Shown piece by piece: positions 1-64,000 of a stretch of DNA of 64,000 nt; the stretch's first letter is position 1, and every line of letters begins with the position of its first letter. The notes under the pieces are model-generated. The model did no database searches, was not told the DNA's origin, and was given only the letters and a program-made list of their open reading frames with translations. Location: contig OZ024753.1 in NCBI GenBank assembly GCA_964016885.1, positions 35,898,001-35,962,000 on the forward strand, in the 5' to 3' direction. The DNA comes from Eledone cirrhosa. Taxonomy: Eukaryota. The position numbers were made by a program, and so were the translations under genes.

Positions 1-317
1 AATTTAAAACCTTTACATTTTACTGCATATAATTAATTAATTAATTATTTTTTAATGGATTGGCTGAATTATTAGAGTGTCAGACAAAATACTTTATGCT
101 ATTTGTTCTGGCTGTTTATGTTCTGATTATCCTTCCAATACCAACTTTGCCTTTCATCTTTCCAGAGTTGATATAATTGACTTTCCCCCTTCCCCTAAAT
201 TGCTGGCTTTGTTAGAAATAATTATTATTACTCCCTTACCTTTAGTCAATCTAAATCCCACTTAGTAGTGTTGTATTTTCCATTCTTTCTATTATTATTA
301 TTTTGTTTTTATTGTAG

Positions 318-419
318 GGAGGTCGTCATATAGACCATGTTTCAGATCCTTTGCTGAATAAAATAATTGAAATCATCAAGAGAAAAAACAAAGGTGGTTT
401 GAACATCAAACCATTTCAG
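318..419 (+). CDS. TOP2: TOP2 exon ([10 protein letters not shown]...NIKPFQ)
   Basis: tag| acceptor, |gtaagt donor; matches the ATPase/transducer GGRHVD motif. Confidence 0.92.
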
Positions 420-3400
420 GTAAGTTAGGAATACTTGTACTATTGCCTGTCTCGGAGAAGAATTACTAATGAGTAATATTTAACATTTTATATGTATTTA
501 AAAGTCTTTTAAACCCTCATTTACCATGTAAACACATGTAGTGTTTGACACAAAATGTAAACTTTTGCACAACATTAGACTTAAAACTACACAAGCGGCA
601 TTCGACTACTCTTTAAAATAATCACTGGAATGGGGTCATCTTCTCTATTAGGAATAATATCCCCATATTTTGACCAACCCTTTTCTGCTGCTGGAGGGAG
701 CCCACAATTTGGAATGCTTATTCCTATATCTCTCTTGCCATTCTCTGGAGCAAGGCTTTCTCCTTTCTGTCTGCTGGAACCACGAGATGACCTGTGCATG
801 GGTACCAATGTTATGACACTACTAAAAACATTTCCCTGTCATATTTCATATTTTCTCTCATTTTAGAGGTCATAATAAATGTAGATGTTTTGACTGCTTA
901 ATAATGAGAAAGTTTGTTATACTAAATCTCCCCAAATTTTTTTTATAATTATTTTCCAAATCATTAGAAAACAATAAGAAGTGTCTTATTAAAACATGGT
1001 AATGAAAGAGTTAATTACATTTTCATTTCATCCATTCACATCACAAATATTTCACGTTTCTAAAACTGCCTTTTTTCATTTGTTGTTCTTTCTAGATAAA
1101 AAGTCACATGTGGTTATTTGTAAATTGTCTAATTGAAAACCCGACTTTTGATTCCCAAACTAAAGAAAATATGACACTGCAACCAAAATCATTTGGTTCG
1201 AAATGTCAACCCAGCGAGAAATTTATTACTGCCGTGAGTATTCTTTTATTATTTAAAAAATGTTTTTTGTGGCTTGTAGGAGCCTAGATAAACATACATC
1301 GATGTGATCAACATGATAGGACTGGATTCTAGCATTAAAACTTCCGAGAAACTTTCTATGAGATGCAACTTTGAAGGAGGCCAGCTAAACCTAGACAGTT
1401 GTAAGCTGTAACAACATGATAGGATTGGAGCCCCTATCATTAAAACATCTAAAAGTGCCCTTGGGATACGACCTTGTAAGGAGACCAGCTAAGTGTACAT
1501 AGTGATGAGCTGTAAATTTAATTTTTCATTTTATTTGTGTTTGCTCCTAGTTCAGGGGAGATTTTTTTTCCATGCTGCAATTTACAGTAAACGGAAAAAA
1601 GAAAACCTCTTTTAAATTTTTTAAATTTTTTACTGTTACAACATATTTCTTCTCACCGGTCGCCGTTGAAACCTCAGGCATCCTCGGACCCCATACAGCT
1701 GAGCTCCTTTGCAAAATCGGAACGTCAACAGCCTGTTTGAGGAAGGAGCCCTGCGTGTTTGGGGTGGGTGTTGCTAGACATTGTCTGTGGGATGCAGCCG
1801 AAATACAGCCCTGACCTAGGCACATAGTCTGTCACCTTCTCCCGTTGCCTTGCCTAATAGTCCTTGCTCTTTCCTGACTTTTCTTCACATTTATGGCATT
1901 TATAGTCCTTTTCTTTACAGCCAGATCTGCCCTTCTTTTACCCCCCTGTTTTCTGTTTTGTAGGTAAGCAAATGTGGTATTGTTGAAAGTGTGATGAGTT
2001 GGATGAAGTTCAAAGAACAAGCTCAGCTACAGAAGAAATGTCATAGCTCAAAACACTCAAAACTAAAAGGGATTCCTAAACTGGACGATGCCAACTGGGC
2101 AGGAACAAAGAATTCCATCCACTGTACATTAATTCTGACTGAAGGAGATTCAGCCAAGTCTTTGGCTGTGGCTGGTCTCGGAATAGTTGGCAGAGATTGT
2201 TACGGTGTATTTCCCCTCAAGGGTAAAGTGTTAAACGTTCGTGAAGCTACTCATAAACAGGTGAGTATTTTTATACAGAATTTTCATTTTTCACTCCTTT
2301 CAGTATAGTATAGTAGACGAAGCAGACAATTGAAAATGGAGATTGAAATGATTGGGTCAGGTCAGGTCTTGAGTTGATATCTGGTTGTTGTATATATGGT
2401 GTCTGCTACTGAAATTGTGAGTGGCTGGCTGATAATATCTCCATTAGACATCTGTGATTGTTGTGCATGGGTGGCCTCTGTTCACAATGCTGTGGTGATT
2501 TCACTGATTGAAGCCAACATATATATATAGTGCCTGCTACTGGAATTGTGTGGCAGACTGACAATATCTATGTCAGACGTCTGTGATTGCCACTTATGGG
2601 TGGCTTCTGTTCACAAAGCTGTGGTGACTTCACTGGTTAGAGCCAGCACATATATGGTGGCAGGCTGACAATATCTATGCCAGACATCTGTGATTGCCAC
2701 TTATGGGTGGCTTCTGTTCACAAAGCTGTGGTGACTTCACTGGTTAGAGCCAGCACATATATGGTGGCAGGCTGACAATATCTATGCCAGACATCTGTGA
2801 TTGCCACTTATGGGTGGCTTCTGTTCACAAAGCTGTGGTGACTTCACTGGTTAGAGCCAGCACATATATGGTGGCAGGCTGACAATATCTATGCCAGACG
2901 TCTGTGATTGCCACTTATGGGTGGCTTCTGTTCACAAAGCTGTGGTGACTTCACTGGTTAGAGCCAACATATATATGGTGGCAGGCTGATAATATCTATG
3001 TCAGACATCTGTGATTGCCACTTATGGGCAGTCACTCTTTGTGATGGTATGGATGCTCTGGTTAGCACTGGCTTAACCAAAACCAGGTGAGTGCCAACTC
3101 AAGTACAAGTAATGTAATTATTTAATGATGAAAACATTATTTTTGAACTCTTTGCATTGCATAACATCTTATATTATTGCTTTAGATTATGGAGAATGCC
3201 GAAATCAACAACCTGATCAAAATTCTTGGACTTCAGTTCAAAGAGAAATACGAAGACGCTGAGAAGATACGTTCACTTCGTTATGGTAAAATTATGATAA
3301 TGACAGATCAGGATAATGACGGCTCTCACATCAAAGGATTGATAATCAACTTCATCCATCATTTCTGGCCCAACCTTTTACGACACAATGTAGTAGAAGA

Positions 3401-6400
3401 ATTCATTACACCTATTGTTAAGGTCAGTAAATGTTTTCTTTAACTCTTTAGCATTTAAATTGTCTGCATTCGGCCAGAATTCTCTCAACTCTTTCTGTTC
3501 AAACCCACCCTAATTGGCCACTCATACTGATGTTAAAGGTATGTTCTCAAAATAAATAACATCAAAATATCATAGCTTCGATATTATGTGAGATAAAGCC
3601 CTTACTGCCGAAATACAATAGTATATATAGAGTAATGTAAATGTTAACACTTTCTAACTAACTGATCCCATGCCATTGATTCATGCTTTTACAACACATT
3701 GACTCATCCCAAAGAGTTATTAATTATTTCATTACTAAAATGGTAATTTAACATGTCTTTGAAATTAAAGATGTATCTTCTGAACAATTTGAAATATCTT
3801 TGAAATTAAAAATGTACCTCCCGAACAATTTTTCAATTTAATATTATTGGATATTTTAAGAGACATAGTTTTATATAGAAATATCTTTGAAATACCCCCC
3901 CCCCCCCCCCCCCCCCCAAAAAAAAATACATGCCATCTATTAATAGAACTGTTATTTTATTCTTGCAGGTGTCAAAAAATAAGGTAGAAAAACCTTTCTA
4001 TTCCATACCAGAATTTGAAGAATGGCAACGTCAGACAGACAACTGGCATACATGGAAGGTCAAATACTACAAAGGTTTTTTTTTATTTTTTAACCTTCTT
4101 TAGGTCTTAGTAGCTGTTGATGGGCACCCCCCACCACCCCCACCCTCAATATCTTATTTATTAAATATTATATGATAGTCCTCGTCGGAGCAAGGTACAG
4201 CGTGGTCAACTCTGGTCAGACTTGTCTCCCAACGTGGGAGACCCGTCTAACCCATTCAAGCATGGAAAAATGGATGTTAAACGATGATGATGATGATGAT
4301 GGTGAATGACTTGCAATAATCTCCTTTTTTAATTTTTGTGTGTTTGTATGTGATGAATAGCAGTCGTTAGAACACCAGATAGAAATGTTTAGCAGTATGC
4401 CTTCTGGCTATATTCACTTTGAAATCAAATCTTGTCAAGGTGAACTTTTTCTTTTGACCTTTCAAAGTCAATAAATAAAGTATCGGTCAAGCCCTGGGGG
4501 TGACCCCCTCTGCCCGCTCCTTATCTGGAAGAAATTTGGATGTGTTCAGACCCAGAGAGGGATGGGCTCCATTGTTTAAAATGGTGATCCTAAGACTCTA
4601 TTAGGAGTTAAGGGCCTATGGGTGAATGGTTGGTCTGTAAATATGTGATAAACTAATTCTGTTGTATGCGGTAGTAAAGTTTGTATAAGTGACTCACCTT
4701 TTTACTGACACCTACTCAACCATGATGTCTGTTTTCCATGCTTACATGGGTTAGATGAGATCCTTTTCTGGCAGCTTGACAGGTTTCCTACAGCTGGATT
4801 TCTTTCCTGATACCAAGCCATACCTTATTCTAAGTATGGTACATGCTGGAAGACATATTGTTTGTTGGAGTCATAAACAACTGCTACTGTAGGTTTTATA
4901 TGGATTGTGGTGTCGAAATGCGGTTTGTAGTGTCGTATCACATGCTATGACGTATTTGTTAGTAGATTCTGCTGTGTAAAGTGTTTGTCCCTCAATTGTA
5001 CCTTCAGTGTTTGTTGTATTGTTTTTATCTTATCTTATAAATTGTGGCCCAGTAATGCAAGTCATGTCTCCTCTATTTCTTATCTTTGTCTTTTCTAATT
5101 AAAGAAACTGTAGTTATATATATTTACATTGGAAATAACATGTTAATTTACCTGTTACGGTGTTGGCTTGTCACCCATAGCTAATTTATCTGCATTTTGC
5201 TATTAGTTAAGACTTAAGACTTTCATAACCATATATCTAAGGAAAGACACCACCTACGATTTGCAAAACATCAAAATAATCGAGAATTTGGAGAGAGAGT
5301 TAGTAATATAACTAACATTCTTGTTAGTGGTGTGTGTACTACAGTTAAGTAGAGTTCACTGGTCTATGTTGCAGTAATTATGGCTAGTTGACAAAGTGTT
5401 TAACCCTTTAGCATTTAAACTAACTGTATTCGGCCAGAATTCTATGACTTTCTTTCTGTTCAAACCAGCCGTAACTGGCTGCTTGTACTTATGTTAAGGT
5501 ATTGTTCTCAAAATAAATAATATCAAATCTCGTAGATTCAATATTAAGTGAGATAAAGTGTTTACTGTGAAAATACAATAGTATATACACAGTAATGTAA
5601 ATGCTAAAGGGTTAAATTGACTATCTCTTCTCCATTTAACTGTAAAATCTGTAACAGACTGCTATATATATATATTAGAGAGCATACTCTGCTGATGGAT
5701 AGTAAATAGAGAAGAAGCATAATAATTCGTTAAATTGAATTTTTAACAGTTCATAATGTGTTTTCTTTTCTTTTCTTATTTGGGGACTTCTCCATCTCCC
5801 AGGTTTGGGTACCAGCACAACAAAAGAAGCTAAAGAATACTTTTCCGATATGGATCGCCACAGAATACCTTTCAAATATGAAGGGCCAGAAGATGATGCC
5901 TCAATAAATCTGGTTAGTTAGCTATCTATTACTTCTTTGCATTTTTATTTCTTTATTTATCAAATTACTTGTTGTTGTGAACACCATCTTGTCATTCACT
6001 TTTTCTGACAAATAGAGAGGGGTGAGGTTACTGCATACCTATTCTTAGCCAGTATATATATATTAAAACTAACATTAAAGTTTAAGCAAAGAATTGCTGC
6101 TTTCACCCTTAACGGGGTCTTCTCGTTAAGGGTGAAAGCAGCAATTCTTTGTTTAAACTTTAATCTGTTATTTAATAAATATTTGCTCTATGGTTTTATG
6201 TATTTCTTTATATATATATTTATCCTTATCAAGCCCTCTTCGGATTTTAGTCTTCACATTTATTATTATTGCTATATATATATATATATATAAGAAGGAA
6301 AGAGAGAAGGGAAAAAGAAAAGGAAGGGACACACACAGTCAACGCTGTAATGTGGTTGTGTAGGTAACAGTAAAAAGCTCCCAGTCCACACTGTAAATAT

Positions 6401-8002
6401 GGTTGGTGTTAGGAAGGGCATCCAACCGTAGAAAACCTGCCAGATAGTCCTATACGAGCAATCTTACCTCAAATGGGACAATTCCCGACCAATCTTACTT
6501 CAAATGGGACAATTCCTGTTTAACCCATGCTAGCGTGGAAGATATACGTTAAACAATGATGACGATGATATATATATATCATCATCATCATTATTATCAT
6601 TTCATTTTACGTCCGCTTTTTCCCTGCTTGCAAGGGTGGGACGGAAACTGATTCTGGCTTGATTTCTACAGCTGGATGCCCTTCCTAACACCAACCTCAT
6701 TTACAGTGAGTGGTGGTGCTTTTTTGCCGTGGCACCTCCACGACCACTTTGCAGTGGAATGATATGGACCCCAGTCCCTATCATCTCATTTCTACAGCTG
6801 AGTAAACTGGAGCAATGTGAAAATAAGTGTCTTGCTCAAGGAAACAATACATCACCCGGTCTGAGAATTGAACTCACAACTTTCGATTGCAAGGCCAATG
6901 CTCTAACCACTAAGCCATGTGCCTCCACGTATATATATATATATGCACAGGAAACAAGTACCACCAATCTCTGGGAGGGCCCTGTAGAAACAGTAGACAG
7001 CTTCTGCTACCTAGGTGACCGAATTAGCAACGGAGGTGGGTGCTCAGAAAGTACAATAACTAGGGTAAGAACGGGATGGAAGAAGTTTAGGGGAACTACT
7101 ACCACTGCTAGCTGCAAAAGGCTTCTCCCTCAGAATGAAAGGCAGACTGTATGATGCGTGTATCCGAACAGCGATGTTGCATGGTAGTGAGACCTGGGCG
7201 CTGAAGGTGGAAGACTTACGTAGATTAGAGAGAAACGAAGCCTGCATGCTCCGATGGATGTGTAACAGTAATATACGTGAACGACAAAGCATAAATGAAT
7301 TGAGAGAGAGACTGAGCATAAGAGGAATCAAATGCTGCGTGCAGGAGAGGCGGTTACGCTGGTATGGACATGTGATGCGTATGAAGGATGACAGCTGCAT
7401 AAAAAGGTGCAGAGCACTAGAAGTTGATGGAAACGCGGAGTGGGGAGACCCAAGATGACTTGGGATGAGGTGATAAAAGCCGACCTTACCCAACTACACC
7501 TCTCAAAGTCCAATGACACACGACCCGTGACTTCTGGCGTCACGCAGTAATACAGGGTACCCGACCTCCCATGGGTACATGCTGAAGCATATAAACAATA
7601 TGCCCCCCCCCCCCCCCCCCCCCCCCCCCCGCAAGGTGGTCGTGGAGGTGCCACGGCAAAAAAGCACCCAGCCCACACTGTAAAGTGGACGTGTAGGCGC
7701 CACGAAAAAGCACCCAGCACTCACTGTAAATGAGGTTGGTGTTAGGAAGGGCATCCAGCTGTAGAAATCAAGCCAGATCAGTTCCTGTATGAGCAAGGCA
7801 TGGTCAGCCGACCAGACACTGCCCACAACAGGACAACCCGTCCTAACCCATGCTAGCGTGGAAGAACGGACGTAAAACGGTGATGATGATGATGATGATG
7901 ATGCACACGTACACACACATGCAGGGTGACACTTCAACAGCATTCTAATAAATATTGCCTGTACAGGTAATCAAAGTGTGTATACATTTTTAAGGAACAG
8001 TT

Positions 8003-8043
<41 letters not shown>

Positions 8044-9384
8044 TTAATATAGATGAGATTCTACAGGACTAGAACTGTTTCATTCATTTGAAATCATCAG
8101 ATTCCTGATGATTTCAAATGAATGAAACAGTTCTAGTCCTGTAGAATCTCATCTATATTAAAACTGTTATACTCTGCTATGTATTGAGTACCTTACTGTG
8201 GTTACCTCCGATTCAACCCGGAATAACGTATATATATATATATATATATGACAGGCTTGGTACATTTTGTATGTTTTTTTATGACATTTTTCTAAATTAT
8301 GACATTTTTGTAAATTATGACATATTTCTTTTTTATGTCATTTTTTTTTTAGGCCTTCAGTAAAAAGAAAGCTGATGAGAGAAAAGAATGGCTTAGCAAC
8401 TGGATGGAGGAGAAACGAAGAAGAACAGAGATGGGACTTCCTGAGGTGAATATTATTCAAAAATACTTTCCTTCCATCCCATTGCTCTTATATTTCCAAA
8501 AGGAATGGAGCTACAAAGGTTTAAGTAAAATGAATGGGAAAAGGTTCTGAGAGCTACTATCCCACTTGACAACAAAAGGGGTTTCTCTCTCTCTCAATGA
8601 AAGGCCAGTTGTATGATTACTGTGTGCAAAGTGTGATAGTACTGAGACGTGCAGGGAATACATGAAGGCTGCACAGAAGGGAAGTGATAATTGTCTTGAT
8701 GAATGTGATGTTTAATGTGCATGAATGAAATAAGAGGAATTAGATGTAGTGTGCATCCTGGTTGGCATAAAAAATATTATTGTAGCTTTATCGATTGTTG
8801 AAAGTAAAATTAAATTTCTACATCCTGAATACTGACATTAATCCAAATAATTTTTATTGTTTTCTATTTTATTTTGTCTGTAGCTGTTTTTGTATGCCAA
8901 AGGAGTGTCGGAAATAACCTACAATCAGTTCATCAACCGGGAGTTAATTCTGTTCAGTTTCACAGATAATAACCGTTCAATCCCTTCGCTTGTTGATGGC
9001 CTGAAACCTGGTCAACGTAAAGTAATATTTACCTGTTTTAAAGAAATGACAAGAAGGAAGTGAAAGTAGCCCAGCTGGCTGGTTCTGTCGCAGAACTTTC
9101 CAGCATACCATCATGGTGAGGTAAGAACTATGGAACCAGTACATTTTCTCTTGAAAACCTGTAAAGTTATGTGCTACCATACTAAATGGTGCCATTTTTT
9201 TTTTTTTTTCTTCACTACCCCTGAACCACTATTTTGTTCTGTAGCACACACTAATGCTCCTTTCAATCCAGCTGCTTTTCAATGTGTATCTGAATATATG
9301 ATTAGTAGCTACCTATATATATGTCTGTCACTCACTCACTCACTCACTCACTCACTCTCCTCTCTCTCTCTCTCTCTCTCTCAC

Positions 9385-9482
<98 letters not shown>

Positions 9483-11691
9483 ACACTCACATATATAAAA
9501 ACACAGATATCTTGATTACATCAGAACCAAATGCTAACATTTGAGTTTTTTTCTTCCATTTTCCAGGCTTCACTTATGAGCACAATTATCAACTTAGCCC
9601 AGAACTTTGTGGGCTCCAATAACATAAATTTACTTCTGCCTATTGGGCAGTTTGGAACCCGGTTACACGGAGGCAAGGATGCTGCTAGCCCCCGTTATAT
9701 TTTTACACTATTAAGGTACGATATATTAATTGCAATCATATAGGTTCTATTTCAGTTTGGCTTTCTCAAATCAGACATTACCGCCTTCATCATCATCATC
9801 GTCATTGTCATTGTCATTGATGGCGCTGGCATGATTTGGCAGTGTTCTATGTCTGAATGAACTTCTTGATAATCTTTGTTTTTGAAATGAGATAATCTTC
9901 TCACATCAAATGTAAAGCAAAAATACAAGAGCCCCTCCTGTGTGTGTGTATATGTTTATATCTACACATACACACACACATTCAGACATTGAATAACATT
10001 TTTTCAGATATGTTTTATTCATGTTGTCAGTCCTGAGACACTGACATATCTTATAGAAACTTAAATAACTCTTACATCTTCATATATACTGAAATTTATA
10101 AATGGCTTAACATGTTTCATATTTTATTTCTTATTCATTTAACCCTTTAACATTTCCATGACACTATATTTACTATTCTATTTTGTGGTAAAGGCTTTAC
10201 CTCACATAATACTGAATCTATGAGATTTTGATATTATTTATTTTGAGAACAATACCTTAACGGCTGGTTTGAACGAGGTGAGAGGATTCTGGCCTTTAAC
10301 GACCGGTTTAAATGCTAAAGGGTTAAAAGTCTAATCGTCACTCAACTGTTTTGTCCAGTAGTAAAGATACTTTAAACGTTTCAATTAATAACATTTTCAG
10401 ATATTTTCTGCCAAATCATTACAAGCAGCTTGATGTGCGAGGGTTGGTGTATGTGGTGCTTATTTAGTTTTTTTCTTTTGCATTTGCAGTCCTGTGACGA
10501 AAAGGATCTTTCATCCTCATGATATGCCAATCTTGAACAACCTCTATGACGACAACCAGAAAATAGAACCTGAATACTATATTCCCATTATTCCAATGGT
10601 ATTGGTAAATGGAACTGATGGCATTGGTACAGGATGGAGTACAAAAATTCCAAATTACAACCCGAGAGAGATTATATCAAATATCAAACGAATGTTGTCT
10701 GGAAACGATCCTGTCGAGATGGTGATTATTTTTAACTTCTTTTTTTACTTCACATGATATACCAGTCATATGATGAGGTGATATTCTAGTGAGTGTGTTT
10801 GTTTGTGTGTGTATCAAGATCAACATCATTTAACATTTGTTTTCTCTGCTAGTAAGAGTTGAACAAGTAGTCACAAAGCAAGTCAGTACTTAACGTTACT
10901 GACCTCTCAGACAGGCCAAGTGCAGCAGCTTGCTTATGTATGTTCCAGCATTTTATGGCACTAGGGACATTGTCATGTCTTTGACACAACTGAAGTGTCC
11001 TCCTGGACTTTTTGTTTAGAAGGATTTCTACTGTTGTTGTTGTTTTTACCCAGTTCCAATTTTTAGGGATGTCTTTACATATGGATGCCCCTTTTCACAC
11101 ACACACACACACACACACTAGTGTTTCCTGTCATATGACTGCTAATTTTGGGAGCATAATTTTGCTGTTATCAGTGTGACCACCTATATATATATAGCAA
11201 ACAGTTCTAATCCTGTAGAAGCCATTTCTATATTAAAAAACAAAAAAAAACAAAAAAACTCCATGCTGTAAAGTGGTTGTGTAGGTAACACGGTAAAAAG
11301 CACCCAGCACTCACTGTAAATGTGGTTGGTGTTAGGAAGGGCATCCAGCCGTAGAAAACCTGGCAGGCAGTGCTATACGATCGAGACACGGTCATTCGAC
11401 CAATCTTGCCTCAATTGGGACAATTCCCGTCTATTCCATGCTAGCATGGAAGATAGACGTTAAACGATGATGATGTTATTGGATAACTGAATTCTATTAC
11501 CAGAATATCCCCTAATCCCAAGGATGCCCTTAGGATGTGAAATTTAAATGAACATTGTACTAAACTAAGCTTAATATTAGATATATACTCTTTATAGGTA
11601 AGTTTTCTATAAATACTCCCCACACATGCCAAAATTAAATATATGAGTGATACATGGTCATCAGATGTTTGTAAAACAAATAGTACGTGTG

Positions 11692-11726
<35 letters not shown>

Positions 11727-11732
11727 TTAATC

Positions 11733-11821
<89 letters not shown>

Positions 11822-11825
11822 ATCG

Positions 11826-11873
<48 letters not shown>

Positions 11874-11890
11874 TATACATACATACATAC

Positions 11891-11954
<64 letters not shown>

Positions 11955-14900
11955 TAGAATAATAAGTGTATGTACATGGTCGAGGTGCTTCAGTTGACTA
12001 GTTTTATATCTATGTCTCATTTAAAGGTTCCGTGGTTCAAGAACTTCAAAGGTACAATTGAAGAGTTAAGTGAGAATAAGTATCAGGTTAGTGGGGAGAT
12101 ATCCGTGTTGGATGAGACAACAGTGGAAATTACAGAGCTCCCCCTCCGTACCTGGATACAAAACTACAAGGAGGAAGTGTTAGAACCTATGTTACATGGA
12201 TCTGAAAAAGTTCCATCTGTGATAACGTAAGTATGAAATTTGTATATGTTCCTTAGGCATAATAATAGTAATAATTGTCTCTACTTTTGGCACAAGGCCA
12301 GCAATTACCCCAGTACATTACTGGTACTTTACTTTATCGACCCCCCCCCCCTCCCGTAATGATGAAAGGCAAAGTTAACCTCGGTGGGATTTGAACTCAG
12401 ACCATAAAGGACCGTAACTCTTTGCTGTAAAGCAAGGTGTCAGACCCTCTACCAATACTGCTAATCCTCTACTATAGGCACAAGGCCAGCAATTTGAAGG
12501 ATCGGGGAAAGTTGATTAAATCGAATCTAGCGTATTACTGGTGCTTCATTTTATTGACCCTTGGTGGGATTTGAACTCAAATGTAAAAGGCCATAACTGT
12601 ATATTGAAAAGCATGTTGTCTGGCACTCTTCTGATACTGCAATCCACCACCCTACCGATAATAATAATAAAGGTCTGGAGATAGAAATAACGCAAATGTG
12701 GATGATGAAAATAGAAGCAATCCTTATAATAATGGGAGCTCCAGGAATGATATAAAAATTATACGGGCAGATACATAATGAAAACCATAAGACTTTCAAA
12801 TATATGCAGTACTGGTATTACACATATATTATAAAAAGTACTACTTTTACATGTCTAGAACAGCACAGCTAGTTAAGGAGTATGGTCTAGTAGTTAGGGT
12901 GTTGGACCCATGATAAGGTCATGAGTTTAATTCTTGGACTGGGCTGCATCGTGTTCTAGAAGATCATGTTGCTTTTCATGATAGGACTAGAGACCCTGAC
13001 ATTAAAATACCCTAGAAATCTGTAAGATACAAACTTATATAAGGCCAAACAAACTAGTTTGTGAGCTGTAATTTTCGTTTTTTTCTTCTTTCTAGCATCG
13101 TTAACTATCGGAAGAACAGATCCCATACTATTTTCTAATATAGAATGGTTGTTGGTCTTTTGATTGAAAATGTTATGAGTAAAATCATCACCTTCATGTT
13201 TGTCTGAAAGTGTTTGGGTCAGCACGTTTTATCTGCTGGCACTGGTACTTTATTTGCAGTTAAGACAGTTTCTTTTCAACTCTTTCAGAGATTATAAGGA
13301 ATATCATACCGATGCATCTGTAAGGTTTGTTGTGAAGATGACAGCCGATAAGCTTGCCAATGCTGAAATGTGTGGCCTTCACAAATATTTCAAACTGCAG
13401 TCAACATTCTCTACAAATTGTATGGTAAGTAATATTGATATTAACTGTTAATATCCTCTACCGCATGAGACTACATGAGCTATTAGAAACAGCAGTATCA
13501 AATAGTACTAATGCCTAAATTGCTATAAGCATTGACAAAGCAACATTAACCCTTTAGCATTTGAACCGGCTATATCCAGCCAGAATTCTCTTTCCTCTTT
13601 CTGTTCAAACCAGCTGTTACTGGCGACTCATACTGATGTTACGGTATTGGTCTCAAAATGAATAACATCAAAATCTCATAGATTCAATATAATGTGAGGT
13701 AAAGCCTTTACTGTGAAAATACAATAGTAAATACTAAAGGGTTAACAGGCTGATGTTTAGATATTTTCTGCTAAATCATTTCTGAATGTTAAAGAATTAA
13801 TTGAAATAAAAGAAACAGTGAAACAACCCCCTCAACGTCTCTCTACTGTTATTATCTATACAACCACGTGAAGGTGAATGGTTTAGTGGTTAGTGGGTTG
13901 GGTTTGTGTTCGTAAAGTTGTGGATTTGATTACTGGATCAAGTGACTCATTATGTTCTTAAGCATGTCACTTAATTTCATGTTACTCCAGTTCACTCAGC
14001 TGAGAAAATGTGTACTAGCGCCACCTGGGTATCTTATTTTTATAAAGTGAAAAAACAAACAAACAAAACAAACACATTAATGTGGAGAATAATTGTATTG
14101 CAGGTATTGTTTGACCATAATGGTTGCATCAGGAGGTATGAAAAGGTGGAACTGATAATGCGTGAATTCTTTGATCTCCGTTTGGAGTCATACAAAAAAC
14201 GAAAAGACTATTTGGAAGGAATGATGAAATCTGAATCTCTGAAGCTTGACAATATTGCCCGCTTCATCATGGAGAAAATTGATGGGCTCATCAAAATTGG
14301 TAAGAGAAAAATTTTAACCCTATATTCCTAATGAAATACCCTGAATTTTAATTAACCCTTTTGATACCAAACTGCTTAAAACTAGCCCCTGGTTCTAAAT
14401 ACTAAGTGGTGTATTTTCAAGTGTGTATACTTATTTTAACCTCTTCCATTATAATTGTAAGAATTTTTGTTAAGTTACACTCCAAACATCATCTTAATGA
14501 GAAAGTTAATTATAATATTAAATCTGCAAATTCTTGCTTATTTTAAGAATTATTTGAAAATCATACACTTTCCTTATTTTTCTTCCAGAAAATGTATCAA
14601 AGAAGGATTTGATTCAACTATTGGTTCGCAGAGGCTATGATTCAGATCCTGTCAAAGCTTGGAAGGAGTGCTCTTTCAAAGATAAGGTAAAAAATTTTCA
14701 ATATCATCATCATCTTTTTTTTTCTGTCTTTAACAGTAATTTACCTAAGTTTCTCAATTGTTATTTACTAGCATCAACTGTAATTATAGTTATTTTCTGC
14801 ATTTGGGTCTCTCATATTTTCAAATTTCAAATATTTCCCTGTCCTTTGATAATTCATAAGGTTTTACAGGTATCAACTGATACAGTTTATTTTATCAACC

Positions 14901-17900
14901 CTGTAAGGATGAACGGCCAAGGTTAACTTTGCCTTTCATCCTTACAGCGGTCAATAAAATAAAGCATCAGTAATTCACTGGGGTCGATTTAATCGACTTT
15001 CTCCTTCCCCTTCAAATTGATGGCATTGTGCCTAAAGTAGAAACAATTATAGTTATTTTCCTATTCTTTGATAATTCATAAGGTTTTATATAAAATTGAA
15101 TGTTTTAGGATAAAGATGACACTGAAGATGATGAGAAAGAAGAATCAACATCAGGACCAGATTTTAACTACATCCTTAATCTACCACTGTGGTGCTTAAC
15201 CAAGGAAAAGAAAGAAGATTATATACGTCAACGAGACGCCAAGGTAGGTTTTTAGTGATTTTCAACAACTTAATCATCAATAGAAATGGGACTTTTTTAT
15301 CAGTGGAAATGGGACTTGTTTCATCAATGGAAATGGGACTTGTCTCATTAGTGGAAATGGGACTTGTCTCATTAGTGGAAATGGGATTTGTCTTATCAAT
15401 GGAAATGAGATTTGTCTCATCAATGGAAATGAGATTTGTCTCATCAATGGAAATGGGATTTGTCTCATCGGTGGAAATGGGACTTGTTTCATTAGTGGAA
15501 ATGGGATTTGTCTCATTAGTGGAAATGGGATTTGTCTCATTAGTGGAAATGGGACTTGTCTCATTAGTGGAAATGGGATTTGTCTCATTAGTGGAAATGG
15601 GACTTGTCTCATTAGTGGAAATGGGACTTGTCTCATTAGTGGAAATGGGATTTGTCTCATTAGTGGAAATGGGATTTGTCTCATTAGTGGAAATGGGACT
15701 TGTCTCATTAGTGGAAATGGGACTTGTCTCATTAGTGGAAATGGGACTTGTCTCATTAGTGGAAATGGGATTTGTCTCATTAGTGGAAATGGGACTTGTC
15801 TCATTAGTGGAAATGGGACTTGTCTCATTAGTGGAAATGGGACTTGTCTCATTAGTGGAAATGGGATTTGTCTCATTAGTGGAAATGGGACTTGTCTCAT
15901 TAGTGGAAATGGGACTTGTCTCATTAGTGGAAATGGGACTTGTCTCATTAGTGGAAATGGGACTTGTCTCATTAGTGGAAATGGGACTTGTCTCATTAGT
16001 GGAAATGGGACTTGTCTCATTAGTGGAAATGGGACTTGTCTCATTAGTGGAAATGGGACTTGTCTCATTAGTGGAAATGGGACTTGTCTCATTAGTGGAA
16101 ATGGGATTTGTCTTATCAATGGAAATGAAATGTGTCTTATCAATGGAAATGGGATTTGTCTCATCAATGGAAATGGGATTTGTCTCATCGGTGGAAATGG
16201 GACTTGTCTCATTAGTGGAAATGGGATTTGTCTTATCAATGGAAATGAAATGTGTCTTATCAATGGAAATGAGATTTGTCTCATCGGTGGAAATGGGACT
16301 TGTCTCATCAATGGAAATGGGACTTGTCTCATTAGTGGAAATGGGATTTGTCTTATCAATGGAAATGGGATTTGTCTCATCAATGGAAATGGGATTTGTC
16401 TCATCAATGGAAATGGGATTTGTCTCATCAATGGAAATGAGATTTGTCTCATCAATGGAAATGAGATTTGTCTCATCAATGGAAATGGGATTTGTCTCAT
16501 CAATGGAAATGGGATTTGTCTCATCAATGGAAATGGGATTTGTCTCATCGGTGGAAATGGGACTTTAGCCCGTTTCTTCATTTCATTACCAATTTCGTTC
16601 TTTCTCTTGTGTAAGAAGCTGTTAATTACTATTAGTCTATATAAACAGTCTTTTTCTTTATGGTGTTATTGCCTCTCCCCTCCCCATAAATTGCGGGCCT
16701 TGTCCCTTAATTAGAAACTATTATTAATTACATTGTGTGTTTTCTTTTAAGGCTGATGAACTTGAACTTTTGCGGCGGAAGAGACCGGAAGACCTATACA
16801 GAGACGATTTGGATGCCCTTCTAATAGAGCTAGACGTAAGTTTTATTTGTTATTTGTTGATTTAACTCTTAACGTCCCATACCAGATGAAACCGCATCAA
16901 TAAAACATTCTTGTACAGTAGTAAAGTATAAAACAACAGCACTGTGACTTCGTTACATTAAAAATTAAAGTGTTTTCTTTAATATTGCAAATATTTACAA
17001 TGATGTGTCCACTTGTCAAAATACTCGAAACATTTAAATGAACAAACATGTTTTTAGATATTTTCTGGTAAATCATTACAGGATGTGTCGAGTTAACAAG
17101 TTTGGTCTGTTTTCTAAAGGGAAATGAGGAGAATAAATGGGAAAAAGATAGTCTGCCTCAAATCGATCCAATAGAAAGACCAGCAGTGCAAGTTAGAGGT
17201 AGTATAATAAGTAATGCAGTCAAAGATATGAAGACAGGTAAGGCAGCTGGGCCTTTGGAGATAGTTGCTGAGATGTTGAAGGCATCTGGAATGGTGGGAC
17301 ATACTATGGTCACCCGTATAGTTAACCAAGTAATACAGAATGGGATCATAGCAAAAGACTGGCGTAGCAGCATCATCATTAACTGCTACAAGGGTAAAGG
17401 GGATGCTCTAGATAGGGGAAACTATAGCGGCATTAAGTTAGTTGACCAGGTCATGAAGGTCACAGAAAGAGTTATAGCGCAACTAATCAGAGTGAATTGA
17501 TCTAGATGAAATGCAGTTTGGGTTTGTGTCAGGTAAAAGTACCACAGACGCTCTTTTCCTTGTACGACAACTACAGGAGAAGTACCTAGCTAAAAGTAAA
17601 CCCCTCTACTTAGCTTTTGTAGACCTGGAGAAAGCTTTTGACAGAGTCCCCCGCTCCATTAACTGGTGGGCTCTTAGAAAACTAGGTGTAGATGAATGGC
17701 TTGTGAGAGCTATACAAGCTATGTATAAAGAAACAGTCAGTAAGGTTAGAATTAACAATGAATATTGTGAAGAATTTAGTGTAAAAGTTGGTGTTCATCA
17801 AGGCTCTGTCCTTAGACCCCCTCCTATTTATTATTGCCCTTCAGGCTATAGCAGAGGAGTTCAAGACCGGCTGCCTATGGGAACTCCTATATGCAGATGA

Positions 17901-20900
17901 TCTAACGCTCATAGCTGAACTAGAGAAGAAATTCCAAACATGGGACATGGAAGCATGGCCTAGAATCAAAAGGCCTTAAAGTTAACTTGTCTAAGACTAA
18001 AGTTCTAGTTTGTAGAAAGGTAAATAGGGCACAGGTGCCCTCAGGGAAATGGCCATGCTCAGTGTGTAGGAAAGGAGTAGGCAGAAATTCCATTTTATGT
18101 CACAAATGCAAAGTATGGGTACATAAAAGATGTAGTGGGATCACAGGTAAACTATCTAAGAACGTAGACTTTATATGTGGCCGATGCTCAGGTGCAATAA
18201 GTAGCAAGTGTCCACAGGAGACTAGCTCCTTCTATTGCCCAGATGGTTCTATAGAAATAGTGGACACTTTCCGTTACCTGGGTGACGAAATCAGCAGTGG
18301 TGGAGGGTGTTCTGAAAGTACAGTAGCCAGAGTCAGAACGGGATGGAAAAAGTTCAGAGAGCTTATACCACTGTTGGCCACAAAAGGTTTCTCTCTAAAA
18401 ATGAAAGGCAGATTGTATGATGCCTGTATACGAACAGCAATGCTACATGGCAGTGAGACATGGGCATTACGTGTAGAGGACCTGCGCAGACTGGAAAGGA
18501 ACGAAGCATGCATGCTCCGTTGGATGTGTAATAGTAATATATGTGAACGGCAAAGCATAAATGAACTAAGTGAGAAATTAGGAATAAGAGGGATCAGATG
18601 CTGTTTACTTGAGAGAAGACTACGTTGGTATGGCCATGTGATGCGCATGAAAGACGACAGCTGTATAAAAAAGTGCAGGGCAATCAAAATTGATGGTAGT
18701 TACGGAGTAGGTTGACCCAGAAAAACCTGGGACGATCTGATAAATTCCAACCTTACACACTTGCACCTCTCTAAGACAATGTCACTGGACCGAGATCTTT
18801 GGCGCTACGCAGTTATACAGAAGACCCGCCTTGCCTATGTACAAAGCGAAACCTACAGTCAGTAGGCACCTCTTAACCAAATATACACCCCATCCACTAC
18901 CCCCCCCCTCTCTCCCTCTCTCTGTAAAGTTGGTACCACAACATCCAGTGCTAATAAATGAGATCGAGATCATGTAGGTGTCACAACAAAAAAAACACAG
19001 TCCACGCTGTAATGTGGCCGTGTAGGTAACACGGTAAAATGTTCTTAATTCCACACTGTAAATGTGGTTGGTGTTAGGAAGGACATCCAGCCATAGAAAA
19101 CTTGCCAGATAGTCCTATATGAGCGAGACACGGTCACCCAACCAACCTTGCCTCAAGTGGGACAACTCCCGTCTAACATGGAAGATGGACGTTAAACAAA
19201 GATGATGATGGTCGGCTTATATTCGAGTGTATACAGTAATTTTATGTTATTCTCCAAACACCAGACTAATAAGGATAAAGTTAGTTATATTACTAAATCC
19301 TTCTTAATTCTTGATTATTTTCGAAATGGTTTGAAAATCATAGGCAGTGAGTTATATTAAAAATGTGGAAGGGAAAGGGTTAATAAAAATATTTGGACAA
19401 GGGTTGAGGAACTTTTGGTAATCTTAACTTTTTTGTTATTATCTTGATTTCTTTTTATGCAGCAATTTGAAGAACAAGAGCGGCTAGATGAGAAAGTTGA
19501 TATCGTGAAAACCCAGAAGTCTTCTAAGGGCCGTGTAAAACAAAAGAAGATAACCCTTGAAGAAACAATGCCCTCTCCTATTGGTCGACGTATTCAGCCG
19601 GTAATTGATCATGCTACCAAAATAAAGGCTGAAAAAGAAGTAGCTTCTAAGAAGCGGCAACAAGTAAGTGTAACACTTTACCTGCTACTCTGATTTATGT
19701 TATAGGGCTCTATCCAGCTGTCTATCCACCTGTCTTTCTATGTCTATCCATTGTCCATCTAGCTGTCTCTCCAACTGTCTTTCCATCTGCCTGTCCATTG
19801 TCTATCTGGCTACCCACCCAACCATCAATCCATTCACCTATCTATTCACATATAACTATCCATTCATCCATCCACCTGCCTGCCCACCTGTTCATTCCAC
19901 CTATCTATCTAATTACCTGCCTGTCCATTCCATCCGTACATCTACCTGTATATTCAACCACCTCTCTGTCTTCTTTCCATTTACCTGTCTTACAATAGAT
20001 CTGTCCACCTAACAATATTTAAATATCGCTACAAACCTACAAGCAACAAAATATTCAGTTTGAAACTAACTTGATATTTTATTATCTTGTCAATATTTAG
20101 AATCACCAACTGGGCTCTGCCAAGTTAAAAACAAAATGCCCTAGAAATGCTGTATGTCACTACAGCACCCCTATGACTGCCATCAGGAGTTATGGTATTC
20201 CTGGAAAGGATAATGTTATTTTTTCTTTTATTTTGTTTTACAGATTAAGAAAGGAATGAAGGAAGAAAATGTTGGTGATGAAAATTCACAAGAACCTAAA
20301 AGTTTAATTCAGCGCCTTGGAGAGCCAAAAGCCAGTGAGTTTTATGTTTATTAAACCCTCTATTTCAGGTCTCTTCCTCGATTTTTAAAATCTCTTATAT
20401 CAAAGAAAGTTGAAAACCTCTATGTATGAGCAGGGCATGGTAATCCAACTTGTCTCACCTCAAGAATGTGACAACCCATCCAACTCATGCCAGCATGGAA
20501 AACAAACCTAAAACTGGTGATGATGATGATGATGATGATGGTCATCATCATTCTAAAATGTGCAGTTTTGTATTGTAGAACCAGGGGTAGTTTAGGCTGC
20601 ATTTGTAGAATCATTAATATACAAAGCTTCTTACGTAGATTTCTGCTGGGAGGGTTTTAGATAAATATGAACCCTTTAAAATAGGCAGTTTTATATCTCA
20701 GATACAGGACTGGTTTCAGGTGAGTTATCAAAAGGGATAAATATCTTTTATTATGTGGTGTGGGTTTTTTTTTCTTCTTTTTGTAATACTGTGTCGTGTC
20801 ATGCCATGCCATGGTCCATAACTTCTAGTGGAGTCATAAGGGTGATATATCTCGGTCATTTTAGACTTGATGAAGCCTCTTCTTGGAGGAGTAGAGAGAG

Positions 20901-23900
20901 GGAGAGCAAAAGAGAAATTTGTGAGAGAAAGAGAGAGAGTACAAAGGAAGAATTGACCCCCACATTGAACTGGTTCTTGATTTATCTTGAAAGAACAAAA
21001 GGCAAAGATGACATCGGTGAGATTTGAACGAGTACAGCAAGACATTCTATCCGACACTCTAACAACTCTACCAATCTGTGTACTAATTCTAATTATTTTG
21101 TCTTTCTTGTATTTTATAGCCAAGAAAACCCGACAGCCACGAGCCCCTAAAGGTTTATCGGGGTCTCCGAAAGGCAAAAAGGGTAAGGCAGTAAAGAAGA
21201 AGAAGCCATGGGACTCTGATGTATCTGATAATTCTGATGCTGGCTCCATCAGTAGCTTGTCAGACGGGGAAACTGCAGACCTTTCTGCTTCAAGAGAAAG
21301 AATCCCAAGGAGAGCTGCAGGTATGTGTTTATTATTTATAATGTTTGATGTCTGTCTCTCTCTCTCTCTCTCTCCCAGGTTGGAGAAAAGAGAGTGAAAT
21401 AAATAAGAAGAGATATCTAAAATTTTCATTGCCAATTAACTCAAAACTATCTCTAGTTCTATGAAATAAAACCACCAATTTTAAAAGTTTCCTATTTAAA
21501 TTCAATTAAAATTTTAGATAAAGATATAAGAATGTTCTATGTTACAAATTCCATCATATTAATGAAATAATTGATATGGTTGGTGGATTGGCAGTATCGG
21601 TAGAGAGTCGGACGCCATGCTTTCCAGCATAGTTACGTCCCTTTACGATCTGAGTTCAAATCCCGCCGAGTTTGACTTTGCCTTTCATCCTTACGGGGTC
21701 GATAAAATAAAGTACCAGTAATGCACTGGGTAATTGCTGGCCTTGTGCCTAAAGTAGAAACAATTAATGAAATAATTGATAATTTTAGTAAATCCTTCCA
21801 AATTCTTCTTTAGTTCAAATACAGTGTATTTCATGAGAAATATGGTCAGGAAAAGGTTTAATGCTCCTCTCTTTAATACTCTCCTACCACATATGTTCTC
21901 TTTCTCTCCCCTTCCACCAACATCTCTCTCTCTTTCATGCTCCTTCCTCTCACCCATGTCTCTCTCCTAGCCACTTTTGTTTTCTCCCTATGTGTTTCTC
22001 TCTCTCTCCTAGCCACTTTTGTTTTCTCCCTATGTGTTTCTCCCTCTCTCTCTTATACCCCCCCCCCCCCCGTCTCTAGCATTTACTATATTATTTACCA
22101 TTGCTAATTTTCAAATTCCTGTTTCTTTTTCATCATTTATTTGTTTACTTTAGTCAAACGCCACCCATCTGGTAAGGAGTTTCATTCATATAATGTATAC
22201 ATACAATGTATTTATATCACATATATACATACAATGTATTTAAGCAACGTATACATACAATTTATTTATGTAATGTATACAGAGAATTTATTCATACCAT
22301 GTATATATATAATGTATACATGGAATGTATTTATACAATGTATACATATTATTTATCTAATGTATTTAGCTGTGGACACCAAAAAATGTCTCTTATCAGA
22401 TAAAAGAATAGAATATCTTATTAAAATAGTTCTTCCCATTGGTTAAATCTTAAGAAATCTGCCAAGTTCATAGTTACCTCCCATTAAGCCTACAAAAATT
22501 TAAAAACAAAACAAATATATTGTTGTTTTCCATCATAGAGCCAGGTGGGTTGACATCAAAAAGGTAGATACTGTCAGAGGATTGTCTGCTTTTGGGGTGG
22601 GTGATGATGATGGTACCTTGTCTTTCTCCTCCTGCATTTAACTTTGCAATGTAAAATCAAGCCCTTGTCAAGTTCACAGTTCTATGTAGCTTATAGAAGA
22701 GAATTGTATCCAGCTAAAATCTACTTTTAATTAAAGTAGAAAATTTAGTTATGAAAAATGATAATGTTAATTTGTTTTCACTCTAACATGGTGTATACCT
22801 AAATATATTCATCATCATCATCATCATCGTTTAATGTCCATCTGCCACTCTAGCATGGGTTGGACGGTTTTGTCCCACTTAAGTGAATAATAATATATTC
22901 GGTTTGGCAAACGAACTGAATATTAAAATAAAGTACCAGTAATGCACTGAGATAATTGCTGGCCTTGTGCCAAAAGTAGAAACAATTATTATTTGTAGTT
23001 ATTGGTAGAGTATCGGACACCATGCTTTCCAGCATAGAGTTACATCCCTTTACGGACTGGTTCAAATCCCGCCGAGGTTAACTGTGCCTTTCATTCTTAT
23101 GGGATCAATAAAATAAAGTACCAGTAATGCACTGGGGTAATTGCTGGCCTTGTACCAAATAGTAGAAACAATTATTATATTATTATTGACTCAAGGATAA
23201 TGTTAATTATTTTAAAGTAAGCTAAATAGATAACAATTTAACTGAGAAGCATTTTTTTGGTATACCTTGTTTTATATAATAGTAGACTAACACCTTGTCG
23301 ACTTTTATAAATAACCCCATAACCTGCCTCTGAACAATTTCAACATATTTTGTTTTATATATCAGCTAATTTATGTTGATTTCAACTTGCCTTTTGTGTG
23401 TGTGTGTGTGTGTGTGTGAAGTGGTTGATTTGAGACAAAGTAGGTTAAATGGTGGGTCTTGTTACTCTGGAGTTTTTTCACCTATGCACTCACAGGATCA
23501 TCAAACAAAACCTGTGAATGCTCAGGTGAAACTCCAGAATAACAAGACTCTGGAGGATTTTCAGTCCAGGGCCCAATCTATTTTGCTTGAATTTTTCTTT
23601 ACGTTTTTCTTTGTTTCTTTGTATTTGTTAAACTTTTTTTTTTTTACATGCTAAAGCACAGTGTATCATCCTGTGTCGTCCTTAATGTTTTCTTAATGTA
23701 AGCCCTGTTTGCTAATAAAGAAACCATTATTCTTGCTTTGCGGCATAGAGTTACGTCCCTTTGCGTAACCAGCCGTGTGCCTAAATCAGAAACCATTCGG
23801 TGGATTGGCAGTATCTGTAGAGGGTCGGACGCCATACTTTGACGCATAGAGCTGCGGCCCTTGCCATTCTGAGTTCAAATCCCGCCGAGGTTAACTTTGC

Positions 23901-26900
23901 CTTTCATCCTTATAGGGTCGATAAAATAAAGTACCAGTAATACACTGGGTAATTGCTGGCCTTGTGCCAAAAGTAGAAACAATTATTAGGGTGGAGGGTA
24001 GGGGATTGGTAAAATGGGTAGAATGTTGGATAACATGGCCATTGTGGTATTTGTTCTGAGTTCAAATCCCACTGGGGTCTACTTTGCCTTTCATCGTTTA
24101 AGGATCAAGGATATAAAGTACCAGAGAAACACAGATTAATGCAAACGCCCCTTCCATCCCTAATTACTGGCCTTGTCTTGGTGTTAGAAGTGAAGGCTTA
24201 GTGGTTAGAGTGTCTGGCTTACAATCATGATGTGAGTTCTATTCTCAGACTGGATTTGTGTTGTGTTCTTGAGCAAAACACTTCACTTCATGTTGCTCCA
24301 GTTCACTCAGCTGTAGAAATGAGTTGCAATGTCACTGGTGTTTAGCTGTATCAGCCATTGTCTTTCCCTTGGACAACATCATATATTCTGTATGTATGCT
24401 GTACATATAGTGTATATAGTGTGTGTATAATGTATATGTATGTTGTGATGTCACTGGTGTCAAGCTGTATCAGCCTTTGCCTTTCCCTTGGACATCATAT
24501 GCGGCGTGGAGAGGGGAGAACGGTATCCATGGGTGACTGCTGGTCTTCCACAAACAACCTTGCCAGGACTTGTATCTCGGAGGGGGACTTCCTAGGTGAA
24601 AATCCCATAGTCATATGTGACCGAAGGGGGACTTTATCCCTCAGTGCTAGAAAGAATCATTATTTTGTCTTTTATTTTCTCCAACAGCTCAAGCAATTAA
24701 GTATAATTTTGGTGATGATGAAGATGAAGAGGAGTATTACCCAGTACTCCCTGGTAACCAGGCTGAAGAGTCCCCACCCCCTGCCAATAGCAATAACTTG
24801 AGTGCAGAAGAAAATGATGTTGACGATGATGCTGACGATGATGCTGACTTTTTTAACCCGCCTAAGAAAGTGTAAGTTTAATTGACTTCTCTGATTTCTT
24901 CACCTTTGCATGGAATTTTTATAAGATTATCATTTCAGAATGTTTATGAAGAGTTTCTCACTGTAAATGTGGTTGGTGTTAGGTAGGGCATCGAGCTGTA
25001 AAACCTGCTAAAATACAGTTCCGTTTGAATAAGGTATGTCATAGCCAACTAACCAGACTCTCCTCATAACAAGACCACCCATTTCCACACTGTAAACGTG
25101 GTTGGAGTTAGGAAGGGCATTCAGCTGTAAACCCCCCCCCCCCCCCCACTCCCCCCCCCCGCGCGCTAAAATACTGTTCCGTATGTAAAGGCGGGCGGAG
25201 ACAACAGAAAAACAGGGTAGTCTCTTCTCATTGGTGTGTTTAGATGGTGAGTGAAATTTGAAATTGAATTAGAAGTTTCCCAGCTTAGGCTACATGTTTT
25301 TTGGTGCAAGACATTTATTTCGCATTGCTTTTCATGATAGGACTGGGGTCTCCTATCATTAAAAATCCCAAGAAACCTCCTATGGGACATAACCTTGTAA
25401 GAGGCCAACTAAGCCTACATAGGCATGAGCTGAAAATTTCTATTTCTTTTCTTCTTTCAGCTAAAAAATAAAATCAGTTTTGTTGTGTTAATAGTATGGC
25501 TTGATAGATTTTTCTCCTTGAATAATCCATACAACGTTTTTCTCTTGTTGTTCAGAGCAAAGAAGGCATCTCCCGTGAAGAGCGCAAGTCCTAAATTTGA
25601 TGACTCTTCTGAGGATGAAAAAACCGACTTGTTTAGTAGAGTCTCTGAACAAAGCAAGAAGGCCCGAGATGACGCTGTCTTTGGAATATCAACTACAGTT
25701 GCAACAAAGTCAACAATCAAAGCTGCAATTCCTAAAGAACCTATGAAAAGTAAGTGTCTTAACTAACTGACTTCTAATCAAATACTCTATTTCAATTAAT
25801 ACACAAAAGAATTTTAGTAAATCTCACAAAATTCTTCATTAATTAATTAAAATAGTGTATTTCATTAGAAATGCCATCATGAAGAGTTTAAGCAATGTTT
25901 CAAACATCAACTTAATCATGAAAATGTTAGTTATATTATTTATTATTAAATTCCTCCAAATGGGTTATTTTCAAAGTTATTTGAAACACATAAACAGTCT
26001 TTCATTAGAAATATAGTAACGAAAGGGTTAATATGCTGTTCTCATCAGAAAATTATGTTGAAAAATGTAAATTTGAATAGGAACCCTTTAAAATGGGTAC
26101 TTTGATAGGTTTTGGCCAGTATTGGCCCAGGGCGTGTCTAACTTAATAGTACCACCTGGTACTCTCAGGTCTTGAATAATTGCCTATTGGTAAGGGTGTT
26201 GGACTTAACATCATAATGTCATGGGTACAGTTCCTGGTCGGAGTTGTGTTCTTGAGCAAAGCACTTCATTTCACGTTGCTCTAGTATACTCAGCTGAAAA
26301 TGAGTACCAGCAATAGATGGGAGTTTAACCCTGTGGTGTCCTATACTTTGTCATTTCATGCTACGGGAATTGAGATAAACACTGGCCTGATGGGCCTCCT
26401 TTAGGCCCGAGACAGATTTAGTAGCTATGTGCTGTCTATGAATATGTACATGTGGGTATGTGTCTTGCTGTTTTGTCTGGTAATCACTCACACAACTTTA
26501 CGTTAGTTTTTGTGTGACAGATGTAAACAAATTTCTGTAGAATCCTTATTATATTTCTGAATCGTCTTCCATTTCCAGGTACGATCACTTACCATTTATC
26601 TAGCGATGACGACGACGAGGAAGATAAGGAACTGGACTTTGTGCCGGAAGAAATTCCCAAGAAACAAGTAAAGAAAAGAGCCTCTAAGAAAGAGAAACCA
26701 ACAGAAAAATCTGGTATATATATTTATATATATTTATATATGTATAACCTCATCATCAACATTAACATTTTACAGCTGCTTTTCATGCTGGTATTGGTTG
26801 TGCAGCATGAACTGAATATATATAATATGAGCATTAAAATGATAGGGTTTTTTGTTCTAAAGGTGTCCTCTATGTTAGTGATTCTGAGGGAGCACACCTC

Positions 26901-29900
26901 TGTTATATATGTAAGGGGGGAGAATTATTGTTTCGTGGTTGTTAATATCATATTTAAAAACTTAACATCCTGTAATGATTTTTTTAGTAGAAAATGTATC
27001 AAAATGGAATTGTTAATTCAAAATTGTGGACAGATGATTGTGAAAATGTGCAATATTAGAGTATAGACTTTAATTGTTAATGTGATACAGTCATAATGCC
27101 GTTTTGTACCTTTCAAGAATGCCTTGCTGATGTGTTTTTATGTTGTTTGTTAATTCATATGTTTATAGTATCTTAAATAGTGGATAGATTGTTGGGAAAT
27201 TTGCAGTAAACTAAAGTAAATTTTTAATGTAAAGCAGTCATAGTGCTGTTTTGTACTTTTCAAGAATGTCTTTCTAATGTAGTTTCAATGTGGTGCAGGG
27301 CATTGGAGTTTTTTGGGGGGGTTTAAATTTTTTGTAAGTGGTATTTGGCATCAAGAAGGGCTTCTAGTTGTAGAATACTTCTTCAAAATGTTCCAATCCA
27401 AACTATACTAGTATGGAAAAAAAGACGTAAAATGATGATGATGATATTAAAAGTTTTCTGTGTTTGAGTGTGTGACTTTTTTTAAACATCTTATTTCATT
27501 GTTTGATTAGAGAGAGAAGAACAGTCTTCATGACTCTTTTTAGCCCCTCAGATTGGTGGTAGGGAACCAGAGAGATTACTGAAATCATAGTCCTGGTCCA
27601 AATGATTACAACAGATTGGGTTTTGCTAAAGGCAGCCAGAGTGTCATTACCGAAATTTCTAATGAAAGACATTGTCTATGGTTTTCAAATAATTTTGAAA
27701 ATAATGATCCGTTTGCAAGAATTTAGTTATAAAACTTAGCTTTCTCTATATTAAGTTGGTGTTCAGTATCAAAACGATTAAACCAGTTGAGTGATGGAAT
27801 AAGTACTTGTGATAACTCATCTTACATAAGTGTTGAGTAATTAGTTACGGTTACGATTTCCAAGTAACCTGCTTAGACACTTTAATTTCATCGCCATTTA
27901 AAGTTTGTTTTCCTGTAAGCAAGAGTTGGAGGGGGCATCACAGACCAGGCCAGTTACTTAATCAGGTCTACTGAGCTCTCGGTTGGGCTAGGACCTCATC
28001 TCACCTATATACATTCCTGTACTCTACAGAGTTGCACTGTGCATTTTATCATGGTTATGAAATGGAGGAGATTTACAGCTCACCCGTTGTATCTCATTGG
28101 AGATTTCTTAGGTGTTTTAATGATAAGGAATCTAGTCTTATAAAAATTTGTGCAAAATGATCTGAAAATTATAGGCTGTCTTTCAGTAGAAATATGATAA
28201 CGAAAAGGATAATTTTATTTTAAAAAGCCATCACGTTGCTGCTTTCAAAATGTTGGATTTGCTTTGGTGTTGCTTTCAAAACTAATCAGTATGCTTGTCT
28301 CTTCTCTGTTAACAGCTTACCTACCATTTTGTCTATGTATGTGTGTGTGTGTATTTGTTTTATTCTCATTTCTGTGTGATATTTCTTAGTCTGCATGTGA
28401 ATTAACTCCATCATAACAATACTGCTACTGTTGTTTTTATACCTTTTATTAATGATTATGTGGACCAATTATGTTGACTTAATTTAGGTCGGAGCCAACC
28501 TTCAATCATTGACGCCTTCCAAAGATCTGAGAAACCATCTGCTAGTGAGACCAACCGTCTTAAAACACTCGATATGGAAACACTTGGGACACAAAAGTCA
28601 ACTTCTGGTACATTTTTGTTGTTGATTACTAACACTGTTTTCTAAATAACCTTGTTTTCTGTTGATTTTAAGTTCCCGATAAAGTGAAATTGGTTCTCAC
28701 AGTATCTCGTTTAGAATAGGTACACCATGGCTCTCGGTGTTGTAAGAGACCGACTAAAAATGTTGGTATCAACAAGGACACCTAGTCATAATATATTGCC
28801 CCAAAAAGGACCCTATGTTGTTGTTTAACCCTTTAGCATTTACATTAATTACTCTCTCTATATATTGTATTTTCATGGTAAAGGCTTTACATAATATCGA
28901 ATCTATGAGATTTTGATATTATATATTTTCATGGTAAAGCTTCACATAATATCGAATCTATGAGATTTTGATATTATATATTTTGAGAACAATACCTTAA
29001 CATAAGTATGAGTGGCCAGTTACGGTCGGTCTGAACAGAAATAGGTGAGAGAATTATGGACGGATACAGTCAGTTTAAATGCTAAAGGGTTAAAACAAAT
29101 TAAAAGAAAATGGTCTCTCAGTTTGACAAAAACATATTCTAAGTGCAAAATTTTTACATCCATTGCCCATGTTTTTTCCATGGATTCTTTTTGTTGGAGC
29201 AATTATATTTATAGCTAGGTGTCCTGGTTTATCATCATCAACATTGTCATGTTTTCATTCACTTTTCCATCTTTGCATGGGTTGGATGGGTCTTCTTCAG
29301 TACAGCTTGCGTCCACTCGTTGAGTTCCTTCATCTCTTCTTTGAGGTTGATAATCATCATTCAGCTGAGTAATAGTAATGGACGTCTGTTGTTGTCAGTC
29401 TTGCATCCTGGTGTCAGTTATGTCACCTTGGTGGGGCAAAAAAAAAAAAAACAACATAATAATAATGGAGGATTTGAACTTTACACTATGTGGTCAATGA
29501 GGGTCCAGTATTGCCAACAACTCTTGGCACTTAATATTTACTCCTTTATTAAAGGGTGTGGGATTGGCGGAATTGGTAGAGCGTCAGATAAAGTATCTTT
29601 GCGGTATATGTTGTAGCTCTTTACACTCTGAGCTCAATTCCGCTGAGTTGTTCAACTGAGTCTTTTATCCTTCCTCAGGTCGATAAATAAAATACCAGTC
29701 AAGTACTGAAATTTATTTAATCCTCCGTGGCCTTCAAGTCTGCATGGATTAGTCGAAATTGTTCATAGGTTAAATCCATCTGTGTTCTTTCTGCTAGGAG
29801 TTGCAAAAAACATATCAACAATGTATCTGACGGTTATGGGGGGGGGGGGGGGGGTCCCTACCCTTTATTTGGTGGAACTGGTCCCACTGAACTTCTTTGA

Positions 29901-31113
29901 ATAATCATAAAAGTATTTTCATTTTCTTCAATCATATGTATTTAGAATAGGTACACCCATATACCCCTGTGTGACTTAACCTTTTAGAATTTACATTACT
30001 CTGTTTACTATTATACTTTCATGGTAAAAGCTTTACCTTACATAATTATCTCCCATAATATTGAATCTATGAGATTTTGAGAATGATACCTTAAAGTCGT
30101 CGGTATGAGGGGCAGGTTACAGCTGGTTTGAACAGAAAGGGGTCAGTTTAAATGCTAAATGGTTAAAGGGTTTGTGTGGAGAAAGGTATCCAGAAGTAAA
30201 ACATTGCCTTCAAAGGTCTTGTCTTATTCATGCTAGCATGGAAAAGTTGACATAAAATCAACAATGATGATGATGATTTGTGTGAAGTTTCAATACTTAC
30301 AGGCACATCATTGGGAAAAGTTAGAAGATAGTTTTATTGATTTTCATGTTTTTCCTTATTTGTCTTATTCATTTTCTAGAAAAACCTGTTAAAAAGAGAA
30401 AGACCAAGAAAAAGGAAGATAGTGATTCTGACAGTGGTTTCTTACCCAAGAAACCTAAAACAACCAAAACAAAAAAGGTGAGAATTTTGATCCAACCAAG
30501 AGGTCAATTGCATAAATTAAATAATGACTTGGTGTTGCACTTAAGATCATAATGTCATGGGTATGATTCCTGGACTGAGTTGTGTTCTTGAGCAAAACAC
30601 TTTGTTTCATGTTGCTCTAGTATACTCAGCTGAACATGAGTAACAGCAATAGCTGGGAGTTTAATCCTGCGATGGACTGGCGCTCTGTCCAGGGCAAAGT
30701 CTTATAATCTCAGTCGCTTCATGCCACAGGAATCGGGATAAGCACTGGCCTGATGGCTCCCTTCCAGCCCCGTGACAGATTTAGTAGCTATGTGTGGTGG
30801 TGTGGAGCAATGTGTGTTTGTCTATGGCATAAATTAAATAATGACTTGGTGATGACCTGTCCAACCCTTGCTAGTAGGGAAAACAGACATTAAATGATGA
30901 TTACTATATATATATACGTAGGTCCCGGGTTGAGTCGGGGATAACCACAGTAAGTAAGGTACTCAATACATGGCAGAGTAAAATTTTTTATTTTATAGAA
31001 GGAGCTTCTACAGGACTAGTACTGTTTCATTCAGATGAAATCTTCAGGAAGCTCCTGAAGATTTCATCTGAATGAAACAGTACTAGTCCTGTAGAAGCTC
31101 CTTCTATAAAATA

Positions 31114-31144
<31 letters not shown>

Positions 31145-31547
31145 CACTCAAATATAAGCCGAAGAATTTGTGAGCCCAAAAAATTGACAGTGAAATGGTG
31201 CAGTAGAGTCAGCTTATACCACCTAAACAATGTGTTGATTAGCTGCCTCGTTTTATAAATGGGGTTTGGGTTTTTGCCCATTTCTCAGACATTAAATGGG
31301 ATGGAGGAGTCACCTTATATTCTAACTCGTCAAACTTTTTTTTTTTTAATGATAAATATTGTCGACTGACAAACATTTCACTTTTTCTTCTATTTGTTTG
31401 AAGGTTACTTTAAACCCTGAGGAAGAAGTATTTGGAGGAGAAGAGGTGCATAAATTGAATGACATCCAGGCTCGTACCACAACTGGTCGCTCCCGGGCAC
31501 CTGTGAAATATTTTGAGGAGGATGAATCTGAAGAAGAGTTTTACTAG
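318..31547 (+). CDS. TOP2: DNA topoisomerase II (type IIA), 5'-partial spliced gene, 25 exons traced
   Basis: Phase-consistent GT-AG exons: 318-419,1096-1233,1964-2260,3186-3422,3969-4074,5803-5912,8353-8445,8884-9120,9567-9715,10490-10721,12027-12226,13289-13424,14104-14299,14589-14686,15109-15243,16752-16835,19463-19663,20244-20334,21120-21320,24688-24871,25556-25749,26579-26713,28488-28607,30380-30477,31404-31547 (3918 nt). Motifs: [58 protein letters not shown]. Confidence 0.97.
1096..1233 (+). CDS. TOP2: TOP2 exon ([21 protein letters not shown])
   Basis: Conserved QTK loop; tag/gtgagt sites. Confidence 0.95.
1634..1755 (+). mobile_element. Fragment of a restriction-like-endonuclease non-LTR element (CRE-like)
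   Basis: [16 protein letters not shown]...LLCKIG resembles the RLE C-terminus of CRE-clade elements. Confidence 0.55.
1964..2260 (+). CDS. TOP2: TOP2 exon, TOPRIM start ([18 protein letters not shown])
   Basis: Overlaps ORF 1991-2308; tag/gtgagt sites. Confidence 0.96.
2390..3028. repeat. ~107-bp tandem repeat, ~5-6 copies, intronic
   Basis: Unit ggcaggctgacaatatctatgccagacatctgtgattgccacttatggg... recurs at 2659, 2766, 2873. Confidence 0.9.
3186..3422 (+). CDS. TOP2: TOP2 exon, TOPRIM DxD motif ([15 protein letters not shown])
   Basis: ORF 3189-3443; tag/gtcagt sites. Confidence 0.96.
3969..4074 (+). CDS. TOP2: TOP2 exon ([10 protein letters not shown]...KVKYYKG)
   Basis: Hand translation; phase-1 donor. 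Confidence 0.93.
5400..5615. mobile_element. piggyBac-type MITE (~200 bp); other copies at 10139-10326, 13546-13745, 28825-29093, 29976-30166, 51886-52091; partials near 3440 and 53256
   Basis: TTAA TSD and CCCTTTAGCATTTA...TAAATGCTAAAGGG TIRs; shared internal sequence. Confidence 0.85.
5803..5912 (+). CDS. TOP2: TOP2 exon ([14 protein letters not shown])
   Basis: Hand translation; phase-compatible with neighbours. Confidence 0.94.
6074..6164. repeat. Near-perfect palindrome (~43-bp arms) between (TA)n runs
   Basis: attaaagtttaagcaaagaattgctgctttcacccttaacg and its reverse complement. Confidence 0.85.
6585..6928 (-). mobile_element. tRNA-derived CORE-like SINE with RTE-derived (GAT)n tail; related copies at 41137-41480, 40545-40855, 24190-24630, 26190-26425, 30530-30790
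   Basis: Pol III A/B boxes (tggcttagtggtta, gttcaattc); ttgagcaagacactt core; tail shared with the RTE 3' UTR. Confidence 0.7.
6950..7902 (+). mobile_element. 5'-truncated RTE-clade LINE (RT C-terminus, 3' UTR, (GAT)n)
   Basis: [35 protein letters not shown]; ends in gatgatgat. Confidence 0.9.
8040..8228 (+). mobile_element. Penelope-like inverted pLTR relic (61-bp perfect palindrome arms plus tail) in (TA)n
   Basis: Arms 8040-8100 and 8105-8165; the tail 8166-8228 is homologous to 30917-30980; contains a hammerhead core. Confidence 0.65.
8099..8149 (+). ncRNA. Type I hammerhead ribozyme motif
   Basis: AGATTC-CUGAUGA-U UUC AAAU GAA U-GAAA CAG..CUG UA-GAAUCU; 6-bp stem I, 4-bp stem III, GUA triplet. 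Confidence 0.7.
8353..8445 (+). CDS. TOP2: TOP2 exon ([14 protein letters not shown])
   Basis: Hand translation; poly-T/AG acceptor. Confidence 0.94.
8884..9120 (+). CDS. TOP2: TOP2 exon ([16 protein letters not shown]...YHHGE) with an apparent -1/+1 indel pair
   Basis: Length is 237 nt (in phase), but [19 protein letters not shown] reads in a shifted frame from 9042 to 9101. Confidence 0.9.
9325..9480. repeat. (CACT)n/(CT)n microsatellite
   Basis: Direct reading. Confidence 0.95.
9567..9715 (+). CDS. TOP2: TOP2 exon with catalytic tyrosine (GKDAASPRY)
   Basis: ORF 9531-9743; cag/gtacg sites. Confidence 0.97.
10490..10721 (+). CDS. TOP2: TOP2 exon ([17 protein letters not shown])
   Basis: ORF 10494-10757. 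Confidence 0.96.
11688..11954. repeat. (TA)n compound microsatellite
   Basis: Direct reading. Confidence 0.95.
12027..12226 (+). CDS. TOP2: TOP2 exon (PWFKNFKG...EITELP)
   Basis: ORF 11970-12230. Confidence 0.95.
12669..12850 (+). mobile_element. Degenerate R4/Dong-like RLE LINE 3' fragment
   Basis: [28 protein letters not shown]...TGITHIL next to (TAA)n. Confidence 0.5.
13289..13424 (+). CDS. TOP2: TOP2 exon (DYKEYHTD)
   Basis: ORF 13200-13451. Confidence 0.94.
14104..14299 (+). CDS. TOP2: TOP2 exon (VLFDHNG...ARFIMEKI)
   Basis: ORF 14008-14331. Confidence 0.94.
14589..14686 (+). CDS. TOP2: TOP2 exon ([11 protein letters not shown])
   Basis: Conserved motif; phase-compatible. Confidence 0.93.
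15109..15243 (+). CDS. TOP2: TOP2 exon ([18 protein letters not shown])
   Basis: Hand translation. Confidence 0.93.
15290..16565. repeat. 24-bp minisatellite (gtggaaatgggacttgtctcatta), ~53 copies, intronic
   Basis: Direct reading; explains the spurious 459, 434 and 194 aa ORFs. Confidence 0.97.
16752..16835 (+). CDS. TOP2: TOP2 exon ([13 protein letters not shown])
   Basis: Hand translation; end of the catalytic core. Confidence 0.9.
17117..19210 (+). mobile_element. 5'-truncated, frameshifted RTE-clade LINE with a PHD-like finger inside the RT region
   Basis: [54 protein letters not shown]; 3' UTR ends in (GAT)n. Confidence 0.93.
19463..19663 (+). CDS. TOP2: TOP2 exon ([13 protein letters not shown])
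   Basis: ORF 19457-19693; PSPxGxR motif. Confidence 0.9.
19710..20012. repeat. Degenerate (CCAT/CTAT/CTGT)n tetranucleotide repeat
   Basis: Direct reading. Confidence 0.75.
20244..20334 (+). CDS. TOP2: TOP2 C-terminal domain exon
   Basis: cag/gtgagt sites; phase-compatible and open. Confidence 0.8.
21120..21320 (+). CDS. TOP2: TOP2 CTD exon (KKKKPWDSD...PRRAA)
   Basis: ORF 20987-21397; PW-S-D and PRRAA motifs of the TOP2 CTD. Confidence 0.88.
21580..21765 (+). mobile_element. tRNA-derived SINE with Meta-like central domain; copies at 23795-23987, 22925-23175, 12270-12470(-), 33305-33460(-), 53450-53635(-)
   Basis: B box gagttcaaatcc; ctttgcctttcatccttacggggtcgataaaataaagtacc; (ATT)n tail. 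Confidence 0.75.
24688..24871 (+). CDS. TOP2: TOP2 CTD acidic exon ([15 protein letters not shown])
   Basis: cag/gtaagt sites; phase 1-2. Confidence 0.82.
25556..25749 (+). CDS. TOP2: TOP2 CTD exon ([14 protein letters not shown])
   Basis: ORF 25485-25766; phase 2-1. Confidence 0.82.
26579..26713 (+). CDS. TOP2: TOP2 CTD exon
   Basis: cag/gtatat sites; phase 1-1; acidic and basic composition. Confidence 0.78.
28488..28607 (+). CDS. TOP2: TOP2 CTD exon with PIP-box-like QPSIIDAF
   Basis: tag/gtacat sites; 120-nt symmetric open exon. Confidence 0.68.
30380..30477 (+). CDS. TOP2: TOP2 CTD exon ([14 protein letters not shown]-like)
   Basis: ORF 30337-30552; tag/gtgaga sites. Confidence 0.82.
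30917..31118 (-). mobile_element. Penelope-like inverted pLTR relic, second copy, in (TA)n
   Basis: Perfect palindrome 30984-31118 (loop 31050-31052) plus the shared tail in reverse orientation. Confidence 0.65.
31000..31056 (-). ncRNA. Type I hammerhead ribozyme motif (same family as 8099)
   Basis: Minus strand: AGGAGCUUC-CUGAAGA-U UUC AUCU GAA U-GAAA CAG UACUAGUC CUG UA-GAAGCUCCU; perfect 9-bp stem I. Confidence 0.75.
31404..31547 (+). CDS. TOP2: TOP2 last coding exon ([21 protein letters not shown])
   Basis: Resembles vertebrate TOP2A/B extreme C-termini; ends at TAG. Confidence 0.9.
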   Translation, partial: VTLNPEEEVFGGEEVHKLNDIQARTTTGRSRAPVKYFEEDESEEEFY

Positions 31548-33085
31548 TTCTATTCTCTGGTTCCATTATTTTAGACATTGCTCAGATACCTTTCCATTAA
31601 CGAAAACTGGCATCACTCTTTTATTTTAAACATTTCAAATTCGTGTTCACTTCTTTCCAAATGTTTATTTTTCAATTTTATCATATATATATCGTATTAT
31701 TTCACTAGTTGAATTTTTTAAAACTTATTTTGTGAATTTTATTTTATTTTTAAAAAAGAAACAAAAAAATGTTTTTTAAACGTTTCCTTCAAATTTCATA
31801 ATAAAAGATTTAGAAACTTATCCCATCCTCCATAACAACTCCATCCCTTGTTAGGTTTCATTCATCTTGTTAAATTCTCTCCATATAACTTCATCTTCTT
31901 TTTATCTTTATAACTTTCCATCAATCCTTCTCTTCGCACTGTTCCTCCTCTCACGAAAAAAAAAAATTTAAAAATTATAAAAAAAAAAAAAAAGCCTTGC
32001 TTGTCCTTAACTGAAAAATCAGGATTTTCAACCTGGTGGGAGAGTGTGAAGAAGATATAACCCATCCAGATATTTCATTCCATTTCTGTCTCATCTTCAT
32101 TAATTTACTGCAGCAATTGTCAACCACTTGAACCAACCACACTGAAAAAAAAATAATTGAAAAAAATGATTTAAAAAAAAAACAAAACACCCAGCGCCCT
32201 TAAAAAAAAAGATAAAGAAAAAAGTCCCATAAAACAACAACAACCATCCTTGTCAGGTGATATTGCTCCATTCTGGCGTGGCTGTCTGTTTGTCTGTGTG
32301 TCTGTCTGTCTGTGTGGAAGACTGGTTAATTCTTTTACTTTTTCAATTTCCATAACTTATTCCTTTCACTTGATGCTAAGTCATCACATTTCTCTCTTCT
32401 CATTCGGAAAAAAAAAAAATAATAATAAATAAATAAATAAATGGTCTAAAGTGGGGCAGGGGTTGGGAGACCCCCTCCCCAAGTACAGAAAAAAAGTTTC
32501 ATGTAACAATTTCAACATGTTTGTGTTTTTTTGTTTTTTTTGTGTGTGTTTTTGTTTTAGCCTCTGACTGGGTTGCATGTGTAAAGTGAATGGCGGTATT
32601 GAAGTTGTGAATTTTTGTCTTTTGTCAATTGTTTATTAAAATGCCTGAAGTAATCAAGAGATGAAGAGAACACTATATGTGTTGGGGGGTTTTTTTTTTC
32701 TTCATTCTCTCTTTCTCACTTTTTCTCTCTACTTTTTTCTTCATTCTCAGATTTAATGGAGAGGGAGAGAGAGAGAGAGATTAAAAAAATTATTTAAAAA
32801 AAAAGTCAGAAGGCATAGACGGCTACTGCCACCCACAAAGCGAACAAACAATTAGACACAAGTCACTGTGACAGCAATCAGGTGGAGTGTGCAGTGTAAA
32901 GATGTGATTGTAAATGGGTTTTGCTATGTTTGAACGAGTGAATGTCTATTAGCACACACCCACAATATCTGTGGTTGGATCATGTGTGTTGCTGTTACAA
33001 TTTTTAGCAGGACCTATATAATAATAATATCAGTCACCGAATCTCCCTGAGTCTTGGGATTTGGCCAACGAACCTCAGTGTTTTA

Positions 33086-33091
33086 AATAAA
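33086..33091 (+). terminator. Probable TOP2 polyadenylation signal
   Basis: AATAAA followed by a GT/T-rich tract, ending a ~1.5-kb stretch free of recognisable TEs after the stop; other AATAAA sites exist upstream. Confidence 0.45.
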
Positions 33092-33559
33092 TCTCAACAT
33101 ATTTACACAAATGTTGTTGTTTTTTCATTTTTACCCCTTCTTCCCTATGCCTTTTTTTTTTCCACCCACATTTTCTTTAATTTTTACATGGTAAGGTTGA
33201 AAGAAGGAGCAGTATCTAGGACCTTCATGATACCCGAGAAATAAGCACCATTGATGTTCTGCTTAATCCTTTAGCATTTAAACCAGCTATATCTGGCCAC
33301 ATGATACAATTATCCCAGTGCATTACTGGTACTTTATTTTATCGACCCCGTAAGGATGAAAGGCAAAGTTAACCTCGGCGGGATTTGAACTCAGACCATA
33401 AAGGGCCGTAACTCTTTGCTGCAAATCATGGCGTCCGACCCTCTACTGATACTGCCAATGCAAAGGACATTCTATCTTCAGCCTGTGTTGGCTGGCCATT
33501 TGTGTAAGAGGGAGTGTGTTGCTGTTCCCCTTAGGTTATCTTAGTATTGTGCTGTGGGC

Positions 33560-34050
33560 TCATCTGGGATCCTGGATAGCAGGGTGTCAAGATAACATCC
33601 ATGCAGATTTCTCAAATTTCTTGGCAGATTGTTGAAGAGTTGAGGACCTTTGAACCCAGGCTATTGCAATATCTGCTTCTTATTCTAGATGTGAAAGACG
33701 GGACCTTTGGCACCACAGTGACGTCCCGTTCTCAATGCCAAAGTTTGGTGCTAGTCCCTCCAAGATTTTCCATATGTGTATCACTCCCATCTTCGTTCCA
33801 AGGAGTAGAGGTTCAGTTTTTTTTAGTCTCTCCCAGTAGCTCATCTTCATTGTGGCAATCCTCTTGGCGTAGCTTCGTTGGATTGCCTCAAGCTCCGTGG
33901 TTAGTTTGATACTATGGGGTGACCACAGCTGGGACCAGTAGTCCAGGCGGCTTAGGATAAATGTCCTCCATAGTATCAACATGGTCTCTTGTCCGGAAAG
34001 TCCAAGATCCAGCCAGCGAGTCTGGACATTGTTGCCACCCTCATGATGTG
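33560..34050 (-). mobile_element. Degenerate CR1/L2-type LINE RT fragment
   Basis: TFILSRLDYWSQLWSP..ELEAIQRSY...SYWERLK. Confidence 0.8.
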
Positions 34051-35258
34051 TGAAAAAAAACATGCATAATTGCTTGTGTCTATCCCTAGGTCTCGTATCG
34101 ATTTCGACACGTGGAACAAAGAATCGTAAGAAGAAACTAAGAATGTAAATGGTTCTATGGTGCATTCATTGTGTAGATTACCAACACGAGAAAGGTTGTT
34201 TGTGACTTTGACACAAGTGAAGGGACTTCTCAACCCTTTTAGGCATGGTTTCTACGACAGGTTACCCTTCCTATCACCAACTGTCATATGAAGTGTAGGG
34301 GGGTACATTTTCGTAGCACCATCATTGGTTCATGATAGAGTGTTTATACAATAAGGATAATTGTGAAGCTGTTTAAAAATCCTTTATTCGTAAAGCTGTA
34401 CTACATATTTCAATGGTACACATGGTTTGATCATGCTACATCATCTTATGTAAGGAGGTTACGTTTCCAAAGCAATCCATGCTAAAGACAGGGGAACAGA
34501 CAGATATGATGTTTTCATTACTTATGTCCATTCCCCTGTGAACTTTAGTTCCACTCTACAGGTGTGTGCAGTTGATTGACCATCTACCGCTCCCACTAGG
34601 CAGTTAGAACCATTAAAGTAAGCCTATATGACACACCAAAGCCACCCTCCTCCACAGTTGGTGAAATACTAAGGTCACAGACTTAATTAAATTCACTTGA
34701 AAAATTTTTTGCTGTGCCACTGGGTTTCATATTATAGATTTATTGTTATCAGCACAACCACCTTATAGGGAGGCCTGTAGGGTTTTTATGATGTGGCAGG
34801 ACTGTTGAAGAGCAGGTGTGGAGTTTGGTTAGTTTTCCATTGCTTGGGCACATAATATATAAAAATAATTTATATAAAACTAGCCGAATATACCAGCACC
34901 TTGCTGCGTTTCACACATTGTCTTTTGTAAGAAAATGGTGATTGATTTTAAATCAGTGATGTAATTTATGGAGAAAAACTGCATTTCAATATTAATCAAT
35001 GTAAAATGTAATGCATGAAAAATTGGAAAACATCATTTTTTGTAATATATCAAATCAAAATTACATTATTAAATCTTATTCTTATTTTGTTTCTTGTAAA
35101 TAATTTTTTTCAAAATATCAATTCAAAACTTTTGTCAATAGACATCATATCTTGTCATTTAGCTATGGTTTAAATTTGATATAAATCGAAAGGAAAAAAG
35201 TTTCAGCAGGGGTTTGTGCCTCCTGGGAACCCTAATAGGGGGTTTAACCCCCATTATA

Positions 35259-38200
35259 CAACTAGATATATTAAAATTATATATGTATATATTATAGTTA
35301 TATATATATATTATATTTATTTAATTAAAATATATATTTATATATATTTAATAAAATATATGTGTATAAATACATTTATATATATATATTATATACATAT
35401 AATATATATACCTTATATATGTAGTATATATCTCTAAGGTGGGTAAAATTCCCGAGATCCATGGACGAGTGCTCTCCAGCGGTCTCTGTCCCTCATTATC
35501 GCTACCATGTCCTGCGTCTCCAACAGACCAGTGTCTGTCCTTAGGGCATCAACATACGTTAAACTTGGTCTTCCTCTTCCAGTGTGTCCATGTAGGGGCT
35601 CCCACAGGAGCACTGAGTGCAATGTCGGTGAGCATATCCAGCTAACCTCAGTCTCCTCTGTGTCACTTTTGAGCTGACTTTTGGGATGCTCCCATACAGC
35701 TCTGAGTTTTTCATCCTCAGTGTATACTGATTAATGTTCAGAGCCATTCTCAGCATTCTCGTGTAGCACCCATCCACCAACTGAGTGAGTTTCTTGGTCA
35801 GTAACCAAGTCTCAGATCCGTACAGCAGCACAGACTCCACTATTTGGTGACAAATACAGTGAAGGAGGCAGAGGATTTGATGCAGGAGGTTGAGACTGTC
35901 GATGAGTGTGGGGATGAGACTAAAACAATATCTGGTAGAGAATGTTGAGAAGCCAGAGGGGGTCACTAATGTAGGTGGGAAGCCGCTAGAATTGGTTGAG
36001 GACTTCCTGTATTTGGGAGCAAAGATTGGGAATACGGAAGATGATGTGGTTGAGAGGAAGAGCAAGGCCTGGGCGGCGTGCCACAGCTTGAGATCGGTGT
36101 GGAAGTCGGACCTTCGTAGAGACCTGAAAATCCGCCTCTTCATTGCTGTAGTATATATAATATATATATGTATGTATTAATATATATAGTAATTATTTAT
36201 ATAAATATAAATATATATATATACGATATATAAAATGGGAAGTATACAATCTAAAAAGAATCGAACTCACGATCGTGAAGTCGCAATGGCTTTAAATACT
36301 TTGCGCATGCGCACTGATGTCTACTTTTTTGCGCATGTGTAATTGGCTTAATTCTGTTTCGCAAAAACAAAATGGCCGCTGGAACAACTTCATGTTTTCC
36401 AACCTGAATGAAAAACGTTAAAAACTTGGAATTTACTATTTATAAGGAGGTAAAGTAAAGTTTTATTTTATGTTGTCTGTTCCACTTTACATGTGTGTGC
36501 AGTTGATTGTCAATCTGCCACTCCTAGTAAGCAGTTAGAACCATTGAAGTATACCTACATGGCACACCAAAACCACCCTCCTCCATAGTTGGTTAATTAC
36601 AGGTGAGAGGGTAATTGAAGCAGTTTAAGGACGTATACTTCTCGTGGGAACCTCTACGGCCTGCTACTTCTCGTAGGATCCTCTTGGTCAATGCCAGGTT
36701 AGATAGGGACATAGGCACTTTAAAGGCGTAAACATCTCGTACGATCCTCTACGGCCAGCTAAACCATAATCAGTGCCTACTTAGAGGGCGTAAACATCTC
36801 GTAGCATCCTCTACAGCCAGCTAAAGCCTGGTCTATGTCGTGAGAGGGCAATTGAAGCACTTTAAGGGCGTAAACTTCTCGTACGATAATCTCTGGCTAG
36901 AGGGTGAAAGAAGCAGTTTTAGAATGCCAACTCAGCCAAGATGAAAGGCAAACCTAACCATAACAGGAGGGTTTCGACTCAGAAAGTCGCAACTAAATAT
37001 TGTAAAACAACCTGTCCGACATTCTAGCGATACTGAGTGTTGTAACATAAAAATTGCTCAAGAAAAACCGTATGTCAATACGGCGCCCTTATCATGAGTT
37101 ACAGGACAATACGATACCATATATATATCTATATATGCTGTACTTAGGCCCGGGCTCCGCTAGGCTTTAAGAATTGCTCAAGAAACAGCGTATGTCAATA
37201 CGGCGCTAGTAACAGGAGTATTTCAACTTTGAAGATTGTAGAAAGTCGCATCTAAATATCGTAAAACTATCTGTCCAACATTCTAGCGATACTGAGTGTT
37301 GTAAGGTGAAATCAGAAGTCTCTGCGACTTGTGATTATAAATTATACAAGTTGAGAAATACACCTGGAAGAAATCTGCTTTACCCAGACCTGGCGGAGCC
37401 CAGCTAGGCACAAGTTGAAAAACGTAAATCTGGAATAAATCTGCTGTTCTCAAGCTTTAAAAAATACCAAAGAAACACCGTATGTCAATACGGCATTCAT
37501 ATCAGGAGTTACAGGATGTCAATACAGCGCCCTTAATAGGAGTTACAGGACAATACCATACCATATATATAAATTCTGTACTTAGACACGGGAAGGGACG
37601 GGCTCTGCCAGGCTTTAAAAATACCGTTGCCGCCGTGGCTACTGTGAAAAACGACTTTTACAGGTCTTGGGACAATGCTCACCCCATGACATCAAGATCA
37701 TCCTGACGGACCCAAACGCTCACATCATCATCATCTGCCGGGTCCACAGAAGAGCTCAACTCGACAATATTGATCATCGGTTGCTGGTTGCGAACGGACC
37801 CTGACACCAAGTCTGGGTGTGACGTCCTTGTAAACTCAAGACCCCTTCCCAAACGGCCCTTTTTAAATTGTCGCCAGCGCTGCTCAACAGGATACACATG
37901 AAAGTAATTCATTCGGAATACATTTTTTTTCATTAAAAAAAATTGTTAATGCGTTGTATATATTTATATGTATATATTCCTAATAAATGTAGCGGTCCTG
38001 GCGTCAGTAAGCAATCTAAATTTTTAATTATTCATTGAAGAAAAAGATATAAACGAAATGAATGGAGGTAATTTGTTCAGAATTGAAATTTTCATGAGAA
38101 AATTGTTAGTGCCAGACGATACTTTTAATGAATATAATTTCATAATTTATAGAGAAAAAAATGTTCAGAGGTCGAATCCCTCATCGTCACCATACCACCA

Positions 38201-39720
38201 ATGCGCTAATAATTTTCTTGTAAAAATATCTTTACTCAGAACCCCAAATTACTTCCCTTCGTTTCGTTTATATTTTTTTAAAACAAAAATTGCGAAAAGT
38301 ACCCATTCGTAGTTGCGTGCGATTGCTAAGTGGGCCTGCGACTGTCTGGGCCAGTACATAGATACTGGCTCGTCCCAGACTACCTCGGAGAATATTTTTG
38401 CTAAAAAAAATGTGAATTATCTCCCCTTCGATTTTACCTCCTTTGATTTTAAGAATCCATTTTGAATTAGCTACTTAATGTTTCTTTCGACTTTTCAAAA
38501 ACACTCATTTCATATAGATTTTTTTTTCTTGACACTTCATTTAGATTCTTAGTTTCTCTTTTTTAGACACTTCATCTAGATGCTTAGTTTCTTTAGACAC
38601 TGTTCAAGGAAGACGAGACAACTCATATTCTAAAAGATTTACTTCCCTTTATTAAGACTTTATTCAATGGAAATAACTCTTACTTTGTAAGAGTTACCTT
38701 CCTTTATGCTTTCAGATATTTTCGAAAACTTTAGTTTCTTTATTTAGAAGAAACTTCATATACACTTACGTTCTTTATAGTACGTCTTACTCAGTTTCTT
38801 GTAGACTCTTGATTTCTTTATTCATTTTTGTCAAAATAAACTGAACACAATTCGTATATAAGATATAAACTTTCTTTATTCATTTTTGTCAAAATAAACT
38901 GAATACAATTCGTACATATGTAATTTTTCTTTATTAACAGAAACTACGCCATTCCCACTTGTTACGGCACACATCTGTAAAAAGAAATGAAAGTCGTTTA
39001 CATACGTTATCAATAAAAAGAATATTAAACTTTATAAGATTCACCCGATTTTGTCTTTTCTTATATATACATTTAAATAGAGGAAACTAAGAATGTAGAT
39101 GAAGTGTATAAAGAAGAATGTAAATGGTTATTGGTTACGTAGATTAACAGTTAAAGCGATCTGGTTAATATTTGATTACGACGATGATATCTAAAAAACA
39201 ACAACAGCAACAACTAAGAATGTAGACGAGTTTCTAAAGAAAGAAACTTCATCTACATTCTTAATTGTTTTTTAGGAATGACAATGACGAAAAAAGAAAC
39301 TAAGAATGTAAATGAAGTGTTGAAAAGGAACAAAGAAAGTAAATGAAGTGTTGAAAAGGAACAAAGAATGTAAATGGTTCTATGTGATATCGATCTAGTT
39401 AACACTAACTAACAGTTAAGTGTTGAAAATTGTGGAGATTGTGTCGCTGCATGTGGCATCCCAGACGAGAGGTTTACCACCGTGGAACGGGAAGATGGTC
39501 ATGACATCTGGCCTGTTGCCGTCCCCTCGGTCCAACTAGAGCAGCATAGCGTGACAGAATAGCACTGTAGCGACATTTGTAAGGTGGTCTGTTGCCATCC
39601 AAGATCGTCAAACTTGATGTTGCATATCTCCTCAGCTGCCGCTCAGATACAAGTGTCAAGGTCAGCAAGGAGAGATGCATGGCATGGCTCTAAGTAGGCA
39701 CTGACTACAAAAGGTTTCTA
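35259..39720 (+). mobile_element. Partial copy of the large foldback-like TIR element family
   Basis: 36160-36900 is closely similar to 53745-54600; 38500-39420 matches the 55690-59100 modules; the left end matches the reverse complement of 61021-61060. Confidence 0.65.
35432..36146 (-). mobile_element. RTE/RTEX-type LINE 3' fragment with 5' inversion and 12-bp TSD
   Basis: Minus part encodes VESVLLYGSETW...RGRP...WRALV; plus part encodes VEDFLYLG...KIRLFIA; TSD tgtagtatatat at 35420 and 36147. Confidence 0.85.
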
Positions 39721-40487
39721 GCTACGTACAAGAGGACGTGTGTGCAAGAAATGAAGCTGCCATGCTTCGTTGTGTGTGTAAGAAATAGAGAAGATAATAA
39801 AAATGTAGCTGTATATAGAGGTATTTTCCTGTGTAGGAGGTTTATATATTTTTTTTAGTAGAAAGTATAGAGGTTTATATGTATGTCTCTAAAAAGAGAA
39901 GATAATAAAACGTATTTTTGTGTCTCGTGAATATCTGCTAGTGTTGACAAGCTTTACAACGTATTCAATAAAGAAAGATCTACAGAATGAGGTTTATAGA
40001 GAGAAATTTGTGTTATATTTCTTAGAAGAGGTAACTTTATTTGTATGTGTATTTTTTTTTAGTTTATAAAGAAAGCATGTGTCGAGTGGATGAAGATGTA
40101 CCAGAAAGCCACAGGAGATACATCTTCACATGAACACAATATCCAATGTGAGTGTATAGAGAGGTTTAGAGATAGCCCTAGTATACAGCAAAGAAAACAT
40201 TACATACTCTTTTACATTAAAACAATATCCTATTGTGATTTATGTAAAAAAGACCAGTAATTTTCAAAAGGCCTCTACAATACGGTAGAAATATTTGAAT
40301 GTCAAATGATGACAAATGAAAGAAAATTAAGTAATATTTTATTCAGTGTATTTCTTCAAATATGGAGCTGACTCAGTTCTAAACAAAACAGTTAATGTCC
40401 TTATCCTCAACTGACTTGCTTGTATGCAATACGGTAATGAATTCTCAAATGCGTGTTAGAGACATGGAGGCCAGTTAAGGACTTGTT

Positions 40488-40548
<61 letters not shown>

Positions 40549-41678
40549 CTTTGGCCCCACTTGGTCACGAATGACCATGGTTTTGCACCTAGAAAGTTTC
40601 TCTCCGAGGCACAAGCCTGGGCAGTTTGTTTTTGTGGAAGACCAGCAGTCGCCCATGCATACCAGTCTCCCCTCTCCACGCCTCTGATGTTGACACTGAC
40701 CGATACAGCTTGGCACCAGTGATGTCGCAACTCATTTCTACAGCTGAGTAAACTGTGAAATAAAGTGTCTTGCTCAAGGACAACGCATCACCCGGTCAGA
40801 GAATTGAACTCACAACCTCTGAATTGCAACCCCAATGCTCTAACCACTAACCCATATATATCTATACATATATATAGTCATGGCTTCGGCAGTTTGTTGT
40901 GTTTTTGTACAACACGCGCGATTTAATGTTGCTCTTTTATGATAGAGCTGGAAACCCTTTCATTAAAACATGATAAACGAGATGCAATCTCATATAAGGC
41001 CAAAATAGAAAATTCTACATACAAGTGAGCTGTAGAGTCACTAAAGATTTAGAATCTTTAACATATTATTTTTTGAAATTCCAAAAAGAAAGAGAATATA
41101 AAATAGATTACTGTTCCAGCACTTTATTGTTTTAATCATCATCATCATCATCATCATTTTACGTCCGCTTTTCTCTGCTTGCTAGGGTGGGACAGGAACT
41201 GATTCTGACTTGATTTCTACCAACCTCATTTACAGTGAGTGCTGGGTGCTTTTTTTTCCGTGGCGCCTACACGTCCACTTTACAGTGTGGGCTGGGTGGT
41301 TTTTTGCACCTCCACGACCACTTTGCAGTGGAATGATAGGGAACCCGGTCCTATCATCTAATTTCTACAGCTGAGTAAACTGGAGCAATGTGAAATAAAG
41401 TGTCTTGCTCAAGGAAACAACATATCACCTGGTCTGAGAACTGAACTCACAACCTTTCGATTGCAAGGCCAAACTAAACCAGATGCCTCCATTAATATCC
41501 AAATATATTTCCTTTCTCTTTGAAGTGTCTAAATCTATTGTTTTAATTAAGAGTTATGTTTTAATCTTTAATAAATTAAAACTGAAACAACATTTTAAAT
41601 TTTCAGAAAAAGTAGAACAACTAATACTTTCAAAAGTGTTTTTATAAACTAAAAAATGTATTTATACACTTTTTAATG

Positions 41679-41732
<54 letters not shown>

Positions 41733-42759
41733 TGTTAGTTCACTATTTTCAGGAAGCCCTGATGATTTCTCCCGAATGAAACAGTTCTAGTCCTGTAGAA
41801 GCCTTTTCTATATTAAATATATATATATATAACAAGACTAGAAACGATCATAAAGCAGTGAAGTATTTTCCTAATGACTTGAATTTTTATTTCATTGTTT
41901 TAACTTATATATAACAAGACTAGTGTAGTTGTAAATACCGTAATATTAATTAATCAATTTCTGTTTTAAAAAATTGATTAAAATATTATTTAATTAAAAT
42001 ATTTTTTTAATGCAATTCTTAATATCTTATAAGGCGGTGAATTCGCAAATTGTTAGATCATTGGATGAAATGTGTTGTCGTGGTTTTTGTTCCGGTTCTC
42101 TTCTCTCTGGATTCAAATCCAACTGAGGTTAACTATATTGATAAATAAATAAAATAATATTCCAGTTCTGTACTGAGGGAGTGATTCTTTCTCCCTCACT
42201 CTTTGAGGGGGAAAAGTGTCAGTTGCCTCTTAGTGTAATGGTAAGGTACTAACTAACACAGTATTCGAGAGATATGGGGTTTGATTCTTCCTAGGTGTCT
42301 CTGTTTATATTATATATATACAATATAGTATAACATATATATATAATATAATATATATATAATATATATTTATTATATAGATATGTATTATATATAATAT
42401 ATAGCCTTACCTGTTTTGTATTTTCTCCATCTTCACCTATAGTTAAACCAATACAAACAAACACAAGCAAAATGCAACATTAAACCTATTTCTTGGCTTC
42501 AGAAATAAACACAGAAGAAAAAAAGATAACTTTTGAGGGTTTCAATTTTTTATTTTTTAAATTCTTCTTTGACATGAATTTTTCTTCTTCTTCTTCTCTT
42601 GTCTAAATACATTTTTCTTCTTCAGACAACAATATTTTGACAGGTTTTGCGGAACCATTCCTTTAGCAATTGTAAAGTGTGAGCCCCAGATAACATCAGT
42701 GATACGGTTTAGTACAGAACTAAAGGGAGAAAATGATATCTTCAACAGAGTCGTAATAT

Positions 42760-43080
42760 GAGAGTGCTTTGCCCTGTGTCAGTTAACAGGGGCCCTATTA
42801 ATTAATAATACGAGTGTGCCTAGCCTTGTATGGTTGAACAAACAACAGGGATCCTGTTAAGTTGCAATAGGGGAATGTGCTTAACTCTGCATAGCTGAAC
42901 AGGCCAGGAACTCTATCAATAATAGGAGAGTGTGCTTAACTCTGTACAATTGAACAAAGAACAGGGACCCTATTAAGTTATAAAATAACAGTGTGTGTGT
43001 CTAACCTTGTATGGCTTAACAGACCAGAGACCCTCTTAATCTATAATAGGAGGATGTGCTTTACTCCTTGTGGCTGAACT
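42760..43080. repeat. Degenerate ~60-bp tandem repeat, ~6 copies
   Basis: Recurrent gtgtgcttaactctg...tgaacag...gaccctattaa...aatagg. Confidence 0.6.
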
Positions 43081-43576
43081 AGAAATGAAAATACTAAAGG
43101 AAATCAGTGCAGCACAGAGTGGATAGATGTGTAGATATGATAAACGAGAATGTAAGACCAGTCTAATAAATACCAAACTTATAATAAAATTAATAAACAA
43201 TATTTAGTATCTCTAAAGTAGCAGTAAATTGGTCAGAGAAACTATCAGGAACAGAGTTTATACAGAGTATGTGGCTAAGAAAAATAAAAAAAGAGGATAC
43301 ATTATTGTAGAGTATTGAGCATATATATTGGGATATTGCACAGCTCAATATCAAAGTAAGGAATAATAATTACCAATAGTGGATCACAGATCAATTGCAG
43401 TGCTGACTTGAAAGTAAAGGGTGAGGTTAAAAGTAGAGAATAAGACAAGTAGTACAACATCAACTGTAGAATATTCTCTGCCATTCACTAGAATCTCTTT
43501 ACACCATAGTGTGTTATATAGTAGTAGAGCCTGCCAACATATCATAACTAACACTATACAGCAGTGATCATAGGGA

Positions 43577-43605
<29 letters not shown>

Positions 43606-43609
<4 letters not shown>

Positions 43610-44172
43610 TGTTATACTTTGGGAGGGTCATGTTGCCAATAAGAAACACACGCACCAGTTGCTTTCACTTCAATTTAATTTATTATATATTTATAAATTT
43701 ACAAATTTATAAATTTCTGGTTGGTTGGTTGGTTCCACAACCAGATAGTTGTTTATATATATATAGTCATAGTTCTTTCGTCACACACTCTGTGACCTCT
43801 TCAGTGACTGGGGATTTCTTTCTTCGTTTCTGTGCCTTTCCTTTCTTCTATCCTACGCCAAAATGGCGTAGGATAAAAGAAAGGAAAGGCACAGAAACGA
43901 AGAAAGAAATCCCCAGTCACTGAAGAGGTCACAGAGTGTGTGACGAAAGAACTATGACTATATATATATAAACAACTATCTGGTTGTGGAACCAACCAAC
44001 CAACCAGAAATTTATAAATTTGTAAATTTATAAATATATAATAAATTAAATTGAAGTGAAAGCAACTGGTGCGTGTGTTTCTTATTGGCAACATGACCCT
44101 CCCAAAGTATAACAATATCGGTTTCAACACACGATTTCAGATAAAGAATCTTGCTAAACAAATTCAGAAACG

Positions 44173-44175
<3 letters not shown>
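43606..44175 (+). mobile_element. Penelope-like inverted pLTR: 255-bp arms, 3-nt loop, 3' tail, in (TA)n
   Basis: Arms 43606-43860 and 43864-44118 with one mismatch; a hammerhead in each arm. Confidence 0.7.
43915..43959 (+). ncRNA. Minimal type I hammerhead ribozyme motif (second family; mirror copy at 43765-43809 on -)
   Basis: AGUCA-CUGAAGA-G-GUCACA GAGUG UGUGAC-GAAA G AA C UA-UGACU. Confidence 0.75.
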
Positions 44176-44220
<45 letters not shown>

Positions 44221-44255
44221 CTATATATATGTGTATGTGTGTCTATATATATGTG

Positions 44256-44286
<31 letters not shown>

Positions 44287-44345
44287 CTATATATATGTGT
44301 ATGTGTGTCTATATATATATATGTATATATATATATGTGTGTGTA

Positions 44346-44394
<49 letters not shown>

Positions 44395-44404
44395 GTATGT
44401 GTAT
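44176..44404. repeat. (TA)n/(TG)n compound microsatellite
   Basis: Direct reading. Confidence 0.95.
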
Positions 44405-44585
44405 CAATCAATATTAACAAGATGAGGAATAAAAAATAAAACTCTAGATGAAACCTGTGATATAGATTGTGATTCTATAGTCGCAGTTTAAGAGTGTGGG
44501 GTGGGGTTGTGGTAGGTTTATGTGTACACACACGTCCTCATCCTCATCATCTAGCATCGTCATCATCATCATCCGTTTTTCCTGC

Positions 44586-45567
44586 TATGTGGACCACTTT
44601 ATGTGGACCACCTTATGATGAGCCATGTCCTATGTGGACCACTTTATGTGGACCACCTTATGATGAGCCATGTCCTATGTGGACCACTTTATGTGGACCA
44701 CCTTATGATGAGCCATGTCCTATGTGGACCACTTTATGTGGACCACCTTATGATGAGCCATGTCCTATGTGGACCACTTTATGTGGACCACCTTATGATG
44801 AGCCATGTCCTATGTGGACCACTTTATGTGGACCACCTTATGATGAGCCATGTCCTATGTGGACCACTTTATGTGGACCACCTTATGATGAGCCATGTCC
44901 TATGTGGACCACTTTATGTGGACCACCTTATGATGAGCCATGTCCTATGTGGACCACTTTATGTGGACCACCTTATGATGAGCCATGTCCTATGTGGACC
45001 ACTTTATGTGGACCACCTTATGATGAGCCATGTCCTATGTGGACCACTTTATGTGGACCACCTTATGATGAGCCATGTCCTATGTGGACCACTTTATGTG
45101 GACCACCTTATGATGAGCCATATCCTATGTGGACCACTTTATGTGGACCACTTTATGTGGACCACCTTATGATGAGCCATGTCCTATGTGGACCACTTTA
45201 TGTGGACCACCTTATGATGAGCCATGTCCTATGTGGACCACCTTATGATGAGCCATGTCCTATGTGGACCACCTTATGATGAACCATGTCCTATGTGGAC
45301 CACCTTATGATGAGCCATGTCCTATGTGGACCACCTTATGATGAGCCATGTCCTATGTGGACCACCTTATGATGAGCCATGTCCTATGTGGACCACCTTA
45401 TGATGAGCCATGTCCTATGTGGACCACCTTATGATGAATCATGTCCTATGTGGACCACCTTATGATGAGCCATGTCCTATGTGGACCACCTTATGATGAG
45501 CCATGTCCTATGTGGACCACCTTATGATGAGCCATGTCCTATGTGGACCACCTTGGGATGAGCCATG
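44586..45567. repeat. Minisatellite: 45-bp units switching to 31-bp units
   Basis: tatgtggaccactt+tatgtggaccaccttatgatgagccatgtcc, then only the 31-mer. Confidence 0.97.
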
Positions 45568-45730
45568 TGGGTAGGTGGTTATTTAGGTATGTGGGTGGTT
45601 AGTAGAGGGAGAGAGACATGTGCACAATTTTTATCATAATTGTTTAAGATATTCTCCAAAAACAGAAAGTCCAATTTTACTGCTGTGTGATTTCAGGGAG
45701 GTTTGGCTGATATTTCTGCACGTGCCTCTT

Positions 45731-48700
45731 TCATCATCATCATCATCATCATCAGGTTTAACGTCCATGTTCCACGCTTGCATGGGTTTGGACGGGGTAG
45801 TCCCACTTGAGGCAAGAGTGATTGTCTTGCTCGCATAGGACTGTCTGGCGGGTTTTCTACGGCTGGATGCCCTTCCTAACACCAACCACATTTACAGTGT
45901 GGGGCTGGGAGGTTTTTACCGTGTTGCCTACACGGCCACATTACAGCGTGGACTGTCTGGCGGGTTTTCTACAGCTGGATGCCCTTCCTAACACCAACCA
46001 CATTTACAGTGTGGGGCTGGGAGGTTTTTACCGTGTTGCCTACACGGCCACATTACAGCGTGGACTGTCTGGCGGGTTTTCTACAGCTGGATGCCCTTCC
46101 TAACACCAACCACATTTACAGTGTGGGGCTGGGAGGTTTTTACCGTGTTGCCTACACGGCCACATTACAGCGTGGACTGTCTGGCGGGTTTTCTACAGCT
46201 GGATGCCCTTCCTAACACCAACCACATTTACAGTGTGGGGCTGGGAGGTTTTTACCGTGTTGCCTACACGGCCACATTACAGCGTGGACTGTCTGGCGGG
46301 TTTTCTACAGCTGGATGCCCTTCCTAACACCAACCACATTTACAGTGTGGGGCTGGGAGGTTTTTACCGTGTTGCCTACACGGCCACATTACAGCGTGGA
46401 CTGTCTGGCGGGTTTTCTACGGCTGGATGCCCTTCCTAACACCAACCACATTTACAGTGTGGGGCTGGGAGGTTTTTACCGTGTTGCCTACACGGCCACA
46501 TTACAGCGTGGACTGTCTGGCGGGTTTTCTACGGCTGGATGCCCTTCCTAACACCAACCACATTTACAGTGTGGGGCTGGGAGGTTTTTACCGTGTTGCC
46601 TACACGGCCACATTACAGCGTGGACTGTCTGGCGGGTTTTCTACGGCTGGATGCCCTTCCTAACACCAACCACATTTACAGTGTGGGGCTGGGAGGTTTT
46701 TACCGTGTTGCCTACACGGCCACATTACAGCGTGGACTGTCTGGCGGGTTTTCTACAGCTGGATGCCCTTCCTAACACCAACCACATTTACAGTGTGGGG
46801 CTGGGAGGTTTTTACCGTGTTGCCTACACGGCCACATTACAGCGTGGACTGTCTGGCGGGTTTTCTACGGCTGGATGCCCTTCCTAACACCAACCACATT
46901 TACAGTGTGGGGCTGGGAGGTTTTTACCGTGTTGCCTACACGGCCACATTACAGCGTGGACTGTCTGGCGGGTTTTCTACGGCTGGATGCCCTTCCTAAC
47001 ACCAACCACATTTACAGTGTGGGGCTGGGAGGTTTTTACCGTGTTGCCTACACGGCCACATTACAGCGTGGACTGTCTGGCGGGTTTTCTACGGCTGGAT
47101 GCCCTTCCTAACACCAACCACATTTACAGTGTGGGGCTGGGAGGTTTTTACCGTGTTGCCTACACGGCCACATTACAGCGTGGACTGTCTGGCGGGTTTT
47201 CTACGGCTGGATGCCCTTCCTAACACCAACCACATTTACAGTGTGGGGCTGGGAGGTTTTTACCGTGTTGCCTACACGGCCACATTACAGCGTGGACTGT
47301 CTGGCGGGTTTTCTACAGCTGGATGCCCTTCCTAACACCAACCACATTTACAGTGTGGGGCTGGGAGGTTTTTACCGTGTTGCCTACACGGCCACATTAC
47401 AGCGTGGACTGTCTGGCGGGTTTTCTACAGCTGGATGCCCTTCCTAACACCAACCACATTTACAGTGTGGGGCTGGGAGGTTTTTACCGTGTTGCCTACA
47501 CGGCCACATTACAGCGTGGACTGTCTGGCGGGTTTTCTACAGCTGGATGCCCTTCCTAACACCAACCACATTTACAGTGTGGGGCTGGGAGGTTTTTACC
47601 GTGTTGCCTACACGGCCACATTACAGCGTGGACTGTCTGGCGGGTTTTCTACAGCTGGATGCCCTTCCTAACACCAACCACATTTACAGTGTGGGGCTGG
47701 GAGGTTTTTACCGTGTTGCCTACACGGCCACATTACAGCGTGGACTGTCTGGCGGGTTTTCTACAGCTGGATGCCCTTCCTAACACCAACCACATTTACA
47801 GTGTGGGGCTGGGAGGTTTTTACCGTGTTGCCTACACGGCCACATTACAGCGTGGACTGTCTGGCGGGTTTTCTACAGCTGGATGCCCTTCCTAACACCA
47901 ACCACATTTACAGTGTGGGGCTGGGAGGTTTTTACCGTGTTGCCTACACGGCCACATTACAGCGTGGACTGTCTGGCGGGTTTTCTACGGCTGGATGCCC
48001 TTCCTAACACCAACCACATTTACAGTGTGGGGCTGGGAGGTTTTTACCGTGTTGCCTACACGGCCACATTACAGCGTGGACTGTCTGGCGGGTTTTCTAC
48101 AGCTGGATGCCCTTCCTAACACCAACCACATTTACAGTGTGGGGCTGGGAGGTTTTTACCGTGTTGCCTACACGGCCACATTACAGCGTGGACTGTCTGG
48201 CGGGTTTTCTACGGCTGGATGCCCTTCCTAACACCAACCACATTTACAGTGTGGGGCTGGGAGGTTTTTACCGTGTTGCCTACACGGCCACATTACAGCG
48301 TGGACTGTCTGGCGGGTTTTCTACAGCTGGATGCCCTTCCTAACATCAACCACATTTACAGTGTGGGGCTGGGAGGTTTTTACCGTGTTGCCTACACGGC
48401 CACATTACAGCGTGGACTGTCTGGCGGGTTTTCTACAGCTGGATGCCCTTCCTAACATCAACCACATTTACAGTGTGGGGCTGGGAGGTTTTTACCGTGT
48501 TGCCTACACGGCCACATTACAGCGTGGACTGTCTGGCGGGTTTTCTACAGCTGGATGCCCTTCCTAACATCAACCACATTTACAGTGTGGGGCTGGGAGG
48601 TTTTTACCGTGTTGCCTACACGGCCACATTACAGCGTGGACTGTCTGGCGGGTTTTCTACAGCTGGATGCCCTTCCTAACACCAACCACATTTACAGTGT

Positions 48701-50572
48701 GGGGCTGGGAGGTTTTTACCGTGTTGCCTACACGGCCACATTACAGTGTGGACTGTCTGGCGGGTTTTCTACAGCTGGACGCCCTTCCTAACACCAACCA
48801 CATTTACAGTGTGGGGCTGGGAGGTTTTTACCGTGTTGCCTACACGGCCACATTACAGCGTGGACTGTCTGGCGGGTTTTCTACAGCTGGATGCCCTTCC
48901 TAACATCAACCACATTTACAGTGTGGGGCTGGGAGGTTTTTACCGTGTTGCCTACACGGCCACATTACAGCGTGGACTGTCTGGCGGGTTTTCTACAGCT
49001 GGATGCCCTTCCTAACACCAACCACATTTACAGTGTGGGGCTGGGAGGTTTTTACCGTGTTGCCTACACGGCCACATTACAGTGTGGACTGTCTGGCGGG
49101 TTTTCTACAGCTGGACGCCCTTCCTAACACCAACCACATTTACAGTGTGGGGCTGGGAGGTTTTTACCGTGTTGCCTACACGGCCACATTACAGCGTGGA
49201 CTGTCTGGCGGGTTTTCTACAGCTGGATGCCCTTCCTAACATCAACCACATTTACAGTGTGGGGCTGGGAGGTTTTTACCGTGTTGCCTACACGGCCACA
49301 TTACAGCGTGGACTGTCTGGCGGGTTTTCTACAGCTGGATGCCCTTCCTAACATCAACCACATTTACAGTGTGGGGCTGGGAGGTTTTTACCGTGTTGCC
49401 TACACGGCCACATTACAGCGTGGACTGTCTGGCGGGTTTTCTACAGCTGGATGCCCTTCCTAACATCAACCACATTTACAGTGTGGGGCTGGGAGGTTTT
49501 TACCGTGTTGCCTACACGGCCACATTACAGCGTGGACTGTCTGGCGGGTTTTCTACAGCTGGATGCCCTTCCTAACATCAACCACATTTACAGTGTGGGG
49601 CTGGGAGGTTTTTACCGTGTTGCCTACACGGCCACATTACAGCGTGGACTGTCTGGCGGGTTTTCTACAGCTGGATGCCCTTCCTAACATCAACCACATT
49701 TACAGTGTAGGGCTGGGAGGTTTTTACCGTGTTGCCTACACGGCCACATTACAGCGTGGACTGTCTGGCGGGTTTTCTACAGCTGGATGCCCTTCCTAAC
49801 ACCAACCACATTTACAGTGTGGGGCTGGGAGGTTTTTACCGTGTTGCCTACACGGCCACATTACAGCGTGGACTGTCTGGCGGGTTTTCTACAGCTGGAT
49901 GCCCTTCCTAACATCAACCACATTTACAGTGTAGGGCTGGGAGGTTTTTACCGTGTTGCCTACACGGCCACATTACAGCGTGGACTGTCTGGCGGGTTTT
50001 CTACAGCTGGATGCCCTTCCTAACACCAACCACATTTACAGTGTGGGGCTGGGAGGTTTTTACCGTGTTGCCTACACGGCCACATTACAGCGTGGACTGT
50101 CTGGCGGGTTTTCTACAGCTGGATGCCCTTCCTAACACCAACCACATTTACAGTGTGGGGCTGGGAGGTTTTTACCGTGTTGCCTACACGGCCACATTAC
50201 AGCGTGGACTGTCTGGTGGGTTTTCTACAGCTGGATGCCCTTCCTAACACCAACCACATTTACAGTGTGGGGCTGGGAGGTTTTTACCGTGTTGCCTACA
50301 CGGCCACATTACAGCGTGGACTGTCTGGCGGGTTTTCTACAGCTGGATGCCCTTCCTAACACCAACCACATTTACAGTGTGGGGCTGGGAGGTTTTTACC
50401 GTGTTGCCTACACGGCCACATTACAGCGTGGACTGTCTGGCGGGTTTTCTACAGCTGGATGCCCTTCCTAACACCAACCACATTTACAGTGTGGGGCTGG
50501 GAGGTTTTTACCGTGTTGCCTACACGGCCACATTACAGTGTGGACTGTCTGGCGGGTTTTCTACAGCTGGAT
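45731..50572 (-). repeat. 112-bp tandem array (~42 copies) derived from an RTE 3' UTR, headed by a (CAT)n RTE end
   Basis: The reverse complement of the unit matches ~18995-19110; 112-bp ORF periodicity in the track. Confidence 0.95.
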
Positions 50573-50574
50573 CT

Positions 50575-50615
<41 letters not shown>

Positions 50616-51019
50616 CTTCATCATTTAAATTTTAGTAGATATTATTTTTCAATTAAGTTGTAAGAGGAATTACTCCTTCGTTCGTCATGAGCTTTTGCCC
50701 TTTATGTATATATCATCATCATCATGATCATCATCATCATCATCATCATTTTACGTCCATTTTCCACACTAACATAAACAATATATATAATTATTAAGGC
50801 CATATATATCTATATGTCAGTTCGATTCCCGGACTAGATGATGCATTATGTCCTTGAGGAAGACACTTTATTTCACGTTGCTCCTTCTATCTGGAGTTGC
50901 GACCGATAGATAGTACTAGCAACTGGAAAGGCCGACGAAAACATTGTTTCCTCGGTCCGATTTGACAAAAGTCGATCAACAAATTTTTTTTTAATATATA
51001 TATGGATATATATATATAT

Positions 51020-52490
51020 ACACAGACTGTGAGGGATATTTGTGTACACCGTATATTATTCTCTTTAATCAAATTAAAATATATTTCTTCTTATCAGACA
51101 TGACAGAGAAAATGCTAAAACAAGAAATGAAAAGACTTGCAGTTGTTGTTGCTTTATGTGCAAAACAGAGTGGTTTAGAAGTTGCAAGGTTTCTAAATGT
51201 TGCAAGAACTTTTAGAGATGAAGTTTGTGTGGAAATGGAAGTCATTGGCAGTAATGTTTCAACTGTGTCAAAGAGGGAAAGGCATTGGAGACATTTGGAC
51301 ACTGGAAGGTCACTCTAAGGACACAGCAGTTCATCGAAAGAGGTGAAAACATTATCAGAGATTCATCATCATCATCATCATCACCGTTTTACGTCCGTTC
51401 TTCCACGTTAGCATGGGTTAGACGGGTTGTCCTGTTGTGGGTAGTGTCTGGTCGGCTGACCATGCCTTGCTCATACAGGAACTGATTTGGCTTGATTTCT
51501 ACAGCTGGATGCCCTTCCTAACACCAACCTCATTTACAGTGAGTGCTGGGTGCTTTTTCGTGGTGCCTACACGTCCACTTTACAGTGAGGGCTGGGTGCT
51601 TTTTTGCCGTGGCACCTCCACGACCACCTTGCAGTGGGAGGGTGTGGGGGCATATTGTCTATATGCTTCAGCTTGTACCCATGGGAGGTCGGGTACTCTG
51701 TATTACTGCATGACGCCAGAGGTCACGGTCGTGTGTGATTATCCTAGAAAATCAATGAGAGTTATTGCCAGAGAAGTTCAGATGTCAGGGTGGACTATTA
51801 GAACTATGATGCACAAGGACATTTGGTACAATTCATACCTGCTAAGGAAGGAACCAATCCATGTCTCCAAAGACAGGAAAACTACTTAACCCTTTAGTAT
51901 TTAAACCGGCCAGAATTCTCTCACCTCTTTCTGTTCAAACCAGCCATAATTGGCCACTCATACTGATGTTAAGGTATTGTTCTCAAAATAAATAATATCA
52001 AAATCTCATAGATTCGATATTATGTGAGATAAAGCCTTTATTGTGAAAATACAATAGTATATATAGAGTAATGTAAATGCTAAAGGGTTAATCTGTGCAA
52101 ATCAATAAGGTTAAAACCCCTCATGAGTATAACATACTTTTGGATCCTTTCTGATAAGAACTTCAACCAAGAACAAACGTCCAACAGAAGGAGTGATATT
52201 TGGTTATGTGCAGATATTTCTGGAGTCACCAAAGTGATGCACTCTGGGTTTCCAGCAAGTATGGTAGTTTTAGGAGTTGTTAGCAATAAAGGTCATGTTT
52301 CCACAGGGTCTTACGGTTAATGCTGCTGGATAAACTGAAGTGCTGAAAACAGTTGTTAAGCTTTGGAGAGATAAAATATGTAATGGAAGACCGTATGTAT
52401 TTCAGCAAGATGCAGCACCATCTCACATAGCTCAGTCAAATCAAGAATGGATGTCAAACAATCTTTACAACCATGTAATGCCAAATATGG
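51020..52490 (+). pseudogene. Degenerate Tc1/mariner-superfamily transposase (maT/DD37D-like), interrupted by nested inserts
   Basis: SDKNFNQ..NRRSD.WLC..FPASMVVLGVVSNKGH..RPYVFQQDAAPSH; stops and frameshifts. Confidence 0.8.
51362..51735 (-). mobile_element. RTE 3' end (same family as 6950-7902) nested in the transposase
   Basis: Near-identical to the reverse complement of 7520-7900. Confidence 0.88.
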
Positions 52491-52739
52491 TATTTTATTT
52501 TATTTTATCAACCCCGTAAGGATGAAAGGCAAAGTTTTTAATGTTTTTTGGTGCAAAAGTTACTGACAGAAATACCAAGTGGAAAAAGAGAGAAATTTTC
52601 CAGAATGAAAGCTGTTGTTGGCTTCTTTAATCAGCAACATAATTAGTAATTGATGTAGAATTAAGAGAGGTAACTCTTTCAAACGTTTGATGATGATAAT
52701 ATATATATACGTATTACATATATATATAATATGCACAAC

Positions 52740-53001
52740 ACATCATCATTTTACGTCCACTTTTCCCTGCTCGCAAGGGTGGGGTGGGTTCTATTCAGCA
52801 CAGAATCTCTCCACTTGTCACAGTCCTTCGTCATCTCCTCTGTGAGCATCAGCGATCTGAGATCAGCTCTCACCACATCTACCCATGTTTTTCATGGTCT
52901 TCCTTCTACTGGGATTTCTTGGCTCTTCTTTACCCAGCGGTAATCCTCTATGCAGCACATACCATCTCAGTCTTCTCTCCCGCACACTACAACTTATCCC
53001 T

Positions 53002-53002
<1 letters not shown>
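52740..53002 (-). mobile_element. Short RTE 3' fragment
   Basis: RGISCSVRERRLRWY; (CAT)n end. Confidence 0.7.
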
Positions 53003-53034
<32 letters not shown>

Positions 53035-53645
53035 CTTTGCCTTTCATCCTTATGGGGTCGATAAAATAAAGTACCAGTAATGTACTGGATAATTGCTGGC
53101 ATTGTGGCAAAAGTAAAAACAATTATATATACCTATATCATATATAAATAATAACAATATATATTATACTTATATAATATATATGTATAATATACATATA
53201 GGGTGCAAGAGATATTTGGTAATAAAATAAAACTAATTTATATCTAAATTCAATCTTAACTCTTTAGCATTTAAACCGGCCAGAAATCTCAGCTCTTTCT
53301 GTTGAAACTGGCCATAACCAACCCCTCATACTGACGTTAACGTATTGTTCTCAAAATAAATAATATCAAAATCTCATAGATCAGATAATATGAGACATAA
53401 TTATATGAGATAAAGCCTTTACCATGAAAATATAATAGCATATAATAATAATTGTTTCTAGTTTAGGCACAAGGGCAGCAATTACCCAGTACATTACTGG
53501 TACTTTATTTTATCGACCCTGTAAGGATGAAAGGCAAGGTTAACCTCGGCGGGATTTGAACTCAGAATGGCAAGGACCGTAACTCTATGTGTCAAAGCAT
53601 GGAGTCCGACACTGCCAATCCACTGCCAATCCACCGTTTTATAAC

Positions 53646-53706
<61 letters not shown>

Positions 53707-55892
53707 CATATTTATAATATATATATACATTATTTATAATATATATGTATGTAATAATATATATAGTAATTATTTATATAAATATAAATATATATATATA
53801 CGATATATAAAATGGGAAGTATACAATCTAAAAAGAATCGAACTCACGATCGTGAAGTCGCAATGGCTTTAAATACTTTGCGCATGCGCACTGATGTCTA
53901 CTTTTTTGCGCATGTGTAATTGGCTTAATTCTGTTTCACAAAAACAAAATGGCCGCTGGAGCAATTTCTTTTTTTTTCCAGCCCGAATGAAAAACGTTAA
54001 AAACTTGGATTTTACTATTTATAAAGAGGTAAAGTAAAGTTTTATGTTTATTTCCTTCCATAAACGTCAGCAATAATTATTGAAACGATAGTTTTGTTTA
54101 GCTACTGCAACATGTCCACGTAGTGTTGTATTTCAATGGTGCTCATTGTTACGTGGTAGATTGATCATGTTACATTATCTTATGCCAGAACGTTACGTTT
54201 CCAAAGCAATCCAGGGAAACAGACAGATATGATGTTGTCATTGCGTATGTCTGTTCCACTTTACATGTGTGTGCAGTTGATTGTCAATCTGCCACTCCTA
54301 GTACGCAGTTAGAACCATTGAAGTATACCCTCATGGCACACCAAAACCACCCTCCTCCATAGTTGGTCAATTCCAGGTGAGAGGGTGATTGAAGCAGTTT
54401 AAGGACGTATACTTCTCGTGGGAACCTCTACGGCCAGCTACTTGTCGTAGGATCCTCTTGGTCAATGCCAGGTTGGATAGGGACATGAGCACTTTAAAGG
54501 CGTAAACATCTCGTACGATCCTCTACGGCCAGCTAAACCATAATCAGTGCCTACTTAGAGGGCATAAACATCCTCTACAGCCAGCTAAACCCTGGACACT
54601 AAAACCACTCTCCTCCACAGTTTGGGAATTCCAGGTGAGAGGGCGATTGAAGCAGTTTAAGAGCGTAAACATCTCGTACGATCCTTTACGGCCAGCTAAA
54701 CCTTGGTTAGATGGTGAAATAAGCAGTTTAAGGCCGCATACTTCTCGTGGGATCCTCTACAGCCAGCTAAACCATGATCAGCGCCTGTTTAGAGGGTGTA
54801 AACATCTTGTAGGAACCTCTACAGCCAGCTAAACCTGCTCAATGTTGTGAGAGAGCGATTGAAGCACTTTAAGGGCGTAAACTTCTGGTACGATCCTTTA
54901 CGGCCAGCTAAACCTTGGTTAGATGGTGAAATAAGCAGTTTAAGGCCGTATACTTCTCGTGACATCCTCTACGGCCAACTAAACCATGATCAGCGCCTGT
55001 TTAGAGGGTGTAAACATCTCGTTCGTTTTTTGTATATGCGTACCTCGGGTAACTCTGTTTAAATAATTATTTAAACGTTTCTGAAGAGAGAAACTAAGAT
55101 TGTATATCAAGTCTCTAAAGAATGATGAAGTGTCTTAAGACGACGCTGTCAAGTGCATTTCTAAACTTTGTGGTTTTGACACATCTATACGTTGTATCCC
55201 TGCTGCCCTCAATATATACATACACACGTATGTATGTGCATAAGTATATATATACTCATATATTTACGCCTGTATATATATATATATATATACACAGCAT
55301 GTGTACGCTGGGAGATTCAGCATATACACACATTCGTAATAAAATTCTAATTACTAAAATAGGTATCTGAAATTCTAATTACTAAAATCTAAGGTTTGCA
55401 TCTTATTTCCAGAAACAAAATTACTTTATATATAGAAACGGAATGAGAGTGAGATAACACAGGAAATATATTTTGAGACGTGTTATTCCCTTTTCGTTTC
55501 TATAAATATATTTTTTTTAAATAAATAAAATTTTACCTATAAGTATGACTAATTCACTCAGTAAAATTGCAGCTTGGCGTGGCGATGCGCCCGGCTCGGA
55601 CTTCGTCGGCTACGTATGTATGTGTCGTTTCCATACTATGTGTCGCAAATTCGAAGCGTTGTGGTGTGCACGTGGCTACGGCGGCTGGGACATTTAGATT
55701 CTTAATTTCTTTTTTTTTTAGACACTTCATCTAGATTCTTAGTTTCTTTTTAGACACTTCATTTAGATTCTTAATTTCTTTTTTTTTTAGACACTTCATT
55801 TAGTTTCTTAGTTTTAGACACTGTTCAAGGAAGATGACTCTTACCTCCCTTTATTTTTTCGACATTTTCAAAAACATTCTTAGCTTTTTTAT

Positions 55893-56800
55893 TTATAATA
55901 ATGAAATTATTGTGTACAGTGCTCAGGTGCACTACAACTCATCAAAGGTGCATGTATAGTACATAGAATAATGTACAAATGTCAGGAAAATGAACAGTGT
56001 ATGAGTCATGATATAATAATAATAATAATAATGAAATATTGTGTACAGTGCCCAGGTACACCACAACTCATCAAAACGTGCATGTACAGTACATAGGGCA
56101 ATGCACAAACATCAGGAAAATGAACAGTGCACGAGTCATGATACACACATGTGTGCATGTGTATGGAAGGGGTACATCAGGTGTAGTTTTGGCGTATTTC
56201 GGGAGGCATGAGTGTCTTAAAGGATGCAGTGTCTCGGCAGCTAACAACTGACGCAGGCAGTTTGTTCCATGCTTCAGCAACTCTGAGCGTGAAAAAATGT
56301 CTACGAAAGTCATGGGAGCTGTGCTGTTTTCTGATTTTGTAGGCATGTCCACGTGTGTTAGACACATGGAGATCAAAAAGGTGCTCAGGGTTGCAATTGG
56401 CGAGATGGTTAATAACTTTGTGGGTATTTACCAAGTCCATTGCCAGACGTCGGAGCTTCAATGAATCCATGCCCAGGGAAGCAAGGCGTTCACAGTATGG
56501 TAGGTGTCTGATGGAGGGTATGCGCTTGGTTGCACGTCTCTGAACAGTTTCCAGGAGGTCAATGTTCTGAGCAAGATAGGGGTTCCAGACTGATGATGCG
56601 AATTCCAAGTGTGGTCGTACCATAGCTGTATACAGTTTTAAATAGATGGCTGGAGAGCGGCTAACAAAGGTCTTGTTGAGTGATGCCAAGACACCCTCGG
56701 CCTTCTTGACAATCTCAGAGACATGCTTGTCCAACGCAAATCGCTGCTGACAGTAATGCCCAGGTCACGTTCACAAGAGGACTTCTTGATATCAGTGTTC
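55893..56800 (-). mobile_element. CR1-clade LINE 3' fragment with duplicated 3' UTR, nested in the foldback element
   Basis: ORF 56177-56734 LYTAMVRPHLEFASSVWNP..VQRRATK..ERLASLG..RRL; (ATT)n tails. Confidence 0.9.
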
Positions 56801-58429
56801 TTTAGAGTACGTCTTACTCAGTTTCTTGTAGACTCTTGATTTCTTTATTCATTTTTTGTCAAAATAAACTGAACACAATTCGTATATAAGATGTAAACTT
56901 TCTTTATCCATTTTTGGCAAAATAATCTGAATACAATTCGTATATAATATGTAAATTTTCTTTATTAACAGAAACTACGCCATTCCTACTTGTTACGGCA
57001 AACAACACAGCATATGAACTTGAAGGCTGGACATCTGTAAAAAGAAATGAAAGTAATTTACGTACGTTATCAATAAAAAGAATATTAAACTTTATAAAAT
57101 TCACCCGATTTTGTCTTTTCTTATATATACATTTAAATAGAGGAAACTAAGAATGTATATGAAGTTTCTTAAAGAAAGAATGTAGATGAAGTGTATAAAG
57201 AAGAATGTAATTAGTCCGCACACCCTTGTTTAATTGACAATGTATAAGTTTAACATTTTTTAGTGACAACGTATGTAAATGATTTTCATAGTTTTTTTTA
57301 TTTCATTTTTCTTACAGATGTCCAGCCTTCTCGGTCATATGCTGTGTTGTTTGCCGTAACCACTGAGGGGATGTTTTTACAAGTCGAAGTTTTCTGAACA
57401 GTGATGAAGTGTCTGTTAATAAAAAAAAATGTTTACATTTTATTTACGAAATGTATGAAAAAAGATTTTAATAAAAAATCCTTACACATTATTTACGAGT
57501 TGTGTTCAGTATATTTTGATAAAAACTATATTAAAATTTCTACATATTGTATACTACTTGTGTTGTTACTTTGACAATGAAAAAAATTAGCCTAATAAAT
57601 GGCTTCTAATTACTTCTCTTTGTAAAAAGTAAAGGGAAGCTACTCTTCAGCATTTTTCTTCCACTCAATCTCAGAGGGGGCCCCCCCGTTAATTTTTTTT
57701 TTATTTCTCCACTTTAGCGGCATCAGTTCCTCGATCCAGGCTCTTAACCATGCATGAGTATCTGATGTCTCTAAAGTGGAGAAATAAAAAAAAAAACAAA
57801 ATGGCGTCCCGTTTCATAAATTTTTTTTTCGACTTTTTCAAAAACATTCTTAGCTTCTTTATTTAGAAACTTGATATACACTTACGTTTTTTATAGTACG
57901 TCTTATTCAGTTTCTTGTAGACTCTTCATTTCTTTATTCATTTTTGTCAAAATAAACTGAACACAATTCGTATATAAGAGATAAATTTTCTTTATTCATT
58001 TTTAGCAAAATAAAATGTATATAATATGTAATTTTTCTTTATTAACAGAATCTACGCCATTCCCACACAGCATATGAACTTGAAGGCTGGACATCTGTAA
58101 AAAGAAATGAAAGTTATTTACATACGTTATCAATAAAAAGAATATTAAACTTTATAAAATTCACCCGATTTTGTCTTTTCTTATATATATATATTTAAAT
58201 AGAGGAAACTAAGAATGTATATGAAGTTTCTTAAAGAAAGAAAGAAAATAAGAATGTAAATGGTTATTGGTTACGTAGATTAACAGTTAAAGCGATATCG
58301 ATCTGGTTAATATTTGATTACGATGATGATATCTAACAAAAAAAACAACAGCAACAACTAAGAATATAGACAAGTTTCTAAAGAAAGAAACTTCATCTAC
58401 ATTCTTAATTGTTTTTTAGGAATGACAAT

Positions 58430-59740
58430 GAAGTGTTGAAAAGGAACAAAGAAAGTAAATGAACTTTCGTAAGAAGAAACTAAGAATGTAAATGGTTCTA
58501 TGTTACGTGGGTTAAAGTGATATCGATCTAGTTAACACTGATCAACAGTTAAGCGTTGAAAAGGAACAAAGAATCGTAAGAAGAATGTAAATGGTTCTAT
58601 GTTACGTGGGTTAATGTGATATCGATCTAATTAATACTGACTAACAGTTAAGTATTGAAAAGGAACAAAGAATCGTAAGAAACTAAGAATGTAAATGGTT
58701 CTATGTTACGTGGGTTAATGTGATATCGATCTAGTTAACAGTGACTAACAGTTAAGTATTGAAAAGGAACAAAGAATCATAAGAATATTAAACTTTATAA
58801 TATTCACCCGATTTTGTCTTTTCTTATATATACATTTAAATAGAGGAAACTAAGAATGTAGATGAAGTGTATAAAGAAGAATGTAGATGGTTATTGTTAC
58901 GTAGATTAACAGTTAAAGCGATCTGGTTAATATTTGATTACTACGATGATATCTAAAAAAAACAACAGCAACAACTAAGAATGTAGACGAGTTTCTAAAG
59001 AAAGAAACTTCATCTACATTCTTAATTGTTTTTTAGGAATGACAATGACGAAAAAAGAAACTAAGAATGTAAATGAAGTGTTGAAAAGGAACAAAGAAAG
59101 TAAATGAACTTTCGTAAGAAGAAACTAAGAATGTAAATGGTTCTATGTTACGTGGGTTAAAGTGATATCGATCTAGTTAACAGTGACTAACAGTTAAGTA
59201 TTGAAAAGAACAAAGAATCGTAAGAAACTAAGAATGTAAATGGTTCTATGTTACGTGGGTTAATGTGATATCGATCTAGTTAACAGTGACTAACAGTTAA
59301 GTATTGAAAAGGAACAAAGAATCGTAAGAAACTAAGAATGTAAATGGTTCTATATTACGTGGGTTAATGTGATATCGATCTAATTAACAGTGACTAACAG
59401 TTAAGTATTGAAAAGAACAAAGAATCGTAAGAAACTAAGAATGTAAATGGTTCTATGTTACGTGGGTTAATGTGATATCGATCTAATTAACAGTGACTAA
59501 CAGTTAAGTATTGAAAAGGAACAAAGAATCGTAAGAAACTAAGAATGTAAATGGTTCTATGTTATGTGGGTTAATGTGATATCGATCTAGTTAACAGTGA
59601 CTAACAGTTAAGTATTGAAAAGGAACAAAGAATCGTAAGAAACTAAGAATGTAAATGGTTCTATGTTACGTGGGTTAATGTGATATCGATCTAGTTAACA
59701 GTTAAGTATTGAAAAGGAACAAAGAATCGTAAGAAACTAT
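58430..59740. repeat. ~104-bp tandem repeat blocks inside the foldback element
   Basis: aagaaactaagaatgtaaatggttctatgttacgtgggttaatgtgatatcgatc... period 104 (59221 to 59325). Confidence 0.9.
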
Positions 59741-61058
59741 GTGAAGTGTATGCTTCGCTCGCCCTCTAAGATTGTAGTGACTAGGGTTCAGCTGGCCGTA
59801 GGAAATACTATGGGAAGTATACATTCTAAAACTGCTTCTTTCACCCTCTAACCTGACTTTGACCAGGGTTTAGCTGGTTGTAGAGGTTCCCACGAGATGT
59901 TTACACCCTCTAAACAGGCACTGATCATGGTTTAGCTGCCGTAGAGGATCCCGTGAGAAGTATACGGCCTTAAACTGCTTATCTCGCCATCTAACCTGGC
60001 ATTGACCAAGGTTTAGCTGGCCCTAGAGAATCGTACGAGATGTTTACGCCCTTAAAGTGCTTCAATCGCCCTCTCACCTGGAATTCACCAACTGTGGGGG
60101 AGGGTGGTTTCTAACTGCTGTGGCAGATTGAACCAGATTGGCAATCAGCTGCAGAGTGGCAGATTGACAATCAACTGCACACACATGTAAAGTGGAACAG
60201 ACATAAGCAATGACAACATCATATCTGTCTTTAACCTGGATTGCTTTGGAAATGTAACCGTCTGGCATAAGATAATGTAACATGATCAATTTACCACGTA
60301 ACAATGAGCACAATTGAAATACAATACTACGTGGAGATGTTGCAGTAGCTAAACAAAACTATCGTTTCAATAATTATTGCTGACATTTATGGAAGGAAAT
60401 CAACATAAAATAAAGCTTTACTTTACCTCCTTATAAATAGTAAAATCCAAGTTTTTAACGTTTTTCATTCAGGTTGGAAAACATGAAGTTGTTTCAGCGG
60501 CCATTTTGTTTTTGCGAAACAGAATTAAGCCAATTACACATGCGCAAAAAAGTAGACATCAGTGCGCATGCGCAAAGTATTTAAAGCCATTGCGACTTCA
60601 CGATCGTGAGTTCGATTCTTTTTAGATTGTATACTTCCCATTTTATATATAGTATATATATATATTTATATTAATAACAATAAATAATTACTATATATAT
60701 TAATACATACATATATATTATATATACTACATATATAATGTATATATATATATAAATATATATTTATATATATTAATACATACATATATATTATATATAC
60801 TACATACATAATATATATATATATATATTAAAATTATTAATAAAGGCATTTTAATATTATTAGTATATAAATATATATGAATAAATATATATATACACAT
60901 AAATATATATGAATAAATATGTATATATATTATATACATACATATATATTATATATATAATTAAATACATATAATATATATATAACAGGTATATAACTAT
61001 AATATATATAAATGAATAAATATAATATATACATATATAATTTTAATATATCTAGTTG

Positions 61059-61113
61059 TATATATACATATATATATACATATATATACATATATATGTA
61101 TATATATACATAC

Positions 61114-61144
<31 letters not shown>

Positions 61145-61155
61145 CATATATATAC

Positions 61156-61190
<35 letters not shown>

Positions 61191-61560
61191 CATATATATA
61201 TACATATATATATACATATATATACATATACATATATATACATATATATATATACCTATACATATATATATGTATATATATATATACACATATATATATA
61301 TATATATACATATATACACATATATATATATACATATATATACACATATACATTTAGATATACACACATATATATATATATACATATATATATATACACA
61401 TATATATATATACATATATATATATACACATATATATATATATACATATATATATATACACACATATATATATATACATATATATACACATATATATATA
61501 CATATATATATACATATATATACATATATATATACATATATATACATATATATATACACA
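61059..61560. repeat. (TA)n/(TACA) microsatellite
   Basis: Direct reading. Confidence 0.95.
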
Positions 61561-61562
61561 TT

Positions 61563-64000
61563 TGTCCTGGGTAAGACATTAAACTACATCCAGTGGCAAG
61601 GCTCCAGTTCGGGAGTTCAGCTGTGGGGAATGTGGAGTTACCCCTTAGTTGTCATAACTCCCAGGTCTGTTCTGGCCTGGAGTAGTAGTACCTGTTAGGG
61701 CCCCATTTATGGGATAAATAACTACCTTATTCGAGTGACGCCGGTAAGGTATTGTCAGCCATTGAAAAGAAATATGGAGAGTCTATCTAACAGCACTAGA
61801 GTTAGAGCCCCTAATTACACTGTCAAGGAGCAGTCTGGTCGTTATGACTCTGCTGGCTTAGAGCCACAGGGAGGGCCAGTGGATGATGGATCAGCTGTCT
61901 CTGAGACAAATATAAAGAATACAGTTTTGTCCTGCAGAAGAGCCATCAAAATGGGCACTTTGAATGTGAGGACTATTCGGACTCCATAGAGAGAGGAGTT
62001 GGGTCATCTGTTCGAGGAGAGTGGTATACAGATACTTGCGATCCAAGAACACAGGATCCTACACGATGAGCCCGTGAGAAGTGTGATGATTGGGAAGATG
62101 AGCCAGCTCATCACCACATCGGCAGTGAGGAACATGACCAATGCTGCAGTGGGAGGAGTGGGTTTTGTTTTCAGCACAAAAACCAGTCTATTGGTGAGGG
62201 AAATAATGCCTGTCTCTCCGCGAGTGTTGAGGGTGACCTTCAATGGAAACCCAAGACTGACAGTCATCTCAGCCTATAGTCCAACTGAGGGAGACAGTGA
62301 TGTGAGTGCAGAAGAGTTCCATGAGGAGGTGTGTAGAGCTGTCAACACCACACAACATCCTGCTTGTTTTGGGGGACTTCAATGCACATCTGAGTAGGGA
62401 AGGCAGTGAAGATCCTTGCTGGTACTTCCATAACAACACCAACACTGAGGACACCCTGCTGGAGACAAACTTGATAGCGACCAACCTAAGGTTTAGGAAG
62501 AATCCGGGGAAGGTGTGGACCTATCTCAGATATGCACCTGTCCAAGTTCCAGATTGATTTCATTCTGATGAGGAAAAAGTGGCGGAATAGTGTTCTGAAC
62601 ACAGAACCATACAACTATTTCAGTACACTGGGTAGTGACCACCGGCTTGTTATGAGTGAGGTCTGGGTGAGCTTAAGAAAGAGCAAGGCTCAGCCTTGGA
62701 GAGCAATCTATGACTGGGGAGCTTTCAAGGAAGATGATAAGCTACAGGAGTGGTTCACAGTGGAAGCGAGGAACAGGTTCAGTGCTCTGTGTGGAGAGAC
62801 AGAGGTGAGAGAGAGATTGGATGGACTGTGGAGAGTGTGACGAGGAGGTACGGGCACTTCACCAATGCAGTGGCGGAAGCAAGTGAGACCCGGGTGCCGA
62901 GGAGAAAGAACAAAAGGAAGCACGTCAGCTCTGCAGACCCAAAAGTGTGTGCAGCCAGAGAACACCTGAAAGCTGCCAAGGACCAATTCTATGCTGATCC
63001 TACGGAGGAGAGGATGAAGACTGTGGAGGTGATGAGGGAAGAACTCTGTACCGCTTACACTGAGGCCAGAGAGGAGGCACTGATAGAGAAGATCAGAAGT
63101 GTGGAGAGAGCGGTTGACAGATCTGGATGTAAGGAGAGCTGGATGATCATCAACGAGATCACAGGGAGGAAGAGAAGGTGTTCGAGTCAGATCCAGGGAA
63201 CAGGGCCCAAGGATAGGAAGAGAAATGGCTAGACCATTTTAGGACCCTACTAGGAGAGCCACCCTCCACAGCCCAGAGCAATGGGGACATCAGGCGGCTG
63301 TTTGAGGAACTGAATATTGAGACAGAACCCTTCACCAGAGAGGAGCTTCAGAGAGCCAATAAGAAGATCAAGGAGGGAAAGGCTCATGGAGAAGATGGAG
63401 TGGCATAAGAGGTGTGATTTTGATGATATCATCCTGGGGTTCTGTAACCAGGCACTGGATAAAGGAGTTGCCCCGAATCAGTGGAGGATCAGTAACATCG
63501 TCCCAGCGCCAAAGAAGGGAGAGATCTCTAACAGCAACAACTACAGGGGGATCTCACTGAGATCACTTCGGGCAAAGACCCTCAACAGAATGATTCTTAA
63601 CAGGATCCAGCCTGAGATGGAGAAGAAGCTCAGGGACAACCAGAACAGCTTCAGAGAGGGAAGATCAACCACCAGTCACATCCTGATGCTGAGGAGTATA
63701 TTAGAGGGAGCTAGAGCAAAGTGCATTCCTGCAGTCATGGTTTTCATTGACTTTAGGAAGGCCTTTGATTCTGTGGACCGTCACTGCCTGATGAAGATCT
63801 TACAGGCTTATGGAATCCCCAAGAAGATAGTGGACCTGATATCACTGCTCTACACCAACACCAAAGCCCAAGTCATTATACCTGATGGGATGACAGAGTT
63901 CTTTGAGATACTGGCTGGAGTGCTCCAGGGAGATACATTGGCTCCCTACCTTTTTATCCTCGTAGTGGACTATTATATGCACCTTGCACTGGAGAAACAC
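61563..64000 (+). mobile_element. RTE/RTEX-type LINE with 5' region: APE endonuclease plus RT, multiple frameshifts and stops, runs off the window
   Basis: GTLNVRT, ILAIQEHR, GGVGF, AYSPT, GDFNAH, QIDFIL, SDHRLV, PKKG..NYRGISL, FIDFRKAFDSV, GVLQGDTLAP. Confidence 0.93.

Follow-up and report, generated by a model that had tools for sequence, protein, structure and literature searches.

A hammerhead-bearing fold-back element in an octopus TOP2 intron, likely the truncated 3' end of a Penelope-like retroelement

The closest described systems are the endonuclease-bearing (EN+) Penelope-like elements (PLEs). Their insertions feature an adjacent inverted, 5'-truncated copy, a tail at one end only and microsatellite targets, and the palindromes at their head-to-head junctions have been read as products of self-priming (PMC3846280, PMC8557442). 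Hammerheads are found in pairs on opposite strands, 100–700 bp apart (PMC4209133). In vitro, both strands of the target are nicked and then extended by a Penelope-like protein, which prefers AT-rich DNA; reverse transcription starts at two internal sites bounding the tail, on uncleaved RNA, and hammerhead cleavage is dispensable for it (PMC11167929). How PLEs make their inverted ends and what role their hammerhead plays are described as open questions (PMC8557442, PMC11167929). Proteins of the Hydra clade are characterized by RWK and DKT motifs, a CxCX5C linker and an endonuclease without CCHH (PMC8557442). For Octopus vulgaris, 30 recently active Penelope families have been reported, with hammerheads and palindromes not mentioned in the portion of that source at hand (PMC13282606, Table 1).

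The window, i.e. the whole 64-kb stretch of DNA analyzed, carries on its + strand the host gene TOP2, whose exons span about 318–31544 (located using tblastn with full-length TOP2 homologues and the Pfam domains Toprim and DNA_topoisoIV). Among the best 8000 candidates scored, one TOP2 exon was 98% identical to that of Octopus bimaculoides, which marks the genome as octopus-type. The element under study (copy 1; Table 1) occupies 189 bases at 8040–8228, is bounded on both sides by (TA)n runs, and sits in the TOP2 intron between an exon that ends near 5915 and one that begins at 8353, both on the same strand; it is sense to the gene and has an intact hammerhead core. The left arm is complementary to the right arm at 61/61 positions across a 4-nt loop, and the perfect 61-bp palindrome (8040–8165) is followed, on the right side only, by the 63-nt tail. 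These results agree with an earlier note on this DNA, which had described a perfect intronic palindrome starting at 8040, with the same sequence and coordinates, and had proposed (TA)n targeting. The short overlap at the fold-back junction is AG; it would lengthen to CAG were the linker of the tandem reads (below) the native upstream sequence. The tail was judged to be non-coding because of its stop codons and a 4-nt insertion present in 875/2229 reads. A SINE head was considered and rejected: there is a B-box-like word on the minus strand of the tail, with no room for an A box.

Table 1. Coordinates of the element, its parts and the other family copies in the window
Feature	Position	Strand	Remarks
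TOP2 intron holding copy 1	5915..8352	+	start approximate; next exon starts 8353
Upstream (TA)n target run	8006..8039	.	sequence; border with left arm ambiguous by 1 base
Left arm, a tail-less inverted copy of the end module	8040..8100	-	antisense to the ribozyme in the + strand transcript
Type I hammerhead motif	8099..8149	+	descriptor search; predicted cut after 8143, GUA triplet
Palindrome loop, inner stretch of the 5' strand of stem I	8101..8104	+	fold-back junction
Right arm, with the hammerhead core, the 3' strand of stem I and an AT-rich end	8105..8165	+	3' end of tail-less family members at 8165
63-nt tail, one end only	8166..8228	+	no open frame from its ATG
Bulged tail hairpin	8172..8188	+	pattern derived after the sequences were seen
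Downstream (TA)n target run	8229..8249	.	sequence
Copy 4, partial: stem III through the tail-less end	11199..11238	+	in TOP2 intron
Copy 2	30917..31118	-	arms 30984-31118, hammerhead 31000-31056, tail 30917-30983
Copy 3	41749..41817	-	left arm intact; right arm lost after CUGA

Judged by its sequence, 8099–8149 is a complete type I hammerhead motif, for which cleavage is a prediction. Stem I pairs 8099–8104 with 8144–8149; the core comprises CUGAUGA (8105–8111) and GAA (8124–8126); U8112 faces U8123; stem II has three pairs (8113–8115/8120–8122); and stem III has four (8127–8130/8139–8142), closed by an 8-nt loop. The core residues C3, U4, G5, A6, N7, G8, A9, G12, A13 and A14 were all found, as were the A15.1-U16.1 pair and H17. 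Three stems surround the core and the ends are closed by a covarying stem I, as in type I hammerheads. The usual G10.1-C11.1 pair is replaced by U.U in 3/3 window copies that have a stem II. A strict motif (stem I of at least 6 bp, stem III of at least 4 bp) was found twice in the window and never in 100 block-wise dinucleotide shuffles of it; a looser motif occurred 4 times, compared to a mean of 0.05 in the shuffles. The full core, GUA triplet, cut after 8143 and 6-bp stem I claimed in the earlier note were all recovered in this way. That note had placed stem I in the right arm, which holds for its 3' strand but not for its 5' strand, where AG is the end of the left arm and ATTC is the loop. 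The covariance-model check that it proposed had a negative outcome: in the window, Rfam matched nothing as a hammerhead at E<=1, and its matches were to miRNAs, hairpin-driven and under the gathering score. Accordingly, the hammerhead call rests on the descriptor search and not on a covariance model.

The U.U pair, which according to the earlier note may be specific to this family, is also present in published hammerheads and hence not family-specific. Natural examples with U10.1-U11.1 have been reported, and this mismatch is the best tolerated one (PMC3088659). The axolotl ribozyme HHR_Amex2 has the U.U pair and self-cleaves (22% in 1 h as a monomer, better as a dimer; PMC7229834), and the same pair was counted in 14/25 Hydra-clade families, two of which share one motif (File S2 of PMC8557442). 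When viral and metagenome contigs were scanned for this stem II, 76 loci provided 80 matches, of which 52 were distinct after 28 duplicates had been dropped. Thirteen of these 52, representing 11 different motifs, can be completed to hammerheads of type I or type III, versus 1.6% of 10400 random-flank controls, and several sit between phage-like genes.

Further observations were made on these contigs. Type I/III hammerheads with U.U plus the UUC/GAA stem II are present in L003, L004, L006, L018/L064, L021, L023, L026, L040, L055 and L059, often just 5' of small phage-like genes; Rfam gave no match for the U.U variant in L003, L004, L006 and L010. A second hammerhead occurs in L003 at 1692–1735(-). 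At L050:1380–1550 (also in L057 and L061), a U.U type I hammerhead with a palindromic stem III is located in the 3' part of eukaryote-like transcripts; in L050 it comes directly after a stretch that looks tRNA-like by eye, an arrangement that suggests a SINE with a ribozyme. L074 has a 767-nt head-to-tail unit with a U.U core in each copy and an ambiguous stem I, and is a possible retrozyme. L014 has a decayed reverse transcriptase (1490–2914, minus strand; RVT_1 4e-8) and, some 500 nt beyond it, a type I hammerhead with U.U and a stem I of 4 bp; its stem II is the same as that of the family, its score of 8 is below the cut-off of 9, and no GIY-YIG was recognized. By its motifs L014 may be a PLE, and we count it as weak support.

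Four copies of the family are present in the window, at 8040 (copy 1), 30917 (copy 2), 41749 (copy 3) and 11199 (copy 4). Copy 2, whose arms form a perfect 66-bp palindrome (66/66), lies in the last TOP2 intron, antisense to the gene. Its hammerhead had been cited in the earlier note as a homologue with another stem I, N7 and loop II, a description that stands, with a stem I of 9 bp. The covariation of stem I proposed there is strengthened by a third variant in copy 3 (GGCUUC/GAAGCC) and by further variants in the reads; across copies 1–3, stem I is fully paired in three different sequences. In copy 3, the right arm is replaced by 19 nt (41730–41748) that precede (TA)n. Between copies 1 and 2, 118/142 aligned positions are identical (83%; they differ at 17%). 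In 3/3 folded copies, the sense strand starts within the stem I 5' strand, and 1–4 letters at the junction are assignable to either arm, the length of this overlap depending on the inferred native upstream sequence. A linked GIY-YIG+RT ORF, as the earlier note had suggested seeking, was not found beside any of the four copies in the window.

The RVT_1 remnants at 17072–18715 and 63314–64000 were rejected as the ORF of the element, as they are not linked to it. They belong to decayed non-LTR retrotransposon remnants, located at 6663–7493, 17072–18715, 33680–34165, 35559–36176, 56177–56764 and 61990–64000, within which Pfam confirmed RVT_1 at 17496–17897 and 63314–64000. The window also contains minisatellite arrays at 15176–16714 (in a TOP2 intron) and 44473–45279, with units of 24-nt and 48-nt types and repetitive open frames. 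A third palindrome, at 6074–6164 in the same TOP2 intron as copy 1, has a 40/41 arm match, a 9-nt loop and short (TA)n flanks; its minus strand shows a hammerhead-like stem II plus GAAA, with the first core box broken.

It is unlikely that the palindrome itself is the replicating unit. That it spreads as one, whether as a DNA element of fold-back or MITE-like type or through whole copying of a hairpin RNA, would fit the terminal (TA)n and long inverted repeats, which are MITE-like, and the similar position of the junction in three copies. Terminal inverted repeats common to the copies were nevertheless not found, because the tail lies outside the repeat on one side and the arms, identical within copies, differ between them. 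Moreover, the junction letters vary from copy to copy, there are tail-less, fragmentary and tandem copies, and loop and 3' strand of stem I covary even though the hammerhead cannot fold inside the hairpin. We consider the idea largely refuted and its probability very small.

The abundance and variation of the family were assessed by matching reads or contigs from four of 23 sequencing runs to 8099–8228 at 80% likeness. In run X21, 6003 of 12.47 million reads matched; 8128 contigs matched in X1, as did 5205 in X5, which derives from another organism. These thousands of matching reads and contigs from two organisms indicate that the family is very abundant and common to both, with the proviso that summed contig depths are not a copy number. 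Run X16, which is RNA only by guess, had 0 matching contigs, a result without bearing on expression.

Within X21, loop II is hypervariable, its positions differing in 21–68% of reads. The core changes G5>A (169/2712), A6>G (249/2820) and G12>A (390/4459) were found in 6–9% of reads; they were the only core changes among the 40 of 98 variants listed, and reads had to align to be counted. By depth, the same changes amounted to 0.2–2.7% in the contig runs. Conservation is not limited to the core, since stem III and loop III were also without variants among those 40 of 98. The stem I 3' strand does vary (8147 in 985/2569 X21 reads). Consensus letters of the loose ends on the two sides are complementary, which points to further stem I variants, at a low agreement of 0.41–0.62; upstream of stem I, the loose ends had no dominant sequence (agreement 0.41–0.49). 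The module ends 3' at either of two places, 8165 (433 X21 reads) and near 8226 (59 X1 contigs), with (TA)n following in each case. Fold-back joints were found, in contigs as well as reads, at 8101/8103 (5 reads), 8102/8119 (9 reads) and 8102/8121 (95 reads), with others at 8120/8167 and 8120/8171; they represent a small part of the reads, 109 over the first three joints, 95 of which come from 2 start sites. Head-to-tail joints from 8161 to 8099 were present in 71/6003 reads (17 starts), with a 14–15-nt linker shown for 49. Because these tandem-joint reads show the stem I 5' strand outside palindromes, the covariation of stem I is not just a consequence of arm copying.

Some of these data bear on a reading that amends the small non-autonomous family put forward in the earlier note: a Penelope-like protein would mobilize a short non-autonomous RNA template in trans, and insertion would still generate the inverted arm. 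Such a template would extend from stem I to the tail end (about 130 nt), or consist of a 77–78-nt tandem unit plus the tail, and would be close to a minimal retrozyme. The clustering of 5' ends at stem I, the loose ends without a common upstream sequence, the head-to-tail joints, the non-coding tail and the many loop II and stem I subfamilies all accord with it. However, the tandem joints comprise about 1% of the 6003 reads and are without most of the tail, as in ordinary partial tandems of Penelope (PMC8557442); the known repeats of animal retrozymes measure 150–450 bp (PMC7229834); and a non-coding tail is also expected of an element whose ORF begins deeper inside, which is the case for the Hydra-1_Obim consensus. 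We regard this short template as possible but rather unlikely.

The layout of the element matches published PLE insertions (PMC3846280, PMC8557442), which supports the Penelope-like origin suggested earlier. As in EN+ PLEs, the terminal repeat bears a hammerhead and has an optional tail, and a truncated copy, inverted or in tandem, adjoins it on the 5' side. The element is therefore likely a truncated, dead 3' end-piece of an endonuclease-bearing Penelope-like retroelement, and the family is a new, abundant octopus family of this known class. The window provides its own control for the Penelope-like reading in an unrelated fold-back of the same arm-arm-tail layout at 43606–44175. That Penelope-like element has 255-bp arms (254/255 match), a 57-nt tail, (TA)n flanks and a complete textbook minimal hammerhead on each strand (43915–43959 on the + strand and 43765–43809 on the - strand); an ATG frame of 28 codons runs from 44093 through its tail, like the start of an ORF.

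Sequence features suggest that the source clade is probably the Hydra clade, the likeliest candidate. The family combines a (TA)n target with a canonical hammerhead near the 3' end, as that clade does. According to File S2 of PMC8557442, (TA)n is the target in 26/27 Hydra families and stem III is ACAG/CUGU in 4/25; one family is from Octopus, and one has a 5' inverted copy. The U.U pair in 14/25 of these families, noted above, speaks for the same clade. The published octopus Hydra element is not the parent, because its hammerhead differs, and the words of the family were not found in the part of the PMC8557442 supplement at hand. Nor was the family found in the literature on octopus hammerheads or in that since 2021 on Hydra elements, within a coverage that left out Repbase and most subscription journals.

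One new lead concerns the tail: the sequences suggest a candidate hairpin common to other PLEs. In the PMC8557442 supplement, three Hydra consensus sequences carry the hairpin of 8172–8188 at their ends, in versions that differ by paired changes. Its 3' words occur 9 times in the available part of that supplement, and 4 of these occurrences fit the whole hairpin (3 Hydra, 1 Naiad). The hairpin does not fix the clade, because one occurrence is in the Naiad part. Tail hairpins fold no better than shuffles (fold z of -0.9 for 8172–8188). Since the pattern was built from the same sequences, and after they had been seen, a count of chance occurrences would be circular and the hairpin is to be taken as a lead. 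A tail hairpin conserved across clades was not found in the literature on tail stem-loops, in a search lying mostly outside subscription journals.

The competition between the palindrome and the ribozyme was modeled using nearest-neighbor energies, without tertiary contacts. Adopting the hammerhead fold cost 69.7 kcal/mol in the whole element, 28 kcal/mol with 20 nt of arm and 3.1 kcal/mol in 8099–8149 alone. The construct 8095–8155 recommended in the earlier note is less suitable: it takes in left-arm bases and is predicted to misfold, at 7.6 kcal/mol. In the + strand transcript, the antisense arm precedes the ribozyme. Within TOP2 pre-mRNA, copy 1 is predicted to form a 61-bp duplex rather than to cleave. 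Because the hairpin is predicted to outcompete the ribozyme fold, the genomic copy should be inactive, and selection must act in unfolded source copies. Stem III could self-pair as a dimer (-12.8 and -15.2 kcal/mol), so dimer cleavage would be possible there.

These energies also bear on whether copy 1 has been domesticated as a cis-regulatory ribozyme or dsRNA element of TOP2, acting by antisense-switched intron cleavage or as an editing or siRNA substrate. The copy is sense to TOP2 with its core intact, and a 61-bp duplex would be a substrate for ADAR or Dicer. Yet it is one of thousands of copies, the perfection of its arms suggests that it inserted recently, copy 2 is antisense in the same gene, and the antisense arm is transcribed first, with 20 nt of it already costing 28 kcal/mol. 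Domestication seems to us scarcely credible. An improbable idea is that the inverted arm is a built-in off switch, with fold-back at stem I placing an antisense lock 5' of each ribozyme, and that the tail hairpin is a conserved signal positioning the reverse transcriptase at two start sites. If the off switch were real, active sense hammerheads could accumulate in octopus introns without cutting host pre-mRNA. Literature on the intron orientation of ribozyme-bearing insertions, searched with most subscription journals outside the coverage, held nothing on antisense masking. Retrozymes are depleted from introns, and the available part of the source reports no strand analysis (bioRxiv 10.64898/2026.07.22.740005).

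The explanation that we prefer, and hold to be fairly probable, is that the hammerhead-tail module with its inverted arm in (TA)n is the likely truncated 3' end of an EN+ PLE, probably of the Hydra clade, with an arm likely made during insertion and a ribozyme predicted to be masked by it. Two cDNAs, with and without the tail, may be involved, or one cDNA that snaps back. One cDNA would start at the far end of the tail, cross the uncleaved hammerhead and stop at stem I, likely where the template RNA begins or the enzyme stalls. Its 3' end would then pair over 1–4 nt with the tail-less cDNA or with itself, and fill-in would yield the palindrome; for self-pairing, the CUGA box could be used, as it is complementary to the AG or CAG just 5' of it. 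Each insertion likely generated its own inverted arm, because the arms are identical within a copy and the copies are 83% alike. The ribozyme would be selected only in the non-palindromic source RNA, which would account for the covariation of stem I. Points against this explanation are that neither an RT nor a GIY-YIG ORF is linked to a copy in the window, that fold-back joints are few among the reads, and that a family-specific pattern gave 0 matches, and no longer relative, in metagenome contigs, bacterial and archaeal genomes and viral contigs. The lack of a common upstream sequence in the loose ends fits a short master RNA as well.

On this account, a very abundant octopus family is added to a known class. 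Palindromic repeats in these genomes can be by-products of retroelements, and repeat tools may call them MITEs. Both of the PLE questions given at the outset become testable in one genome, through junction counts and intron orientation, because the family offers young copies by the thousand, two defined 3' ends, a stop that is fixed at stem I and a tail hairpin that is a candidate for conservation.

Compared to published PLE insertion units (PMC3846280, PMC8557442), the element likewise has a tail-less, head-to-head inverted copy with a small junction palindrome, and the family shares the tail at one end, the hammerhead in the repeat, the microsatellite target and the occasional partial head-to-tail tandem. 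It differs in its size (189 bp), in being without an ORF, in folding back inside stem I of the ribozyme, and in the length of its tail (63 nt versus 30–40 nt). Hydra-clade PLEs resemble the family in their canonical type I hammerhead about 100–200 nt from the 3' end and in a 4-bp stem III starting with AC; in contrast, the UUC/GAA stem II is absent from the Hydra table as available, and loop III has 8 nt in copy 1 versus 0–3 nt in that table (PMC8557442). With the minimal hammerheads of metazoan PLEs (PMC4209133), the family has in common the core, the type I topology and a palindromic center of loop III (CUAG/ACUAGU) that would allow dimers to form, whereas it lacks the combination of an extra nucleotide and G10.1-C11.1, its stem II is short and weak, and its stem III has 4 bp. 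Like the family, the non-LTR retrozymes of animals (PMC7229834; bioRxiv 10.64898/2026.07.22.740005) are non-coding and PLE-related and carry a type I hammerhead, but they form tandem arrays of 150–450-bp units that give circular RNAs. The present family consists of dispersed, tailed fold-backs: its copies in the window are not tandem, a single head-to-tail joint was seen in each of 71/6003 reads, and its rare tandem joints define a unit of 77–78 nt.

Follow-up and report, generated by a model that had tools for sequence, protein, structure and literature searches.

Long-read assemblies have been described as suffering mostly from indels in short homopolymers, by which the frame is shifted and false stops arise (PMC12007338, in the portion of that article consulted here). 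Genuine compensating frameshift pairs (pCFM) exist as well, and a study from 2022 found them in less conserved genes (PMC8935012, likewise in the portion consulted). According to the same portion, this study discarded any sequence with an in-frame stop, and its high-confidence pairs were seen in more than one species. Our literature search combining topoisomerase II, ribosomal frameshifting and octopus returned no report, although the search was a narrow one and does not imply absence from print.

The locus described here bears similarities to both of these systems. We analysed a window of 64,000 nucleotides from the octopod Eledone cirrhosa (contig OZ024753.1, positions 35,898,001 to 35,962,000), in which one exon of a TOP2 gene is interrupted by a pair of opposite single-base indels. 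Like the pairs in the consulted portion of PMC8935012, it combines the loss of 1 nt with the gain of 1 nt on one lineage, and the frame is restored after a short stretch. Unlike those pairs, it encloses two stops, falls within a highly conserved segment and does not occur in same-species contigs. The gene-fragmenting long-read indel errors, as far as they are characterized in the consulted portion of PMC12007338, share more with our locus: single-base indels at short homopolymers, false premature stops and the lack of accompanying substitutions. As with those errors, the indels in the window are corrected by independent sequence data from the same species. What sets the window apart from them is that its two errors are opposite in sign, fall within one exon at a distance of 60 nt and so mimic a compensated pair. 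Both indels are very likely assembly consensus errors in an ordinary octopod TOP2 exon, and they represent neither a real feature nor a new mechanism.

By its sequence we identified the gene as an octopod TOP2, encoding a type IIA DNA topoisomerase, at about 318 to 31547 of the window (+ strand, as for all features of this gene given below). It was delimited by tblastn with the proteins P0002, P0003 and P0122, by an exon model and by Pfam TOP2 domains, the latter being found on P0002 and on two exons of the window. Exon 1967-2260 had its best match in the protein search with Octopus bimaculoides TOP2 (P0002, XP_014790219.1; 98% over 98 residues). The exon model comprises 24 coding exons within the window with a total of 3798 nt and AG/GT at all junctions. 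Boundaries of the C-terminal exons were picked by hand from tblastn matches and GT/AG sites, so that a small extra exon is possible there, and the 5' part of the gene, equivalent to roughly residues 1-328 of P0002, falls outside the window. With both changes described below applied, the corrected model stays open in one frame for 1265 codons. Its identity is 89.4% with P0002 (945 aligned residues) and, across the aligned model, 83.7% with TOP2 of Argonauta hians (P0122, GAB1599786.1). TOPRIM_C is followed by DNA_topoisoIV, and the gene is orthologous to named TOP2 proteins, which is what is expected of a eukaryotic type IIA topoisomerase. Domain order was the same in the O. bimaculoides and A. 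hians proteins, and only ordinary divergence separated the window from these two, as befits another octopod.

The affected exon (8884-9120; 237 nt, 79 codons, AG..GT, phase 0/0 in the exon model) spans the end of TOPRIM_C (PF16898) and the start of DNA_topoisoIV (PF00521, winged-helix part). The frame break that the earlier note had reported in this exon was present in the assembled letters. TGA 9061-9063 and TAG 9067-9069, which arise only when the assembly is read in the shifted frame, correspond to model residues 421 and 423 and are the only internal stops of the 24-exon model; both vanish once the two changes seen in the contigs are applied. A conserved segment of 20 residues reads intact in the frame starting at 9042, and the entry frame is back at AYHHGE. 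These 20 shifted residues are letter-identical to those of O. bimaculoides and A. hians TOP2. A pattern spanning the segment was matched by 112 of 137 fetched proteins, 94 of them equal in length to the in-frame exon and 18 longer by one residue; the 25 outside the pattern were fragments or motif variants. In none of the printed homologue segments did the shifted stretch occur, and P0002, P0122 and P0123 carry the normal segment.

TOP2 is an essential gene. The next exon (9567-9715, PF00521 positions 51-96), downstream of the apparent stops, carries a PRY motif whose tyrosine we take to be the catalytic tyrosine of type IIA topoisomerases. This tyrosine is model residue 484 and the first stop is residue 421, so that TOP2 as assembled would be a null. 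No stop and no frameshift was found in the other 23 coding exons of the model (3561 nt). The earlier note had likewise described all other exons as clean, which holds, but had counted 24 of them, a number that in our model includes the affected exon. As in a compensatory pair, the two indels sum to zero and restore the frame within an exon of 237 nt; unlike in such a pair, in-frame stops (TGA 9061 and TAG 9067) lie between them.

We then compared the region with public sequencing data. A listing of runs for 8345-9190 by shared words (84 words) returned 23 runs. Three runs from one sample of organism A, which is the same species, had a word share of 0.75-0.76, compared with 0.29 for a second sample from that study. 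Four of the 23 runs were compared with 8345-9190 at the level of contigs, at 80% likeness: X1 and X3 from one sample, X4 from another sample of the same study, and X18 from organism C. The other 19, left aside, were X2 (from the sample of X1), the remaining runs of organisms B and C, all of small share, and three runs of RAD-seq raw reads from organism A, which we considered unlikely to reach this locus. No listed run was recorded as RNA, which has no bearing on expression, and the assignment of X1 and X3 to DNA and of X4 to RNA comes from the behaviour of their contigs at the intron.

All six contigs covering both sites restored the frame (two each from X1 and X3, one each from X4 and X18), with all depth there accounted for. 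Five of these were from organism A, four genomic-like and one spliced. None of the six carried the broken form of the window. In the first error, a short A run at 9039-9042 lacks one A. An A was added behind 9039 in both contigs of X1 (depth 12.8 of 12.8), both of X3 (9.7 of 9.7) and the single one of X4 (98.5 of 98.5); X18 adds a G behind 9041, which likewise restores the frame. The second error is one extra C at 9100-9101, the letter at 9100 being omitted in X1 record 1, X3 record 13, X4 record 19 and X18 record 9. The second contig of X1 and that of X3, which belong to a diverged copy, drop the letter at 9104 instead, and together the two omissions account for the whole depth (5.18 + 7.67 of 12.8 in X1; 2.7 + 7 of 9.7 in X3). 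Neither the organism A contigs nor the organism C contig gave any support, independent or from a second species, for the indel pair. The earlier note had favoured two consensus errors in short homopolymers and had named reads with an added A and without the extra base as the sign of an assembly error. Both corrections appeared in the contigs, which bears out this explanation.

X4 record 19 (3009 nt, depth 98.5) skips an intron of 438 bases (8446-8883) with GT..AG ends, and its loose ends correspond to window positions 5882-5911 and, for the end behind 9121, 9568-9597, both in neighbouring exons. On these grounds we read it as a contig from a spliced transcript of this species. Its GT..AG joint confirms the acceptor of exon 8884-9120. 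Against the two exons of the window it showed 0 substitutions and exactly 2 gaps. Over 846 bases the genomic contig matches the intron and flanks of the window with 0 substitutions, as does the transcript for both exons, which places them at the same locus.

The two coding sites were part of a wider patch. X1 record 1 covers the whole 846 bases; 8 gap letters and no substitution separate it from the window, and the two have the same length. X3 gave a matching total in two pieces (3 + 5). Six of the 8 gap letters are non-coding and lie outside the exon pair, so that small indels without substitutions extend into the non-coding flanks, as is expected of assembly errors. Four gap letters were located (8536, 8695, 9039 and 9100); the remaining four are not in the two exons, judging by X4. 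At 8536 in the upstream intron an extra G in a G run is omitted in the main contig of both X1 and X3. An extra C at 8695 in the same intron, which is not within a C run, is omitted in X1 (5.18 of 5.18) and X3 (2.7 of 2.7). In simulations, 8 single-base gaps gave a word share of 0.74 (0.71-0.79), compared to the 0.75-0.76 observed. Under assumed SNP:indel ratios, the chance of finding 8 indels without a SNP was 0.004 at 1:1 and 6e-7 at 5:1. Judged from these letters, indels without substitutions are the profile of error and not of polymorphism. Since the other 23 exons are without frame error, the patch is local and the error rate uneven.

An ordinary TOP2 exon was thus very likely miscalled twice, one A short at 9039-9042 and one C in surplus at 9100-9101, and the cancellation in length is due to chance. 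About one small indel per 100 bases with 0 substitutions would fit an under-polished or thinly covered long-read consensus, the technology being our assumption. The patch is flanked by a C28 run (7603), by (TA)n at 8006-8040 and by (CT)n at 9331-9480, and our guess would be that these repeats caused thin coverage or failed polishing. The actual TOP2 gene would be spliced normally and translated without any recoding. The best DNA run may even be the source of the window, in which case the error reading would be strengthened; the sample of X1 and X3 may or may not be the animal behind the window.

The earlier note had also listed a null haplotype, a paralogue and double recoding as alternatives. 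None of these found support, as the spliced contig is in frame and the broken form is in no contig. A real null haplotype survives best, although we consider it very improbable. Here the assembled animal would be heterozygous for a TOP2 allele that carries both indels, is stopped before the catalytic tyrosine and was lost from the contigs. Contig assembly does collapse minor alleles, and our comparison, being one of contigs with genomic depths that are shallow (word depth 2.6-7.7), shows the presence of an intact allele and not the absence of a broken one. Such a haplotype would, however, have to differ from the other allele by 8 gap letters without a single substitution in 846 bases, which is unlike natural polymorphism, and the transcript contig from the second sample is intact. 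Moreover, two independent indels of opposite sign at a distance of 60 nt would be of no benefit to such an allele, as they enclose two stops.

The probability of a decayed TOP2 paralogue in the window, with the intact gene located elsewhere, is slighter still. A diverged partial copy of this region does exist in the DNA runs, as described below. The other 23 exons of the window are open, however, and the 6 substitutions of the copy are absent from the window, while the extra base at 9039 is present in the copy.

The weakest alternative is that real indels are decoded by a -1 and then a +1 ribosomal shift, by insertion/deletion editing or by stop read-through, as the window sequence alone and an exon length that is a multiple of three might suggest; with transcript and genomic contigs already in frame by the same two differences, we give it practically no weight. 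Because X4 record 19 is already in frame, ribosomal frameshifting is not needed, and because X1 record 1 and X3 record 13, which are genomic-like, share the two differences of the transcript, RNA editing does not account for them. A canonical heptamer for -1 ribosomal frameshifting, X XXY YYZ, requires phase 2. The only XXXYYYZ heptamer of exon 8884-9120 is at 9037 in phase 0 and thus out of register, in agreement with the earlier note, which had denied an in-frame canonical heptamer at the first site. Neither a heptamer in the incoming frame nor a frame break in the mRNA itself, as represented by X4 record 19, was therefore found for a programmed -1 frameshift, and RNA differing from genomic DNA at the two sites, the mark of insertion/deletion editing, was not seen against X1 record 1 and X3 record 13. 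If both stops were read through, about 20 unrelated residues would remain in a segment with hardly any variation among the printed homologues. A-to-I editing is known in cephalopods; read-through of the stops by this route was rejected as well, since the shifted residues would stay wrong. We also considered splicing out of the shifted stretch. GT/AG pairs exist in the exon, but conserved residues would be lost, and the transcript contig has no such joint.

With both indels read as consensus errors, the assembly has a local patch of about 1% small indels within an essential gene. Annotation would call the TOP2 gene of the window broken or would mis-model exon 8884-9120. Other frameshifts in the same assembly need to be checked against reads before they are interpreted biologically.

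The diverged partial copy mentioned above covers 9025-9121 and was found in the DNA runs as X1 record 8 (267 nt) and X3 record 18 (472 nt), with 6 substitutions. Three of the four substitutions listed for it are non-synonymous (K to Q, A to T and S to F). In the organism C contig all 9 listed differences in exon 8884-9120 were silent. No second copy of the exon was found inside the window by blastn, nor among the X4 transcript contigs compared. The match of the copy stops at 9121, the end of the exon, which is the same place where the matches of spliced contigs stop, and the copy may therefore be a retrocopy or pseudogene fragment. As this copy, too, carries the added base at 9039, it leaves the first error unexplained; its reads may have been a source of the extra C.

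Several repetitive elements were encountered in the window. Decayed reverse-transcriptase LINE copies, presumably RTE-like by their motifs, lie in TOP2 introns at 7044-7493, 8537-8637 and 17072-18715. The LINE piece in intron 8446-8883 is 75% like 18345-18427 and attracted many repeat contigs in the contig comparison. A minisatellite with units of about 20 bases fills 1.3 kb of a TOP2 intron (15280-16570) and produces spurious open frames on both strands, 460-476 codons in length. A long tandem array of about 40 copies of a 112-base unit extends over approximately 45880-50630, with a shorter array upstream at 44473-45279, and was seen as repeated identical ORFs. By eye, a C-terminal piece at 56177-56764 (- strand) and an endonuclease-like piece at 61990-63232 (+ strand) look like further non-LTR retroelements.
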